NCBI GenBank assembly: GCA_951812945.1
Contig: CATOTB010000001.1
Span: 488,198-552,197, forward strand
Direction of reading: 5' to 3'
DNA: 64,000 nucleotides
DNA from: Candidatus Dadabacteria bacterium
GTDB lineage: Bacteria > Desulfobacterota_D > UBA1144 > Nemesobacterales > Nemesobacteraceae
Every line of letters starts with the position of its first letter. Position 1 is the stretch's first letter. This document shows positions 1-64,000 of the stretch, one piece after another. Both the position numbers and the translations under genes were made by a program. The notes under the pieces were generated by a model. The model did not search any database. It was not told the origin of the DNA and saw only the letters and a program-made list of their open reading frames with translations.

Positions 1-1832
1 GGCCAGTGGTTGCAACTGTGCTGACCAATATCGCCGCGTTTACTCCCCTTCTTCTTGCCACGGGGCTGATCGGGCAGTTCCTTTCCATAATTCCCAAGGT
101 TGCGATCTTCGCTCTTTGCTTCTCCCTTTTCGAAGCCCTGGTGATCATGCCATCTCACTGCGCCAGATGGCTTCCGGCCAACGGCAGAACGAGACCTCCT
201 GGCGGAAACGCGGCGCTTCTGCGCGTAAGAGGCCTGTATTTGCGGGGACTTCTGTTTGCGCTTAGAAACCGCTATGCGGTAATAGGATGTTTCACGGTTA
301 TTTTTGCCGTTTCGGTCTTTATCTTTGTCCGAATTCCCAACGTGATGTTCTACCTTCATGATATCGAGGAGGTAATGGTGAGGGTTGAGAATCCCCCCTC
401 ATCCAGCCTGGAGAATACAGCTGCTTCCGTAGCCCAGGTGGAGGAAGCGGTGCGTCACAGTGTTCCCCCTCATGTTCTGAGGAACACTTTATCCATGGTT
501 GGCATCGATATGTCTGATCCTGACACTCTGTTTTCCACGGGAGACCACCTGGCCACGGTTCTGGTTGAATACGAGGATTACTCTGCCAGGAAAGAAAACG
601 CGGTCGAACTCTCTGAGATTGCGGAAAACAGAGCAAGGGAAACGGTTACGGGAGCTAAACAGGTTGATTTCCTCAAGACGACGGGTCCTCCTACCGGGAA
701 AGCGGTGGACGTCAAAATAATCGGAGATGACATACCGGTGCTGATGGAAATAGCTTCACGGGTCCGGGAGTTTTTGAGTAGTCAGCCGGGGGTGAGTGCT
801 GCGACTAGTAATCTTGTTTACGGAAAGCCCGAGGCGAGAGTTGAGATAGACGAAAGAAAAGCCGGGGTGTTCGGTATTGACAAGTGGAGTGTGTCGCGGG
901 AAATCAAGGCTCTTGGAGACGGTCTCACCGTTGCGAAGACCAGAGTGGGCGAGGAAGAGGCCGAGATAAATCTGCGATACGGAAGGGGGGATTCCAGTGT
1001 TTTCTCGGTGAAATCGCACCAGATCCCGACTCCTCTCGGGGAGCGGGTTCCTATCGGCACTGTGGCGGAGATAACAGACTCCAAGACACCGCTTGAGATA
1101 AGAAGGGAGAAACTTCGAAGAACAGTCACCGTAACAGCCGAAGTCGATACTCACACGACCACTTCAAGAGAGGTAAACGCAAATCTTTCGCGTCACCTCG
1201 GCAGTCTTCTAGAGAGCTACCCGGGCTACTCGTTTCGGTTCGCGGGGGAGGAGGAGCAATATACTCAGGCTATAAGCGACATAAAAAAGGCGTCGCTTTT
1301 GGCTTTACTTCTTATTTATCTCATTCTCGCAAGCATACTGCGCTCCGTCTTTCAGCCCTTTATAATAATGAGTGTGCTGCCTTTTTGTGTTACGGGAGTA
1401 ATCATAGCGATTCTGCTGCGCGGCGAACCCATGACGCTTCCCGCCATAATAGGAATGGTTGCGCTTCTGGGAATAGTGGTGAACGACAGTTTGCTGCTGC
1501 TGAATTTTATCAACCGGAGGGCGAAAAAGATGCCGAGCAAGGTAGTAGCGGTAGTATTTTCCGCCAGGTATCGTTTCCGCCCGATTGTTCTCACCACGCT
1601 TACGACTTTCTCGGGGCTTTTCTCCCTGATGTTCGCCTACAAGGGCCAGGCAGGCATTCTCGCTCCGATGGCGGCTTCCCTGGGATTCGGACTTGTTTTT
1701 TCGACCTTCGTCATACTTTACCTCGTACCCTGTCTTTATCTGGTTCTTGACGATGTTGCCAAGCGGTTTCGATATTTCACCCATCTGAGAACATTGGGAC
1801 CGGGAGGAAGAGACTCCCTGCAGGTTAGTTAA
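1..1832 (+). CDS. RND/HAE1-family efflux transporter permease (AcrB-like), C-terminal ~610 aa; 5' end lies outside window
   Basis: ORF open to the window edge; many hydrophobic TM segments and an AcrB-like C-terminal half. Confidence 0.8.
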   Translation, partial: PVVATVLTNIAAFTPLLLATGLIGQFLSIIPKVAIFALCFSLFEALVIMPSHCARWLPANGRTRPPGGNAALLRVRGLYLRGLLFALRNRYAVIGCFTVIFAVSVFIFVRIPNVMFYLHDIEEVMVRVENPPSSSLENTAASVAQVEEAVRHSVPPHVLRNTLSMVGIDMSDPDTLFSTGDHLATVLVEYEDYSARKENAVELSEIAENRARETVTGAKQVDFLKTTGPPTGKAVDVKIIGDDIPVLMEIASRVREFLSSQPGVSAATSNLVYGKPEARVEIDERKAGVFGIDKWSVSREIKALGDGLTVAKTRVGEEEAEINLRYGRGDSSVFSVKSHQIPTPLGERVPIGTVAEITDSKTPLEIRREKLRRTVTVTAEVDTHTTTSREVNANLSRHLGSLLESYPGYSFRFAGEEEQYTQAISDIKKASLLALLLIYLILASILRSVFQPFIIMSVLPFCVTGVIIAILLRGEPMTLPAIIGMVALLGIVVNDSLLLLNFINRRAKKMPSKVVAVVFSARYRFRPIVLTTLTTFSGLFSLMFAYKGQAGILAPMAASLGFGLVFSTFVILYLVPCLYLVLDDVAKRFRYFTHLRTLGPGGRDSLQVS

Positions 1833-2001
1833 TGACTGATTACCCGGTACAATTACAGGAAGAGTTTCCAGAGGCTTAGCAACTGGAAATCGGGTGGGAA
1901 AAGGTTGATCAGGAACCGTTATGCCTGATATTAGTGCGGCCGTTAGGGTGGTTCCGTCGCAGCGACGAAATACCGTGTTTCTTCTCAAATCGATTTTTCT
2001 A

Positions 2002-2028
2002 TTGACTAACAGCGGGCAAGTGTATAGT
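2002..2028 (+). promoter_or_regulatory. putative sigma70-type promoter (TTGACT-N15-TATAGT) upstream of gap
   Basis: hexamers read directly; spacer is only 15 nt, so weak. Confidence 0.25.
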
Positions 2029-2066
2029 TTTTGCGAAGTTCAAAGTCAAGTTTCGGAGGTTTTGCG

Positions 2067-3074
2067 ATGTCCATCAGGGTTGGAATAAACGGGTTTGGAA
2101 GAATAGGAAGACACGTACTCAGAATCGGTCTTGACAGAGAAGACCTTGAGTTCGTGGGCATAAACGATATTACAGACACCGAGACCCTAGCTCATCTTTT
2201 CAAGTATGATTCGGTGTTTGGTCGTTACCCGGGAGATGTCGAATACGACGGCGGGGGAATAACCGTAGATGGAAAATTCATAAAGGTGTTTTCTGAGAGA
2301 AACCCTGCAAATATTCCCTGGGCCGACACGGGGGCGCAGGTTGTGGCGGAAGCAAGCGGCATTTTCAGAACCCGCGAGGCCGCGGCGGCGCATATGGGCG
2401 ATACCGTTAAGAAGGTCATAATTACCGCGCCCGCAAGCGGCAAGGTGGATTTCACCACGGTAATGGGCATAAACGATCATGACTACGAGCCAGGAAGCCA
2501 CGACGTGATTTCAAATGCGTCCTGTACGACCAACTGCTTTGGCATGCTGGTCAAGGTTCTTCACGAGAATTTCGCGATCAGGCGGGGAGAGATGACCACG
2601 ATACATTCCTACACGAACGATCAGAGAATACTTGACACTCCCCACAAGGATAAACGAAGGGCAAGAGCGGCCGCACTTTCCATTATCCCCACCAGCACGG
2701 GGGCGGCAAATGCCATACAGATCGTCTTTCCAGAACTCAAGGGGAAACTCTCTGCGGTCGCGGTAAGAGTTCCTACACCCAACGTATCGCTTGTGGATTT
2801 CACCTGCGAAGTGGAAAAAGGGACTTCTACGGAAGAAGTAAACGCTAAATTCAAGGAAGCGGCAGAGGGAAATCTCGGTGGCTACCTCGCTTATGTCGAG
2901 GACGAGATCGTTTCTTCCGATCTTGTGGGAGATACTCATTCCTGCTCTTTTGACTCCATGCTGACTTCGGTGGTGGAGGATAGCCTGGTCAAGGTCGTCG
3001 CCTGGTATGACAACGAGTACGGATACACTTCCAGGGTAGTTGATCTTATAGAACTTGTCGGGAGAGAGCTTTGA
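2067..3074 (+). CDS. gap: type I glyceraldehyde-3-phosphate dehydrogenase
   Basis: MSIRVGINGFGRIGR NAD-binding N-terminus and SNASCTTNC active-site motif; GGAGG RBS before ATG 2067 (track ORF starts further upstream at 2031). Confidence 0.92.
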   Translation: MSIRVGINGFGRIGRHVLRIGLDREDLEFVGINDITDTETLAHLFKYDSVFGRYPGDVEYDGGGITVDGKFIKVFSERNPANIPWADTGAQVVAEASGIFRTREAAAAHMGDTVKKVIITAPASGKVDFTTVMGINDHDYEPGSHDVISNASCTTNCFGMLVKVLHENFAIRRGEMTTIHSYTNDQRILDTPHKDKRRARAAALSIIPTSTGAANAIQIVFPELKGKLSAVAVRVPTPNVSLVDFTCEVEKGTSTEEVNAKFKEAAEGNLGGYLAYVEDEIVSSDLVGDTHSCSFDSMLTSVVEDSLVKVVAWYDNEYGYTSRVVDLIELVGREL

Positions 3075-4267
3075 AAAAAAAGCTTCTTGTAACTGATCTC
3101 CCGGGCTCGCAGTACGAAGGGAAAAGAGTCTTCGTAAGGGTTGATTTCAACGTTCCCGTAAACGGCGGGGAAATAACTGAAGATTACAGAATAAGGCGTA
3201 CTATTCCCACAATTGATTACCTTACAAGATGCGGGGCTAGGGTAATACTCGCTTCCCATATGGGAAGACCTAAGGGACGCAGGATAGAGCATCTTTCCAT
3301 GGCTCCTGTGGCTGCCAGGCTCAACGAGTTTCTGGGAACCAAGATTCATTTCCCGGGTGCTGTTGTAGGCAGGAAAGTCGAGAACACCTCAAAAAGACTC
3401 AAAAACGGCGAGGTAATGCTCCTTGAAAACCTAAGGTACCACAACGAGGAACAGGAAAATGATGCGGATTTCTCGAAAAAACTCGCATCTTTAGCCGATA
3501 TCTACGTGAACGAGGCTTTTGGCACCTCGCACAGGGCCCACGCTTCCACTTATGGAATGACTGCTCACTTCGATAAAAAACTCGCGGGCCTCATGGTGGG
3601 AAACGAAATGAAGTTTCTCAGTCGTCTGATAAGAAGACCCAAGAAACCCTATGTGGTCATTGTCGGGGGAATGAAGATAAAGGACAAAATAGGAGCTCTC
3701 AAGAACATAATCAAGAAGGCGGACAAAGTTCTTATAGGCGGCGGGGTGGCCTATACTTTCTTGGCGGCATGCGGGATGAGTGTCGGGAAATGTTCTGTGG
3801 AAAACGAGATGCTTTACTGGGCCCGGGACGCTCTTAACACCTACAAGGAGAAGATTCTTCTGCCCGTTGACCACGTGATGGCCGAGGCTGCCGGGGGCAA
3901 GAAAACACTTGCGGTTACGAGTTCAGAGATTCTCGATGACATGACGGCTTTTGACATAGGACCGAAGACGGTGGAGAAATTCACCTCTCATATAAAGGGA
4001 GAGGGTACAGTCTTCTGGAACGGTCCCATGGGATTTTTCGAGTTGGACGATTTCTCAAACGGCACAAGCGCTATCGCCAGATCGTTCGCACTTGCCACGT
4101 GGAGGGGAGCCATCACGGTTCTCGGAGGAGGGGACAGCGTGGCAGCGCTTAAAAAGTCCGGGGTCAAGTTTTCTGAAGCAACCCACGTTTCGACCGGGGG
4201 CGGTGCCTGTTTCGAGTTCCTCGGAGGATCCGACCTCCCGGGAATATCAATTCTCAGTGACAGCTAA
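3071..4267 (+). CDS. pgk: phosphoglycerate kinase
   Basis: PGK N-terminal motif RVDFNVP; TTG start overlaps the gap stop (TTGA). Confidence 0.92.
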
Positions 4268-4321
4268 GGTCTGATCAGGTATCTATTTCCGTAGAATCTG
4301 AAATTTTTCAGGGGTGAACTC

Positions 4322-5395
4322 ATGGCTATAAAGGAACTTAAGGGAATTGATAAGGTACAGGCGTTGTTGGGAGAGGATTCGGAATACCTGCTCGGCCACA
4401 AGTGTGCGACTATAAGCAAAAAAAGCCTTTATCTTCCAAGCCCGGATTACGTAGACGAGGTCTTCGTCCAGAACGACCGCTCGCCCGCGGTGATAAGAAA
4501 CCTGCAGACCATCCTTAACCACGGTCGTCTCGGGGGGACGGGATACGTATCCATCCTGCCGGTCGACCAAGGGATTGAGCATTCGGCTGGAGCCTCTTTT
4601 GCGGTGAATCCGCTCTATTTCGATCCTGAGAACATAGTTAAGCTTGCCATTGAGGGAGGGTGTAACGCCGTGGCCTCGACCGTGGGAGCGCTGGGTTCGG
4701 TTTCAAGAAAATACGCGCACAAAATCCCTTTCATAGCAAAAATCAACCACAATGAGCTGTTAAGCTATCCTAATACTTTCGATCAGATTCTTTTCGGGAA
4801 CGTAGACCAGGCTTTTCAGATGGGAGCAGTGGCAGTCGGGGCGACGATATATTTCGGCTCCGAGGAAAGTTCCCGCCAGATCGAGGAAATATCCGAGGTT
4901 TTCAGCCACGCCCATTCCCTGGGACTCGCGACCATACTCTGGGCTTATCTGAGGAACCCGGCTTTCAAGCAGGATGAGGCTGATTATCATGTGTCCGCTG
5001 ATCTCACGGGGCAGGCGAACCATCTCTCGGTAAGTGTAGGAGCCGATATAGTCAAGCAGAAGCTTCCGGAAAACAACGGCGGTTTCACGGCCCTCTCCTT
5101 CGGAAAGACCCACGAGCGCGTTTATTCGAAACTGACTTCCGATCACCCCATAGACCTTACCCGCTACCAGCTTGCCAACTGCTATATGGGAAGGATAGGG
5201 CTTATAAATTCTGGGGGTGCCTCAGGCTCGGACGATCTTGGAGACGCGGTGAGAACTGCCATTATAAACAAAAGGGCCGGAGGGATGGGGCTCATAAGCG
5301 GGAGAAAGTCTTTCCAGAAACCAATGAAGGAAGGCGTTGCGCTTCTGAAAAGCATTCAGAATATCTATCTGGAGAAAGAAATCACGATTGCCTGA
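4322..5395 (+). CDS. fbaB: class I fructose-bisphosphate aldolase (FbaB/DhnA-type)
   Basis: about 357 aa and similar across its length to DhnA-type class I aldolases; AGGGGTG RBS. Confidence 0.75.
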
Positions 5396-5405
5396 GCGCC
5401 CGGGC

Positions 5406-6455
5406 TTACTTGAAGTGACCTATTACTTCCCCTGCGAGCGTGTCGAATGAGTACTCAAGATCGGGGCTGAAATCCCTGATTATGAAGTGAGTGACTCCGG
5501 CTTCTATGTATTCCTCGAACCTTTTTATTGCGTCGCCGGCCGTTCCGTAAATTACGAAATCAGACAATATCTCCCGGGTATAGTATGTTTCTCCCATCTG
5601 CCGGAATCTGGTTAGCATGTCCTGGTCGTTGGGCATTATGCTTGTGTAGGAAAGCCCCTTGTACTTGGGATCTATTTTTAGGTCATACCCGGCTTCCTCT
5701 ATGACGTCCGGCCAGATTATTGCGTGCTTTATTCTGTCCAAGGTCTCGTAGGCCGCGTCCCTGTCTCTGGCGATGGACACGAAAATGTATATGCACTTTT
5801 CAAAGTTCTCCGGGGCAACGGGATTCTTGCTCATGGCTTTCTCTACTTCGCCGAGCTTGCTCGAAAAAACCCATGTGGGCATTGCGTTTGTCACCCAGCC
5901 GTTTCCAAGCGCGCCGGCGACCCCTAGAGCTTTCGGTCCGGTTGCGGCTATGTATACCGGAACTTCTCCGTTAACCGGGCTTATCCTTACCTCGGCTTCA
6001 CTAAGAGAGTAGAATTCTCCCTGAAAAGTCACCGTTTCCCCCGCCCATAACTGTCTCATAAGCGGTACGGATTCCCGCAGACGCGCAAGAGGCTTGTTCC
6101 AGCTTATACCGTAGTAGTCAAGATTCATTTTTTCCCCATATCCAAGACAGCTGAACGCTCTCCCCCCTGAGAGGTTGTCTATGGTCGCGAGTCTGTGAGC
6201 GAACATTGCGGGATGTGATCTGTGAGGATCCCCTATGGCTCCGAGCCGGATTCTGTCCGTTTTTACTGCCGCGGCCGTGATTACTGACCACACTTCCGGA
6301 GTCAGTTTTTTCGCCATAAACAGTATGTGGTCAGGAAACCATACGGCGTCGAAGCCGGCTGCCTCGCAGTTGACGGCGAAATCCACAAGTTCCGTAACCG
6401 GCTTGCCCGGAAGGGGTGCGGTAAGCCCGAAGCTTATTTTTTCACCCATTTTCAC
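5406..6455 (-). CDS. LLM-class (luciferase-like) flavin/F420-dependent oxidoreductase
   Basis: luciferase-like monooxygenase family pattern over the full length; overlaps the fbp stop by 4 nt. Confidence 0.7.
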
Positions 6456-7471
6456 TCCTCCTCAGGTTCTTTGGTGTCTTTTAAGAAGTTGAGAAACTTG
6501 CTTACCATGTTGTAGGAACCGATATATATGGGGGCTCTCTGGTGAAGTTCCGTAGGCTGAATGTCAAGCGTTCTTTCCGTTCCGCTTGACGAGGCTCCTC
6601 CTGCCTGTTCCACGATGAAGGCCATCGGATTGCACTCGTAGAGAAGCCTGAGTTTTCCGTTCGGAGAATCTGTGGTCTTCGGATAAATGAATATTCCTCC
6701 CTTGAGGAGGTTTCTGTGAATATCGGCGACCATGGATCCGACGTACCTGAGCGAGAGATTGGAGCTGTTTTCTCCGTCCCTGCAGTAGTCGAGATACTCC
6801 TTTACCCTCTTGGGAAATTTGGAATAATTGTAGTAGTTAACCGAGAAGATATTGCCGTGGCTAGGAATCTTTATGTTTGGATGGGAGAGGCAGAATTCTC
6901 CTATTGACGGATCAAGCGTAAACCCGTTTACTCCGTGGCCGGTAGTGTATACGAGCATGGTTGAAGAACCGTATATTATGTATCCTGCGGCCGTCTGGGC
7001 CTTGCCCGGCTGCAGGAAATCCTCCATGAGGCAAGGGGAGAACATCTTCGAAGTTCTTCTGTATACGGAGAATATGGTCCCCACTGACACGTTTACGTCT
7101 ATATTGGAGGACCCGTCAAGAGGATCCATAGCTATGACGTATTTTGAGGTCTTCGATTTCTCGTCTGAAAAAGCTATGAAATCCTCGTTTTCCTCAGACG
7201 CCACTCCAGCGCATTCACCGCCATGTTCAAGTGCAGTCAGAAACCTTTCGTTCGCGTAGGAATCGAGCTTTCTTACCTCTTCTCCTTGGATGTTTACCTG
7301 GCCCGTTTTGCCCAGGATCTCAGCGACAAGACCGGCTTTGTTCACTTCCCTGTGAACTATTTTCGCCGCAAACCCTATGTCTCGAAGCAGCCTTGAGAGC
7401 TCCCCGGTGGAATAGGGAAATTCATACTGATTTCTTATAATAAATTCGTCAAGAGTAGTTATCGAAACCAT
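6452..7471 (-). CDS. fbp: class 1 fructose-1,6-bisphosphatase
   Basis: FBPase class I motifs ([17 protein letters not shown]). Confidence 0.88.
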
Positions 7472-7671
7472 GTTGCGAGTTGTTCTAGAGAACGGCCGTG
7501 GACAAAAATCCTTCCTTTAAAAGTTTAACTGAATCGGTGGAGTTAATTAAGGGAATATTGATTAATGATGATCGGGGGAAATCACTTCGGCCTGAGAAGT
7601 CCACAGGCTTGCGGGGTCCTTAGGTGGTGTCGCGAAGAAGACAGCTGTAAATATCAAGAGGTCATCCCACC

Positions 7672-8208
7672 TCATTCAAAGTCTTGCTCTCGTTTTCCTT
7701 CCCGCAGTTCCCGCAGTTTTTCCAGGCTTTCGTCAAGGTTATCCGGCGCCTGTTCCCTGATAATGTTATATCCGGTAACAATTTTGGGAGCCAGAACGGA
7801 ATTCTTGATGAAAGGAGCATCCTCATCAACAAACTGCTTGACCCCGGTTACCAGGAGGTAGCAGAGCAGCAGACCGATTATGAATCCCAGCGCCCCGCCG
7901 AGGAGGTGGTTAAACCATCCCATTTTAATTTTTTCCAGCAGGTCCGTCAGGAAATGCGAGAGATAGTGTATAAGCATGTATGCGAGACATGCTACGATCA
8001 GAAATCCCAGGATGTCCGCGATTTTCGGTTCGGCGATAATGTTTTTTTCAAGCAGAATAGTGCCCAGAGGCTCATAGAAAAAAAAGCCCAGCGCTACTCC
8101 CCCTATTATGGCGGTCAGGGAGAAAACCTGCTTTATAAGGCCTGATCTGAGTCCTGCCCCGAAACAGACCAAGATCATGAATAAGAGTAGGATATCGAAC
8201 AGGTTCAA
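7672..8208 (-). CDS. cvpA: CvpA family membrane protein
   Basis: polytopic N-terminus typical of CvpA, about 178 aa. Confidence 0.75.
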   Translation of the reverse strand: MNLFDILLLFMILVCFGAGLRSGLIKQVFSLTAIIGGVALGFFFYEPLGTILLEKNIIAEPKIADILGFLIVACLAYMLIHYLSHFLTDLLEKIKMGWFNHLLGGALGFIIGLLLCYLLVTGVKQFVDEDAPFIKNSVLAPKIVTGYNIIREQAPDNLDESLEKLRELREGKREQDFE

Positions 8209-8338
8209 ATCGGTTTACCGTTACACTCTTGCGGACTGTATTACGAAAAATTTCATTTAAAAAAGGAAACTTACATCAGGTTAGGGGCAGTGTCCAGTCT
8301 TTGACTTGTCGGGTTCGTTCATATAGTCTAACCGTCCG

Positions 8339-9322
8339 ATGGAGTTCTCGGACATACTTGAGATAATTCACCCCAGCCTTGCGGAAACGGAAAGGAAAAT
8401 CGATGAATCCATAAAATCCGACGTTCCGCTGGTTTATGAGATAGCCAGGTATCTGCTTGGTGGGGGAGGAAAGAGAATCAGGCCTTCTTTGGTTCTTCTC
8501 TCAAGTGCGGCCTGCGGGCTTACCGATGGGAAAAACCGGATTGCGGCCGCCGCGGGCATTGAACTTTTCCATGCCGGCACGCTTTTTCACGACGACGTGG
8601 TCGACCAGGCGGAATTCAGAAGGGGAAACGCCTCTTCCAATATGGTCTGGGGAAACAAGCCCACCGTGCTCGTAGGGGATTTTATGCTGGCGCGGGGTCT
8701 TGAACTTATATACAGCTGCGGCAGCCTTGAACTCCTGAGAGTCATTTCCAGAGCCTCATCGCGTCTTGCCGAGGGACATGTGCTCGAGATCATGAGCGAA
8801 AGAAAGATGATTGAAATTTCAGAGGATTTCTGTTTTTCCGTAATTGATCACAAAACGGCGGCGCTCATTGAATGCTCGACCGAGACCGGAGCGCTTTTAG
8901 CTAATAGTTCGAACGGAGCGGTTAAAGCCCTTTCGCACTACGGCCACAACATAGGAATAGCGTTTCAGCTTATAGACGATGCGCTTGATTACTGCTCCGA
9001 GGAAAACAAATTCGGAAAAAAGACCGGCCAAGACCTAGCTGAACGCAAGATGACCCTTCCGCTTTACTATTCCATTGAAAATTCCCCGAAAGATGTAAGA
9101 CGCAAAGTGATCGAAACGCTTGATAAGGAAGATGACCTCGATAGTTCTGAAATAGCGGAAATAACGGAAGTTGTAAGCCACTACCGGGGAGTGGATATTA
9201 CCAAGCAGCGGGCAAAAGAGTTTGTAGTCGAGGCCAAAAAATCTCTGGATGCGATAGCGAAGAGCGATTATAAAGAATCCCTCGATAACCTTGCCGATTA
9301 CGTGGCTGAGAGAAATTTCTGA
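8339..9322 (+). CDS. ispB: polyprenyl diphosphate synthase (IspB/octaprenyl-type)
   Basis: two Asp-rich motifs (FHDDVVD, IDDALD) of trans-prenyltransferases. Confidence 0.85.
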   Translation: MEFSDILEIIHPSLAETERKIDESIKSDVPLVYEIARYLLGGGGKRIRPSLVLLSSAACGLTDGKNRIAAAAGIELFHAGTLFHDDVVDQAEFRRGNASSNMVWGNKPTVLVGDFMLARGLELIYSCGSLELLRVISRASSRLAEGHVLEIMSERKMIEISEDFCFSVIDHKTAALIECSTETGALLANSSNGAVKALSHYGHNIGIAFQLIDDALDYCSEENKFGKKTGQDLAERKMTLPLYYSIENSPKDVRRKVIETLDKEDDLDSSEIAEITEVVSHYRGVDITKQRAKEFVVEAKKSLDAIAKSDYKESLDNLADYVAERNF

Positions 9323-9771
9323 TAGTAACGGTCAAGCGCAAGACCCATGACATAGGCGTCTCCCCTTCCCCTGCCGTAGTAGTTCTTGCGTGTTCTTATG
9401 ATTTCGAACCCGAGTTTTTTATAAAGCTCGATCGCCGGGGCATTTGTCGTTCTTACTTCGAGAATGACGGAGAGGGCTCCCATTTTTTCGTAAAAATTAA
9501 ACGTGTCAGAGAGCAGTTCAATCGCTACTCCCTTTCTTCTGTGGCAGCGTGACACGGCGATTTTAAACACGTGAATTTCGTCGTAAATAAGAGTGGATAT
9601 TGAATAGCCTGCGACCTCTTCGTCTCTTCCGTTTATAGCGATATTGCAGAAAAACCCCGGCTTTTTAATGTAATCTGCGAGTATCTGTTTCGGCCACGGG
9701 GTAATAAAGGAATCGTTTTCGATTTCCACGATCTGGTTTATGTGCTTCGGTGAAACGGATTTTATAATCAT
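9298..9771 (-). CDS. rimI: ribosomal-protein-alanine N-acetyltransferase (GNAT)
   Basis: GNAT motif RRKGVAIELL; about 157 aa, RimI-like. Confidence 0.75.
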   Translation of the reverse strand: MIIKSVSPKHINQIVEIENDSFITPWPKQILADYIKKPGFFCNIAINGRDEEVAGYSISTLIYDEIHVFKIAVSRCHRRKGVAIELLSDTFNFYEKMGALSVILEVRTTNAPAIELYKKLGFEIIRTRKNYYGRGRGDAYVMGLALDRYYQKFLSAT

Positions 9772-9785
9772 TCTTCTTGTGCCGG

Positions 9786-10793
9786 CTAAGGCAAGCGAAG
9801 TTTTTCAAAGTAAAGGTCTAGCAGATTCGCGGCTCCGGTATAGGGATCCGTTTTCCCTTCCATCACTTTTTTCTCCACTTCGCCGAGCGTTTTTTTGACC
9901 GAAACGTTTTCGTAAAAACTGTCCTCAAGATTCTGGATCAGTACCTCGTGCAGGCGGTATTTCGCCTGCTTTCTTCTTTTTTCCGCAAAGTATCCGTTTT
10001 CTCTGCAGAGTTTTTCATACTCCGTGACGCATTGCCAGATTTCCTTTATTCCGTAGCCCGTGACGGATGAGCAGGCGTGAGCCTTGGGAATCCATCCGGA
10101 TTCTGGCGGTCTGTGAAATCTCAGCGCCTCTTCCATCTCCTGTTTCATAAGCTCCGCTTTTTTCTTGTTTCTTCCATCCGCTTTGGTTATCAATACGGCG
10201 TCAGCGCGCTCGATTATTCCCTTTTTTATTCCCTGGATGTCATCTCCCGCCCCGGTAATCATGAGCAGCATGAAGAAATCGACCATTGAGTGGCAGGTAA
10301 TTTCGGACTGTCCAACTCCCACCGTCTCTATAAAGATCGTGTCGAATCCCGCCGCCTCGCAGAGAATCACGGCATCGCTTGTCTTTTTTGCAACTCCTCC
10401 CAGGGAACCGGCTGACGGGGAAGGCCTTATGTAGACGTTTTCGTGCCGGGAAAGTTCCTGCATTCTGAGCTTGTCGCCGAGAACGCTTCCTCCGGTTTCG
10501 CTGCTTGTGGGGTCAATTGCGAGCACCGCTATCTTTTTTCCGCGCTCGTGCGCCAGATAGAGACCCAGAGATTCTATGAAGCTGCTCTTTCCGACTCCCG
10601 GTATGCCCGTAATTCCTACTCTTATGGATTTTCCGGACCGTGGCAGACACCACGTGATTATTTCCCGCGCAAGCTTCTTGTGCTCAGGCAGGGTGCTCTC
10701 GGCGAGGGTTATCGCCCTGCTCAGAACGGGTATTTCTCCCTTGGCTATGCCCCGGCGGTAGGTTTCCGCTTCTGTCTTTCTGCGCGACGTCAT
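9786..10793 (-). CDS. meaB: methylmalonyl-CoA mutase-associated GTPase MeaB/ArgK
   Basis: P-loop GIPGVGKSS and MeaB family pattern; start overlaps the mutB stop. Confidence 0.88.
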
Positions 10794-12922
10794 GTTCGGG
10801 TTTGTATAAGTGACAGGAGTATAGCTTCAGCCGCTTCGGACAGCACGGTTCCCGGACCGAATATCTGCGAGACTCCGGCTTTCCGGAGGTAATCGTAATC
10901 GCGTTTGGGGATAACCCCTCCCGCCACTACCATTATATCGTTGGCTCCCATCTCATCGAGTTTTTTTATCAGTTCGGGGATAAGGGTCTTGTGACCGGCA
11001 GCCAGGCTTGATATTCCGACTACGTGGACATCGTTTTCAACCGCCTGTCTTGCCGCCTCTTCCGGGGTCTGAAAGAGCGGGCCTATGTCAACGTCGAAAC
11101 CAAGGTCGGCAAAGCCAGTCGCTATTATCTTCGCCCCGCGGTCATGGCCGTCCTGCCCCATTTTCGCGACCAGTATTCTGGGTCTTCTTCCTTCCAGTGT
11201 GGCGAAGCGGTCGGCAAGTTCTCTTGCCTTGGCGAATCCGGCATCCTTCGAGATTTCCGAGGAGTATACTCCCGAAATCGTGCGCCACCCGGGCTGATAT
11301 CTTCCCCATACCTCTTCACACGCGTCTGATATTTCTCCTAGGGTCGCGTTTTCCCTCGCGGCCTCAACGGCTAGGGAAAGAAGGTTCCCTTCCCCTGTCC
11401 TGGCACATTCGGTAATTTTCTCAAGAGCGCGCTCCACTGCCCTGGAATCCCTTTCTTTCCTGAGTTTTTTTAGTCTTCTGATCTGATTCTGCCTCACCTT
11501 GCGGTTATCCACCTCAAGTATATCGAATTCTTCCTCTGCATCCGAACTGTATCTGTTGACTCCTACTATCACGTCTTTTCCCGAGTCTATTCTGGCCTGT
11601 TTTCGGGCTGCGGCCTCCTCGATTCTCATTTTCGGTAGGCCGGTTTCTATAGCTTTAGACATTCCGCCCAGTTCTTCTATTTCCATTATAAGTTCCCACG
11701 CTTTTCTCGCCAGATTGTGGGTCAGATATTCAACGTAGTAGGACCCCGCCCAGGGATCAATCAACCTGCATATATCGGTTTCTTTCTGAAGATAGAGCTG
11801 GGTGTTTCTAGCTATCCTGGCGGAGAAATCGGTGGGAAGGGCGATGGCTTCGTCAAGAGCGTTTGTGTGAAGCGACTGGGTGCCGCCGAGCACAGCGCTT
11901 AGGGCTTCAACGCAGGTTCTTGTCACGTTGTTAAACGGATCCTGTTCCGTAAGACTCCATCCCGAAGTCTGGCAGTGGGTTCTGAGCATAAGCGACCCTG
12001 GGTTCTTGGGCTTAAACTGATTGACGATTTTGGCCCATAACATTCTCGCAGCTCTCATCTTTGCGATTTCCATGAAGTGATCCATGCCTATTCCCCAGAA
12101 AAAAGAAATTCTGGGGGCAAAATCGTCGATACTGAGTCCCGCCTCAACGCCCGCTCTCAAATACTCAAGGCCGTCTGCGAGCGTGTAGGCAAGCTCTATG
12201 TCCGACGTGGCACCTGCTTCCTCCATGTGGTAACCGCTTACGCTTATCGAATTGAACTTCGGCATGTTCTTCGACGTGTATTCGAAAATGTCCGAGACTA
12301 TCTTCATCGAGAATTCGGGCGGATAGATGTAGGTGTTTCTTACCATGAACTCCTTGAGTATGTCGTTTTGGATCGTGCCGCTCAGTTTTTCCGGGCTCAC
12401 TCCCTGTCGCTCCGCGACGACTATATAGAAAGCCATGATCGGCAGAACCGCGCCGTTCATGGTCATGGAAACCGAGATTTCGTCAAGAGGTATTCGATCG
12501 AGAAGAATTTCCATGTCCAGTATCGAGTCTATTGCCACACCCGCCTTCCCGACATCTCCCGAAACTCTGGGGTGATCCGAGTCATACCCCCTGTGAGTCG
12601 GAAGATCGAAAGCTATGGAGAGTCCCTTCTGGCCAGCGGCCAGGTTTCTCCTGTAAAACGCGTTTGATTCCTCCGCGGTGGAGAACCCCGCATACTGTCT
12701 GATGGTCCAAGGTCTTGTGGTATACATGGTCGGGTAGGGCCCGCGAAGATAGGGTGGAATTCCAGGGACAAATCCCAGATGCTCGGAGTCGCTGAGATCG
12801 TCGTGGACATAAACCGTTTTTATGTCTATTTCTTCCGGTGATTCCCGTATTATATCTCCGGTTGCCTTGGCATTACCGCTCGAACCGGCTCCAAGCTTTA
12901 TTTTCGAAAAATCGGGTCTCAT
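10790..12922 (-). CDS. mutB: methylmalonyl-CoA mutase large (alpha) subunit with C-terminal B12-binding domain
   Basis: 710 aa; MCM catalytic TIM-barrel motifs plus a C-terminal cobalamin-binding Rossmann segment (DxHDRG). Confidence 0.9.
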
Positions 12923-14892
12923 GGCTCGACCTCGTCTGAGAGAAGAGGTTCCTGGTATCTCTCGAGCATGTCGAGGACATCGGAACCCGCGTGGATGAAG
13001 TCATCCGCCCCCGCCTGCGCAAGCTTCTCCCGCGTGCTTTGTCCGCCACCTGAAACAACAGCTTTTATTTCCGCTTTTCCGCTTTTGATTCTTCTTATCG
13101 CTTCTTTCCCTAGCTGCTCGTAATCTTTGTCGGAACCGCAGATCACTACCGCGAGCGGACTCTCGCGCAGAGCCGCTGCAACTCCTTCATCAACTCCCGG
13201 ATTTTCGGCTCCGTCAATTACTGCGAACCCTCCGCATCCGAAAAAATTCATCGAAAAAACCGATCTTGCGACTGTCTGCGGAGAATCGCTCAGATGAAGC
13301 AGGAAAACTTTCGGTGCCTCGCTCGTTTTTTCCGCGTGTTTTTCGCTTAGAAGCCTTATTTTCTCAAAACCTTGAGCTGCTCTTGATTCCGCAAGGGGCG
13401 CTACTTTAGGGGCCGAGCCATTCATCTTTTCTTCTATGGGTGGGGCTTTCCGGATGTGCGCCGACATCTTTTCCAGCAGGTTGGGAAACTCGTTTGTTCC
13501 GATGAGCGTTTTTTTCCTGCGTGAAATGTCGAGGAGTGTTTTTTTTCTGCTGTCCTCAATCGTCTTCTGTATGAACCCGCTTTTCAGGCACTCAAAGTAG
13601 CCGCCTTTTTTTTCTATTTTCTGGAACAGTTCTAGGGATTTCTGCGAAATGGACTGCGTCAGTTTTTCTATGTGATAGGAACCGCCCCCGGGATCGATCA
13701 CCGCGTCGAGATGGGACTCATTTTTTATCAGAAGCTGGATGTTTCTCGCCACTCTTCTTGAAAGTTCATCGGGTTCGCTGTAGTGGGCGTCAAAGGGTTC
13801 CACGGTCAGAGAACTTGCCCCCCCGATTACCGACGCCATGGCTTCAAGCGCCGTCCGCAGTATGTTTACGTGTGAGTCGTAAATGGTTTTGTTGAAGGTC
13901 GTGGTGCGGCAATGAATTCTCATTTTTGTAGATTCGAGGGAATCGGGTGAGAACTGTTGCGCGATGTTTGCCCAGAGCGCTCTTGCGGCGCGGAGCTTGG
14001 CGATTTCCGCAAAGTAGCTTGAGCCGGTGGAAAAGGAAAAAGCGAGGTGGCGGCAGGCACGGTCTGCGTCAACGCCCTTTTGGCGGAGCATGACCAGATA
14101 TTCGGCCGCGGCTGCAATCGTGAAAGCGAGTTCCTGGGTTATCGTTGCCCCTGAACTTTTAAACGTTGAACTTTTTACCGAAAACGCCGCGTAACCGGGC
14201 GCGGCATCGGATAGATATCCAATGGTTTCCGCGATCTTCTCCAGATTCTTTTCAAGCGCCGTTACTGAAGACCCGCCCGCAAGCAGCTGGGAGAGGGGGT
14301 CGAAAAACACGGCGCCGTCAAGTTCTCGGGTATCGATTCCTTTCTTGCTGCAGGCGGAAATGAAAAGCACGGAGACTTTTTCCGGATCTGCTCTTAAGGC
14401 AAAATTGAGGCTGGTCTGCAATGGGTCTATATCTTTTACAAGAGCTTCGATGACCTCGGGTTTCATTTCTGTTTCCGGGATGAAGGTGATTGAATCCACT
14501 CCACCCTTGATTGCCGCAAGCGCGTCGCGCGTCGCATCTTTCGGAGCGATAAGCTTTATCTCTTCTGTAAGAATCCAGCTGTTGTTTTTTTTGCCGGTTC
14601 CCCGGACAAACGGAAATTCTCCCGGAAGAGGATTTTTCCCCGTGAAAAAATCTCTTGCTTCTTCTTCGGTGTAGAAGGGTTCAACCGCTATACCGTCTTC
14701 AGTGGTCCATATAAGATCTTCGTAGGACCCCGGCTTTGCGATCTTTTTTTCAACTTCTTTTTTCCAGCTTTCCTTCGATATGCTTGGAAAATCATCGAAA
14801 AGAAGAGTCTGTGCGTGTTTTTTTTCCGTCTTACTCATAAAATCTGCGTTTTTCCTCTCAATCTCTTGGGTGAATAAGTATATAAGTCCCAT
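12919..14892 (-). CDS. mutA: methylmalonyl-CoA mutase small (beta) subunit
   Basis: 657 aa MCM-like protein directly upstream of mutB with a 4-nt overlap. Confidence 0.8.
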
Positions 14893-15210
14893 CTGTTTCT
14901 GCCAACATACTGAAACTGTTTAAGTTTCAATTTTTCCCGTCTGTTATAGTTTAAAAGCTACTTTTGCCAAATTTAAAAGATGACTTTGCCCAAGTCTGCC
15001 CCTTCGTAATTCCCCGTTATTATTGAGCTTTTCCTCGGATATCCCGCTGACCAAGGCCAAAAATGGAAGTAGCGATTATATGGCGATTTTGGCTTTTTTA
15101 TAGCGCTTAAGATATCAAATTGCCCAAGAATCCGAAGAAAAAACCCGAAAAAAGACAGCAATATCAAGGCATTAAGCAAAAATAACACGAGCGCTATACA
15201 ATCGCTAGTT

Positions 15211-15352
15211 TTGTTTTGAAGGGACATTTTGAAGGGACAAGAAAAATAAGCGATATCAGGGAGGTATGAAGGGACAAGGGACAATGAAGGGACAACCGCT
15301 GTTTTTAGGTAATTTAAGCAGTTACTTAATTTTTTTGGGAAATTGTCCCTTT
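15211..15352 (+). repeat. array of GAAGGGACA(A) motifs (4 full + 1 partial direct, 1 inverted)
   Basis: direct copies at 15218, 15231, 15268, 15287 with a partial at 15277 and an inverted TTGTCCCTT at 15343. Confidence 0.7.
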
Positions 15353-15382
15353 AAGTTGACAGACTTTATTTAACGCAATTCG

Positions 15383-16684
15383 GTGTTATCCCGATTGCAA
15401 GAACGGGGCACCCTCCATTGCGTCCAGCGTCAAGACGATAAAATTGTCCTGTGGCGCGAGAAGCAGACGCGCCTGGCACAGAACAGGAGGCTCCGAGTCT
15501 CTGTGGATGCCGCCGCTATCATACTCTCGTCAGATAGCATAAAAGTCGGCGAGAGGATAAAAGTTTCCAATAACATTCTCGACAGTGAAACCGATTGGGA
15601 AGTCGCGAGGAAGGAGGAAACTTGCGACGTATTTATCCAACTCGAGCTCGTTCCTTTGCCCGACATTTATCTATCGGACCCCAGCGATCTTGACCGCCTG
15701 ACAGGAGAACTCAGTTATTTCCAGACACCTAGAAATCTCCACTTAAACGAGAGCTCCTTTAAGCCGCCTACTGACTTCTCTCAGACACATCTGGAACCAA
15801 TACGAAACCTGTTTGCGCAAACCAAGAGCGTCGGGTCGGGAGATGAAAGCGTCTTCGTCTGCGAATTAAGCTACGAGGTCCCTGCCGAAAATTACTCGGG
15901 AGCTCAAGTCTGGCTGGTTTTGGGGAACACCGGAACTCCTCAGCGAGTTACGGACGAAGGGCTGGTTGTTGACAGGCTCTCGACAACGTCACGAAAAGCT
16001 CGGTTCAACCTTCCTTTGGAGATCGCTTCCTATACGGTGGTCGTGTACTCAGTCTCGGAGAATAAGGAATTGCTCGGGTTTCCTGTTTCCTTTCTGGTAA
16101 ACACTACTCCGGTTGCAAGTGCCGGCACTGACAGGAGCGTAGGGGCTGGAGCATTCGTAATGCTAAATGGCTCAGGATCTCACGATCCGGATGGTGACAA
16201 TCTCACCTATTTCTGGGAACAGCTGTCGGGAGCGCCCGTATCGATCTCAAACCCGACCTCGGAGCGGGCCAGTTTTACGGCTCCTTCGACGAGCTCCAGC
16301 CACATCTTGGAATTTCAGCTGACGGTGAGTGATGGGACGACAAGTGCGACTGATTCCGTTGTGATCAATGTAGGGAGATATGTTCCGCCGCTTCCGCCCC
16401 AAGAACAGTGGGAACGACTTGGGGCCCCCACTGGGTTTCAGCGTTATTTTGAAGGGAGTCTGAATCAATCTCAGAGATACACCTGGAATCTTGTTCCTAA
16501 TGCTAGAGCTTACAGAATTAGCTACGTGCACGAAGGAAGCCGACGACAGAGCGACGTGGGAGAACCGCCTGCCGCCTTTCTTCAATCTGTACCATTCACA
16601 GGAGTGAGAATCCAGGCTCTCGCGAACGCTTCCTGGCTGCTAGGAACTATTCCATATCTTAATTCCGAGTGGACTTATTTGTGA
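15383..16684 (+). CDS. PKD-domain-containing hypothetical protein (GTG start, no signal peptide; possibly a gene fragment)
   Basis: PKD-like segment (AGAFVMLNGSGSHDPDGDNLTYFWEQLSGAP...FTAP...LTVSDG); start codon and N-terminus uncertain. Confidence 0.5.
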   Translation: MLSRLQERGTLHCVQRQDDKIVLWREKQTRLAQNRRLRVSVDAAAIILSSDSIKVGERIKVSNNILDSETDWEVARKEETCDVFIQLELVPLPDIYLSDPSDLDRLTGELSYFQTPRNLHLNESSFKPPTDFSQTHLEPIRNLFAQTKSVGSGDESVFVCELSYEVPAENYSGAQVWLVLGNTGTPQRVTDEGLVVDRLSTTSRKARFNLPLEIASYTVVVYSVSENKELLGFPVSFLVNTTPVASAGTDRSVGAGAFVMLNGSGSHDPDGDNLTYFWEQLSGAPVSISNPTSERASFTAPSTSSSHILEFQLTVSDGTTSATDSVVINVGRYVPPLPPQEQWERLGAPTGFQRYFEGSLNQSQRYTWNLVPNARAYRISYVHEGSRRQSDVGEPPAAFLQSVPFTGVRIQALANASWLLGTIPYLNSEWTYL

Positions 16685-16806
16685 GAACAAGACGTAGAAA
16701 AAGCGCTGTTGGGACGAAATGATCTCAAAGAATTTTCAGCATTAATCGGCTTTTTTAGTTAACATAACACCCCAGATTTTGTGAATTTCGTGGCAATTTC
16801 ATGTTA

Positions 16807-16814
16807 TAAATTTG
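16807..16814. repeat. 8-bp direct repeat TAAATTTG (putative target-site duplication, left)
   Basis: identical 8-mer immediately outside both terminal IRs. Confidence 0.5.
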
Positions 16815-16845
16815 GGGAATTATAAAGGAAAGTTGACAAAACTTC
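16815..16845. repeat. terminal inverted repeat (left) of the IS1595-family element
   Basis: 31/31 match to the reverse complement of 21812-21842. Confidence 0.7.
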
Positions 16846-16854
16846 GTAACTCAC

Positions 16855-17025
16855 TCATTTGACTTCAACAATTTTTGGGTTGCCTTTGCTGTCTTTTTGG
16901 AGGGAAAATCGGCGTTCTAAATCCTCTTTTTTCGGCTTCTTCGGACGCTCATGCTTTACCGGTCCCATGCCGAGCAATAGCTTGGCAGCCTCGTCTACCT
17001 GGTCCCATTCATCTTTCTTGCTCAT
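16855..17025 (-). CDS. small hydrophilic Lys-rich protein, 56 aa (below the ORF-track cutoff)
   Basis: hand translation MSKKDEWDQVDEAAKLLLGMGPVKHERPKKPKKEDLERRFSLQKDSKGNPKIVEVK; third in a co-oriented run of tiny ORFs. Confidence 0.35.
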   Translation of the reverse strand: MSKKDEWDQVDEAAKLLLGMGPVKHERPKKPKKEDLERRFSLQKDSKGNPKIVEVK

Positions 17026-17034
17026 TTGGTCTAC

Positions 17035-17283
17035 CTAAACTACATAAGACATTATGATTCCTGCGATAATCCCGCCCGTAAGGAGAATTAGGGGCCATGC
17101 TATTCCTATCGCAAGCACTGCGAGCATGTACAAAACGAAGCCCACGCCGAAGACTACCATGAGGGTTTGCTCAAAGCCTTTGTTTTCACCCCGCTGTTGG
17201 CGTTCCCAGTCCCTTCGCTTGGCGTTCCGCTTCAGGAGTTTCTGTCGCTTCTCATGCTCTTCCCATGTAAGTTTGCTTGCCAT
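17035..17283 (-). CDS. 82-aa small membrane protein (basic N-terminus, C-terminal TM hairpin)
   Basis: ORF with a Lys/Arg-rich N-terminal 40 aa followed by two hydrophobic helices. Confidence 0.45.
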   Translation of the reverse strand: MASKLTWEEHEKRQKLLKRNAKRRDWERQQRGENKGFEQTLMVVFGVGFVLYMLAVLAIGIAWPLILLTGGIIAGIIMSYVV

Positions 17284-17286
17284 CGT

Positions 17287-17505
17287 CTAAATTTCGACTA
17301 TTTCTTCCAAGCCCTCTCTGTGTGCCTTAATCTGGTCTTCAAACTCTTGGTTTGTAACTCTGTCCAGTATTTGCCCAATCTGAATCTGTCCTTTTGCCAG
17401 TCCTTTAATGCCAGACTCAATTCTGTCAAAGCGTTTGGTGAACTTCTCATCCAGTTCGTTTATTGCATCTAATACTTTTTTGTTATCGTCGTGAATGATT
17501 GACAT
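17287..17505 (-). CDS. 72-aa small acidic coiled-coil protein
   Basis: ORF; TATAAT box about 35 nt upstream on the minus strand; spaced 4 nt from the next ORF. Confidence 0.45.
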   Translation of the reverse strand: MSIIHDDNKKVLDAINELDEKFTKRFDRIESGIKGLAKGQIQIGQILDRVTNQEFEDQIKAHREGLEEIVEI

Positions 17506-17666
17506 GGTATTCTTGTCTCTGACACAGTTCTCTTATCTGTAATTATAGCCGGCAAAATTGGAACTGTCTGAGATTTGTTCCCCCTATTTTGGTTTTTCAG
17601 ATACGGAAACCATACCTGATTTTGCCGGCAAATTCAAGGTGTTAGAACCATCATTCTACTTCTACC

Positions 17667-18152
17667 TTACCGACTGCAAGTCCCACCTAAAAGGCTATCG
17701 TAGAACGAACTGCGACGGCAGGAAAGTTCAGGGTAGTCATCTGCACTGAAACCCTCGAAAGCTACCGTCCTTCCAGAAGCTAGCGACCAAGTGGCAAAGT
17801 AATTTCTAGACGGAAAGTCCATTGAGAGTCCGACGTATTCGTCTCCATACTGGTCTCGGTAGCCTGCTAGCATCCATGTTCCACTGGTTGTCCTGTCGTC
17901 AAAAAAATCCGTCAAGTAGGCGGCAACTGTACCGTCTTCGCAGAAAGCAAGGGCTTCATATACATCTTCGTCGTCACTACAGCTCCATATACCACTTCCC
18001 TGGATGAGAATCGCTGTGAGTTGAGCAATATCAGCGAGAGTCTCTTCACTCTCTCCTCCAGTTATTTCAGAAAATCCATCTGGAAGGTTATCTCCTCCCC
18101 CGCAACTGGTAACAAACACTAATACCAAGAAAAGAGACAAAATCGTCCTCAT
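17667..18152 (-). CDS. acidic Cys-containing lipoprotein, hypothetical
   Basis: lipoprotein signal LVFVTSC at the N-terminus. Confidence 0.6.
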   Translation of the reverse strand: MRTILSLFLVLVFVTSCGGGDNLPDGFSEITGGESEETLADIAQLTAILIQGSGIWSCSDDEDVYEALAFCEDGTVAAYLTDFFDDRTTSGTWMLAGYRDQYGDEYVGLSMDFPSRNYFATWSLASGRTVAFEGFSADDYPELSCRRSSFYDSLLGGTCSR

Positions 18153-18305
18153 AACATCCTCCTAAGTTTGGATTTGACCTCGGCAAAAAAGGGTGCCGGG
18201 CCTTGCTTACAACCAAAGAGACTTTGGACGTTCTGCTTATTTCCCAGACGGGTATTGTATTCACAGAGACCCGACAGGGCGGGTTCTCTTCAGTTGTAAG
18301 CAATT

Positions 18306-18334
18306 TTGACTATATCACAGAAGGGCGGTATAAT
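18306..18334 (+). promoter_or_regulatory. near-consensus sigma70 promoter TTGACT-N17-TATAAT driving the S1 protease gene
   Basis: hexamers and 17-nt spacer read directly. Confidence 0.5.
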
Positions 18335-18402
18335 CTATGAAAGTTTTAATCTTGTGAAACACCCCCTGCCGAGTACATTCTCCAAATTTGGCAAGTAAAA
18401 AA

Positions 18403-19212
18403 ATGAAAAGACATCTAATTATCGCAATTTTGGCAGTAATTCTTGTGGGAATTTATGCAGTGTTGCTACACGGAGAGACAAAGACACAAGCACGTGAAAT
18501 CCCAACCTCAAATATTCTGAACAGGATTCTCCCAATAAGAGTTGAGGTTAAAGAAGAATCTACTTTTAGAATTAACGAGGGAACAGTTTTCACAATAGAG
18601 GTGGATGGAAGACAATACTTGATAACTGCGAAGCATGTAACCAACCATCAAGCGGTGGAAGTGATAGAGATTTGGAGAAATGGTGGATGGACAGCAGTAA
18701 AGGTAAAAACCGTAGGAGTAGGGAAAGGAAATGAGGACATTATTGTATTAGCCGCAGATGAGAGACTAACTACCACCTTTGAAATAGAAATAGGGAGTGG
18801 CGGGATAGTATTAGGTCAAAATGTAAAATTCTTGGGATTCCCTCTCGATATTGAAGTATATATGACCCAAGCTAAGGAATGGAGAGTGCCTGTCGTAAAA
18901 GGCGGTATCCTTACCACAATTGAATCTGAGAAAGGCTCGTCCTGGTTGCTGGTAGACGGGCATGGCAACAAAGGATTTAGCGGAGGACCTGTAATATTCA
19001 AGCCACGTGAAGAAAACACTAAAACATGGAGGATTGCTGGAGTAATAAGCAGGTTTGAACCAGAAATCTTGTCTGTGATAGATAGCACAGGGAGAAAGAT
19101 AGAAGGCTTAGGGGTTGTAGGAAACTCCGGCATTATGGTGGCAACAGGAATTGAAGCAGCTTTGAAGCTAATTAAAGCAAACCCCATAGGATATCTCGTT
19201 AAAGAAAAGTGA
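18403..19212 (+). CDS. membrane-anchored trypsin-like (S1/chymotrypsin-fold) serine peptidase
   Basis: N-terminal TM anchor; catalytic His context TAKHV and Ser motif GFSGGPV; the track ORF begins at an upstream TTG (18388) and ATG 18403 is more likely. Confidence 0.7.
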   Translation: MKRHLIIAILAVILVGIYAVLLHGETKTQAREIPTSNILNRILPIRVEVKEESTFRINEGTVFTIEVDGRQYLITAKHVTNHQAVEVIEIWRNGGWTAVKVKTVGVGKGNEDIIVLAADERLTTTFEIEIGSGGIVLGQNVKFLGFPLDIEVYMTQAKEWRVPVVKGGILTTIESEKGSSWLLVDGHGNKGFSGGPVIFKPREENTKTWRIAGVISRFEPEILSVIDSTGRKIEGLGVVGNSGIMVATGIEAALKLIKANPIGYLVKEK

Positions 19213-19250
19213 ACGAAAGCCTAACTTACTAATATGACTAAACAATCTAC

Positions 19251-19258
19251 CCCCCCCC
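19251..19258 (+). repeat. homopolymeric C tract (C8 by the coordinate grid) in the 5' region of the methyltransferase gene
   Basis: read directly; lies between an upstream ATG (19235) and the conserved MTase N-terminal region. Confidence 0.6.
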
Positions 19259-19310
19259 TAAATCTAACTGGAAAGACAAGACAGTTTTTACGGGAGACAA
19301 TCTCCCCATA

Positions 19311-20480
19311 ATGCGCAGGATGAATTCCGACTGCGTAGACCTGATTTACTTAGACCCCCCTTTCAACAGCAAAACAAACTATGCTGCACCTATTGGTAGT
19401 CATGCGGCCGGTGCCGAGTTTAAGGATACTTGGACTCTCTATGACATAGATATTGTCTGGCTTGATTTACTTGAAGCCAAGCATCCAGCACTCAATCGAG
19501 TTATTCACGCTACTTTGACCAAGAGTGATAAATCTTATCTGATTTACATGGCGATTAGGTTGCTGGAAATGAGGCGGATACTGAAACCGGCCGGAGGCAT
19601 TTATCTTCACTGTGACCCAACAATGAGTCACTATTTGAAGCTGGTAATGGATGCTATATTCGGAAGAGAGAATTTTAGAAATGAAATTATTTGGGCTTAC
19701 ACGGGGCCAGGGTCTCCCAATATGAGGCAGTTTAACCGCAAGCACGATGTGATCTTCTGGTACTCAAACGGTGAAGACTGGACATTTAATGGGGATGCTG
19801 TTCGAGTATTGCATAAAAAACCTATTGGGGCTGGAGGCACATCTACAAAATGGCTGAAAGAGAAAGAAGATTTGGCGGAAAAATACAAAGGCGGGAAGAT
19901 TCCCGAGACATGGTGGACGAGGTTTTCTCCTGTCGGAAGGATTAAGGGAGAACGCACTGGTTATCCCACACAGAAACCGAGAAAGTTGTTAAAGCGAATA
20001 ATTGAAGCTAGTAGTCCAAGAGGGGGCATTGTATTTGACCCATTCTGTGGTTGTGCTACGACCTGCATAGCCGCAGAGGAATTAAACCGGCAATGGATAG
20101 GAATTGATATCTCGCCCAAAGCGGCGGAACTTGTACAAACCAGAATACTGAATGAACTAGGTTTTGCTGGACGTGAACATCAGATAATTCACCGCCAGGA
20201 CATTCCACAGAGAACAGATTTAGGAGAGATTCCAAAGTACAACTGTAAGGAGAACAAGAACAGATTGTATGGAGAGCAAGGTGGGCATTGCAACGGATGC
20301 AGAGAACACTTCCAAATGCGTCATTTAGAAGTGGACCACATCATTGCTCGCTCACAGGGTGGCACAGACCACATTGAGAATTTGCAAATGCTCTGTGGAA
20401 ACTGCAATCAGATTAAAGGCAATCGTGGACACGAGTACCTGTTGGCAAGAATGGAAGGGAGAAAAGTACCCTACGCATGA
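19311..20480 (+). CDS. beta-class DNA methyltransferase (DPPF motif IV preceding FDPFCG motif I) fused to a C-terminal HNH endonuclease domain
   Basis: DLIYLDPPF, FDPFCGCATT, then HLEVDHIIARSQGGTDHIENLQMLCGNCN; the conserved N-terminal region extends upstream of ATG 19311 and is frame-linked to ATG 19235 only if the C tract changes length. Confidence 0.85.
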   Translation: MRRMNSDCVDLIYLDPPFNSKTNYAAPIGSHAAGAEFKDTWTLYDIDIVWLDLLEAKHPALNRVIHATLTKSDKSYLIYMAIRLLEMRRILKPAGGIYLHCDPTMSHYLKLVMDAIFGRENFRNEIIWAYTGPGSPNMRQFNRKHDVIFWYSNGEDWTFNGDAVRVLHKKPIGAGGTSTKWLKEKEDLAEKYKGGKIPETWWTRFSPVGRIKGERTGYPTQKPRKLLKRIIEASSPRGGIVFDPFCGCATTCIAAEELNRQWIGIDISPKAAELVQTRILNELGFAGREHQIIHRQDIPQRTDLGEIPKYNCKENKNRLYGEQGGHCNGCREHFQMRHLEVDHIIARSQGGTDHIENLQMLCGNCNQIKGNRGHEYLLARMEGRKVPYA

Positions 20481-20492
20481 CCAAACTACGAA

Positions 20493-20741
20493 TCAGTAAA
20501 AAAACTTTGCAGTTAAAATTCCAGAAATTACACCGATAGCTATAGCTGGCCATTTATCAAGAAAATAAGCTTTTAGACTGGGATATGCAGATGCCCTTTT
20601 TTCTAACCACCAAATTATAATCCAAACTATGCCAACGATACCAAGAACTTCCCGTGCCTCGATACTTGAAAAAACTTTTGAAAGGAGATACGCCGCTGCG
20701 AAAGAAACTAGGAACTGCCTGAATGTAGGGAGATGATTCAT
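20493..20741 (-). CDS. 82-aa small membrane protein, hypothetical
   Basis: ORF with 2-3 hydrophobic helices. Confidence 0.35.
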   Translation of the reverse strand: MNHLPTFRQFLVSFAAAYLLSKVFSSIEAREVLGIVGIVWIIIWWLEKRASAYPSLKAYFLDKWPAIAIGVISGILTAKFFY

Positions 20742-20764
20742 TTTCTGTTCACAAAAGCGGAGGT

Positions 20765-21697
20765 CTAAGAAGTCAGTTTTTCAAAGGTAATGGTCTTGCC
20801 CACCATAGCACCGAACAGGGCGTTCAGTCTATCTTCTGTATCAACCTTGCAACTTCCTTCGCTCAAACGAAAAGCGAACTCGTTGATATAGGCACGCATG
20901 TGCTTCTTACTCCAGTTGTGGTAAACGCCGTTGTATCCACGCTTCATGACCGCCCATACGCTTTCAATCCCGTTGGTAGAAGCCATGCCATTTACGAATT
21001 CTTTCGCTGAATGATTGACTGTTCCGTGTTCAAAATCCTTCCCGAGTAATCCGCTATAGCCTTTATGTTCATCCGTAAACACGATGGAACCCTTAACGAC
21101 ATTTTCGCTTATCTCTCTTTCGAGGGTTTCCGCGTCCCGTCTTTCAATAGGAATTGCCTTAGTCTTGCCGCCACGTTCTCTCATGCCGAGTACGCAGGTC
21201 TTTCCAACAGGTCCACGTCCGGCGTGAAGCTTCTTGGATTCGTGTTTGTTTTTTTCGAGACCTCCCAGAAAAGTTTCGTCTATTTCCACAACTCCCTTCA
21301 AGGCTTCCATATCGCTTCCGCAGGCAAGACGCAGACGGTGAAGCATGTACCAAGCAGTGGGTTGGGAAACAGCCAGTTCCTTGCTTAGCTGGAGACTGCT
21401 TATGCCCTTTCTGGCTGTCATTAGCAGATAAGCGGCGAATATCCACTTGCGAAGGTCAATCTTTCCATACTCAAGCGGAGTTCCGGTGCGAGCGGTGAAA
21501 TACTTGCGACAATTCCCGCACCAGTAACGTCCAGGGTGTTTGAATTGAGGGGTGATCTTCTCGGTGCTACCGCACCTTGTGCAGTGCCTCTTGTTACCCC
21601 ATCTCTGATTCTCAAGATACTTGATAGCATCTTCCTCAGTAGGATATTTCTGCATCAACTCGAACAAGCTGATTATCTTTGCATGTTTCTTTTTCAT
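20765..21697 (-). CDS. IS1595-family (ISXO2-like) transposase with N-terminal zinc ribbon
   Basis: CxxC...CxxC zinc ribbon (HCTRCGST...WCGNCRKYF) followed by a DDE ISXO2-like domain; 310 aa. Confidence 0.85.
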   Translation of the reverse strand: MKKKHAKIISLFELMQKYPTEEDAIKYLENQRWGNKRHCTRCGSTEKITPQFKHPGRYWCGNCRKYFTARTGTPLEYGKIDLRKWIFAAYLLMTARKGISSLQLSKELAVSQPTAWYMLHRLRLACGSDMEALKGVVEIDETFLGGLEKNKHESKKLHAGRGPVGKTCVLGMRERGGKTKAIPIERRDAETLEREISENVVKGSIVFTDEHKGYSGLLGKDFEHGTVNHSAKEFVNGMASTNGIESVWAVMKRGYNGVYHNWSKKHMRAYINEFAFRLSEGSCKVDTEDRLNALFGAMVGKTITFEKLTS

Positions 21698-21811
21698 GAT
21701 GGTATAAGATACCTGAAAAAGAAGGGTTTGTCAACTCTTGTTCCTGTTTTTTAGGAGAGTTCTCAGTGACTTAGATATTTCTTGATTCTAGCTTCGGAAA
21801 TGGGTTCAATA

Positions 21812-21842
21812 GAAGTTTTGTCAACTTTCCTTTATAATTCCC
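21812..21842. repeat. terminal inverted repeat (right) of the IS1595-family element
   Basis: exact reverse complement of 16815-16845. Confidence 0.7.
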
Positions 21843-21850
21843 TAAATTTG
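21843..21850. repeat. 8-bp direct repeat TAAATTTG (putative target-site duplication, right)
   Basis: identical to 16807-16814. Confidence 0.5.
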
Positions 21851-21868
21851 GCAAGATCATTTTACCCG

Positions 21869-22054
21869 TTATACTTGGCGATCCGAACTTCGCTCGTACC
21901 GCGCTGCCCCAACCATCTCATCTGCTTCAGAGTCAAGGACCTTGTTCAATACTTCCTCTACCGTATCGGTGACTATGGAGCTTAGGTGACCCCTAAGCTC
22001 CTCGTGGTTAATCTGAATTACCTTTTTGGGGCTCTTCGCTGTATAATCTCTCAT
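21869..22054 (-). pseudogene. N-terminal 61-codon fragment of an IS256-family transposase
   Basis: LNKVLDSEADEMVGAARYERSSDRQ matches the conserved IS256/mutator-type N-terminal region; reading frame decays after the stop. Confidence 0.55.
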
Positions 22055-22077
22055 GGCGGTGTTTCCTCCATGTTAAA

Positions 22078-22109
22078 TAAATTTAGGTAATTACCCCTAT
22101 AACTAGCCA
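22078..22109. repeat. 32-bp perfect inverted repeat, copy A (23 bp upstream of the IS256-like transposase fragment)
   Basis: TAAATTTAGGTAATTACCCCTATAACTAGCCA is the exact reverse complement of 22505-22536. Confidence 0.7.
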
Positions 22110-22444
22110 AAAGTAAAATGAGGGAGCGGTTGCTGGAGGACGGCACTGTCCTTGGTGTTTTTTGTATAATATTCGAGTGTTTTTGGATCTAATAGGGGGG
22201 GTGTATAGACTTAAGTTTACAAGTCCTCCAAACCCTGTATCGCTTCCTCGAACCCGCGGTGTAGTGCTTTAAATTCCAAGAGCCATCTTACCCCGGCGAC
22301 ATTTTTGCTTCTCGTGGAAGCAGGTAATTCATCGGACTGAATTCATGTTGGGGAGGTTTGAGAGTTCCATTTACTCGAGTGGAGCAGGGGAGGCTTATTA
22401 GGACCAACCGTTCTGTATCATCCTGAAATAACTTAGTATTTACC

Positions 22445-22474
22445 TTGACAAACAGTTAGACAGAAATATAGAAT
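22445..22474 (+). promoter_or_regulatory. putative promoter TTGACA-N18-TAGAAT inside the IR-bounded 395-bp segment, facing the 22571 ORF
   Basis: hexamers read directly. Confidence 0.3.
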
Positions 22475-22504
22475 TACCGTTAAGTACTATTATGATGGAG
22501 CAAG

Positions 22505-22536
22505 TGGCTAGTTATAGGGGTAATTACCTAAATTTA
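22505..22536. repeat. 32-bp perfect inverted repeat, copy B
   Basis: exact reverse complement of 22078-22109. Confidence 0.7.
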
Positions 22537-22570
22537 AGAGCACTATTTATCTAACCGGATTCATGAAGAA

Positions 22571-24004
22571 ATGCCGCCTCTTTTTTTAATTTGCGAAAAA
22601 TTTAAAGCGTTATCGATGTTGGGGGATAGAAACATAAGACTGTCGTTTGCTGCGCGATACTTACTAGCTACCTTTTTTTTGACTTCTTTACCGTATATTT
22701 CCATCGGTCAATCTACAAATGAGCTTGTGGGAAACTTGGGCTCCGCTCTTACGGTCGGACAGATAATAAATCAGGCGTCCGATGCGGCAGATGATTTGGT
22801 TACGGAGGGGTTTGATCGTTTTGATAGTTCGGTCTTGCTGGCAGCGACTGAAGCGAGAGCCACTGTAAATCAAGTGTCACTTCAACTCGCCGACTCAATC
22901 AATCTTTCGGTAGAGCAATTGGACTCGCAACAACGCAGAGTTATCTCAGATCTAGAGTCTTTGACGACGACAATTACCGAGGCAATAGCAAAAGACGTTG
23001 CGGACATAGTTACGCCTATTCAGGGTGACATCCGGTTACTATTATCTCGAAATCCTGGCTTCATACGTATTTCAGGAGGATTTGCCACACGACAAGATAA
23101 GTATCTTGAGTTCCAACTCAAAGGCACCGCTCTGTCTCAAGCGGACATTGATAACTTCCAAGTTAATTCTGTAGAGTCCAAACCGAATGTTGTTTCTAGC
23201 GATGACACGCACGTTAAGATACGCATCCCCCTTGATGAGCCACCAATCGCTGATCTTTTAGGCTCTGGCGACAGCTTCGATGAACTGATCGAGATTCCGA
23301 TAAGCTTCGTTTTGAAGGAATGTGGTTTGCTCGGTATGTTTTGTAATTATGATCGGAAATTTTCGCTACTTGGCTATGTATTTCCGGAAAACGTTGGAAC
23401 TGTAAAAGCTGTATTTGACGGATGGATCTCGACGGAAGAGCGGATGCAACGTAAGCTAGAGTTTATAAGCGATAAGGTGAGAACGAGGGTGCGTCTTCTT
23501 CCTCCTGAAGTTCGAGCTGGGGATCGGCGGGACATATGGTCCATGACTCCTCACGATGGGTGGAGAATTGATACCCGGTCGGCCGATTTCGATTTCGTTA
23601 AATTATATGGAGGATGCAGCAATTCGCGATGTTCCGCATCATGGGAAGAAAAAACAGAACACATACTCCGAGTTAAAGCAAGGACCTCGTCTGATAGGAG
23701 GGTCGGCGTAACCTGTAAGACATCGACAACCATTAAGTTTTCGCAATGGCGCACCAATACCAATCGCCATACCCATGAGACGGATGCCGTTGAGATTGTA
23801 GTCGATGGAACTACGCATCTTCCTTTGGATAAAACCATAGGTCTAACTAACGCGCGCCTTTCTCATCTAGTGATCCAATCGCCGTTGTTTCGACGAGGAG
23901 AGGAGAGGATACTCCGAGATGGCCAAAAAATTGGTGGACTGCGAGTAGAATACGACACTGCAACTCAAACCGTCTTTCTTCACAGCTCTATGAACATGAA
24001 CTAA
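22571..24004 (+). CDS. hypothetical 477-aa protein with N-terminal membrane anchor
   Basis: long ORF with no family I recognise; hydrophobic segment near the N-terminus. Confidence 0.45.
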   Translation: MPPLFLICEKFKALSMLGDRNIRLSFAARYLLATFFLTSLPYISIGQSTNELVGNLGSALTVGQIINQASDAADDLVTEGFDRFDSSVLLAATEARATVNQVSLQLADSINLSVEQLDSQQRRVISDLESLTTTITEAIAKDVADIVTPIQGDIRLLLSRNPGFIRISGGFATRQDKYLEFQLKGTALSQADIDNFQVNSVESKPNVVSSDDTHVKIRIPLDEPPIADLLGSGDSFDELIEIPISFVLKECGLLGMFCNYDRKFSLLGYVFPENVGTVKAVFDGWISTEERMQRKLEFISDKVRTRVRLLPPEVRAGDRRDIWSMTPHDGWRIDTRSADFDFVKLYGGCSNSRCSASWEEKTEHILRVKARTSSDRRVGVTCKTSTTIKFSQWRTNTNRHTHETDAVEIVVDGTTHLPLDKTIGLTNARLSHLVIQSPLFRRGEERILRDGQKIGGLRVEYDTATQTVFLHSSMNMN

Positions 24005-24100
24005 TGCGGTTTTATCGAACAGATCCTCTATATCTGTTGTCACAGAAGGGGTCCGGTCGGGGAATTGTTATTTGTTTTTTTCGACTTTAATATTAAGAAG

Positions 24101-24775
24101 GTGTCTGGAAAAGCGGTTGTCATGGTTTCGGGAGGCGTGGACAGCTCGACTCTCTGCTACAAGGCGGTACGGGAAGGTTACGAAGTCTTTCCTCTTACCT
24201 TTATATACGGACAGAAGCACGAGAAGGAGATCCGCTCCTCAGAGAATATATGCCGTCATCTGGGACTTGCCCCCAACATAATCGACCTTTCCTCAATAAG
24301 GACTCTTTTCGGCGCCTGCGCGCTTACCGATCGGGAAGTCGAGATTCCGAGAGTCTCCGCGACGGCGCGCAATTACGATACTCTTTCCGCCACAGTCGTT
24401 CCGAACCGAAACGCCATTTTCCTTTCTCTGGCGGTTGCCTATTCGCAGGGTATCGGTTGCGATACGGTGTTCTACGGCGCGCATCATTCCGACAAGGGAG
24501 TATATCCTGACTGCCGCATGGAGTTTGTTTCCGCTTTCGAGGAGGCTGAGAAACTTGCGACTGGTAACGAACGATTAACGATAGTTGCTCCATTTGTGGA
24601 TCTGGACAAATCAGGCATAGTCAGACTCGGTTCACGTCTCGGGGTTCCTTTCAAGGACACGTGGTCATGCTACGTGGGCTCCCGGATGCACTGCGGCACC
24701 TGCAGTTCCTGCAGAGAAAGAAAAAGGGCTTTTATCGAGGCGGACATAACCGACCCGACCGAATACGAGGCGTAA
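24101..24775 (+). CDS. queC: 7-cyano-7-deazaguanine synthase
   Basis: PP-loop SGGVDSS and C-terminal Zn motif CGTCSSCRER; the track ORF starts at TTG 24065, and GTG 24101 or ATG 24122 is more likely. Confidence 0.85.
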   Translation: MSGKAVVMVSGGVDSSTLCYKAVREGYEVFPLTFIYGQKHEKEIRSSENICRHLGLAPNIIDLSSIRTLFGACALTDREVEIPRVSATARNYDTLSATVVPNRNAIFLSLAVAYSQGIGCDTVFYGAHHSDKGVYPDCRMEFVSAFEEAEKLATGNERLTIVAPFVDLDKSGIVRLGSRLGVPFKDTWSCYVGSRMHCGTCSSCRERKRAFIEADITDPTEYEA

Positions 24776-24780
24776 TTGCG

Positions 24781-25422
24781 GTGAAGGTAAACGAGATCTT
24801 TTTTTCAATACAGGGTGAAGGGATCCATATCGGGCTGCCGACAGTTTTTCTCAGGCTCTTTGCCTGCGATCTCAGATGCAGTTGGTGCGATACCATGTAC
24901 GCCGTGGAGGGAACCGACTTTCGGGAAATGGGAACCAGTGAAGTGCTGAGCCAGATTCTTAAATACAGCTGCTCCCGGGTCTGCATAACCGGAGGGGAAC
25001 CGCTTATCCAGCGGGAAGCCGTGGAGGAGGTGACGGAGTTTCTGCTTGATAGGGATTTTGTGGTCGTGCTTGAAACAAGCGGGAACAAGAAACCTCCCCG
25101 GATTTTCTCCCATCCCAATTCGGTTGTGAGCATGGACTGCAAGTGCCCCGGTTCGGGCATGGCCTCCAGAATGGATTTTTCCCTCTATGATGCCTTGGAG
25201 GAGAAGGACCAGCTTAAGTTCGTAATAGCCGACGATGCGGATTACGAATACGCAAGGGATATTATAGGGGAGCGTTGCGTCAGAGCTTCAATCATATTCC
25301 AGCCCGTTTACGGCACAAAAGCGGACTGGATAGCGGAGAGAATTCTCCGCGACGGCATGGAAGACATAAGAGTGCTTCCGCAGCTTCACAAAATATTCTG
25401 GGGAGAAAAAAGAGGAGTCTGA
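24781..25422 (+). CDS. queE: 7-carboxy-7-deazaguanine synthase (radical SAM)
   Basis: VNEIFFSIQGEG and the CxxxC-containing radical-SAM motif CDLRCSWCDT; GTG start at 24781 (the track ORF at 24661 overlaps queC). Confidence 0.82.
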   Translation: MKVNEIFFSIQGEGIHIGLPTVFLRLFACDLRCSWCDTMYAVEGTDFREMGTSEVLSQILKYSCSRVCITGGEPLIQREAVEEVTEFLLDRDFVVVLETSGNKKPPRIFSHPNSVVSMDCKCPGSGMASRMDFSLYDALEEKDQLKFVIADDADYEYARDIIGERCVRASIIFQPVYGTKADWIAERILRDGMEDIRVLPQLHKIFWGEKRGV

Positions 25423-25437
25423 GACCTCTTGCCTCTT

Positions 25438-26793
25438 TCATCGTTTTAAAACTTTGCTTAGGAAACTTGTTGAGAGCAAAGCAAATGTTATTAAGAACAG
25501 ATTGAGCAAGGTGCTTTGAGAAGTATTGTTGATTGACGCTATAGCGCACCCACCATCATTCTCTTCTTCCATATCTAGATAAATTCCAGAACCAACAAGA
25601 AAGAAAGACGGTGTCGGACGGCGACCCCCAGTCGTATCCACTACTTGAATATAGCTTTCCTTAACCGATCTGCCCGGAACTACGCTTCTTTCGAGATAAT
25701 CACTGACTTCATCACCATCAATTCCAGGGTGATCCCAATGATATTTAACAAAACCGCTATTTCCATCTGCTAAATCTGCTAAATCGCCACTTCCTTTTGT
25801 CACCACCTTTTGAAAAGCAACAAGGATGTTTGATTCAATATCTCCTTCATCGTTATATGGGATTGGCATTGGGTCTTCCAGTGAAACGCTTAATCCATGA
25901 AGGTCAAAGTCTAATCCATTTAGAAATGCCACTCCGCTTGTCGGGTCCATAATGAAAGGATATATTGTGCCGTATTTAAAATCCCCCGAAGCAAAGCAGG
26001 AGACTGTTTCACCAATTCGCACAAGGATTTCTTGCTGCCCTTCCGGAGTATTGGGGTCAAAGCCGTCTCTTCTTATTTCGCCAATCGTAGCAACTGCCAA
26101 TTCCAGTGTCTTGTTGATAATGTTTTTCACATAGCTTTGAAGCAACTCTCTTTTCTTCTCTGGATTTGTCTCGTCTTCAACCTGCTTGGCGGTAGTGTCG
26201 AGTCTAAAATTGGAGCAGTCAGGTGATTGTACGAAAGAAGCGTCAGGCTCATGATGAAAACCTACTATGCTGGTTATAAACCCAATAGTTGTTATGTTCT
26301 GTTTGATCGCGCATGCTGTTCTTTCTTGGCCGCCCTCACTATACCTTACGCAAACTGGATCGGCGCTTTCTTGAAATTCAGGAACATTATCAAATAAATC
26401 GTTTAGCGGATTTTCAGCGGAAAGATTGAATTTATCACCAAACGATTCTGGATATCGACCATGATTTAATATTGTCTTTCTCGAACTGACAACGGTTATA
26501 GAGTAAATATTGTTGTGATTAAAAACTCCAGGTTTTCTTGTTGTTCGTGCGAAGATTGTGCGCTCTTTTCCCTTTGCGTGCGATGTTTCAAGGGACTCGT
26601 CCTTATAAATTTTATCAATATGCGTGGCTCTATGGAGAAGAAGCTTTTTTATCTTCGCCACATCATTGGCATCGGCAACATCTTCTGCAGTTATATCAAG
26701 GTTTGCTGAATGACTATAATGTTTATACTGATGAGCGGACGCATTGATGGTAAGTGCAAAAAGCAGAACTAAAAATATTCCATATGATTTCAT
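25438..26793 (-). CDS. secreted hypothetical protein with signal peptide and a C-terminal hydrophobic anchor plus basic tail
   Basis: N-terminal signal FLVLLFALTINASA; C-terminal LLNLFLITFALLSTSFLSKVLKR. Confidence 0.45.
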   Translation of the reverse strand: MKSYGIFLVLLFALTINASAHQYKHYSHSANLDITAEDVADANDVAKIKKLLLHRATHIDKIYKDESLETSHAKGKERTIFARTTRKPGVFNHNNIYSITVVSSRKTILNHGRYPESFGDKFNLSAENPLNDLFDNVPEFQESADPVCVRYSEGGQERTACAIKQNITTIGFITSIVGFHHEPDASFVQSPDCSNFRLDTTAKQVEDETNPEKKRELLQSYVKNIINKTLELAVATIGEIRRDGFDPNTPEGQQEILVRIGETVSCFASGDFKYGTIYPFIMDPTSGVAFLNGLDFDLHGLSVSLEDPMPIPYNDEGDIESNILVAFQKVVTKGSGDLADLADGNSGFVKYHWDHPGIDGDEVSDYLERSVVPGRSVKESYIQVVDTTGGRRPTPSFFLVGSGIYLDMEEENDGGCAIASINNTSQSTLLNLFLITFALLSTSFLSKVLKR

Positions 26794-27124
26794 GTGCGAT
26801 TCTCTCCTCTTAGGCTTCCCTTATACTTATGGAGAATTACCCCCTTAAGTCACGACAGGTTATCGGCGTTAACCGAACACCATGGACTGTAAAAGTACAA
26901 TACAACTGCGAAGCAGCTGTCTCAGAAAGACATCCTCAACATTTAAGACACCTTCGCGTAATTGAAACCGCTTTCTAACAGGTCGCCCATTGATAACAAC
27001 CGGTCAGTATAGTCTCAATTATACTTTCCCCATACTCCCAAGATCAACTGGAATTTTACAATCCTACCAAACTTTAATGTTTTTGTTGCTATTATGTTAG
27101 AATTCAGGGTATAAAGAATAGGCC

Positions 27125-28021
27125 ATGCAGGCGGGGCAAGAGCCGAGGAGAGAAACGATGGAAAAGCATGTTGAAGATTACAATTATGAGCCTTTTGCCG
27201 ATACCGAAGAGTATAGAAAGGTAAACGGCGATATAACGAGAAACTGGGTCCAGATAATGGTTGACAGAGGGGTTGAGAGTCTTGACAGGTTTCTTGACAT
27301 CGCTACCGGAGCGGGCACGATGGCGCAGCTTTTTTTCGATATGCTTCCTTCGAACCTCAAAGAGTCAGCAGTGTTCTGCCTTGACCAATCGGCCGGCGCT
27401 CTTAAGCTTGCCAAAAGCAGACTTGAAAAAGAGATTGATAAGCTGACTCTTATCAATTCGTCCATACAGGAACTTGATTTGCCTGCGAAAAGTCTCGACG
27501 TGGCTATATGGGGTAACGGTATCCACTACCTTGACGAAGAGGAACAGATTAAAAGCCTTAAGGCGATCAAGAAAGCGCTTAAGCCCGGGGGATGGTTCTT
27601 TTTCAACACAGCTTTTTACGAAGAGGCAAGACCCGCGGAGACCATACCTTTCTACAGGACCCAGGTAAGAAACGCCGTCCAGTTTCTCAAGAAAGAGGGG
27701 ATAAAGAGAGTAAAAGTCGAAAGAAAAGCCGAAGCCGCAAAGTTTCACCCGCGTTCCTACTACGAAGAACTCGTGAGCAATGTCGGATTTGATCTTGTCG
27801 ATGCCCAGGAGTTCGCCGCCGACCTTACGAAAGAAGCGTGGGAGTATATAAGCTCTTTCCAGCAGTATGCCTCCGGGGCCCTTCACGGCTATCCGGATGA
27901 GGCCGCTTCCGATGCTATGAAAAACGCGGTTGAGCCAGCCATCCTTCTCCACGGCGAAATAAATGAAGACGGCAACCATTTTGTTACCAGAAAATGGCTC
28001 TCGATAAGTGCGCGGGCGTAA
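27125..28021 (+). CDS. class I SAM-dependent methyltransferase
   Basis: SAM-binding motif I LDIATGAGT and a Rossmann-like pattern; start may be ATG 27158. Confidence 0.65.
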   Translation: MQAGQEPRRETMEKHVEDYNYEPFADTEEYRKVNGDITRNWVQIMVDRGVESLDRFLDIATGAGTMAQLFFDMLPSNLKESAVFCLDQSAGALKLAKSRLEKEIDKLTLINSSIQELDLPAKSLDVAIWGNGIHYLDEEEQIKSLKAIKKALKPGGWFFFNTAFYEEARPAETIPFYRTQVRNAVQFLKKEGIKRVKVERKAEAAKFHPRSYYEELVSNVGFDLVDAQEFAADLTKEAWEYISSFQQYASGALHGYPDEAASDAMKNAVEPAILLHGEINEDGNHFVTRKWLSISARA

Positions 28022-28039
28022 TTTTCCGCCGCAGGGATG

Positions 28040-28360
28040 TTATTCGGCCGGTACGCTGTTTTTCCTGAGAAAATCAAATGTGTAGAATCCGGTTTCGCAC
28101 CAGTTCTCGCCTACAAACCTTATAGCGTAATTCCCGACGTACTCTATCCTCTCCGGCGCCATGCCGCTTTTTCCGAGAGGAATCCGTTTTTTAAACGGAA
28201 GTTTCCCAGTCCTGCTTTTTTTTCTGAGCCTTCTGCAGGTGGCGCAGGGGCAGATTTCCCTGAGTTCTTCATAAAAGAATATGCTCTCTTCCCCGTCATC
28301 CCAGATGACCTGAAGAGCTTTTTCGGTAAATTCGTTTATTTCCTTAGGTTTTACGCTCAC
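28040..28360 (-). CDS. DUF971 family protein
   Basis: LRxxCPCAxC motif (LREICPCATC) characteristic of DUF971. Confidence 0.55.
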   Translation of the reverse strand: MSVKPKEINEFTEKALQVIWDDGEESIFFYEELREICPCATCRRLRKKSRTGKLPFKKRIPLGKSGMAPERIEYVGNYAIRFVGENWCETGFYTFDFLRKNSVPAE

Positions 28361-28447
28361 AAATGATATTCTACCTGTCCGCTGAACAGCAATCGATCTG
28401 AACAGATTTCATTGTGCTGACGCAAGCGGTTATAATCAAAACCTGAA

Positions 28448-29212
28448 ATGAGCGAGCAGGAACAGGACGCGCTCTCGGCGACAGTAAATTGGGTCCGGGA
28501 GGCCTCCCAGATAGTTTTTCTTACGGGAGTCGAGCTCTCCCTTGAGGTCGGGTTGCCGGACGTTTCAGATCTGAGCTTTAATCCGGACATAGGAAAATTT
28601 AAGAATCGCCCGGAGGTAAGAAGGGAGTACTGGGAAAAAATAAAGGACTTCTATCCCAGAATCTCCGAGGCACGACCCTCTCCGGCACACGAAGCGATCT
28701 ACGAGATGGAGTTTCTCTGCAACGTTGACTGCGTTCTGACCCAGGCGGCCGACGGTCTGCACAACAAAACCGGCAGCGAGAAGATAATAGAGATATACTC
28801 GACGATAAACTGGGTCCACTGCCACGAATGCGGAAACGATTACCGCACCGACGGGATTCTGCTTTCCCTTGAAGACAGCAAAACCGGCATTCCTAAATGC
28901 AAGGAATGTCAAAGCGACCAGATGAAGCCTCCGCTTTCTTTTCCGGGCCAGCCGCTTCCTCACTGGGAAATAAGAGAATCCTGGATGAGACTTCAGCACT
29001 GCGATCTTTTCATAGTCGTCGGAGCGAACCTGGAAATCGAACCCGTGGCGTCTTTCCCCTTTCAGGTTATGAACAAGGGAAACAAGGTCGTTATTATCGG
29101 AGAGAGAAAAACCCCGGCTGACGATTACGTAAGTGCCGTCATATACGGAAACCCAAGCCAAGTCATGCCTTACATAGTCGATAAGCTCAAAGAAACGCAA
29201 ACGATTTCCTGA
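28448..29212 (+). CDS. Sir2-family (sirtuin-like) protein with degenerate NAD-binding and catalytic motifs
   Basis: Zn-ribbon CHECG...CKEC, TQAADGLH and VVGANLEIEP resemble sirtuins, but GAGIS is replaced by GVELS and the HG catalytic dipeptide is absent. Confidence 0.55.
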   Translation: MSEQEQDALSATVNWVREASQIVFLTGVELSLEVGLPDVSDLSFNPDIGKFKNRPEVRREYWEKIKDFYPRISEARPSPAHEAIYEMEFLCNVDCVLTQAADGLHNKTGSEKIIEIYSTINWVHCHECGNDYRTDGILLSLEDSKTGIPKCKECQSDQMKPPLSFPGQPLPHWEIRESWMRLQHCDLFIVVGANLEIEPVASFPFQVMNKGNKVVIIGERKTPADDYVSAVIYGNPSQVMPYIVDKLKETQTIS

Positions 29213-29249
29213 ACCGCGGGGACCATGGGAAGGGAGCCAGAGAGCAGGT

Positions 29250-30743
29250 TTGTCTGTCGAGATAAAAATGGATGATAAAAGCGTCGCCCAGGAGATGGAA
29301 AGTTACGTTTCTAATCTCGACAGCGACATCTATACAATAAGCAATATTCCCGAGGAAGTTGTCGCCGTCATCTTCGCCTATGTAAGCAGAAGTCCTAAAA
29401 GCTTCAGGGAAAACATAGACACCGTAATAAGGGAGCAGGAGATGGGGAGGGACAGGGCGGAGAAGTTCCATGAGAAGTGGGTTCTTAACTACGGTCACGC
29501 TTCTGTTGCGGAGCACGCAACCGTGCACATGGGCGTTGAGAGGGTTTCAAGGCTTTTCTCATCCCTGCTTGAATGCGCGAATGAATTTCTCTCGTTCACT
29601 GAATATTCCCAGAGATACCAGAGACCGCGCAAAGGTGACAACTACATCCCGGAGGAGCTTGACTCACACCCGGTTCTTAAAAAGGAGTTCGAAGAGCTTT
29701 GCGATTTTCAGTACGACGTTTATTCAAGGCTTAACACAGAGCTTTTCGATTTCCTGAAAACAAAATTCCCCGTTCCCGAAGGCAAGCAGGAAAAGGCCCA
29801 CTTCAGGGCGCTTGAGAAAATAGCGTTTGAGGATGCCAGGTATGCCCTTAACCTCTCCACACTTACGAATCTCGGCATGACGGCAAACGCAAGAGCCATA
29901 GAGCAGACCATCTCTGCGCTTCTCTCAAGCCGCTATCTCGAGGCGAGAAAAAGGGCCGAGGAGATGAAAAGCGAGGTCAGGTTCTCTGTTCCAACGCTTG
30001 TAAAGTATGCTGACGAAAATCCCTACATAGTCAAAACGCGCGAGGCGCTTGCGGAATTCTCGCGTGATCTTGAAGACACCGGAAAAACCAAACCCGAAAA
30101 CGGCTCTTCCGTTGCTCTTTTTGACTACACTGGACGGGGAAGAGAAAATCCCCAGGCCGAGGCTCTAAGAGAGATCGCAAGAGGGCTTCTTTTCGAATTC
30201 TCTGGGCTTTCAGTCGGTGACATAGAGAGACATCTTTCCCAAAACACCCCGGAGCTTGAGAAAATTTTCTCAATCGCCGTCGAGGCACTTGGAAAGCACG
30301 ATAACCCGGCCGGGATATTCAGATCGGTTAATTACAATGCGGAGTTTGTCCTGAGCGAGGCGGCGTGGCATCAGCTGCTAAGGCACAGGAAAGTCAGCTG
30401 GACCGCGAAGGAACCTTCTGTTGAGGATGGCGTAACGGTTCCTCCTCACGTTACGGAATCGGGGACAGAGGAACTCCTGCTCGATGCCGTCGGACGAAGT
30501 GAGCATCTCTACGAAAAGCTCATCGACGCCGGTTCTCGCGATGTGGCGAGCTACGTTGTCACAAACGCTCATAACAGGAGGGTTTTGGGCAGCTTCGATC
30601 TCTGGGAACTATACCACCTGACGAACCTGCGGATGTCGGAGGGGGCGCAGTGGGATATACAGAAAGTCGTTGGGCAGCTTGCGCAGGAAATTGGCAAAGT
30701 GCATCCGGTCTTTGTCCGTTCCGCTTTGAAAAGGGTTGCTTAA
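29250..30743 (+). CDS. tandem-domain ThyX-like protein (FAD-dependent thymidylate synthase family)
   Basis: first half has ThyX-like GHASVAEHAT...SQRY; second half has an RHR-containing motif (LLRHRKVSWTAKEPS); 497 aa, twice typical ThyX length; TTG/ATG start ambiguous. Confidence 0.55.
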   Translation: MSVEIKMDDKSVAQEMESYVSNLDSDIYTISNIPEEVVAVIFAYVSRSPKSFRENIDTVIREQEMGRDRAEKFHEKWVLNYGHASVAEHATVHMGVERVSRLFSSLLECANEFLSFTEYSQRYQRPRKGDNYIPEELDSHPVLKKEFEELCDFQYDVYSRLNTELFDFLKTKFPVPEGKQEKAHFRALEKIAFEDARYALNLSTLTNLGMTANARAIEQTISALLSSRYLEARKRAEEMKSEVRFSVPTLVKYADENPYIVKTREALAEFSRDLEDTGKTKPENGSSVALFDYTGRGRENPQAEALREIARGLLFEFSGLSVGDIERHLSQNTPELEKIFSIAVEALGKHDNPAGIFRSVNYNAEFVLSEAAWHQLLRHRKVSWTAKEPSVEDGVTVPPHVTESGTEELLLDAVGRSEHLYEKLIDAGSRDVASYVVTNAHNRRVLGSFDLWELYHLTNLRMSEGAQWDIQKVVGQLAQEIGKVHPVFVRSALKRVA

Positions 30744-30761
30744 GAAAGAAAAAAGGATAGT

Positions 30762-30983
30762 TTGATGTCGCTTCAGCCTGTCAGAAGATGTGAAGAGTGT
30801 GGTTACGAAACCACGGCGAAAACGGATGTGTGCCTTTCCTGCGGAGAGAGTATGCGACGCAGGATGAAAGGTGGGATCAGAGGACTTCTTCGAAGCGTGA
30901 TACTCATAACGATTGCGATTTACATCCTTCTGTCCACGTTTAAGGTTTTCGGATTATCACTGGCGGTGGGGTGCTGTGGCTGA
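30762..30983 (+). CDS. small zinc-ribbon membrane protein
   Basis: CEECG...CLSCG followed by a TM helix. Confidence 0.4.
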   Translation: MMSLQPVRRCEECGYETTAKTDVCLSCGESMRRRMKGGIRGLLRSVILITIAIYILLSTFKVFGLSLAVGCCG

Positions 30984-31473
30984 TTCCAACCATGTCTCGA
31001 AGGTAAAAGAAGGAGCGGCCGCATGGAACAAGTGGCGGGAGGAAGAGCCCGATGTTATGCCGGATCTTGGCTGGGCGAATCTTAACGGGCTTAATCTTGA
31101 CGGTGCCGTGTTTGCGAAATCGGCTCTCAAGCTTGCCTTCTGCAAGGGGTCCAGTCTGGTGGGCGCAGATTTTTCCGAGGCGAACATGCGTGGAGTAAAC
31201 TTCGAAGGGTGCGATCTTCGCGGCGCGGTGTTCAGGGACGCTAATCTTGAAGGGGCCCACATGCTCGGTGCTGATCTTACGGGCGCCGATTTCACGGGAG
31301 CTAACCTCAAGCTTGCGAATCTCGACGGGGCGATTCTCAGGGATGCCGACCTTACGGGTGCGAAGAAATTGCGGGCTTCCCAGCTTTTCAGTGTCAGAGA
31401 TATTGAGAATCTTAAGGTTTCAGACAAAATCCTGGAGAAGGTAAAGGGCCAATCTCCGCATCTGTTTGAGTGA
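30978..31473 (+). CDS. pentapeptide-repeat protein
   Basis: tandem A(D/N)LxG pentapeptide units; probable GTG start at 30978 (the track ORF at 30913 overlaps the previous gene). Confidence 0.7.
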
Positions 31474-31510
31474 GACCTCCGCCACCTGACCGATTAATTT
31501 ACGTTTAAGA

Positions 31511-32662
31511 ATGAGCAGGAAAATCTACAGCGTATCGGAACTCAATTCCTCGATAAAACAAGCGATTGAGCTTGAGTTCGGCGGGGAGATAATATGGGTT
31601 GCGGGGGAGATCTCCGGTTTCAAGGGACATTACGCAAGCGGCCACTGGTATTTTTCCCTTAAGGATGAGCAGAGCCAGGTCTCCGCTGCCTGCTTCAGAA
31701 GGGATAACCAGCATATAAAATTCACGCCGGAGAATGGAATGGATGTCATATGCGGCGCGCGCGTTGGCGTTTACGAGAAAAACGGTGTTTACCAGCTTTA
31801 CGTAAGCACCATGGAGCCAAGAGGTATCGGCGCAGACGCGCTAGCGCTTGAAAAACTGAAGCAGAAGCTCTCAGAAGAAGGGCTTTTCGATATCTCGAAA
31901 AAACGCCCCCTCCCGTTTCTTTCCCGTAAAATAGGTGTGGTTACTTCCCCTTCAGGAGCTGCTGTAAGAGACGTAATAAAGGTCGTATACAGAAGGTCTC
32001 CCAACATTGAGGTGATTATTTCCCCTGCGAGCGTTCAGGGAGATGGTGCACCGGCTGAAATAGTCAGGGCCCTTGAGAGGCTCTACGCCATGGAAGATCT
32101 GGACCTTGTGATCGTAACCAGGGGAGGGGGGTCAAAAGAAGACTTAAAAGCTTTTAACGATGAAGGGGTCGCGAGAAAAATCGCCGCTTCCCCTTTTCCC
32201 GTGATCTCAGCCGTGGGCCACGAAGTGGACGTGACGATAGCCGATTTGGTATCCGACGTGAGGGCGGCTACTCCTTCAATGGCCGCCGAGCTTGCCGTAA
32301 GGGAAAAAAGAGAGATCCTAGAAGACCTCGCGCAGTTTCGCCGCCGCCTCGATTTCTCTCTCACAAGCCGTATTGACATGTTCTCCATGCAGCTTGACGG
32401 ACTCGCAAACAGCTTCAGACATCAGATGACATCGCGGATCGAGAATCTTGAACGGCGGATCGAGAATTACTCGGGAAAACTCACTTCTCTTAATCCCTTC
32501 GGTGTCCTGCAGAGGGGATACGCTATCGTATCAAAAGAAAAAAGCGGAGAGATAGTGCAGGATTCCCGGACCCTTGACCACAAAGAAAAACTCGTTTTAC
32601 GGCTTGGCAAAGGCAGGGCGTTTTGCAGCGTTGACGGTACTGAGAACGAACCGCAGGCCTGA
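31511..32662 (+). CDS. xseA: exodeoxyribonuclease VII large subunit
   Basis: XseA N-terminal OB-fold region and full-length pattern. Confidence 0.85.
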   Translation: MSRKIYSVSELNSSIKQAIELEFGGEIIWVAGEISGFKGHYASGHWYFSLKDEQSQVSAACFRRDNQHIKFTPENGMDVICGARVGVYEKNGVYQLYVSTMEPRGIGADALALEKLKQKLSEEGLFDISKKRPLPFLSRKIGVVTSPSGAAVRDVIKVVYRRSPNIEVIISPASVQGDGAPAEIVRALERLYAMEDLDLVIVTRGGGSKEDLKAFNDEGVARKIAASPFPVISAVGHEVDVTIADLVSDVRAATPSMAAELAVREKREILEDLAQFRRRLDFSLTSRIDMFSMQLDGLANSFRHQMTSRIENLERRIENYSGKLTSLNPFGVLQRGYAIVSKEKSGEIVQDSRTLDHKEKLVLRLGKGRAFCSVDGTENEPQA

Positions 32663-32665
32663 TCT

Positions 32666-33661
32666 TCAGGGGACGACCGAAAGACTTTTAAGCTCGACGA
32701 CGGATATGTTCTGCGCAAGCAAAAGGTCTCTTGTTCTCTCAGGCGGCGGGACATCCGTGAGTAGGAGCCTTAGTCTTCCCCCGAGGGCGTTTCTTAGGTT
32801 CTCGCCCGAGCCGTTTTCGCCTCCGAGCCTGTTAACGACATTTTCAATTTCCGCACCCGCAAGAAAAAGCATGACTGGCATTATCTCGGGGACATCCGCA
32901 AAAAAATCTTGAGTGTCCTCTGCTATGGCTCCCCTGGCCGCGGTCTGCAGGTTAAGCAGATTAGCGAATTTCGAAAAAGAACCGCTGCTGGGAAGGTAGG
33001 AAAACGTTTGGTCCTCGACAGAAACCGCCCCCAGTTCCTGTTCCGAGAGGCACAGGAGATCGAGTATGTCTCCATGGGAAAAGCTTCTGTTTTCAGCCAG
33101 TGCGCCCCCCGCATTGAATATTACAGCTGCGGAGTCCTTGTTTACCGAGCTTCCGAGTGCGTCTATTTCATCCTTAAGCTTTTTCCTGCTGAGAAAGCCG
33201 AACTTTACGACGTTTGAATAACTGACTGTTTTTTCCTCCACGGGGATTTTTTCGTTCACGCTGAGAAAGGCTTTTTCTATTTTCTCTCCGAGTATGGGGT
33301 CATCAGCGAGTTTCCGTGCGTCGTCTGTGCTTGCGGAAAGAAAAAAGCAATTTCCAGACGAGTTCTCAAGGACCGCTCTTGCTTCCTTTACGTTCCTTGC
33401 AGGCAGGGAGATTCCCCCTAGCGTAAATACCGCCAGTTCGAAAAAAAGACACGCCAGAGTGTTGGGTGAGAGAACGATTATCCTGCTTCCGGTGGAGAAT
33501 CCCGAATTCAGAAGAAAACAGGCTATGCTTTCGACTTCGGTCGCAAGGTCGGGCCAGGTGATCTGTTTCCAGCTCCACCCGTCTTTTTTCTGAAACAGCA
33601 GCCTTGAGCCGTTTTCCTTTGTTTTTTCCCTGAGGAAATTATGGAAGTTCCTTTCTTTCAT
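32666..33661 (-). CDS. AMP-dependent synthetase/ligase-like protein with degenerate core motifs
   Basis: N-terminal half resembles acyl-CoA synthetases, but the TSGTTGxPKG motif is not intact. Confidence 0.35.
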   Translation of the reverse strand: MKERNFHNFLREKTKENGSRLLFQKKDGWSWKQITWPDLATEVESIACFLLNSGFSTGSRIIVLSPNTLACLFFELAVFTLGGISLPARNVKEARAVLENSSGNCFFLSASTDDARKLADDPILGEKIEKAFLSVNEKIPVEEKTVSYSNVVKFGFLSRKKLKDEIDALGSSVNKDSAAVIFNAGGALAENRSFSHGDILDLLCLSEQELGAVSVEDQTFSYLPSSGSFSKFANLLNLQTAARGAIAEDTQDFFADVPEIMPVMLFLAGAEIENVVNRLGGENGSGENLRNALGGRLRLLLTDVPPPERTRDLLLAQNISVVELKSLSVVP

Positions 33662-33751
33662 ATTTCTTCTTCGAACCGCCTTTGCGGATTGTGATTCGGG
33701 TAAAATTAAAAACTATAATTTAACCGGTTTACGCGCTATGGTGACGAATTC

Positions 33752-35107
33752 ATGAAAAGGGAACTTGATTTTGAGAAGAAAAATTTCGCGGGGGCGCTTG
33801 AGATAGTAGGGATTCTTGTGGAAAAGGGACACAAAGCCTTTTTCGTGGGCGGCTGCGTGCGCGACGCACTGCTCGGCGTTGCGTGCAACGAAATTGATAT
33901 AGCCACAAGCGCGACTCCGGAGCAGGTGCAGCAGGCGTTTGCGAAGACCGTGGCCGTGGGGGAGAGCTTCGGCGTGGTGCTGGTGATAAAAGGAGACATG
34001 AAATTCGAGGTTGCCACTTTCAGGAGGGAATCAAAATACGGCGACGGAAGACACCCAGAAAGTGTCGATTACACCAAAAGCCCGGAAGAAGATGTCCGGA
34101 GAAGAGATTTTACGATAAATGGTATGCTCTACGATCCGGTTTCGGGGGAGCTTTACGATTATGTGGAAGGTCTTGCGGATCTTGAGCGTGGGCTCGTGAG
34201 GACCATAGGAGATCCCGAGACGAGGTTCGGCGAGGACAGGTTGAGAATGATGAGGGCGGTGCGATTCACGTCCTGTCTCGGTTTTGAGCTTGACGGGGCG
34301 GCGCTTTCGGCTATCCGCGATGCGGCTTCCGGGATATCCGTTGTAAGCGGGGAGAGGATACGCGAAGAGCTCATTAAGATACTCACCCGCCGGAATCCGG
34401 GGGACGGACTCAGGCTTCTTAGCTCCTGTGGCCTTCTTGAGCATTTTCTCCCGGAAGTCGAATGTATGCATGGAGTGCAGCAGCCTCCTCAGTTCCATCC
34501 CGAGGGCGATGTATTTCAGCACACCTGTCTTGTAATGGACATGCTCTATGGCAACACCGATGGTCGCTACTCAGATGAGCTTGCGGTTGCCGCGCTTCTC
34601 CATGACGTGGGTAAGCCGCCCACTTACAGCGAATCCGACAGGATAAGGTTCAACGGACACGACAGGGTGGGGGCCAGGATGTCGGAGGACATATGCAGGA
34701 GGCTCAGGTTCTCCAAAAAGCAGATAAAGAGAATTTCCGAGCTTATCCTGGAGCATCTTAAGTTCAAGGATGTTTTCAATATGAGAGAAAGCACCCTGAA
34801 GAAATTTCTTTCCCTTCCGTATTTTGAGGAGCATATGCAGATGCATCTTGCAGACTGCATGGCCAGTCATGGAAAAACCGATGCCTACGATTTCATCAGG
34901 GAAAAGATGGAAGAGTACGGACGGGAGGAAATAAAACCCATTCCGCTTCTCGGCGGACAGGATCTTATAGACCTTGGCTATTCTCCCGGCCCTGCTTTTT
35001 CGGAAATGCTGGGGCAGGTGGAAGAACTGCAGCTTGAGAACCGACTTTCCTCAAAGGAAGAAGCTATAGAATTTGTTTTGAAAAATTACACAGATAAGCG
35101 CGATTAG
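33752..35107 (+). CDS. cca: CCA-adding tRNA nucleotidyltransferase with C-terminal HD domain
   Basis: GGCVRDALLG...DIDIATSATPEQ head domain; HD motif LLHDVGK. Confidence 0.85.
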   Translation: MKRELDFEKKNFAGALEIVGILVEKGHKAFFVGGCVRDALLGVACNEIDIATSATPEQVQQAFAKTVAVGESFGVVLVIKGDMKFEVATFRRESKYGDGRHPESVDYTKSPEEDVRRRDFTINGMLYDPVSGELYDYVEGLADLERGLVRTIGDPETRFGEDRLRMMRAVRFTSCLGFELDGAALSAIRDAASGISVVSGERIREELIKILTRRNPGDGLRLLSSCGLLEHFLPEVECMHGVQQPPQFHPEGDVFQHTCLVMDMLYGNTDGRYSDELAVAALLHDVGKPPTYSESDRIRFNGHDRVGARMSEDICRRLRFSKKQIKRISELILEHLKFKDVFNMRESTLKKFLSLPYFEEHMQMHLADCMASHGKTDAYDFIREKMEEYGREEIKPIPLLGGQDLIDLGYSPGPAFSEMLGQVEELQLENRLSSKEEAIEFVLKNYTDKRD

Positions 35108-35218
35108 CGGCTATCGTTTGAATTTCGCTTAAAATCTGGGTTGTTTCTGTTGTTCATGCCGGATATTTCTGAAAAGCATGTTCCACTATTCCCTTATGCT
35201 CTGAAATTATCTAATGCT

Positions 35219-36439
35219 TTAACCCTCTTGAATCGCTGTGGAGTAGATGTCGATGTCTTTTGAGCTCATACCTAAGCGGCGCGCTGTGCCCAGCCAGTTT
35301 TTCAGGGGAGCCGATATTTCATCGATTATTGCCTCGGACTCTTTTTTCTTCAGGGCGAAAAACGGCGCTGCCTCGCGCGCCAGATTGAGGTCGGCTTCGG
35401 GTCCCTGCTCTGAAATCCAGGTTGCAAGTTCCCGGGCTTTTTCCACAAGTGGCACGGGATTCAGGTCGTAGGCGGGTGACAGGCGCCACCTGCCGTTGCC
35501 GTTGTAAAGAAATCCGTGATTACGGAGGTGATCGTCAAGATTACTGATAAGCACATTAAAGACGATCCGTCGCCAGAGTTCGTGCAGGTCTTCCGTCGGC
35601 GAGCTTGAATGCATGCGTATGATCTCCGCGATGTCGGTATAAGTTGCTTCATCTCCGTCGTTTAGTCCTAGAAGGCTCATGGCTGACAGAAACGGAATAC
35701 GCCGGTTGCCCGTTCGGTCGAAGCGCCGGATCAGTGCCACCGGTCGGCCGGCGACATCCACCAGTTCTGCATCGGCCACACTCAGTCCTGCCTCGCGTGC
35801 CAGAGTCATCGCCAGTACTTCCCCGTGCGGTATGCTTCGGTCGTCATCGGGTTTTGGAAACTTGGCGATTGCCAACGTGCCGTCTGTGTTCTCTACTGCG
35901 GATTTTGGACGCGCACCGCCAAGCGGTGAGCCCTCGTTCAAAAGCAGTTTAAGGTCTTCTGAAGTTTCGGTATTCGTCTGAACTGCATCAGCCGCGTTGA
36001 TAAGCGCTGGCAGTTGAATCAGGGGCGGTACGCGGGAACTGCCTATGTGATGATCAAAAGAGTTTTCGCCCTCGCGTCTGAAACGTAGCGCGCCGATGCG
36101 CGTGTGATCCGTGACCGCGAGCAAATAATCGAGTTCCGAAAGGGTTCGCTTCCCTCCGGCCTTGGCAAACGCCCGCTTGATAAGTTGTCGACCCCATCGG
36201 TCGGGTGCCGCATCGCGGAGGGCTCCCGGCAGCGCGGATTTATCTGAAGAGGTATAAAATGGTACTCCCTGCAGCGGCAAATTCTCCGGATCAATTGCAA
36301 AGGCATCGGTGTCACCGAGCCATTCAGCTGCATATTCGAACACAGAGCTTCGGCTGCGGTGCTTGTCGACATAGCGGAACCGTCCGACCATTCGGGTACC
36401 GCCTGGGCGGTCAATATGGATCTCAATTGCATTTTTCAT
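35219..36439 (-). CDS. hipA: HipA-family serine/threonine kinase toxin
   Basis: HipA N- and C-domains across the full length; GC-rich relative to surroundings. Confidence 0.8.
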   Translation of the reverse strand: MKNAIEIHIDRPGGTRMVGRFRYVDKHRSRSSVFEYAAEWLGDTDAFAIDPENLPLQGVPFYTSSDKSALPGALRDAAPDRWGRQLIKRAFAKAGGKRTLSELDYLLAVTDHTRIGALRFRREGENSFDHHIGSSRVPPLIQLPALINAADAVQTNTETSEDLKLLLNEGSPLGGARPKSAVENTDGTLAIAKFPKPDDDRSIPHGEVLAMTLAREAGLSVADAELVDVAGRPVALIRRFDRTGNRRIPFLSAMSLLGLNDGDEATYTDIAEIIRMHSSSPTEDLHELWRRIVFNVLISNLDDHLRNHGFLYNGNGRWRLSPAYDLNPVPLVEKARELATWISEQGPEADLNLAREAAPFFALKKKESEAIIDEISAPLKNWLGTARRLGMSSKDIDIYSTAIQEG

Positions 36440-36777
36440 CAGGGAATCCTTTTGCTTCTGCGTCTTCGGGACATGATTTTCTTAGGCAAACGGTCCTCGT
36501 CAAGATCGAGACCCAGAGCGTCATTGGTGCGGTCGGCGACTTGGACTAAACCTTCGGCAAGACCGAGGATAGCCAGAACCGTCGCGTATATTCCCATCGA
36601 GACCGTAGGGTCACCCTTTTCGACCTTGTAAAGAGTAGCGCGACTTATAAAGGCGCGTTCTGCCATTGAAACAGTTGAAATGCGACGCTTTTTGCGCGCA
36701 ATGGCTATATCCGCGCCGAGTTTGACTAAAGCTTGTCGAGCTGCCCGCGGAAGCGTTTGTGGTGCTTGTGATTTCAT
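36439..36777 (-). CDS. hipB: HipB-like XRE-family HTH antitoxin
   Basis: HTH_XRE (ISTVSMAERAFISRATLYKVEKG); 1-nt junction with hipA. Confidence 0.75.
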   Translation of the reverse strand: MKSQAPQTLPRAARQALVKLGADIAIARKKRRISTVSMAERAFISRATLYKVEKGDPTVSMGIYATVLAILGLAEGLVQVADRTNDALGLDLDEDRLPKKIMSRRRRSKRIP

Positions 36778-36778
36778 T

Positions 36779-36825
36779 GTCTTATATTATTACCAATTAA
36801 GCTTTGTTTGTCTATTATATAAGAC
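36779..36825. promoter_or_regulatory. 9-bp perfect inverted repeat GTCTTATAT-N29-ATATAAGAC upstream of hipB (candidate operator)
   Basis: palindrome arms read directly. Confidence 0.3.
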
Positions 36826-37004
36826 AATAAATTAAAAAGAGAGGTTATGAATACGCCGATAAGTCTGTGATTGGAGTCGGAAAGATTCTTTGGGAGATAC
36901 GTCTTACGGGTGGTCTACGCAAGAGGTGCGACTGGTACGTGAAGGAGGAATCCCCAAATAGCGGGTTTCCCCCGTGCTGTGCCGGGGACGCAACGGCAGG
37001 TAAT

Positions 37005-37047
37005 AAAAAACGGGGAACAACGTATCGTTGCGCTGTTCCCCGTTTTT
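37005..37047. terminator. bidirectional intrinsic terminator (9-bp GC-rich stem CGGGGAACA/TGTTCCCCG flanked by A6 and T5)
   Basis: hairpin plus U-tract on both strands, just downstream of atpE. Confidence 0.6.
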
Positions 37048-37059
37048 ATCGTGTACGCG

Positions 37060-37386
37060 TCAGATTTTTCCCTGGAGCAGAAACGCTATGAGCAGGGCGT
37101 AGATTACCAGAGACTCGATCAGGGCGAGACCGATAATCATTGGCGTCTGAATCTTCGCCGAAGCTCCGGGGTTTCTGGCTATGCCGTCAACAGCGGAAGC
37201 CGTGGCGAGCCCTTGGCCTACGCCCGCTACGCCTGCGGCTATGCCTATGCCTACTCCGGCACCGATGCCAAGTCCCATCTTCGCCAGTTCTCCTAAGCCC
37301 CCCTCAGTCGCGGCAAACGCATCGGGAACGAAAGCCCCAAACGAAGCCAGCACCGCCAGACCTATAAAAGAAAACAACCTTTTCAT
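37060..37386 (-). CDS. atpE: F0F1 ATP synthase subunit c with an N-terminal signal-like extension
   Basis: c-ring Gly-rich helix [13 protein letters not shown] and the conserved carboxylate helix; about 35-aa N-terminal extension. Confidence 0.88.
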
Positions 37387-37407
37387 TTCTTACCTCCTAG
37401 ATTTATG

Positions 37408-38097
37408 TCAGTGTTCATGCGCTTCGGCAAGCGCGATATATATGGTCGAAAGTATAGTGAATATAAAAGCCTGCAAAAAAGATACGAAAATACCTAGTCC
37501 CACGAAAGCCATGGGAATCAGTATATGTGTGAGGTTGGTAAACACCCCAAGCACCATGTGGTCGCCCGTTATGTTCATGAAAAGCCTGAGGGACAGCGAC
37601 AGTGGCCTTACGAGATGGCTTATTATCTCGATGATCAGCATAAGGGGCGCGAGGAAAATTACCGGGCCCAGAAAATGCTTGATGTAACCCAACCCGTGCT
37701 CCCTTATTCCGTAGTAGTTGTACATGACGAATATGAGAAGCGAGCACGCTACCGTGGTGTTAAGATTTCCGGTCGGCGGAAGAAAGCCCGGGACCATTCC
37801 CAGCAGGTTCGCAAACAGTATGAAGAAAAACGACCCGGCCAGAAGCGGGAAGTACTTCTTCGCCTTTTCTCGGGATCCGAAAACGTTTTCGATCGTGTTG
37901 AAAAGAAACTCAAGTCCCACAAGCTCGTAGAAAATGTTCATCGACGGCTTATCTTCGGGGATTACGGATTCTTCTTTCGAATAATGACTTTTTATCCTCA
38001 GGCCCGTAAAAAGTATGAACAGAAGTACGAGTACTCCGCCCAGAATATGGTCGTATTGTATGAGACCGGCCAGGGAAAACCAGCTGAAATGTTCCAT
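37408..38097 (-). CDS. atpB: F0F1 ATP synthase subunit a
   Basis: subunit-a pattern with a conserved Arg-containing helix (LSLSLRLF). Confidence 0.88.
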   Translation of the reverse strand: MEHFSWFSLAGLIQYDHILGGVLVLLFILFTGLRIKSHYSKEESVIPEDKPSMNIFYELVGLEFLFNTIENVFGSREKAKKYFPLLAGSFFFILFANLLGMVPGFLPPTGNLNTTVACSLLIFVMYNYYGIREHGLGYIKHFLGPVIFLAPLMLIIEIISHLVRPLSLSLRLFMNITGDHMVLGVFTNLTHILIPMAFVGLGIFVSFLQAFIFTILSTIYIALAEAHEH

Positions 38098-38099
38098 GT

Positions 38100-38441
38100 C
38101 TAGCCCTTCAAACCTTTACCTATTATTACTATCACCACGGAAGTTAAGCCTATCATTAAACCATATATATTTAGTTTTGCAAATATGAGCAAAACTGCTA
38201 TTATCGCAAGCAACGCGAGCATTTTCATAACCAGTATGAATATGGAAAATGCGAAGGAATACCTTCTTTCCGCGAGCGCTTTTACGACGAATTTTATAGC
38301 AACGTAATCCAGCAGAAAAAGCACTCCTGCGACCGCTATGGCCACCGCGATCTCTCTTTCCCCGATGGCGATGTTCACGGCGAAAAGAAGCGCCGTTACG
38401 GCCAAAGACAGTTTCTCAACTCCGAGACTAAGATTTTTCAT
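38100..38441 (-). CDS. atpI: ATP synthase protein I-like small membrane protein
   Basis: small polytopic protein immediately upstream of atpB. Confidence 0.55.
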   Translation of the reverse strand: MKNLSLGVEKLSLAVTALLFAVNIAIGEREIAVAIAVAGVLFLLDYVAIKFVVKALAERRYSFAFSIFILVMKMLALLAIIAVLLIFAKLNIYGLMIGLTSVVIVIIGKGLKG

Positions 38442-38658
38442 CGTTGCCGTTTTCTCTTTTCTGTCTGAGTTTCAGGGTCCGTAAAAGCAGGGTCAGCCCC
38501 GCTATCACTCCACACACAAGACCTAGCAGGGTAAAGAAAGGGAAAGCGGTGTCAAGTTTTCCGTCAATATAGCTGCCGAGGAAAAGCCCTGCTATGACGG
38601 AAAAAGCGAACTCAACTCCGATTACAATGAAAAAAACCCAGTTAGGATTTCCGATTTC
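38428..38658 (-). CDS. AtpZ/AtpR-like (ATPase_gene1 family) small membrane protein; no canonical start codon found in frame
   Basis: hand translation ...GNPNWVFFIVIGVEFAFSVIAGLFLGSYIDGKLDTAFPFFTLLGLVCGVIAGL...; stop at 38428-38430 overlaps the atpI start; the frame is open from the hemL stop, so the coding region is shorter than this span. Confidence 0.4.
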   Translation of the reverse strand, partial: EIGNPNWVFFIVIGVEFAFSVIAGLFLGSYIDGKLDTAFPFFTLLGLVCGVIAGLTLLLRTLKLRQKRENGNDEKS

Positions 38659-39970
38659 ACTCTCCCTGGGAAATTTCCCGAAGCGACGCGTGGATGGCTT
38701 GGAGCGTCTGGTCTATCTGTTTTTTCGTGTGCGCGGCCGAAACGAATACGCTTTCGAACTGAGACGGGGGAAACATGACTCCGTTTTGAAGAAGGTTTCT
38801 GAAGAACCTTGCGTATTTTTCCGTATCGCATCCAAGTGCCCCGGCGTAATCCGTGACCCTCTCTGCGGTGAAAAACACGGTGAACATTGAACCTACCGAG
38901 TTTACGGTGACGGCAATGCCGAGCTCGGCTACTATCTCCCGTATTCCGGATACCAAAATGTCGGTCAGGCTCTCCATCCGCCTGTAGGTTCTTGCGTTGA
39001 GCTCTTTTATGGTTGCAAGCCCCGCCGCCATGGCAAGTGGATTTCCCGAAAGGGTCCCCGCTTGGTACATGGGACCTTCAGGGGAAACCATCCCCATTAT
39101 TTCCCCGCTCGCTCCATACGCTCCCACCGGAAGCCCTCCTCCTATGATTTTCCCGAGGCAGGTTATGTCCGGGGTTACGCCGAACAGAGCTTGTGCGCCT
39201 CCCCTGGCGAGACGAAACCCTGTTATGACTTCGTCAAATATGAGAACTGCTCCGTGTTTTCTGCATGTCGACTGCAGTCGCTTGAGAAAGTTTTTCTCCG
39301 GGGTTACCACTCCCATGTTTCCCGCCACGGGTTCGATTATCACCCCGGCGATTTTCCGGGGGTACTTGGCGAAGAGCTTTTTGACGGAATCTATGTCGTT
39401 ATACCGAGCGAGAAGGGTTCTGTTCACAAACGATTTCGGAACCCCGGCGCTGCTGGGATTCCCGAAAGTCGTGGCTCCGGAACCGGATTTCACGAGCAGA
39501 AAATCCGAATGCCCGTGGTAGCATCCCTCGAATTTGACTATGTATTCTCTTCCGGTGATCGCTCTTGCGAGTCTTATGGCGCTCATCGTGGCCTCGGTCC
39601 CGGAGTTGGTCAGGCGAACCTTCTCAATCGAGGGAAAGCTTCTGGTTATCAGTGCGGCGAGGTCTGTTTCCAGCTCGCACGGGGCGCCGTAACTGGTTCC
39701 AAGCGGGAGCCTTTCCTCAACGGCGCTTACAACCGAAGGGTGTGAGTGGCCCAGGATCAGCGGACCCCATGAGGCCACGTAGTCGATGAACTTGTTGCCG
39801 TCCGCGTCATACACGTAAGAACCTTCGGCCCTTGATATGAAAAGCGGTGAGCCCCCCACGGCCGCAAAAGATCTCACGGGGCTGTTTACCCCGCCTACAA
39901 GAACGTTTTTCGCTCTGCGAAAAAGTTTCTCTGAATTGCTGGTATTCATAGAAAAATGGTTAGGCCTCAA
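38657..39970 (-). CDS. hemL: glutamate-1-semialdehyde 2,1-aminomutase
   Basis: class III aminotransferase pattern with N-terminal RSFAAVGG and a PLP-lysine region. Confidence 0.92.
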   Translation of the reverse strand: MRPNHFSMNTSNSEKLFRRAKNVLVGGVNSPVRSFAAVGGSPLFISRAEGSYVYDADGNKFIDYVASWGPLILGHSHPSVVSAVEERLPLGTSYGAPCELETDLAALITRSFPSIEKVRLTNSGTEATMSAIRLARAITGREYIVKFEGCYHGHSDFLLVKSGSGATTFGNPSSAGVPKSFVNRTLLARYNDIDSVKKLFAKYPRKIAGVIIEPVAGNMGVVTPEKNFLKRLQSTCRKHGAVLIFDEVITGFRLARGGAQALFGVTPDITCLGKIIGGGLPVGAYGASGEIMGMVSPEGPMYQAGTLSGNPLAMAAGLATIKELNARTYRRMESLTDILVSGIREIVAELGIAVTVNSVGSMFTVFFTAERVTDYAGALGCDTEKYARFFRNLLQNGVMFPPSQFESVFVSAAHTKKQIDQTLQAIHASLREISQGE

Positions 39971-39985
39971 CCACAGATGGAGCTT

Positions 39986-40801
39986 TTATTCTTCCGGTTC
40001 CGACAGGCTTTTCAGGTGTTTTTTCGCCTCGGCGGCTTCGGGTGACTCTGGGTATGCTTCAATCAGCGATTCGAAAAAAAGACTTGCTTCGTTCGGTTTT
40101 CCTATTTCCATAAGCGCAAGTCCCTGGTTGAGTTGGCAAAGCGGGATTTTGGGGCTGGCGGGCCAGGTTTCGATTATGTTCTGGTATTCGAGTATGGCCT
40201 CTTCGTAAAGCTTTTCTCTGAAGTAGGAATCTGCGATGAGAAACATTGCGTCTGAGGCTTCATCGCTTCTGGGAGCGTTGGCCAGGTGTTTTCTCAGCAG
40301 GGTTCTTGCGGCCTTCCAATTCCCGTCGGCAAACTCCTTTAGTCCCAGGTTGTAATTCTCCTTGGGGTTTTTCTCCGTGGGGGAGGATTTCATTTCGGTT
40401 TTCCCGCTCGGAGTCTGCGAAGCCTCGCCGGGAGCCGTGGCGGGCGGCGTCTTCGGTCCGGAAACCGCGTCTTCGGCTCCGGAGTCTGCGCTTATCGACA
40501 GCTTGTCTTCTATGCTTTTGAAGCGCTCCTCGATCCGCGCGTGCATTTCGCCTAATATCTGCTCAAGTTCCAGAAGCTTGTTTTCGAGTTCGAAAGTCTT
40601 TTCGTTAAGGTCCAGTATGTTGTCTTCTTTTTTGACTTCCGCCTTCAGCCAGTCGATATCCTTCTGAGTCTTTTTTAGGGTTGACTCGATTTCTCTTTGC
40701 CTGGAGTAAAGGAAATCCGTGTCACCTTCCGATGCTACACACCCGTACATGAACATGGAGCCGAATAACACTGCAGCGGCGGCCAGATATTTTTTTCTCA
40801 T
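39986..40801 (-). CDS. cpoB: Tol-Pal system protein CpoB/YbgF (coiled coil + TPR)
   Basis: signal peptide, coiled-coil, C-terminal TPR; ATG at 40801 overlaps the pal stop (ATGA); the track ORF is extended upstream. Confidence 0.7.
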   Translation of the reverse strand: MRKKYLAAAAVLFGSMFMYGCVASEGDTDFLYSRQREIESTLKKTQKDIDWLKAEVKKEDNILDLNEKTFELENKLLELEQILGEMHARIEERFKSIEDKLSISADSGAEDAVSGPKTPPATAPGEASQTPSGKTEMKSSPTEKNPKENYNLGLKEFADGNWKAARTLLRKHLANAPRSDEASDAMFLIADSYFREKLYEEAILEYQNIIETWPASPKIPLCQLNQGLALMEIGKPNEASLFFESLIEAYPESPEAAEAKKHLKSLSEPEE

Positions 40802-41568
40802 TGGTTTTCTGAAGAACCCTTGTCTGAGAGAGCCATGAAGTGTCCACGCCTGTTGCGGCTGTATGCCTCTTCCGACGTTCCCTCCTGCCATATTTCGGTT
40901 TCTCCCTTGCTGATGGAATGCAGCATTTCAGGGGACACCCCTTTTCCGATCATGTATTTTTTGACTTCATCCGCCCTTTTCTTTCCAAGGGAGAGGTTGT
41001 ATTCCTCGGTCCCGCGGATGTCGCAGAAACCGAAGACGAGAATGAATTTGATCTTGTCCCCGTTTTTTTCAAAGATGCTTATGTTGCGGTCGACTATCTC
41101 CATTGCCTCTTTCGATATCTCCGCGCTGTCGAATTCGAAAAAGACGTCCGAAGTGGGAAGGTTAATGAGATTTTCCTTGGAAAACGCATCGCTGAGCAGG
41201 GATTTCCGTATTTCCTGGGCCTCTTCGTCAAAACCCTCCATGAAGGTATCTTCCCTGGCGGCACCGATTGCCTGTGTGGCCTTTAGTTCCGCCTGAGAAA
41301 GAACCTTATCCGCTTCCTCAATCTCTCCCTCGCTTATAAGATTTTCCGCCAGGTCGAAAAGCTTTTGTGCCTCTTCATACTCCCAGGTGTTTTCGGCGCC
41401 CTCCGCGCGAGCCTCCTCAAGCTTTTGTGAAATCGCGAGAACCCTTTCCTGAATTTCTGCTGAAGGTTCCGCAGGCGGCGGAGGCGGAGTCTTCTTTGCG
41501 CACCCTGAAATGTGCAGAGCACCCACAATCAACAGGACAAAAGCGACCGCCGGAACTATTTTTTTCAT
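40798..41568 (-). CDS. pal: peptidoglycan-associated lipoprotein (OmpA-like)
   Basis: lipobox LHISGC; C-terminal OmpA-like domain (NLSLGKKRADEVKKYM). Confidence 0.8.
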   Translation of the reverse strand: MKKIVPAVAFVLLIVGALHISGCAKKTPPPPPAEPSAEIQERVLAISQKLEEARAEGAENTWEYEEAQKLFDLAENLISEGEIEEADKVLSQAELKATQAIGAAREDTFMEGFDEEAQEIRKSLLSDAFSKENLINLPTSDVFFEFDSAEISKEAMEIVDRNISIFEKNGDKIKFILVFGFCDIRGTEEYNLSLGKKRADEVKKYMIGKGVSPEMLHSISKGETEIWQEGTSEEAYSRNRRGHFMALSDKGSSENQ

Positions 41569-41710
41569 GTGTAGAGATTCAGTCTATTTTAAAAGGCGCC
41601 GATACGTTGCGGCAGGTAAACTTAAGGACGGGATTACTCTAGCACAAGGGCAATGTTTTTTCAATTCTCCCGAAACATTTTGTGCTCGGGATAAGAAAAG
41701 GAGTTTCTAA

Positions 41711-42286
41711 GTGAACGACGCGTCTTCGGTTTCCGGGATTTTCTGGAACGACTCCCCGGTGGTGATCATAACCAGCAGGCGGGAAGATGAGATAAACGGT
41801 CAGGTAGCCGTAACGCTTGTTACCTCTTCCATAGTCCATACCGTCCCCCGGCTCCTTGTCGGGATATGGAAAGGAAATCACACCCACGGATTCATAATGA
41901 AAAGCAGAAATCTTGTGGTTCACCTTCTCAGGAGAGACCAGATCGCCCTTGTGCGAAATTTCGGCTTTTATTCCGGCAGGGACAGAGAAAAGTTCCCCGG
42001 CATAGACCACTTTGAGGGTAAAAACGGCTGCCCGGTCCTAAGGGACGTGCATTCGTACGTCGAGTGTTCCGTGCTTAACGCCATGGACGGAGGGGACATG
42101 ACGGCTTTTCTTGTAAGCGCCGATTACGGGGAGATAGTGAGGGGAGGGGGGTGGATGACGCTTGCGGACTTCTACGCCTTGGCTCCCGAGGAATGGGTGA
42201 TGGAGTACGGACAGAAACTGATGGAGTCTGTTAGTTTCTCAATGCCGATAATCCATAAAATAAGCCACGAGCCGTTTGAGCCTTAA
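41711..42286 (+). CDS. flavin reductase-like (FMN-binding split-barrel) protein
   Basis: family pattern; GTG start with AAAAGGAG RBS. Confidence 0.65.
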   Translation: MNDASSVSGIFWNDSPVVIITSRREDEINGQVAVTLVTSSIVHTVPRLLVGIWKGNHTHGFIMKSRNLVVHLLRRDQIALVRNFGFYSGRDREKFPGIDHFEGKNGCPVLRDVHSYVECSVLNAMDGGDMTAFLVSADYGEIVRGGGWMTLADFYALAPEEWVMEYGQKLMESVSFSMPIIHKISHEPFEP

Positions 42287-42304
42287 GCGGCCGCTATTTT
42301 CCCT

Positions 42305-42703
42305 TCAGCGGATTATTATGGTCGCGGAGGCCGAATTTCTCTCCGCGTGTTTTCTGAGTCTGCCTCGAAGTTCTTTTTTGAACCAGTTCCTAGTGAAGGG
42401 AACAAGAAGGGAAAAGCCGAGAATATCCGTAAGCAGTCCCGGAGTGAGAAGCACCACACCTCCCACGAGTATTAAGAGACCGTTTATGAGGTTTTCCGTG
42501 GGCGCTCTTCCGTGGGCGAGTTCTGCCCTTATCGCGTTGACGGTTCGGGTTCCCTGGCTTCTTGCGAGCGCCGCTCCCAGCACTCCCGTTGTTATTACTA
42601 TAAGTATGGTCGGCCAGAGTCCTATCAGGTTTCCGAGCTTTATTAGCAGCGCAAGCTCGATGAGCGGAACCACGGTGAACAGAATTAACAGTCTTACAAA
42701 CAT
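42305..42703 (-). CDS. fxsA: FxsA family membrane protein
   Basis: FxsA-like N-terminal TM pair and conserved core. Confidence 0.7.
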   Translation of the reverse strand: MFVRLLILFTVVPLIELALLIKLGNLIGLWPTILIVITTGVLGAALARSQGTRTVNAIRAELAHGRAPTENLINGLLILVGGVVLLTPGLLTDILGFSLLVPFTRNWFKKELRGRLRKHAERNSASATIIIR

Positions 42704-42771
42704 TTGAAGTCGCCTCGGATAATCCCGGTTATCTGTACGGTATAATAATATATCCGGGGGGAAATGCCGAA

Positions 42772-43518
42772 TTGCCGATGGGAAAGCTGCTTTCGCGAAG
42801 AAGAATTCTCATATCTTTTCTCCTCATTCTGTGTCTGGGGGCGGGGGGATGCCGCCTCTTCAGATTCCTCGAGGTAAAGGGCCAGCTTGGGAACTTCAGC
42901 GAGAATTTCAGCGTGAGCGACCACGACGCCCTGAGACTCATCTTCAAAAACCCCGTCTTGCTCTCAGAAGACATGGAGTGGCTCATGGTCTACTCGCCGC
43001 CCGTAAAAAACCGTATTTCCGAGGAAGCGGAGCTTTGGACCTATCACCTGGTGAAGAGGTATCCGGGCAGAAAAAGCGAAAGCGGAAATTTTGACCTGCC
43101 TTTGGGAATGAAATTTTGTCGCGGAAAGCTCTGCGAGGTCGCTTTTCCCGACCGTTTTACCAAGTATATAAACAAGGAAGTTTTGGGGAAGGTGATGAGC
43201 TCGGTGGGCGGCGCCGAAGTGAAAAAGCTCGCAAAAACCAGCACAGCGGCCGTAAAATCCCTTGAACCCAAGGAAATCCCCAACTTCTCTGAAGTTATCG
43301 AGATCCTCGGCCGCCCGTACGCGAAGCTTAACGAGGACGGCGGCAGGGTCTTTGTCTACAAGTACAGGCTGCGGGAAAAGACCCCCGAGGGGAAATACAT
43401 CGTGTTCAGGCTTCTGCTGAGCTTTAACGAAAAAACGGACAAGTTAAAAAAGCTGGTGCTTCCTCTTAGAAGTGTGAAGCTTGCGATGAACTTCGAGCCG
43501 GACGTGGCGCGAAGATGA
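42772..43518 (+). CDS. hypothetical lipoprotein
   Basis: lipobox LGAGGC; 4-nt overlap with ispE. Confidence 0.5.
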   Translation: MPMGKLLSRRRILISFLLILCLGAGGCRLFRFLEVKGQLGNFSENFSVSDHDALRLIFKNPVLLSEDMEWLMVYSPPVKNRISEEAELWTYHLVKRYPGRKSESGNFDLPLGMKFCRGKLCEVAFPDRFTKYINKEVLGKVMSSVGGAEVKKLAKTSTAAVKSLEPKEIPNFSEVIEILGRPYAKLNEDGGRVFVYKYRLREKTPEGKYIVFRLLLSFNEKTDKLKKLVLPLRSVKLAMNFEPDVARR

Positions 43519-44381
43519 GTTTTGTCAAGCTTCTCTCCCCGGCGAAGGTAAACCTGTTTCTCAGGATTCTCAGAAAGCGCCCCGATGGATATCATGAGCT
43601 TCAGTCCATCCTGCAGCCCGTAAGCCTCTTTGACGAAATAAGCCTTTCGGTAGAATCGGGAGAGGGGGTAAGTCTTTCTCCTTCGGGAAGGGATATGCCT
43701 TCTGGAAAGGATAATCTTGCCGCGGCCGCCTGTCACCTTTATCTTGGGGCCGCCGCGATGCGAAAAAAGGTTTCGATAGGAATAAAAAAGGACATTCCCC
43801 TCGGTGCGGGACTCGGCGGAGGAAGCTCAAACGCCGCAGCTGTTCTCGTGGGCCTTAACAAGGTTCTTGGGAAATTTACCGACGGCCAACTGCTGCGGAT
43901 GGCCGCATCCCTCGGAGCCGACGTCCCGTTCTTTATAAGATGCACAGCTTCGTTTGTCGAGGGGGTGGGAGAGAGGGTGACCGTGCTTTCTGATTTTCCG
44001 CTCTTTCACTACGTTATCCTCTTCCCCCGTAAGAGCCTGTCGACCCGGGAAGTCTATACCAGGTGGGAGGAGCACCCAGACCGGCCGCCCGAAAGAGTCA
44101 ATCCCGCTTTTCTTGTGGAGCGGTTCCGCAGCGGCTTTCCTATTGAAAATGGCCTCGAGGAATCCGTTTTCGAGATTTCCCCCGATATTCTGTCCTTCAG
44201 AGAGATTTTCCGGTCGCTCGGAGCTCGCTCCGTGCTCGTGTCAGGAAGCGGATCATCGGTTTTTTCCGTTTTCCGCAAACAGGAGGAAGCCGAGGAAATC
44301 TACGAATACCTGAGAACCTCTGCCGAATTTGACGTTTTTTTGGCCCAGGGAATAAGTGGCTGGCATTTTCTTGCGGACTGA
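43515..44381 (+). CDS. ispE: 4-diphosphocytidyl-2-C-methyl-D-erythritol kinase
   Basis: GHMP kinase motif PLGAGLGGGSSNAAA and N-terminal KVNLFL. Confidence 0.88.
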   Translation: MSFVKLLSPAKVNLFLRILRKRPDGYHELQSILQPVSLFDEISLSVESGEGVSLSPSGRDMPSGKDNLAAAACHLYLGAAAMRKKVSIGIKKDIPLGAGLGGGSSNAAAVLVGLNKVLGKFTDGQLLRMAASLGADVPFFIRCTASFVEGVGERVTVLSDFPLFHYVILFPRKSLSTREVYTRWEEHPDRPPERVNPAFLVERFRSGFPIENGLEESVFEISPDILSFREIFRSLGARSVLVSGSGSSVFSVFRKQEEAEEIYEYLRTSAEFDVFLAQGISGWHFLAD

Positions 44382-44575
44382 ATCTTCTAAACTGACTTGC
44401 TCGTCGACAACCCGCGCTCCCGCTTTTGATGCTTTGTCGTTGTTAACCGTTTTATATTTTCCTGAAATGATTTAACTACCTGTTCTGCTTGCAAAAATAA
44501 GGCAGTGGGAGTAAAATGGCTAAGAGTAAGGAAAAACTGCCCGGAACCGGAAAGCTGTCCTGATTTAAAATAGTT

Positions 44576-45916
44576 TTGAAAATGAAAATAGCACGCTTGG
44601 GAAAACTGAGGAATCACCTTGGGGACAAGGGGAGTTATGTGATACGTATTGGAAAGGTGGTTACTAGAGCCTTGAATATATCGCGTGTTTTCATTGTGGC
44701 TGCAGGGCTTTTGCTGGGACTTCTGCTTATGGGAGGGCCTGCGGAGGTCAACACCCAGGAAACCAATGTCGAAGGTGACCTCAGGTTGGTGGACATGACT
44801 ACCGGTAATGTAGTGAGCCTTGTTATTGCTGTTGCGCCCTCGGGCAGGCTTGAAATGTTTGATGATGAAGATGGCGATGGTACCGGGGAATGGAAGGCAA
44901 TATGCGATGATTATCTGGGAGTGCTGGGAACACAAGAAAAAGGAAACCTTCGGGTAATCGGCAGGCAGGAGGCCGAGGTCGCATGCCGCCAGCTGGGCTA
45001 CTCGGGAGGTACCCCCATAACTGGGCTGACGTTGCCGGATGATATGGATTACCTGCTTGACAACCTTGAATGTGCGGGCTCTGAAGCAAGAATCTTCGGG
45101 GAGGGCAAATGCAGACACCAGCCGCGCGGAGAGCATGATTGCGAGAGCCAGAGAGCTTTTGGCGTCACATGTGAAGCTGCCACCTCAAATGACGATGCCG
45201 TAGGCAGGCTTGCAATCACGGGCGAAACTAAGGTGAGGCAGACACTTACCGCGGATCACACGGGTATTACCGACGAAGATGGCAAGCCGACTGAGGAGAC
45301 TTCTTTCAGCTATCAGTGGATCAGGGTTGATAATTACTGGAATGAAATCGAGATTCCCGGCGCGACGTCCTCCACCTATGTTCTTCAGGATGATGATGAG
45401 GAAAACTGGATCAAAGTGAAGCTTATCTTCACGGACGATGCTGGGAATGCGGAGGAGGTCTTCAGCTTTGAAGAGGGGCCTGTTTACACTGACAAGCCTG
45501 ACGGTTCCCTCCGGTTAAGGCCACTTAGGCTTAGTTATGATCTTGATGATGGTGCTACGCTCTCCGTGGACTCGGATCAATTCACTGGTATGGTCGAGAT
45601 ATTTGATGAGCCGGGCAGGAAATGGAAGGGAGTATGCGATGATGGGGCGGAGGATGAAAACCTGGGGTGGGGCACGGAAGAAGCGCAAGTAGCATGTCGC
45701 CAGCTGGGCTATTCGGGGGGAATTCCGATCACCGAGATAGATGGGACCACTTCTCCGCCGACCTATTTTCTGCTTGACGGGGTAGAATGCGACGGAACGG
45801 AGGAAAAGCTGCTTGATTGTGAACACGCGGAACGTGGAATTCACGATTGCACTTCACTGGAATATGCAGGTGTTTTTTGTGACGATCCGGATAGCAATGA
45901 CGACTCTTCAAGATAA
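44576..45916 (+). CDS. secreted/membrane-anchored protein with two SRCR (scavenger receptor cysteine-rich) domains
   Basis: two copies of the pattern GRLE(M/I)FD...W(K/G)..CDD.....EA.VACRQLGYSGG......ECxGxE..L..C.H...HDC; start codon ambiguous (internal TTG/GTG candidates precede a signal-like segment). Confidence 0.65.
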   Translation: MKMKIARLGKLRNHLGDKGSYVIRIGKVVTRALNISRVFIVAAGLLLGLLLMGGPAEVNTQETNVEGDLRLVDMTTGNVVSLVIAVAPSGRLEMFDDEDGDGTGEWKAICDDYLGVLGTQEKGNLRVIGRQEAEVACRQLGYSGGTPITGLTLPDDMDYLLDNLECAGSEARIFGEGKCRHQPRGEHDCESQRAFGVTCEAATSNDDAVGRLAITGETKVRQTLTADHTGITDEDGKPTEETSFSYQWIRVDNYWNEIEIPGATSSTYVLQDDDEENWIKVKLIFTDDAGNAEEVFSFEEGPVYTDKPDGSLRLRPLRLSYDLDDGATLSVDSDQFTGMVEIFDEPGRKWKGVCDDGAEDENLGWGTEEAQVACRQLGYSGGIPITEIDGTTSPPTYFLLDGVECDGTEEKLLDCEHAERGIHDCTSLEYAGVFCDDPDSNDDSSR

Positions 45917-46157
45917 CGGCGGAAGTCAACTAGAAAGCTTCCTGTGAGCCGGTTTCCAGCTTTTATTTTAATAATTTAGCCAGTTAAATCCCTCTACAGA
46001 ACTCAGGTATGTGGATGGCCCTCGCTTCTTCTGTGATAAGCTCGTCTCAGAAGCGGACTGCAGAAGCTGGGCAGCGTTTTAAATTGATTGATATCCACGG
46101 TTCTGGTTTTTGCTTTAACAGTTACGCGAATGTGGTAACATAAAACTTCTTTCCGAC

Positions 46158-46231
46158 TGGGGCGTCGTCTAAAGGCAGGACACCGGGTTTTGGTCCCGGT
46201 AGTGGGGGTTCGAGTCCTCCCGCCCCAGCCA
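46158..46231 (+). tRNA. tRNA-Gln (anticodon UUG), 3' CCA encoded
   Basis: hand-folded cloverleaf: 7-bp acceptor stem TGGGGCG/CGCCCCA, 5-bp anticodon stem CCGGG/CCCGG with loop TTTTGGT, T-loop GGTTCGAGTCC. Confidence 0.8.
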
Positions 46232-46252
46232 AAAAAGACGGTTCTAGCGCCC

Positions 46253-48379
46253 GTGCCAAAGAATTCTCTTAAAGGACTTAACTCTTCCCAGATAGATGCC
46301 GTGAGCCACGGAGAAGGTTCTCTGCTGGTGCTTGCGGGTCCAGGCTCGGGGAAAACCAGAGTCATAGCCCACCGAATCGCCTACCTGCTGAACGATCTTT
46401 CTGTTCCTCCCGGAAATATTCTGGCCGTTACTTTTACCAACAAGGCAGCCGCTGAGATGAAGAAAAGAGCGGGAGAACTGGCGGGCGATCGGACAAGCGG
46501 TATCTGGATCGGCACCTTCCACTCGATCTGTCTTCGAATTCTCAAAATAGAGGCGGATTTTCTTGAGGGCTACACGAAGGATTTTGTCGTCTACGACCAG
46601 AACGATCAGCTCGGTCTCATAAAAAGCTGCATGAAGGAACTTGACTACGGGGAGAGCCTTTTTTCGCCCAAGGGCGTGCTTTCCGAATTTGACGCCGTTG
46701 AGAACCGAGGAGAGGTGTTTTTCAAGGATGATTTTTACGGCCGCGCTCTTAGGGAACTTTATGATTTCTGCAAAAGCGAGCTCATAAAGCGAAACGCCAT
46801 GACTTTTAACGATCTGCTTCGCCTTGCGAATAAACTTCTTTCTGAAAACGAGGAAGTCCGCTCCCGCTACCAGGACAGGTTCTCTCACATACTTGTCGAC
46901 GAGTATCAGGACACGAACGTTGCTCAGTACAGCTTCGTAAAAACCCTCTCCCAGCGTCACCGAAGCCTTTTCGTGGTGGGCGATGACAGCCAGTCGATTT
47001 ACGGGTGGAGAGGGGCCGACATAAACAATATCTTGAACTTCGAGAGAGATTTTTCGGGGGCCAGGGTTGTTAAGCTTGAGCGCAACTATCGCTCGACGTC
47101 CACCATACTTGGCATAGCGAACTCGGTGGCAAGTAAAAACCTCGGTAGAAAGGAGAAAAATCTCTGGACCGAGAACTCAGAGGGAGAAAAAGCCGTGGTT
47201 TTCAGGGCTGGCGACAATGCGGATGAGGCGCGGTTTTTGGCGGAGCGGATTTCTCATCTGGTCGAGTCCGGGGGTTTTTCCTGGGGCGATGTGGGGGTTT
47301 TTTACAGGGCTAACTTTCAGTCAAGGGTAATTGAGGAGGGACTAAGAGCCGGGAGAATCCCCTACAGGATAGTATCGGGAGTCGGCTTTTATCAGAGGGC
47401 CGAAATAAAGGACATAGTTGCCTACCTGCGGCTGATTCAGAACTCGAGGGACGACGTAAGTTTTGAGAGAATAGTAAATGTTCCGCCGAGAAAAATAGGG
47501 GGAGCCACGCTTCAGAAATTGCGCGGAGTTTCGGAAGTGGGCGGATTCCCTCTTCTCGAAGCGATTGAATACTGCCAGGAGCAGAAGCTTCTCTCAAGCC
47601 GTGCGCTCGGCGCGCTCTCCCGGTTTCTTGACATCGTAAAGGAGCTTCGCTCGGCGGCGGAAAGCCAGCCTGCGGCTGGGGTTATCAAGAGGCTTGTTGA
47701 GCGCACCGGTTATCTGGATTACCTCGGGGAGGATCACCAAAGGGCGGAAAACGTGAAAGAACTCTTAAAAGCGGCTGAGGGCTTGGGGGATATGATCCTT
47801 TCTGATTTTCTCGACCTCGTGCTGCTCGCTACGGACGAGGACAGGGAGGACTCTGGAGAGGAAAAAGTTTCCCTGATGACAATTCACGCGGCCAAGGGGC
47901 TTGAGTTCCCCGTGGTGTTTGTGGTCGGGATAAACGAAGATTTGCTTCCCCACTATAGATCCGCAGGCACTCTTGAAGGACTTGAGGAAGAGAGAAGGCT
48001 TTTCTATGTAGCGATTACCCGCGCCAAGCGCCTGCTTTACCTCAGTTACGCTTCCCAAAAGACTGCTTCGAGTGGCGCATACAGTAGTGCTCGCGGGTCG
48101 GTTTTTCTGGATGACCTACCGCCGGAGCATGTAGTCTACGAATCCCGCAGGAAAGAAATTTCCGATAGGGGCTCCGACCGCTCTGCCGGTTCGTCCCCAC
48201 CCCCGCAAGAGTTTTGGGACGAAGGTAAAAGCTTAAAACCCGGCCAGAGGGTTACACACCACATCTTCGGTCCCGGGGTCATTAAACGGATTGAGGGTAA
48301 GGGAAATGAGGTAGTGGTCACGGTTGATTTTTTCGGCGCTGGCGTGAAAAAAATCGTTGCGAGTTATTTTACCGCCTAG
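46253..48379 (+). CDS. UvrD/PcrA/Rep-family ATP-dependent DNA helicase
   Basis: Walker A GPGSGKT, UvrD motifs throughout, C-terminal Tudor-like tail; start moved to GTG 46253 because the track ORF overlaps the tRNA. Confidence 0.88.
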   Translation: MPKNSLKGLNSSQIDAVSHGEGSLLVLAGPGSGKTRVIAHRIAYLLNDLSVPPGNILAVTFTNKAAAEMKKRAGELAGDRTSGIWIGTFHSICLRILKIEADFLEGYTKDFVVYDQNDQLGLIKSCMKELDYGESLFSPKGVLSEFDAVENRGEVFFKDDFYGRALRELYDFCKSELIKRNAMTFNDLLRLANKLLSENEEVRSRYQDRFSHILVDEYQDTNVAQYSFVKTLSQRHRSLFVVGDDSQSIYGWRGADINNILNFERDFSGARVVKLERNYRSTSTILGIANSVASKNLGRKEKNLWTENSEGEKAVVFRAGDNADEARFLAERISHLVESGGFSWGDVGVFYRANFQSRVIEEGLRAGRIPYRIVSGVGFYQRAEIKDIVAYLRLIQNSRDDVSFERIVNVPPRKIGGATLQKLRGVSEVGGFPLLEAIEYCQEQKLLSSRALGALSRFLDIVKELRSAAESQPAAGVIKRLVERTGYLDYLGEDHQRAENVKELLKAAEGLGDMILSDFLDLVLLATDEDREDSGEEKVSLMTIHAAKGLEFPVVFVVGINEDLLPHYRSAGTLEGLEEERRLFYVAITRAKRLLYLSYASQKTASSGAYSSARGSVFLDDLPPEHVVYESRRKEISDRGSDRSAGSSPPPQEFWDEGKSLKPGQRVTHHIFGPGVIKRIEGKGNEVVVTVDFFGAGVKKIVASYFTA

Positions 48380-49851
48380 GAGAGGCAGCTCACGACGAGG
48401 TTTTTGGCCCACTCGGGAGAATCCGCCGCGTAGCTCTCACACCCGGGCTGATCCGAGAAGGGATTCTCGAAGATCCTTCTTACTTTTTCTATCTCCGAAT
48501 AGTCTCCCTGTTCCAGAGCCTCCCTTATTGCGGTCTCCGTTATATGGTTTCTCAAGACGTACCTTGGATTGACGGAATCCATGCGCTTCTTTCTCTCGGG
48601 ATCAGGAAGCGAATTTTCCCTGAGTTCCCCGGCGTACTCACGGAACCACTGCTGCCATCGCTCTGAAGTTTCTGAGAGCTCCAAGAGCCACGGGTTTTCC
48701 CCGAAAGAACCGTCGCGCCTTACATCCGAGATGTTTCGAAGGAAGATATGGTAGTCTGTTTTGAATTCGGCGAGCACCCCTAGAGTCTTTTCGATGAACC
48801 GCAGGGATTCCTTTTTTTCCTTTTCAAAACCGAACTTGCGCAGCATGAGTTCTCTGTAGCTCTCGGAGAACGCCTTGTTGTAGGTCTCAATCGCGTTTAT
48901 GGCCTGTTCTTCGCCCGCAAGGCCGTCGAGGCATTTTGTGAATTTCTCAAGGTTCCACCGCGCGATTGCGGGCTGGTTTCCGTAGCTGTACCTGCCGAAA
49001 TGATCCGAGTGGTTTGAGACGTGATCCCTGTCGAACGTCTCGAGGAATCCGTACGGTCCGTAATCAATGGTAAGGCCCGTTACGGACATGTTGTCGGTGT
49101 TCATTACGCCGTGGGTGAAGCCGAAAGCCTGCCACTTTGCGATCGTGGAAGCCGTTTTTTCGGCCATTGCGGACAAAAAGAGCCCGTAGCCTTCCTCTGC
49201 TTGGCGGGGAATCTCGGGGTAATGGCGGGCGATTACGTAATCCGCAAGCGCCCGGACGTTTTCCGGTTCCCCCCGGTGATAAAAGCCTTCAAAAGAACCG
49301 AAACGCACGTGAGTTTCCGCGACCCGCAACATCATCGCGGCGGGTTCCCTGGTTTCCCTCTCGATTTTCTCCGTGCTTCCCACCACGCAGAGCGCCCTTG
49401 TGGACGGAATTCCCAGATGATGGAGAGCTTCGCTCCCGAGATACTCTCTTATGGAAGATCTGAGCGTTGCTCTTCCGTCAAAGCCTCTTGAAAATCTTGT
49501 GGTTCCGCACCCCTTGAGGTGAAGATCCCATCTGCGGTTGCGCTCGTCGATTATCTGCCCGAGCAGAAGCGCCCTTCCGTCTCCAAGGTGAGGGTTATAG
49601 ACCCCGAACTGCCACCCGGCGTAGTACATTGCGAGGGGGTCTGCGCCCGCAAGGGGTTTTTTTCCGCAGAGATACTCGGCCAGAAGGGGGTTTTGTTTTT
49701 CGCCGGAGTCTATGCCGAGTTCGTCGGCTAGGTTTTCATTGAACGCAACCACATGGGGGCTTTCAAAGGGGACAGGGTCTTTTTTCTGGTAGAACTCTGA
49801 CGGCAATTCCGCGTAAGCGTTTTCAAAGCGAAGGTTCGTTATTTTCCTCAT
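48376..49851 (-). CDS. selO: protein adenylyltransferase SelO (YdiU/UPF0061)
   Basis: full-length SelO family pattern, 491 aa. Confidence 0.82.
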   Translation of the reverse strand: MRKITNLRFENAYAELPSEFYQKKDPVPFESPHVVAFNENLADELGIDSGEKQNPLLAEYLCGKKPLAGADPLAMYYAGWQFGVYNPHLGDGRALLLGQIIDERNRRWDLHLKGCGTTRFSRGFDGRATLRSSIREYLGSEALHHLGIPSTRALCVVGSTEKIERETREPAAMMLRVAETHVRFGSFEGFYHRGEPENVRALADYVIARHYPEIPRQAEEGYGLFLSAMAEKTASTIAKWQAFGFTHGVMNTDNMSVTGLTIDYGPYGFLETFDRDHVSNHSDHFGRYSYGNQPAIARWNLEKFTKCLDGLAGEEQAINAIETYNKAFSESYRELMLRKFGFEKEKKESLRFIEKTLGVLAEFKTDYHIFLRNISDVRRDGSFGENPWLLELSETSERWQQWFREYAGELRENSLPDPERKKRMDSVNPRYVLRNHITETAIREALEQGDYSEIEKVRRIFENPFSDQPGCESYAADSPEWAKNLVVSCLS

Positions 49852-49978
49852 GTCGGGGCGTCTTCTGCCGCTTCGTTACCAAATTACGGAGGATTGAGGA
49901 ACTGGGGAAATCCTCGCACCCAGCCGTGGAATACCCGCCGGTCCCTGTAAATGAAGTATAATGTTTTCTGGAGAGAGT

Positions 49979-50263
49979 ATGAAATACAGAAAAAACAAGA
50001 TAAAAACCGAACATTCGATAATAAAGGGACTTCGCCGTTTTCTTGAAGATAATGTCTCGGGCCTTGACCACGTGACGGGAATTATTCCCGGGGAAATAAA
50101 GGTGGGTCGCGCCACGGGGGAGAATCTCGCGGTGAGCTACAAGTACAACACCCTAAGCGGGGCCAAGCTCATAGCGAGAAGCGGAACCTCGGTGCAGGAG
50201 GTATTCATTATCACTAAAAACCCCGAGGAACTGAAAACGGTTATAGAGCTTTCAGGCAAATGA
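49979..50263 (+). CDS. small hypothetical protein
   Basis: ORF with GGAGAG RBS before ATG 49979. Confidence 0.35.
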   Translation: MKYRKNKIKTEHSIIKGLRRFLEDNVSGLDHVTGIIPGEIKVGRATGENLAVSYKYNTLSGAKLIARSGTSVQEVFIITKNPEELKTVIELSGK

Positions 50264-53200
50264 GCTTTCCCTGAGGGTCACCGCTCCTTGACCGAGCAGA
50301 CCTTCAACGTTTTCTATAAGCTTATTCCCTAAGTCAACCTTGCAGTTTCCGACCCTCAAAACGGCCTCTGAGCGGTCGGTTTTAATGTTTATTATCACGG
50401 TTGAGTTTCCTGGGAACTTCTCAAGAATTTCTCTCAGGCTGAGTATGTTCTGCTCGCTTGCGGATTCACGCGCGATACTTATGCAGACGGCAGAGTTCGT
50501 TCTGGCTTCTTTTAGCGAAGAAATGTCGCTTGCGAGAAGACGCACCTTTTCATCCGAGACCTCCACCCTTCCTTTTACCACTACCGGCTCGACCTTCTGC
50601 TCCAGAAGCACTCGCGATCTCTGCAGGGCGTCATTAAAAACGATTGCTTCTGTGAACCCGTTTAGATCTTCGAGGGTCAGATAGCCGATAAAGCTGGTTC
50701 CTTTCCTGGTGTTTTTGATTTCGATCGATCTCACCACCCCGGCAATTCTCACCTCAGAACCGTCTTTTGCCTGCTTTATGGATTCGGTGTCGTGAAGAGG
50801 GCTGTATTTTTCAAGCTCCAAAGAGTATTTTTGAAGCGGGTGGGAGGATATGAAGAACCCGAGCACGTCAAGCTCGTTCTCAAGCCTGATGCGGTCGTCC
50901 CACGGTTCGCTTTCCTCAAGCGTCGGAGCGGACACGGAATTTGGGAGGTCAAACAGCATTCCCTGCCCGTTTGTCGGCGTGTGATGTTTTATGGAGTTAT
51001 ACTCGAGCAGAGACTCGCGGGAAGCAAACAACCGCGCCCTGCTCGGTTCGAGGGAATCGAAAGCGCCCCCCATCACCAGGCTTTCAAACGCCTTTTTGTT
51101 AAGATTTTTTGAATTCACTCTGGCGCAGAAGTCGGTAACGGATTCGAACACCCCGTCTTTTTCCCTGGTTCTGACTATTTCCTCTATCAGGCTGTTGCCG
51201 ACGTATTTGATCGCCGTGAACCCGAACAGTATTTTCCCTTCTGAAACCGTGAATCCCGAGCAGCTGCGGTTTATGTCCGGCTGCAGCACGTCGATTCCGA
51301 GCCTTCTGCACTCGGTTATGCCGGAGATTACCTTGTCCATGTTATGTGCCTCGACGGACATGAAGGCCGCCATGAATTCCGCCGGGTAGTGCGACTTGAG
51401 GTAGGCCGTCTGGTAGGTGATCATGGCGTAGGCGGCGCTGTGACTTTTGTTAAAGGAGTATTCGGCGAACTTTTCCATAGTGTCGAAAAGCTCGGCGGCT
51501 TTTTTGGGCTCGATGTCTTTTTTCTCCGCTCCCGTGAGAAACCTTTTGCGCTGGGCTCTCATTTCGCTTGATTTTTTCTTGCCCATTGCCCTCCGGAGAA
51601 GGTCCGCTTCCCCCATGGTGAAACCCGCAAGCTCGCTTGCCGTCTGCATTATCTGCTCCTGGTAAACGAAAAGGCCGTAGGTCTCCCCAAGTATTTCCCG
51701 AAGCGCCGGGTGCGGGAAATCTACCTTTCTCCCGTTTTTTCTCTTGGTGAACTCATCCACCATGCCGCTGTCGAGGGGACCGGGACGGTAAAGCGCCAGA
51801 GCGGCCGTTATATCTTCGAAGTCCGCGGGGCGGAGTTTCGCGAGAAGGTCTTTCATCCCCGCGGATTCAACCTGGAATATTCCCATAGTCGCGCCTTCGC
51901 TCAGCAGGCTGTAGACCTTCGGGTCGTCAAGGGAAATTCTGTCCAGGTCGAATTCTTTTTCGTTCTTTTTCTGGTTTTCCCGAACGTACTTCACCGCCTT
52001 GTCGAGAATGGTAAGGGTCTTTAGGCCCAGGAAATCGAATTTCACGTAACCCAATTTCTCTATGGAGCTCATGTCGAACTGGGTTACGACCTCGTTTTTA
52101 CTTCCCCTGTAAAGGGGTATGTAGTCGGCCAACGGTTCGTTCGATATCACTACGCCCGCGGCGTGAGTCGAGGAATGGCGCACCATGTTCTCAAGCGATC
52201 TCGCAAGTTCCACCACTTCGGCGAGCTGCTTGTTCTCGGAAATACGCTCCTTTATTTCTTTTACCTTGCTCACGGCCTCCTCTATGCTGAACACCTTTCC
52301 CCGGAAAGAGGGAATCATTTTCGAGAGGCGGTCGACTTCCGCATACGGAAGTCCCAGGACTCTTCCCACGTCCTTTATCACGGCTTTTGAGGACATGGTT
52401 CCGAAGGTTCCTATCTGCGCCACCTTTTCCGCACCGTATTTCTCCGTCACGTATCTTATAACTTCGTCCCGGTGCTCCCCGCAGAAATCAACGTCTATGT
52501 CGGGCATGCTTATCCTTTCCGGATTCAGGAACCTCTCGAAAATAAGGTTGTGTCTTATTGGATCAAGCGCCGTTATGCCGAGGGCGTATGCGACCAGGCT
52601 CCCGGCGGCGCTTCCCCGCCCCGGTCCCACGGGGATATCGTTTTTCCTGGCGTGGAATATAAAGTCGGAGACCACCAGGAAATACGCGGAAAACCCCATC
52701 TTGCAGATGGTGTCAAGTTCGGAGTTAAGACGCTCCCGGTAGGCCTTGTGGTCCTCTTCTGGTATTTCGTTTTCCCGGAGTATTCTCTCGAGATTTTTGC
52801 CCGAAATCTCCCGCATGAATTCGTCGAGAGATTTTCCCTTCGGAGGGACGTATTCGGGAAATCTGTACCCGTCGCTTTTGAATTCGAAGTCGCAGCGCTC
52901 AGAAATTCTCACCGCCTCTTCAAGGGCATCCTCAAAGCCCTCCATGTCACGGGCCATCTCATCCCTGGTCTTAACGAAGAAGTCGTCGCTTTGGAACCTC
53001 ATTCTTTTCTGATCCGCCACCATGCTCCCTGTCTGGATGCACAGAAGCGCGTCGTGCGACTTGTAATCCTCCCTGGTGAGAAAATGACAGTCGTTGGTAG
53101 CGGCGAGCTTTATGCCGAGGCGCTCACCGATCCTGCGAAGCCCCCTGTTGATCCTGCGCTGCTCCTCAAGGGCGATTGCCTGGACTTCAAGATAGTAGCG

Positions 53201-53701
53201 GTCCCCGAATATCTCCTTGTAGATCGACGCGATTTTTGTCTGTTCCTTTAAGTCTTTTTTGAAAATTGCCTGGGAAAGTTCGCTGCTCATGCACCCGGAG
53301 AGGACTATGAGTCCCTCGTTGTGCTCAGAGAGCATCTCGTGATCCACGCGCGGGCGGCGGTAAAATCCCTCGAAGTATCCCTTAGTTACGAGCCTTGAGA
53401 GATTCCTGTACCCCTGCTCGTTCATGCAGAGCACCGTGAGGTGATAATTCTTCCCGTCAGAGGGTTTCTCAAGCTTAAGAGTGGGGGTTACGTAGAGCTC
53501 GCATCCTATTATGGGCTTTACGCCTCGGGCCTTGGCTTTTTCGAAAAACTCATACGCGCCGAAGAGGTTTCCGTGGTCAGTACAGGCAACGGCGGGCATG
53601 GAGTGGCGCTCGGCTCTTTCGATCAGTTCGTCGAACTTTATCGAACCGTCAAGGAGCGAATACTGCGAGTGTAGATGTAGGTGAACGAAGGAGTCTGCCA
53701 T
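50252..53701 (-). CDS. dnaE: DNA polymerase III alpha subunit
   Basis: 1149 aa; N-terminal PHP domain (HLHLHSQYSLLDG), polymerase core, OB domain. Confidence 0.93.
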   Translation of the reverse strand: MADSFVHLHLHSQYSLLDGSIKFDELIERAERHSMPAVACTDHGNLFGAYEFFEKAKARGVKPIIGCELYVTPTLKLEKPSDGKNYHLTVLCMNEQGYRNLSRLVTKGYFEGFYRRPRVDHEMLSEHNEGLIVLSGCMSSELSQAIFKKDLKEQTKIASIYKEIFGDRYYLEVQAIALEEQRRINRGLRRIGERLGIKLAATNDCHFLTREDYKSHDALLCIQTGSMVADQKRMRFQSDDFFVKTRDEMARDMEGFEDALEEAVRISERCDFEFKSDGYRFPEYVPPKGKSLDEFMREISGKNLERILRENEIPEEDHKAYRERLNSELDTICKMGFSAYFLVVSDFIFHARKNDIPVGPGRGSAAGSLVAYALGITALDPIRHNLIFERFLNPERISMPDIDVDFCGEHRDEVIRYVTEKYGAEKVAQIGTFGTMSSKAVIKDVGRVLGLPYAEVDRLSKMIPSFRGKVFSIEEAVSKVKEIKERISENKQLAEVVELARSLENMVRHSSTHAAGVVISNEPLADYIPLYRGSKNEVVTQFDMSSIEKLGYVKFDFLGLKTLTILDKAVKYVRENQKKNEKEFDLDRISLDDPKVYSLLSEGATMGIFQVESAGMKDLLAKLRPADFEDITAALALYRPGPLDSGMVDEFTKRKNGRKVDFPHPALREILGETYGLFVYQEQIMQTASELAGFTMGEADLLRRAMGKKKSSEMRAQRKRFLTGAEKKDIEPKKAAELFDTMEKFAEYSFNKSHSAAYAMITYQTAYLKSHYPAEFMAAFMSVEAHNMDKVISGITECRRLGIDVLQPDINRSCSGFTVSEGKILFGFTAIKYVGNSLIEEIVRTREKDGVFESVTDFCARVNSKNLNKKAFESLVMGGAFDSLEPSRARLFASRESLLEYNSIKHHTPTNGQGMLFDLPNSVSAPTLEESEPWDDRIRLENELDVLGFFISSHPLQKYSLELEKYSPLHDTESIKQAKDGSEVRIAGVVRSIEIKNTRKGTSFIGYLTLEDLNGFTEAIVFNDALQRSRVLLEQKVEPVVVKGRVEVSDEKVRLLASDISSLKEARTNSAVCISIARESASEQNILSLREILEKFPGNSTVIINIKTDRSEAVLRVGNCKVDLGNKLIENVEGLLGQGAVTLRESSFA

Positions 53702-53836
53702 TGCGGGTTTACAACATTAAATTATACATTTTCCTTCGGTTTCATCCAGTGGTGGAAGAAAATGACAACCGGGCTTTAATCAAGTAAATTAGAGAGTCCG
53801 GTTACGGACAAAACGGGTGGTTAAATCTTTTACGTC

Positions 53837-55373
53837 ATGCACGAGGAAACGGAGTTCAAGCTCTCCCTTTCGCCCGCAGTGGCGAATCGGATTTTGCGTT
53901 ACAAGGGACTCAGGCCCCACCGCAAGGGCCGCCGTGTAAAGCACCGTTTAGTAAGCACCTACTTCGATACTCCCCGCCACGCGCTAAGAAAATCCGAGAT
54001 AGTGCTTAGGGTGCGCGATAACGGCAAGGGCAGGGAACAGACTGTAAAGGCGCCGTTCCAGGGTCCCGCGGGCCTTCAGAATTTCCGTGAATGGACCGTG
54101 GCGGTAAACGGTGACTGTCCGAATCTTTGTGCCGTGGACGACCCTGCGCTCGCGCGCAAGCTCTCCCGCGGGCGTTACGAAAAGCGCCTAAGCCCTCTGT
54201 TCACCACTGACTTTGAGCGCGAAGCAGTTCGCATAAGGGTCCGGGGCACCGAATTCGAGCTTGCGGTTGATCAAGGGATCATTCGCGCCGAAACGCGCGG
54301 GGGGGACAGTTGAGGAACCCATATGCGAAGCGGAATTCGAACTGCTCTCAGGGGACCCGGCGCGGATGTTCGATGTGGCTCTTGAACTCTGCGAGGCTTA
54401 TGACATACGCCTCGGCCACCTTACCAAGGCGCAAAGGGGCTACGCACTCACGAGACCGGCGCTCCGTCCCAGACCCTGCAAGGCCCCGAAGGTTGTGCTC
54501 ACGGAGGAGATGAGCGTAGGAAAGGCGTTTAACTTCATCATTGCCGGCGCGCTTGAGCACATGTTTGCAAACGAGACCCCGACCCTGGAGGGAAGGGCGG
54601 AGGGGGTCCACCAGACGAGGGTGGCCATGAGGCGCGTGCGCGCGGCGCTTCGGGCTTTCAAGAGAATACTTCCGTACGACAAGCGAAAGGCGTTTAACGG
54701 AGAGTTCCGCTGGTTCCAGCAACGACTGGCCCCGGCCCGCGACTGGCAGGTCTTTTTGAGCGAAACGCTTCCAAAGATAGCCGCTGCCGCTCCCGAGCAG
54801 GAAGAAGCGATAAAGCGCCTTCGGCGCATCGCGCGCGCCGAGCGCCGCCGCGCCGTGGGAGACGCTGCCGCTTACCTTGATAGCCGCCGCTACGCCCGGC
54901 TGCTTCTTCAGTTCGAGCGATGGATCGCGTCTGTGGAGAAGGAGGTCGGCTCAAAGACTTTCGACGAGCCCGTAAAGCCGTTTGCAAGAAGCGTCCTCAG
55001 GAGAACGTGGCGCTATTTCCTTGAGGATACGAGGCCTCTTTCACGCCTTCCTGACGAGGATCTTCACGAAATAAGAAAACGGGGGAAAAAGGCCCGCTAC
55101 GCAACGCAGTTTTTCAACTCGCTCTGGACCGGTTCCCGGGTTCCGCCCTTCATGAAGCTCATGGGACGCTTCCAGGACAGCCTTGGAAAGACAAATGACG
55201 CGATAGTGGCGCGGCACATCCTGGCGGCGGTTAAGCCGGGGAGGCTCGATCCCTCGGTAATCCATCTTGCGCAGGAGTGGTCCCAGGCCCGGGTGAGAAA
55301 ATGCCTTCGCACGGCGCAGCCGCAGTGGAGGCGCCTCGGGAGAGTTGCGCCGTTTTGGGAGGCGGCGGAGTGA
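53837..55373 (+). CDS. CYTH-CHAD domain protein interrupted by a frameshift in a G7 tract (two ORFs: 53837-54313 and 54261-55373)
   Basis: the CYTH domain continues across the frame change (…AVDQGIIRAETRGG | TVEEPICEAEFELLSGD…); CHAD domain in the second ORF. Confidence 0.6.
54299..54305 (+). repeat. homopolymeric G7 tract at the CYTH-CHAD frameshift site
   Basis: read directly. Confidence 0.7.
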
Positions 55374-55461
55374 GTCCCGCTTTTCACGTGGAGAAGAATT
55401 ATGTAAACTCACGGATTGTGGGTGTTAAGACGCTGTATGTTGTTTCCCCAGGAGGTTACAG

Positions 55462-57621
55462 ATGGCTTCTTCTATAACGGACATCTCGAGCAAGAGGGCC
55501 CCTGCCGGTTTTTCCAAAAAGGAAAAATATCTTAACAGGGAGCTTTCTTGGCTTGACTTTAACCTTAGGGTTCTTGAGACGGCGGCAGACAAGAAGGTTC
55601 CGCTTCTTGAGAGGGTGCGCTTTCTCTCCATCTCCGCTAGCAACCTCGATGAGTTCTACATGGTCAGGGTGGCGGGTCTTGCGGGACAGGTTATGGAGGG
55701 AGTTACAGATCGCAGCAAAGACGGCCTTACTGCGTCGCAGCAGCTTGAAGCGATAAGGGAGAAGGTGCACTTCCTGCTTGACAGCCAGTACGAGTGCGAA
55801 AAGGACTTGTTTTCCCTCTGCAAGAAGGCCAAGATCAAGATCGTAACTCCCGAGAAACTCGACCGCTCGGGCGCCAGATGGCTTTCCGAGTGGTTCTCTA
55901 AAAAGCTTTTTCCGGTGCTTACCCCGCTTGCCATAGACCCAGCGCATCCGTTTCCCTTCATACAGAGTGGGAGCCTTGTGTGCGCCGTGCAGCTGAGCCG
56001 CGCCGAGGACGGAAAGCGCATGAAGGGTCTCATAATTCTGCCTTCTCAGGTTGAGCGCTTCATAAGGGTTCCGGGAGGAAAAAAAACCCAATTTGTCCCG
56101 ATCGAGAAGGTCATCGAGCACAACATGAAATCCCTTTTCCCGGGTTTTGAAGTGGATGACAACGGGATCTTCCAGATCACCCGAGACAGCCTTCTTGAGA
56201 TAGACGAAGACGCGGAAGATCTGGTCGAGACGTTTGAAACTGCCCTTAAGCAGCAACGCAGGGGAGGGTCAGTGATCAGGGTTGACGTCAACGCGGACAT
56301 GCCGGATGCGATCGTCAACTTCATAATGGACAAGCTTGAGGCCAGTGACGCGCATTTTTTCAGAATCAAGGGGATGCTCGGGCTTGAAAGCGTGAAACAG
56401 ATAATACTCGATGAGCGAAGCGACCTTCTTTACAAGCGCATGAGTATCCGCTACCCCGAGCGGGTCAGAGAATTCGGAGGCGACGTGATAGCCGCCATAC
56501 GGCAGAAGGATTTCGTCGTTCACCATCCCTACGAGAGTTTCGACGTCGTCGTTGAGTTCCTCAAGCAGGCAGCCGAGGATCCGGCGGTCGTTGCGATCAA
56601 GCAGACGCTTTACCGCACCTCGGAAGACTCTCCGATAGTGAAAAGGCTCATAGAAGCTGCTGAGGCCGGAAAATCCGTAACTGCCATGGTGGAGCTCAAG
56701 GCCCGTTTCGATGAGGAGGCCAACATCCGCTGGGCGCAACGCCTCGAGGATGCGGGAGTCCAGGTTGTGTTCGGATTCATTGACCTTAAAACACACGCCA
56801 AGGTATCGCTGGTAGTGAGAAGGGAAGGTTCTGACATCCGTACCTACACCCACTATGGCACCGGCAACTATCACCCCGTAAACGCCAAGATATACACAGA
56901 CCTCAGCTACTTCACAGCCGACGAGGCGCTCGGCCGCGACGCCGCCAAGCTTTTTAACTACATGACCGGCTATGCCACTCCGAAGAAGATGGAGAGGATA
57001 TTTTTCTCTCCCGTCACGATGCGCCCGAAGGTGCTTGAGCTTATAAGGGACGAGATAGACCATGCGAAGGCCGGCCGCCCCGCGGTGATATGGGCCAAGA
57101 TGAATTCCCTTGTGGACAGCAAGATAATAGACGCGCTTTACGCGGCGAGTTGCGCGGGGGTAAGAATTGAGCTTTTCGTTCGGGGAATATGCTGCCTGAG
57201 GCCCGGGGTGCCGGGGCTCTCCGAGAATATCAGGGTAAAGAGCATTGTGGGGCGTTTCCTTGAGCACAGCAGGGTTATCTGCTTTGGCGCCGGGGAGGGG
57301 CTTCCTTCTAATGCCTGCAAGGTCCTCATCTCGTCTGCGGACTGGATGCCCCGTAATCTTGACCGCAGGGTGGAGTCGCTTGTTCCAATTGAAAACGCCA
57401 CGGTGAAAAAGCAGCTTGTCGAGCAGGTGATGGTTGCTAACCTAAATGATGTCGCGAACAGCTGGGAGATGCTCCCTGATGGTTCTTTCCGCAAGCTAAA
57501 AAGCGATTCGGACAGTTTTTCGGCTCATAAATACTTTATGACCAACCCCAGTCTTTCAGGAAGAGGCAAAGCGCTTGCCAAATCCCGGCCGCAAATGCCG
57601 GCTGAGTTTGTGCAGGAATAA
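55462..57621 (+). CDS. ppk: polyphosphate kinase 1
   Basis: 719 aa; PPK1 N, head and two PLD-like C-terminal domains. Confidence 0.93.
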   Translation: MASSITDISSKRAPAGFSKKEKYLNRELSWLDFNLRVLETAADKKVPLLERVRFLSISASNLDEFYMVRVAGLAGQVMEGVTDRSKDGLTASQQLEAIREKVHFLLDSQYECEKDLFSLCKKAKIKIVTPEKLDRSGARWLSEWFSKKLFPVLTPLAIDPAHPFPFIQSGSLVCAVQLSRAEDGKRMKGLIILPSQVERFIRVPGGKKTQFVPIEKVIEHNMKSLFPGFEVDDNGIFQITRDSLLEIDEDAEDLVETFETALKQQRRGGSVIRVDVNADMPDAIVNFIMDKLEASDAHFFRIKGMLGLESVKQIILDERSDLLYKRMSIRYPERVREFGGDVIAAIRQKDFVVHHPYESFDVVVEFLKQAAEDPAVVAIKQTLYRTSEDSPIVKRLIEAAEAGKSVTAMVELKARFDEEANIRWAQRLEDAGVQVVFGFIDLKTHAKVSLVVRREGSDIRTYTHYGTGNYHPVNAKIYTDLSYFTADEALGRDAAKLFNYMTGYATPKKMERIFFSPVTMRPKVLELIRDEIDHAKAGRPAVIWAKMNSLVDSKIIDALYAASCAGVRIELFVRGICCLRPGVPGLSENIRVKSIVGRFLEHSRVICFGAGEGLPSNACKVLISSADWMPRNLDRRVESLVPIENATVKKQLVEQVMVANLNDVANSWEMLPDGSFRKLKSDSDSFSAHKYFMTNPSLSGRGKALAKSRPQMPAEFVQE

Positions 57622-57625
57622 CTCT

Positions 57626-59154
57626 ATGACAGAAATTTCTTCCTCCGCCGCGCCCTTCGGCAAGGTCGGAACCGCGGCCGTAATAGACGTAGGATCAAAC
57701 TCCATACGTCTTGTGATCTACAAGGGCCCGAGGCGCGCCCCGCTTCCAATACTTGATGAGAAGGTTTCCTGCGGCTTGGGGCGCGGGATGGACTCTCGGG
57801 GCAGGATGTCTCCGCAGAGCATGGATCTCGCCCTGCGAACTGTAAGCCGCTTTGTCGATATCGCGCGCTCGATGAAGGTTTCCGGAATAAAGGCGGTTGC
57901 CACCGCCGCGGTGAGAAACGCCTCAAACGGCTCCGACTTCAAAGAGGCTGTTGAGCAGCAATGCGGGATTTCACTTCGGGTGCTCTCTGGCATGGACGAG
58001 GCAAGGCTTTCCGCGCTCGGTACTCTCTGCGCCATTCCTGACGCTGACGGCGTAATGGGGGATATAGGCGGCGGAAGCCTTGAGTTGGTAGAGATTTGCG
58101 AAGGGGAATTAGGAAACCACGCCACGTTACCGCTTGGCACGATCCCGCTTCTTGAAAGCGGCCTGAGTCCCGTAAAGGCCCGAAAGAAACTGATTGTCCC
58201 CCTCCTTGACGAGCTTTCCTGGCTTGAGAACGCGAAAAAGAAAACCTTCTACGCCGTCGGGGGTTCGTGGCGAGCTCTTGCTAAAAAACACATGGAATCT
58301 GAGGATTATCCGCTTCGCATAGTTCACGGCTACAGTCTTTCGAGATCCAAGGCGGTTGAGATGTCCGGGAGATAGCCGAGATGTCTTCGGGTTCGCTTCA
58401 GGATCTCTGGACCCTGGGGCGAAACAGGGTGGAGTCCGCTCCCTACGCCGCCACGCTTATGAAGAGTCTTCTGAAAAAAACGGGCGTTAACAACCTCATG
58501 TTTTGCACGTACGGGCTTCGGGAGGGATGTATATACGACGATCTTTCCCCGGAGCAGAGTTCTCTGGATCCGCTGGTTGTCATGTGCGAGGAAATCGCCC
58601 TTAAGATGGGAAGGTCCGTTGAGGACGGCAAGGCTTTCTGCAAGTGGATAGAGGCGGCAATTCCAGATAAATACGCCGGAGACTCGAGGCTTAGGCTCGC
58701 CGCATGCCATCTCTCGGACATAGGAATTTCCGAGCATCCGGAATACCGGGCGGAGCAGGTGTTTTTAAGGATACTGCGGATGCCGCTTGTGGGAATCACT
58801 CATCCGGAGAGGGTGAAGGTGGCTCTCTCGGTATCTTCAAGACACGCGGCAATAGGAAACCTGATTCGCCGCTGGGAAGTTTCCGGGTTTCTTTCCAATG
58901 ATGATGTGGAGGAAGCCAGGGTTACGGGGCTTGCTCTTCGTCTGGCTTACACGGTCTCGGGAGGGGTGGCGCGGATTCTTGAGAGTACCAGGCTTGAGAG
59001 AGCCGGGAAAAAGCTTGCTTTGCATATGCCTGGCCAGATTCCTCACCCGGAAACCGTCGGTCGCCGTCTGGGGGCCCTTGCAAAGGCCGTCGGATGCGAT
59101 TATGAGACGATTGCGCGGGATCAAGCTAATGAAACCGCTGGGTGGGGAACTTAG
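57626..59154 (+). CDS. ppx: Ppx/GppA-family exopolyphosphatase, split into two ORFs by a frameshift near 58345-58395 (57626-58375 and 58381-59154)
   Basis: N-terminal actin-like Ppx-GppA domain (VIDVGSNSIRLVIY) in ORF 1; the continuation (…GLREGCIYDDL) and HD-like region in ORF 2 are in another frame. Confidence 0.65.
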
Positions 59155-59203
59155 ATTCGTGTAGAATTCCCTCTGACTTTTAGCTGTTTGCTGGTCGGAT
59201 CTG

Positions 59204-60106
59204 ATGAATTTACTTGACGCAATAGACAACCTGAATATCTGGAAGCAAGGGGACAAAAGAGCTCCTCACAAGCCTCTACTTCTTCTATATGCGCTCGCTG
59301 AACAAGTCCGAAATCCAGACGCTAGGTTTGAGTTTTTTCGTATAGAAGAAAATATTGATCAGTTATTAAATGATTTTTACAAATCATTTCCCGGACGCAG
59401 ACACCATGTAAATGATCCTTTCTGGCGCCTTCGCGGGGATGGAATCTGGAAAGTAGAATCCGACGGAATAATAAGGGAAACCAGTTCAGGAGGTGCTTAT
59501 GTAAGCGATTTAAGGAAATACAATGCTACGGGTTCGTTTTCTAAAGGGGTTGTTCAAGAGATAAGAAATAATCCTGAAGTTGCTTTGCAGGCCGCACGGA
59601 AACTGCTTAATGAACATTTTCCCGAATCATTGCATCAAGATATACTGGAGACTGTAGGATTAGATTACAAGACAATTTCTGCTAAAGAATACATTTCTAA
59701 AAAAACTAAAAGAGACAGTACATTTCGGCAGAAGGTTCTTCACGCCTACGGTTACAGTTGTGCGGTGTGCGGGTTTAATCTGCGCATGAAAACTCTTCCT
59801 GTCGGACTGGAAGCGGCGCATATCAAGTGGCATCAGCATGGAGGACCAGATGCTGAAAACAACGGACTGGCACTATGCGCCACGCACCACAAGTTGCTTG
59901 ACTCGGGGGTGCTGGCACTCTCTGACAATTACCAAATCATTCTTTCAGAGTGGATATTTGATCCCGACCGAAAAAACAGTTTTATACGGGAGCATCATAA
60001 CCGTGAAATCAGATTGCCTAGGAACAGCAACCATTTGCCCAAAATGGATTATATCCGCTGGCACAGAAAAGAAGTGTTTAAAGAACCCGAACTAGTTTTG
60101 ATTTAG
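59204..60106 (+). CDS. McrA-like HNH endonuclease with an uncharacterised N-terminal domain (candidate modification-dependent restriction enzyme)
   Basis: C-terminal HNH: CAVCGF...LEAAHIKWHQHGGPDAENNGLALCATHHKLLDSG; N-terminal domain with KAPHKPLLLLYAL; AT-rich. Confidence 0.65.
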   Translation: MNLLDAIDNLNIWKQGDKRAPHKPLLLLYALAEQVRNPDARFEFFRIEENIDQLLNDFYKSFPGRRHHVNDPFWRLRGDGIWKVESDGIIRETSSGGAYVSDLRKYNATGSFSKGVVQEIRNNPEVALQAARKLLNEHFPESLHQDILETVGLDYKTISAKEYISKKTKRDSTFRQKVLHAYGYSCAVCGFNLRMKTLPVGLEAAHIKWHQHGGPDAENNGLALCATHHKLLDSGVLALSDNYQIILSEWIFDPDRKNSFIREHHNREIRLPRNSNHLPKMDYIRWHRKEVFKEPELVLI

Positions 60107-60539
60107 TAGTACTAAGTGAAATAAATTCTCAAATCTGATTGCGAGATGCGGCAATACGAAGAAAAAGCCTTTTTTGATTCTTGAGATACTGCCAAGATAA
60201 AGTGATAGCAACAATCTGTATGGAACTTTCAACGTCGCAACAATCTCTGGGCATGCCAAGTCTTAATCGTGCATGGTTGCTTGGAATCTTGGCCAACATC
60301 TCTTCATGAGATCGTTGCCGATGTACTGTGATAAAAGGAATTTGAATTGTTCGGTATGTACTTCTTTAAGCTTATTACCAAACGAATGATCAAGGCATGT
60401 GTAGGCAGTTCCTCAAAACACCGAAAAGAACTGACAAAGGAGATGCCGCTTGGAAACAAATGGGTGGTTTAGGGCGGCATTACAGTTGTTGCCACCATGC
60501 TGGAGAGAACCCTGACGAGGCAAACACAGGAGTATTGCG

Positions 60540-61586
60540 ATGAATCGAACGAAAGTATTTCTTGATTCCAACATCTTAATCCAAGCGGGGAAACCACCGG
60601 GTGGGCCGGTCCTCGAACGGTTGAAGCATTTGGTTAATGCCGGTCTTGTAACTGTGCTGACCACGGATCTGACCTGCCGGGAGGTTGCGAAGAAGCATAC
60701 TGAAAACGACTACAATGTCATAAAAGAAGTTGGACAACCTCATTTCCGCAATATAGTTAAGGACATACTGGGCACCAAGTTTCCCAAAATCACTAAAAGC
60801 AAACTGAAAACCAAACTTGCCAAGTCATACAGGCAATCCACCGAGGCTATGCTCACTGAGCTCAACTGCAGAATGCTGAAAATTGACGATATTAAACCTT
60901 CCAAAGTGTTATTTTCTTACACTAACGGAGAGGGGTTCTTTGCTGGAGAGGCAAAAAAGGAACAATTTCCCGACGCTTTTATCTTCGAGTGTCTCAAGGC
61001 CGAAGCGTCAGGGGAAGAATCGATTATAGTTGTCTCGAATGACCGTGATTTCAAAAAACCGGTCGAGGATGAGGCTCACATCTCGCTCGTGAAATCCTTG
61101 CCCGAACTCTTTGAAAGGATGGGTCTTAAAATTGACGCACCCGACATGGAGGGTTTCCTTGAGTGTCATGAGGGTAAGTTGTTTGAAGCGGTCAACGAAG
61201 AGTTGAATTGCTGGGGATTCGTTGGAGATGTTCCAGACTCCGAGATTGAAGAGACAACAGTAACTGATGTGAGAGTAATTAAACTCGCAAGTTTCGGGTC
61301 GACTGAGAAAAGAGGCTCAATTCTGATAGTCGGTCGTCTCCATGTGAGAGCGGAGATTTCATATGCCCATCCGGACTGGGATACCGCAATGTACAGCGAC
61401 GACGATATCCTTGTCTGGATTAATGATGAGCGCGTGAGTGGCGAGACTGAAGTCGGCTTCAATGTGGATGTGTCGATGTCGGTAGCGGTGGATAAAAACG
61501 ACAATCCCAAGAGCATTGAAGAACTGCGTTTCCTAAACGGCGACTTTCAGCATATCGAGCTCCACAGTGATCATTATCACGATTAG
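60540..61586 (+). CDS. PIN-like nuclease domain protein with C-terminal domain of unknown function
   Basis: PIN signature acidic residues (VFLDSNILI ... IVVSNDRDF); GGAG RBS. Confidence 0.55.
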   Translation: MNRTKVFLDSNILIQAGKPPGGPVLERLKHLVNAGLVTVLTTDLTCREVAKKHTENDYNVIKEVGQPHFRNIVKDILGTKFPKITKSKLKTKLAKSYRQSTEAMLTELNCRMLKIDDIKPSKVLFSYTNGEGFFAGEAKKEQFPDAFIFECLKAEASGEESIIVVSNDRDFKKPVEDEAHISLVKSLPELFERMGLKIDAPDMEGFLECHEGKLFEAVNEELNCWGFVGDVPDSEIEETTVTDVRVIKLASFGSTEKRGSILIVGRLHVRAEISYAHPDWDTAMYSDDDILVWINDERVSGETEVGFNVDVSMSVAVDKNDNPKSIEELRFLNGDFQHIELHSDHYHD

Positions 61587-61642
61587 CGGAAACGCAGTCT
61601 GGGAAAAACAATGTCTTGCGTCAATCAACATGACTCAAGTTT

Positions 61643-62293
61643 ATGAACAGGGTAAAATCCTCTGGATTCCAGGTTGAGGTATGGATTAACATGTTGCCCG
61701 ACTTTCCTAAGATAAAGAAAGACATCCATAAGAAATTGCTTATCCCATATGCCAAGCACAAGAGGGCATCACGTCTGGGGATTTTGAACCAAATGACCTT
61801 AATAAAAGTGCATGAAGGCAATAATAGTCGGATCCTCAGAAGCGACAAAACTCAAGATACGGCGAGACCGAATGATATTTCAGGAAGCTTTTCATATGAA
61901 CTTTCCGATATAAAAGATATGACGATAGAAGATGTTTTTAGGAATATAGACGATGCAACGGAAGAGCTTACTATTAAACTGATTGATCATGTCGTGAATA
62001 AAGTCGAAACCGTCTGCGAAGAAACGGGCAACGTACTAAATCTTAACAACAAGAAATTTACCGCCGTTCACTACCTTGAACTTCTTGAAAAACTTGAAAT
62101 AAGATTCGATTGTAACGGAGATCCGATTTTGCCGGATGCTCTTGTGGGTGCTTCACTTGATCCAAAGGCTATAAAAGAAGAGATGCAAAAAACACAAAAG
62201 GATGAAACGCTTCGAAAAAGATTTGCCGAAATCATAAGCAAGAAAAGAGAAGAGCATAATGCTAGAGAGGGTAATAGAGAACTGGTTAGATAA
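61643..62293 (+). CDS. hypothetical protein (probable start ATG 61691)
   Basis: ORF overlapping the downstream gene by 35 nt; no family I recognise. Confidence 0.4.
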   Translation: MNRVKSSGFQVEVWINMLPDFPKIKKDIHKKLLIPYAKHKRASRLGILNQMTLIKVHEGNNSRILRSDKTQDTARPNDISGSFSYELSDIKDMTIEDVFRNIDDATEELTIKLIDHVVNKVETVCEETGNVLNLNNKKFTAVHYLELLEKLEIRFDCNGDPILPDALVGASLDPKAIKEEMQKTQKDETLRKRFAEIISKKREEHNAREGNRELVR

Positions 62294-63926
62294 CGTGACG
62301 GAAAGATCGTTTGAGAACTCTTTTTGTCACATGCTTGCTTACCGAGGCTACACCGTTTTACACAAGACCAGGCATACCGGACTGGAAATGGGCAAGGATG
62401 TAATTGCCGTAGCGGAAGACGGCGTCCCTTGTGTTTTTCAGTTGAAAACCGCGGTGAACGGAACCATAAAACAGCGATACTGGACTGATAACATACAGAA
62501 TCAAGTTATTACGATGATCAATACCAAACCGATCCATCCAGCTTTGAAAGACTATAGCCACCACAGATCTTATTTTGTTACGAACGGAAAAATAGAAGAA
62601 GAGGTAACGCGGCAGATAGATGATTTAAACAGAAGGTTTGAAGCTCAGGGATGTGGACATAAAAAATTGGAAGTAATTGTCAAAGGTCAGTTGTCGGCAT
62701 GGGCAAAAGAACTGGAAACGGACTTGTGGCCGTCGGAACTGACAGACGTTCGGCTGCTTCTTGAACTCTTTCTTGAAGATGGAAAAGATGTTCTTGATAA
62801 AGCAAAGCTGTCCCGGCTTCTTGAGGCCTGCGTTAATTTTGAAAGCCATCCGAATAAAAAGGAGTCGAAAAGAGCAGTCTCGAGTTTAGCCCTCTTAAAC
62901 GCTGTTGCCGTAAGCAACTATTCGAACTCGAAGAACTACGTTGCCGAGATTGAAGCATGGGTGATCTACATGTCTTATTTATTTGCTTATGCTGAAAAAT
63001 GGAAAATTGGAAAGAAAATCTGGTCTGAAGAATTTAACATTGCGAAGAATTATATTGGTCAGCTTCTGGGAGAGCTTTATAAGGAAGTAAAATCCTCCAA
63101 ATTTTATATCGAGGGTGACCCAAGCACAGAACCATTTCTTATTTACCCTATACGGATTACATACTTGATTTCTCTTATGAGCATTTTCTCTTTATGGGCT
63201 GAATGTGAAAATTTTGACGACAATGAAGAAATAAATGAGTTCTGCAGGGAGTTCTGTTTAAAAAACAAAGACTATATGCTTTTGTGGGGAGAGGCCGCTG
63301 TACCTCAGTACTTATCATTCTACTGGTATTACAGCAAAATTGACGCAACCATCTCACCCTCTAATTTCTTATTAGGTGCTATTGGACAAATTATTGCGTT
63401 AAACAAGCCCAAGAACTTGCCAAAACAAGAAAATGTTTTCAGGGGAAACGAACACTTGTACCTTCCGCAAAACGATGGGATAGCGAACGCTTATTACAAT
63501 TCTAATGAATTATTGCCATATCTGCTCGGAATAAACGATGAACCGATTGAGGATCATTTTTTAGAACGCTCCCAAACTTTATGGGCTTTAATTGAGATTT
63601 ACGTCCGCTTGAATTTTCAAAGACCGGTATTCATGTTCTGGAAAGATGCAACATACATTAGCGAGGTTGAATTCAAGCCCAAATACAAATGGCATTTCTT
63701 TAGATGGAAAAATGATGAGGGAGAAGTGGTAGAAGAACAGAAAAATGGGCAAAAATGGCCTGAATTAAGAAAGCAAGTTCAAGAAATTGATTACAGGAAT
63801 ATTCCAGAAAAATTCAAGAAAGAACCTATATTGTTTTTGTTGTTTTTATGTGTATATCCCCATCGCATCTCTACTTCAATTGTGAAATGGCTTGATAGCG
63901 AAATCCGTGAACAAGAAACTGATTAG
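62259..63926 (+). CDS. protein with N-terminal Mrr-like PD-(D/E)xK nuclease domain and about 450-aa C-terminal region of unknown function
   Basis: FENSFCHMLAYRGYTVLHKTRHTGLEMGKDVIAVAEDGVPCVFQLK fits the Mrr_cat pattern (D...D/E-x-K as GKDVIA...FQLK); remainder has no family I recognise. Confidence 0.5.
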   Translation: MLERVIENWLDNVTERSFENSFCHMLAYRGYTVLHKTRHTGLEMGKDVIAVAEDGVPCVFQLKTAVNGTIKQRYWTDNIQNQVITMINTKPIHPALKDYSHHRSYFVTNGKIEEEVTRQIDDLNRRFEAQGCGHKKLEVIVKGQLSAWAKELETDLWPSELTDVRLLLELFLEDGKDVLDKAKLSRLLEACVNFESHPNKKESKRAVSSLALLNAVAVSNYSNSKNYVAEIEAWVIYMSYLFAYAEKWKIGKKIWSEEFNIAKNYIGQLLGELYKEVKSSKFYIEGDPSTEPFLIYPIRITYLISLMSIFSLWAECENFDDNEEINEFCREFCLKNKDYMLLWGEAAVPQYLSFYWYYSKIDATISPSNFLLGAIGQIIALNKPKNLPKQENVFRGNEHLYLPQNDGIANAYYNSNELLPYLLGINDEPIEDHFLERSQTLWALIEIYVRLNFQRPVFMFWKDATYISEVEFKPKYKWHFFRWKNDEGEVVEEQKNGQKWPELRKQVQEIDYRNIPEKFKKEPILFLLFLCVYPHRISTSIVKWLDSEIREQETD

Positions 63927-64000
63927 GGCGGACATTGCGGATATTTCAGAAGGTTATGGGGCAGAGCAATGCCAGTCAGATTTTCTCGTTGTATTTTCGT

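Follow-up and report, generated by a model that had tools for sequence, protein, structure and literature searches.

The DUF4935 family was described in 2017 by Matelska et al. (PMC5499597) as a group of proteins of ~350 residues, in which an N-terminal PIN domain of the VapC group is followed by an alpha/beta C-terminal region without known homologues. The PIN domain contains 4-5 active-site residues, and its S2 leads into a helical insert. The corresponding genes are usually monocistronic, and no function was assigned to the family in 2017 (PMC5499597). A protein of this family, now named PIN_12 in Pfam, is encoded by brc24 (Cosus), a cassette of class 1 mobile integrons (bioRxiv 10.1101/2024.07.02.601719). 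Cosus alone gives E. coli complete resistance to T7 at an 11% fitness cost, and P. aeruginosa took the gene only under a weaker promoter, strong expression being costly or toxic (bioRxiv 10.1101/2024.07.02.601719).

We analyzed a stretch of 64,000 nucleotides from a Candidatus Dadabacteria genome (GenBank assembly GCA_951812945.1, contig CATOTB010000001.1, positions 488,198 to 552,197), referred to below as the window. Close to its right end lies a gene that a first-pass annotation had interpreted as a stand-alone PIN-like fusion in a defence island, a type of gene that often encodes abortive-infection effectors. The analysis supports this interpretation as essentially right and assigns the gene to the PIN_12 family.

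A complete PIN_12 gene in the window

The open reading frame is present exactly as the first-pass annotation had delineated it, on the plus strand and encoding 348 aa, and it is preceded by a Shine-Dalgarno sequence (Table 1). The encoded protein matches the PIN_12 profile (PF16289, formerly DUF4935) from end to end (positions 1-172 of 172; E = 2.6e-28), and its score of 100 bits exceeds the gathering threshold of 32. The earlier suggestion of DUF4935 was thus correct, and the predicted PIN domain has support from both the profile and the structure model.

Table 1. Features of the PIN_12 gene and of the first gene of the surrounding island (coordinates in the window)
Feature	Coordinates	Strand	Evidence
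Phosphorothioate-DNA-dependent HNH (SBD-HNH, ScoMcrA-like) type IV restriction endonuclease	59204..60106	+	NF045808, E = 1.8e-96
Shine-Dalgarno sequence AGGAG	60528..60532	+	7 nt 5' of ATG, read from sequence
Complete gene, 348-aa PIN_12/DUF4935 protein	60540..61586, stop codon included	+	ORF listing
N-terminal PIN domain, residues 1-196	60540..61127	+	Pfam match to residues 6-171
Codon of D9, predicted first catalytic Asp, at the end of strand 1, equivalent to Cosus D14	60564..60566	+	17/17 sequences across subfamilies
Codons T42-D43...E48 (TTDLTCRE), second acidic position	60663..60683	+	T42 and E48 in 17/17, D43 in 16/17
Codons K139-K140-E-Q-F143-P144-D145-A146 (KKxxFPDA), third acidic position	60954..60977	+	K139, K140, F143, P144, D145 and A146 in 17/17
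Codons S166-N-D168-R-D170 (SNDRD), fourth acidic position, after strand 4	61035..61049	+	D168 invariant across subfamilies, D170 within the close family
C-terminal domain, residues 197-348	61128..61583	+	Two helices and a curved antiparallel sheet

A word-indexed search returned 278 homologues of the 348-aa protein. The 120 homologues listed are 344-385 aa long and align over 94-100% of the query with 50-82% identity, the exceptions being one identical sequence (P0001), whose 90% cluster includes a Candidatus Dadabacteria MAG sequence, and one 234-aa fragment. The distribution of PIN_12 relatives is patchy, with hosts among the Alpha-, Beta- and Gammaproteobacteria, Thermodesulfobacteriota, Dehalococcoidia, Dadabacteria and others. 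No family or model matching the protein was found in PADLOC (PADLOC-DB 2.0.0), NCBIfam or PHROGs.

The protein is an ordinary member of the catalogued PIN_12/DUF4935 family, whose architecture was published in 2017. Its description in the first-pass annotation as a fusion of a PIN-like domain to an unassigned domain stands insofar as the protein has two parts; however, the implied novelty was overstated, since the C-terminal part invariably forms the second half of these proteins, is found only there and had already been described (PMC5499597).

The PIN half and its conserved residues

In the structure model, the N-terminal half has a three-layer alpha/beta/alpha fold built around a central parallel sheet, which is superimposable on solved PIN domains and is closest to the VapC toxins. 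A long helical insert of ~65 residues (approximately residues 43-107) follows strand 2. For the analysis of conservation we aligned 17 sequences with MAFFT, representing the window family, relatives with 30-40% identity, plasmid-borne relatives from Rahnella and Pantoea with 23% identity, and the Cosus family. Residues D9, T42-D43, E48, Y127, F134, K139-K140, F143-P144-D145-A146, S166 and D168 are invariant or nearly so across these subfamilies. They include four acidic positions that are kept in all PIN_12 subfamilies compared, namely D9, E48 (with D43), D145 and D168.

The acidic signature residues of the PIN domain had been predicted at both ends of the domain, and the segments VFLDSNILI (with D9) and IVVSNDRDF (with D168 and D170), as well as the HPDWD...HSDHYHD segment of the tail, all lie where they had been placed. 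The KKxxFPDA motif, which can also be read in the Cosus mutagenesis primers, is, judging from the alignment, a family-specific motif that comes on top of the full predicted PIN catalytic set. The N-terminal half thus represents a PIN fold of the VapC group with a complete conserved set of putative metal-binding acidic residues.

A hyper-acidic C-terminal domain restricted to PIN_12 proteins

Residues ~197-348 were not recognized by any sequence library (Pfam, PADLOC, NCBIfam, PDB sequences and PHROGs), in agreement with the earlier view of the C-terminal half as unassigned. Weak PDB sequence matches to the poxvirus protein A26 (E = 0.025, residues 280-340) are implausible as a sign of relationship and were taken as chance. 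The structure model gives the region a confident cystatin/NTF2-like alpha+beta roll as an independent fold, and neither a signal peptide nor a membrane feature is predicted. One of the Cosus relatives (P0187) was named 'NTF2 superfamily protein' by JGI, which agrees with the fold class of the window tail.

An exhaustive phmmer search with the tail only, covering 1.84 billion representative proteins, yielded 83 matches; with few exceptions, the full-length matches measure 340-355 aa, and they carry the domain at ~200-345. PIN_12 is present in 48 of the 58 matches scanned, and the others are short fragments or noise. The domain thus occurs only behind PIN_12.

The tail of the window protein has a net charge of -22 and a pI of 4.4. 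Tails of every subfamily examined, including Cosus, are similarly acidic (net charge -22 to -37, pI ~4.1, 22-29% Asp+Glu), in contrast to the PIN half, whose pI ranges from 4.6 to 8.9 across subfamilies. Sequence conservation within the family is lower in the tail (50% identity) than in the PIN half (62%). Its family motifs are W225, D230, HPDWD (277-281) and, at 285-289, YSDDD, for which the family consensus is YDSEDK. The tail is thus a family-specific, hyper-acidic domain, which in the model folds autonomously and belongs to the cystatin/NTF2-like class.

Relationship to Cosus

The Cosus protein was taken from the cassette sequence in supplementary Table S3 of the original study, corrected with the primer sequences. 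It corresponds to a 382-aa protein of Providencia stuartii (P0121), annotated as a 'DUF4935 domain-containing protein', and matches PIN_12 with E = 5.6e-33. The PIN halves of the window family and Cosus are homologous (hhalign probability 94.9%, E = 4e-8, ~27% identity; BLASTP E = 6e-7), the overall identity being ~25%. In the alignment, Cosus residues D14, D47, E52, D153 and D177 are equivalent to D9, D43, E48, D145 and D168 of the window protein, respectively. Cosus T12 corresponds to F7, and Cosus D96 lies in an 11-residue insertion that is absent from the window protein.

The tails of the two proteins are similar in length, rich in beta structure and extremely acidic, and they may share a DSxDK motif. 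Comparison of the tails by hhalign gave a probability of 0.5% with narrow profiles and 1.2% with broader, independently aligned profiles. The bridging proteins from Rahnella and Pantoea are linked by transitive BLAST to the window family through the tail, and to Cosus through the PIN half only. The global MAFFT alignment was not accepted as proof of tail homology to Cosus, the profile and transitive BLAST tests being without significance.

Four relatives of Cosus (P0217, P0219, P0222 and P0230; 462-467 aa) carry an N-terminal cold-shock domain (PF00313), and these fusions hint at RNA or single-stranded DNA as the substrate.

Genomic neighbourhood in the window

The GC content is 0.37-0.45 from ~59.1 kb to the end of the window, versus 0.54-0.62 in the preceding 5 kb, which encodes CHAD, ppk1 and ppx. 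This drop in GC places the gene in a horizontally acquired island, inserted after ppk-ppx. The first gene of the island, directly after ppx, encodes the HNH restriction endonuclease (Table 1). At the left edge of the island, ppx itself is split into two ORFs in different frames (57575-58375 and 58381-59154, both on the plus strand), the former with a Ppx-GppA match ending at profile position 218 of 285 and the latter with Ppx_C; the split is due to either a frameshift that produced a pseudogene or an assembly error.

The PIN_12 gene is separated from the endonuclease gene by a spacer of 433 nt (60107-60539), which contains only short, unconserved ORFs. A basic ORF of 48 aa (60397-60543, plus strand) overlaps the start codon of the PIN_12 gene by ATGA. 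No such ORF precedes the closest homologue (locus L046), where a 783-aa gene abuts the PIN_12 gene instead, and the 48-aa ORF is therefore probably not a gene. We also considered whether the minus strand of the same spacer contains the remains of a recombinase gene, and dropped the idea for want of Pfam support.

Downstream lies a two-gene cassette (61643-62293 and 62259-63926, both on the plus strand) that encodes proteins of 216 and 555 aa and has an overlap of 35 nt. No Pfam, PADLOC, NCBIfam or PHROG family was found for the cassette, the only signal being a weak Mrr_cat-like N-terminus of the 555-aa protein (E = 0.04), a protein with 423 homologues of ~535-555 aa. The pair recurs with the same overlap in three other loci, L052 (93% identity), L053 (43%) and L054 (41%, Poribacteria), and its neighbours there are a type ISP RM enzyme, an SLFN/AlbA ATPase, SocA_Panacea and PIN genes, but never PIN_12. 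We consider the pair a candidate for an unannotated defence module. A common operon of the PIN_12 gene and this pair was rejected, because each of them is found at other loci without the other. In the related genome of L052, the cassette lies near a gene (12253-17668) for a very large protein of over 1900 aa, in which HTH_upst_double_PIN and PIN-TPR-GreABC domains mark a further conflict system based on PIN domains.

Neighbours and mobility of the homologous genes

To describe the context of the homologues, ORFs flanking PIN_12 genes in 44 loci were clustered all-against-all. Conserved neighbours are confined to two near-clonal mobile elements, a sphingomonad plasmid element and a Bradyrhizobium/Afipia element, and no neighbour family is common across clades among the 44 loci. 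The three genes flanking the window copy have no homologue in any related locus.

The individual neighbours are predominantly defence genes. The 82% homologue is adjoined by a type I/IIG RM system, the 67-69% homologues by CBASS, IetAS, Mrr-nSTAND and SIR2, and AbiEi is also found beside a PIN_12 homologue. When 149 flanking genes at 27 non-redundant loci were surveyed, IetAS was present in three loci and short pAgo with SIR2 in two. The survey also revealed Mrr/type IV enzymes, methyltransferases of types I and II, MADS, a GTPase-associated system and several candidate systems of PADLOC, together with PLD nucleases and transposases. This association with defence islands is guilt by association.

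PIN_12 copies stand next to transposases and integrases in some loci, identical copies are present on conjugative plasmids of Sphingobium and Rhizorhabdus, and near-identical ones occur across genera. No phage-encoded PIN_12 copies were found. The window copy was also considered as an integron cassette, and this was rejected, since neither an attC site nor an inverted repeat is present in the 56 nt between its stop codon and the next gene.

Two alleles were observed repeatedly. One, with identical match statistics throughout, resides in a conserved element common to many sphingomonad genera (L008-L018) and to conjugative plasmids (hits H1-H4), an example being that of Rhizorhabdus wittichii RW1 (CP000700). 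The second belongs to a different conserved element in Bradyrhizobium, Afipia and Hyphomicrobiaceae (L024-L038). Bradyrhizobium sp. RDM12 carries three PIN_12 copies (L034, L038 and L044).

The PIN_12 gene is thus monocistronic, has no conserved partner, and is found in defence islands and on conjugative plasmids. The first-pass description of a stand-alone gene in a defence island holds equally for the window copy, which has no conserved partner and lies in the low-GC island with the HNH restriction endonuclease.

Proposed function and alternative explanations

Several lines of evidence point to defence, namely the homology of the PIN half to Cosus, the conserved catalytic residues, the uniform ~350-aa architecture, the defence genes in the neighbourhood, the lack of a partner and the presence of copies on plasmids. 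On this basis we lean, with modest confidence, towards the view that the protein is a single-polypeptide, horizontally mobile, Cosus-like anti-phage defence nuclease of the PIN_12 family. Weighing against this view are the low identity to Cosus in the PIN half (~27%), the lack of detectable homology between the tails, the lack of a matching model in PADLOC-DB 2.0.0, the lack of equivalents of Cosus T12 and D96, and the mutant and escape data for Cosus described below.

In the proposed mechanism, the PIN domain would act as an Mg2+/Mn2+-dependent endonuclease, most likely on RNA by analogy with the VapC group, and the cold-shock-domain fusions would also point to a single-stranded nucleic acid as its target. 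Phage replication would then be halted through the cutting of tRNA, rRNA or the transcripts of phage or host. The protein may serve as an abortive-infection effector, the role put forward in the first-pass annotation, the experimental precedent being the complete T7 resistance given by the distant relative Cosus. The faster-evolving acidic tail may be the regulatory part, which is the weakest step of the scheme. It could act as an intramolecular inhibitor or pseudo-substrate of the nuclease groove, as an oligomerisation hub, or as a sensor for a basic phage protein, and the nuclease would thereby be active only during infection. These proposals for the tail are speculation from its charge, fold and evolutionary rate.

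Three other explanations were weighed, and none of them is favoured over defence. First, the gene could encode a selfish addiction or stabilisation toxin, in which a VapC-like PIN domain is fused to the acidic tail as a cis-antitoxin and the benefit is maintenance of the plasmid or island. We consider this unlikely, as addiction depends on differential degradation of the antitoxin once the gene has been lost, which is impossible for an antitoxin covalently fused to its toxin, even though the tail, being acidic, could shield a basic groove for nucleic acids and the fold is closest to that of VapC toxins. The copies on conjugative plasmids and beside transposases and integrases would fit such a role, as would the cost or toxicity of strongly expressed Cosus; the same Cosus, however, is the one tested family member and gives phage resistance, and the predominance of defence genes among the neighbours also argues against addiction. 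Nor is there an antitoxin in the vicinity, where neither an adjacent antitoxin ORF nor a tandem-repeat RNA antitoxin or Rfam match was found. Two specific arrangements were rejected on these grounds: a type II VapBC module, in view of the lack of a conserved small antitoxin gene upstream and of any neighbour family common across clades, and a type III (ToxIN-like) module, since the spacer (60107-60539) contains no tandem repeat and no Rfam match.

Second, the PIN domain could mainly bind rather than cut, so that an early step of infection, such as genome entry, is blocked or a phage component is sequestered via the acidic domain, nuclease activity being dispensable. Eleven mutants of Cosus were made, including D47A, D153A and D177A, and only T12A, D14A and D96A are named as damaging, each with more than 1e5-fold less protection (bioRxiv 10.1101/2024.07.02.601719). 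As D47A, D153A and D177A are not among the named damaging mutants, classical four-acid catalysis is not established even for Cosus. The T7 escape mutation affects the tail protein gp12, and the authors suggest possible interference with injection (bioRxiv 10.1101/2024.07.02.601719). Both the small fraction of damaging mutants (3/11), which leaves out the canonical-site changes D153A and D177A, and the gp12 escaper with the suggested interference with injection would fit a binding protein. Hyper-acidic domains also resemble nucleic-acid-mimic proteins in charge, a likeness that speaks for the same role. On the other side, the four canonical acidic positions and the KKxxFPDA motif are invariant as far as Cosus at only ~25% overall identity, which is hard to explain without catalysis, D14A (the equivalent of D9) cripples Cosus, and the model contains no signal peptide or membrane feature. 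We therefore regard a purely binding role as quite unlikely.

Third, the gene could encode a host nuclease for RNA processing or repair, with a housekeeping or stress-related role outside any mobile-element conflict. This is hardly credible given the patchy distribution across phyla and classes without syntenic conservation, the location of the gene in a low-GC island inserted after ppk-ppx, the near-identical plasmid copies in different genera and the multiple copies in one genome.

Returning to the defence nuclease, a bolder version can be formulated, which we offer as a long shot. The hyper-acidic tail would be a built-in nucleic-acid mimic that lies in the substrate groove as a covalent 'antitoxin' and is pulled off by a basic nucleic-acid-binding protein of the phage, so that one polypeptide would combine sensor, inhibitor and effector. 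PIN_12 would then be a large and diverse superfamily of one-gene immune systems, with Cosus as its first sampled branch.

Should the window subfamily protect its hosts as Cosus does, PIN_12/DUF4935 would constitute a widespread family of one-gene immune systems that is missing from PADLOC-DB 2.0.0, and such immunity would spread on conjugative plasmids and integrons. An uncharacterised Pfam family is now linked to an experimentally validated defence gene, and its tail is defined as a predicted autonomous, PIN_12-exclusive and extremely acidic domain. The practical value is modest; the interest lies mainly in this tail and in the mechanism of a widespread one-gene family.

Comparison with known systems

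VapC toxins are ~130-150 aa long and are always accompanied by an upstream VapB antitoxin, whereas the window protein has 348 aa and no antitoxin gene. The ~65-residue helical insert and the extra domain of the window protein are absent from VapC. The fold class predicted for the tail is shared with cystatins, NTF2, the CaMKII hub and VirB8, which contain cystatin-like or NTF2-like alpha+beta roll domains.

With regard to the DUF4935 family (PMC5499597), the architecture is the same, and the 348-aa, monocistronic window protein is an exact fit to the published description. To this description we add the predicted fold class of the tail, its exclusive occurrence in PIN_12 proteins, its extreme acidity and the defence-island context.

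The closest described system is Cosus, the family member for which phage protection has been demonstrated. Cosus and the window protein differ in that their PIN halves are only ~27% identical, no relationship is detectable between the sequences of their tails, and Cosus contains additional insertions, one of them with D96; moreover, Cosus is an integron cassette, whereas the window gene has no attC site. They are alike in belonging to the PIN_12 family, in being encoded by a single gene without a partner, and in consisting of a PIN domain of ~200 aa with a helical insert followed by a hyper-acidic, beta-rich tail of 150-180 aa. The sites of the PIN domain correspond as well, with D9/D14, TD43/TD47, E48/E52, the KKxxFPDA motif and D168/D177 present in both proteins.

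Follow-up and report, generated by a model that had tools for sequence, protein, structure and literature searches.

The right-hand end of the window (the whole 64,000-nt stretch of Candidatus Dadabacteria DNA that was analysed) carries two overlapping genes on the forward strand, here called S and L. The initial annotation had described reading frames at 61643..62293 and 62259..63926 with a 35-nt overlap, and both frames and their common nucleotides (62259-62293) were recovered as described. The features of the pair are as follows:

61643..62293, + strand: S open reading frame, long form, 216 aa
61643..61690, + strand: 16-codon in-frame upstream extension of the S reading frame, probably untranslated
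61676..61679, + strand: GAGG, a Shine-Dalgarno-like site read from the sequence, 11 nt upstream of ATG 61691
61691..62293, + strand: gene S, probable form, starting at ATG 61691 and encoding a 200-aa helical partner protein
62241..62254, + strand: purine-rich stretch AGAAAAGAGAAGAG within S, encoding K-K-R-E-E, 5-18 nt upstream of the L start
62259..62293, + strand: S/L overlap, 35 nt, in which the last 11 codons and stop of S are also the first 11 codons of L
62259..63926, + strand: gene L, 555 aa, with an N-terminal nuclease domain and a C-terminal all-alpha domain (both predicted)
62259..62708, + strand: L residues 1-150, predicted Mrr/FokI-type PD-(D/E)xK nuclease domain
62736..63923, + strand: L residues ~160-555, family-specific, acidic (pI 5.1), aromatic-rich domain, predicted all-alpha

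The end of the smaller gene stands at 62293, but its true start is most likely 61691, giving a 200-aa product, rather than 61643 as had been proposed. We place it there because the S homologues found all begin with the residues MLPDF, corresponding to the internal ATG at 61691 of the window, because the GAGG lies 11 nt upstream of that ATG, and because a weak promoter-like match (61630-61658, from a scan that yielded no more matches than chance) falls inside the longer reading frame. The 16-codon extension is missing from the homologues listed; the exact 200-aa window protein is not in the protein collection, where the 200-aa forms of its relatives are present.

Members of the S family are about 198 aa long and usually acidic (median pI 5.05), whereas the window copy is near neutral (pI 7.0). 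Conservation is found mostly at both termini (MLPDF... and ...KREE.xxRE.NR.LV.), with a variable centre and the short conserved motifs hEG, GN and LEK..iDFD..G.P, and the predicted model (pLDDT 78, pTM 0.51) combines three long helices with small sheets. No relative of S was found in Pfam, NCBIfam, PADLOC, PHROGs or PDB. Searching 62 S proteins against Pfam gave no recurring family, with scattered sub-threshold matches shared by 3 of the 62 at best, and comparison with PDB gave neither a fold relative nor a sequence relative. A likeness to ScdA_N/RIC (E 0.008 and 6e-5, far below the cut-offs, in 3 of 62 members) was judged to be due to chance, and a match of the S profile to AbiGII (E 0.16) was not significant.

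For the larger protein, an Mrr catalytic core had been proposed at the N-terminus from an acidic residue in GKDVIA followed by QLK. Both motifs are present and the corresponding residues, G45-K46-D47 and Q61-L62-K63, are invariant across the family; E15, E43, D47, Q61 and K63 do not vary among 59 close or among 43 diverse members, which supplies the PD-(D/E)xK catalytic signature D...(D/E/Q)xK together with its upstream acidic residue. In the AlphaFold2 model (pLDDT 80, pTM 0.70, from a 59-sequence alignment), residues 1-150 form an alpha-beta-beta-beta-alpha-beta nuclease core, the core fold of the Mrr/FokI branch of the PD-(D/E)xK superfamily. The PD-(D/E)xK assignment thus held up under structural prediction, the best structural match of the domain being the FokI cleavage domain (score 11.8, 137 residues aligned), followed by Mrr-like AF1548 (11.3), both subunits of BspD6I (10.4), AspBHI (9.7), the Type ISP enzyme LlaBIII (9.3) and MspJI (9.1). 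Profile-profile comparison aligned D47 and Q61-x-K63 with the D and QxK in the Mrr_cat_2 domains of neighbouring Type ISP enzymes (E 5.5e-5, probability 66%). The Pfam Mrr_cat (PF04471) match of the window protein is sub-threshold, at 14.5 bits (E 0.041) against a gathering threshold of 21 bits, and only 7 of 59 relatives reach even a sub-threshold match (best E 0.013); PADLOC, NCBIfam and PHROGs gave no family match for L, and PDB sequence searches with full-length L, the N-terminal domain and the C-terminal domain returned nothing real. Judging from the model and the alignments, the N-terminal domain appears to be an Mrr/FokI-type nuclease fold with an intact active site, outside strict Pfam membership, and because its catalytic residues are invariant it is probably not degenerate.

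The remainder of L had been described as a large Trp/Tyr-rich region with no recognisable match, and this description was borne out. The C-terminal ~400 aa contain 3.2% W, 5.9% Y and 5.7% F, carry a net charge of -15, and have no counterpart in Pfam, NCBIfam, PADLOC, PHROGs or PDB sequences. Several polar or aromatic residues in this domain are near-invariant (AEIEAW..Y..Y, LWGEAA.PQ, YPHR, RWLD), and residues 383-414 form a variable loop of low confidence in the AlphaFold2 model. None of the known DNA-recognition folds that were looked for in L (SRA, winged helix, SBD) was detected. A hydrophobic stretch at 524-542 was considered as a membrane helix and set aside as too short, with about 11 residues before PHR.

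Searches recovered 423 full-length homologues of L and at least 1,350 cluster representatives at 50% identity, 617 of them at E <= 1e-30; the best 150 of these 1,350 show a single architecture and no S-L fusion. All members whose NCBI names were checked are called 'hypothetical protein'. An intact pair is present, for example, in Algoriphagus taiwanensis JCM 19755 (WP_338230209.1). In two genomes, RefSeq starts L at a downstream Met, giving 528 instead of 552 aa in Muricoccus/Roseomonas nepalensis and 520 instead of 544 aa in Jidongwangia harbinensis, so that the conserved first helix of L is lost and the overlap with S is hidden.

The most distinctive feature of the pair is the junction itself. 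The L frame is +1 relative to S. Of 80 related loci, 79 have an overlap of exactly 35 nt, a length kept in bacteria and archaea alike and between proteins as little as ~25% identical. Within the overlap, the conserved C-terminus of S and the first nuclease helix are read from one set of nucleotides. Averaged over 73 distinct junctions, wobble positions outside the overlap show an entropy of 1.64 bit in either frame, and those inside it 0.51 bit (L frame) and 0.30 bit (S frame); the commonest changes tolerated within the overlap are synonymous in both frames. At Ile6 of L, for instance, ATC/ATA corresponds to Arg CGA/AGA in S, and at Asn8 of L, AAC/AAT corresponds to Leu CTG/TTG in S, each in 73 of 73 junctions. 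The conservation of this 35-nt overlap is far beyond chance and its dual-coding signature is clear; the overlap is frozen.

At the codons for K-(R/K)-E-E of S, most relatives read AAGGAGGAA, a strong Shine-Dalgarno sequence for L. A separate RTG start codon for L stands at the conserved position in 72 of the 74 loci examined, in most cases with a Shine-Dalgarno sequence. From this overlap geometry we can reasonably infer that translation of the two genes is coupled. No conserved RNA structure was found at the junction, RNAalifold returning 0 pairs for 28 diverse junctions, and a coupling hairpin or frameshift stimulator was rejected on that basis. A programmed +1 frameshift producing an S-L fusion was also rejected as unnecessary, given that L has its own start and Shine-Dalgarno sequence, that no slippery or stop-codon shift motif is visible, and that the fused length occurs in none of the best 150 L cluster representatives.

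The sole locus without the 35-nt overlap, in a Harrisonbacteria MAG (L050, 9880-10060), has a duplicated junction. Its S keeps the ...RKLVD tail above a degenerate L-frame relic, EKPKENWW (a relic of ERVIENWL), and its L has a 33-aa insert followed by a second, intact LERTIENWL at the start of the nuclease; the two genes still overlap, by 44-47 nt. Because the duplication preserves each peptide end separately, the tail of S and the start peptide of L each appear to be needed in their own right.

Linkage of the two genes is obligatory in all loci collected. The genome scan gave 74 loci, and 80 related loci when metagenomic loci are included; S lies immediately upstream of L in all 80, and the two genes thus do co-occur well beyond the window. 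A third conserved gene was sought across the same 80 loci and only S and L recur. The loci are distributed over Poribacteria (many), Acidobacteriota, Bacteroidota, Chloroflexota, Thermodesulfobacteriota, Calditrichota, Lentisphaerota, Actinomycetota, Alphaproteobacteria and one CPR bacterium, together with two archaeal MAGs (Bathyarchaeia and Woesearchaeota), and four of the 74 genome-scan loci come from cultured isolates. The pair is especially common in Poribacteria, sponge-associated going by their sample names, and in soil Acidobacteriota and Bacteroidota. Neither the PLSDB plasmids nor the INPHARED phages contained a homologue, and IMG/VR yielded a single one. S-L is a real, widespread and unnamed two-gene cassette.

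Both genes are under purifying selection. Pairwise identities of S and L correlate (r = 0.87), and dN/dS ranges from 0.13 to 0.30 in S and from 0.08 to 0.22 in the two domains of L, values that mark both as real, constrained genes; the overall dN/dS of S carries no arms-race signal. Two MAGs each carry two divergent pairs, in which the L copies are 81% (Poribacteria Plut_88888, L013/L019) and 70% (CAZURU01, L012/L023) identical and the S copies 54% in both, suggesting from these identities that S diverges much faster than L between paralogous pairs. L is disrupted and S intact in 6 of ~72 complete loci, and a seventh (L078) has both genes damaged; the damage in these loci (L027, L030, L048, L069, L072, L073 and L078) consists of in-frame stops, frameshifts or truncation of L. 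One of them, L073, is the cultured Pedobacter suwonensis DSM 18130, with L broken and S intact, while the broken L genes in the MAG loci may be assembly errors. Loss of L with retention of S is as expected of a costly nuclease.

In the window, the housekeeping genes ppk and ppx end at 59154, and GC content falls from ~55% in the ppk/ppx region to ~40-45% from ~59150 to the window end (~64000). This suggests that the low-GC stretch ~59150-64000 is a horizontally acquired islet whose right border lies beyond the window. Two genes precede S and L, which then continue to the window end:

59204-60106, + strand: SBD-HNH phosphorothioate-DNA-dependent restriction endonuclease, 300 aa (NF045808, E 1.8e-96; Pfam HNH_2)
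60540-61586, + strand: PIN_12 protein, 348 aa, with an N-terminal PIN_12 domain (E 2.6e-28) and a ~175-aa C-terminal half without assignment

The restriction enzyme is thus the first gene of the islet. The PIN_12 protein has no PADLOC match and no link to S-L at other loci. To the left of the islet, ppx is split into two reading frames in different frames (57575-58375 and 58381-59154, + strand), covering Ppx-GppA profile positions 10-218 of 285 and then Ppx_C; the split reflects a frameshift or pseudogene, unless it stems from a sequencing error.

Copies 86-93% identical to the window pair have different flanks, which indicates that the pair moves as a unit. Across loci these flanks include Type I R-M genes, SLFN_AlbA_2/HATPase_c_4, a reverse transcriptase, T4SS/ICE genes with SocA_Panacea and HicB, SIR2_2 with AAA_16-CSD and DUF4238, GIY-YIG and DUF5677, and an integrase with an excisionase; toxin-antitoxin (TA) genes among them are SocA_Panacea, HicB and Gp49/HTH_37. 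Type ISP R-M genes flank the pair at 12 loci, mostly in related Poribacteria, an association that is not independent because many of the genome loci come from these relatives. On a contig classed as viral (IMG/VR UViG_3300050335_000119, 82-12094; L083), S-L directly follows a QatABCD-like set (KAP NTPase, unknown, QueC-like, TatD) and a Schlafen/UvrD-like helicase, and precedes a GmrSD_N-like gene; by its predicted gene content this would be a dense defence island. Among 145 flanking proteins from ~40 diverse loci, R-M families are the commonest Pfam families, N6_Mtase occurring in just 4 of the 145, and the rest are single housekeeping matches. Nearby defence genes or mobile elements occur in many independent examples, and many other flanks are ordinary housekeeping genes. 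At two loci, a 980-aa protein with AAA_16/AAA_22 and cold-shock domains lies directly upstream of the pair (L080, 4145-7087, 86% identical to the window copy in L; L081, 4714-7656, 91% identical in S); it is absent from the window.

Taken together, we favour the reading that S-L is a mobile two-gene defence or conflict module, with a nuclease effector, a helical regulatory or sensor domain and a gating or co-sensing partner, to which we give a probability of roughly 55%. As neither S nor L has a family match in PADLOC, Pfam, NCBIfam or PHROGs, the defence role rests on context; the nuclease-plus-partner layout typical of defence systems that the initial annotation had pointed to is supported as far as computation goes. 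As a self-contained, horizontally mobile anti-phage or anti-MGE module, the pair would be expressed from one mRNA, with synthesis of L tied to translation of S by the L start codon and Shine-Dalgarno sequence inside the end of S. The effector would be the predicted Mrr/FokI-type PD-(D/E)xK DNA nuclease of L, and the acidic helical domain of L would act as a regulatory or sensor platform. S, with its conserved termini and variable centre, would bind L and gate it as an inhibitor or co-sensor, until an infection cue, or loss of S, freed the nuclease. Like FokI-type cleavage domains, the nuclease would presumably need to act in pairs to cleave double-stranded DNA, whether the invader's, the host's or both, and the cell might in this way gain protection from phage. 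A bolder form of this proposal, which we offer only tentatively, is that S-L is an ancient and widespread immune system of bacteria and archaea (at least 1,350 clusters at 50% identity), in which the invariant dual-coding overlap joins the subunits by fixing their co-expression and perhaps their co-translational assembly, and S is the variable subunit serving as sensor or gate to a FokI-like nuclease, itself mounted on a helical platform of a new kind.

The main rival is a TA-like addiction module, in which L would be a nuclease toxin and S a labile proteic antitoxin neutralising it by direct binding; the cassette would stabilise its host islands or mobile elements, whether or not it also served in phage defence. 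Such a module is compatible with a defence role. The strictly two-gene organisation, the smaller and typically acidic protein encoded upstream and overlapping a downstream nuclease, the location of the pair among TA genes (SocA_Panacea, HicB, Gp49/HTH_37) and on an ICE, and the decay of L with S intact in several genomes would all fit. Nevertheless, S shows neither a DNA-binding domain of the HTH, RHH or AbrB type nor a known antitoxin fold, L greatly exceeds typical toxins in size, its 555 aa including a strongly conserved extra domain of 400 aa, and sequenced plasmids (PLSDB) carry no homologue, which leaves this explanation rather unlikely in our estimation. The best structural matches of the nuclease domain (FokI, both BspD6I subunits, AspBHI, MspJI and LlaBIII), along with the frequency of R-M genes as neighbours and the phosphorothioate-dependent enzyme nearby in the window, bring to mind a restriction enzyme of Type IV or Type IIS style, cutting modified or sequence-specific DNA recognised by the C-terminal domain, by S acting as an accessory subunit, or by both, as in two-subunit R.BspD6I. 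We consider this improbable: methyltransferases are not conserved alongside S and L, S itself is not a nuclease, and none of the known DNA-recognition folds (SRA, winged helix, SBD) came to light. Acidity also argues against DNA binding, the C-terminal domain having a pI of 5.1 and a net charge of -15 and most S proteins being acidic as well (median pI 5.0).

A housekeeping factor for DNA repair or recombination, or a degenerate PD-(D/E)xK domain put to some use other than DNA cleavage, fits the data poorly and seems very improbable. The patchy distribution over distant phyla and archaea, the differing flanks of near-identical copies, the deviant GC content of the window islet, the frequent disruption of L and the occurrence of several divergent copies in one MAG all speak against it, and with its catalytic residues invariant the domain is not degenerate. 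If the defence or conflict module is confirmed, it would add a large and taxonomically broad family to the nuclease-based immune and conflict systems. A new mechanism of sensing or regulation might lie in S and in the 400-aa helical domain, neither of which has known relatives. As a natural case of frozen dual coding the 35-nt overlap is unusually clean, and it gives a simple handle for spotting the system in genomes, where automated annotation sometimes conceals it by starting L at a downstream Met.

A search of PADLOC-DB v2.0.0 gave no match for S or L at E <= 1, and we found no published description of the S-L family in the literature, though it may appear in a recent large-scale prediction set. 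Its closest relatives are in the effector. L has the same PD-(D/E)xK fold as the Mrr-type or Type IV catalytic domain (PF04471, and PF13156 Mrr_cat_2 of Type ISP enzymes such as LlaBIII) and shares its D...QxK signature, with Gln replacing the second acidic residue. In contrast to that domain, L scores below the Pfam gathering threshold, has no winged-helix or other DNA-recognition domain, helicase or methyltransferase, carries its nuclease N-terminal to an acidic helical domain without known relatives, and is always paired with S. R.BspD6I is a heterodimer of a large nickase and a small subunit. Relative to FokI and R.BspD6I, S is neither a nuclease nor related in fold, S-L has no recognition domain or cognate methyltransferase, and sequence identity is only 10-12%; such a methyltransferase, expected in the unit of Type II, IIS and ISP R-M systems, does not recur across the 80 loci, where S and L are the only recurrent genes.

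Type II TA systems share with S-L a small upstream protein overlapping a downstream enzyme of toxic type, and a mobile two-gene unit located among TA genes. They differ in that S has no antitoxin-type DNA-binding fold (no HTH, RHH, AbrB or Phd domain was found among 62 S proteins compared with Pfam, or in the comparison of S with PDB), in the conserved 400-aa extra domain of L, and in the overlap, which is a rigid 35 nt in S-L and usually 1-4 nt in TA pairs. Single-chain phage sensors with an N-terminal Mrr-like nuclease effector are known in the Avs/AVAST family and in Upx (PMC13601566, PMC13099982). L, in comparison, has no STAND NTPase or second nuclease domain, is half their size or less, and has a C-terminal domain unrelated to theirs by sequence, while S-L has an obligatory overlapping partner gene. 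The type of effector is therefore already known; what is new is the partner S, the C-terminal domain of L and the rigid dual-coding overlap that joins the two genes.
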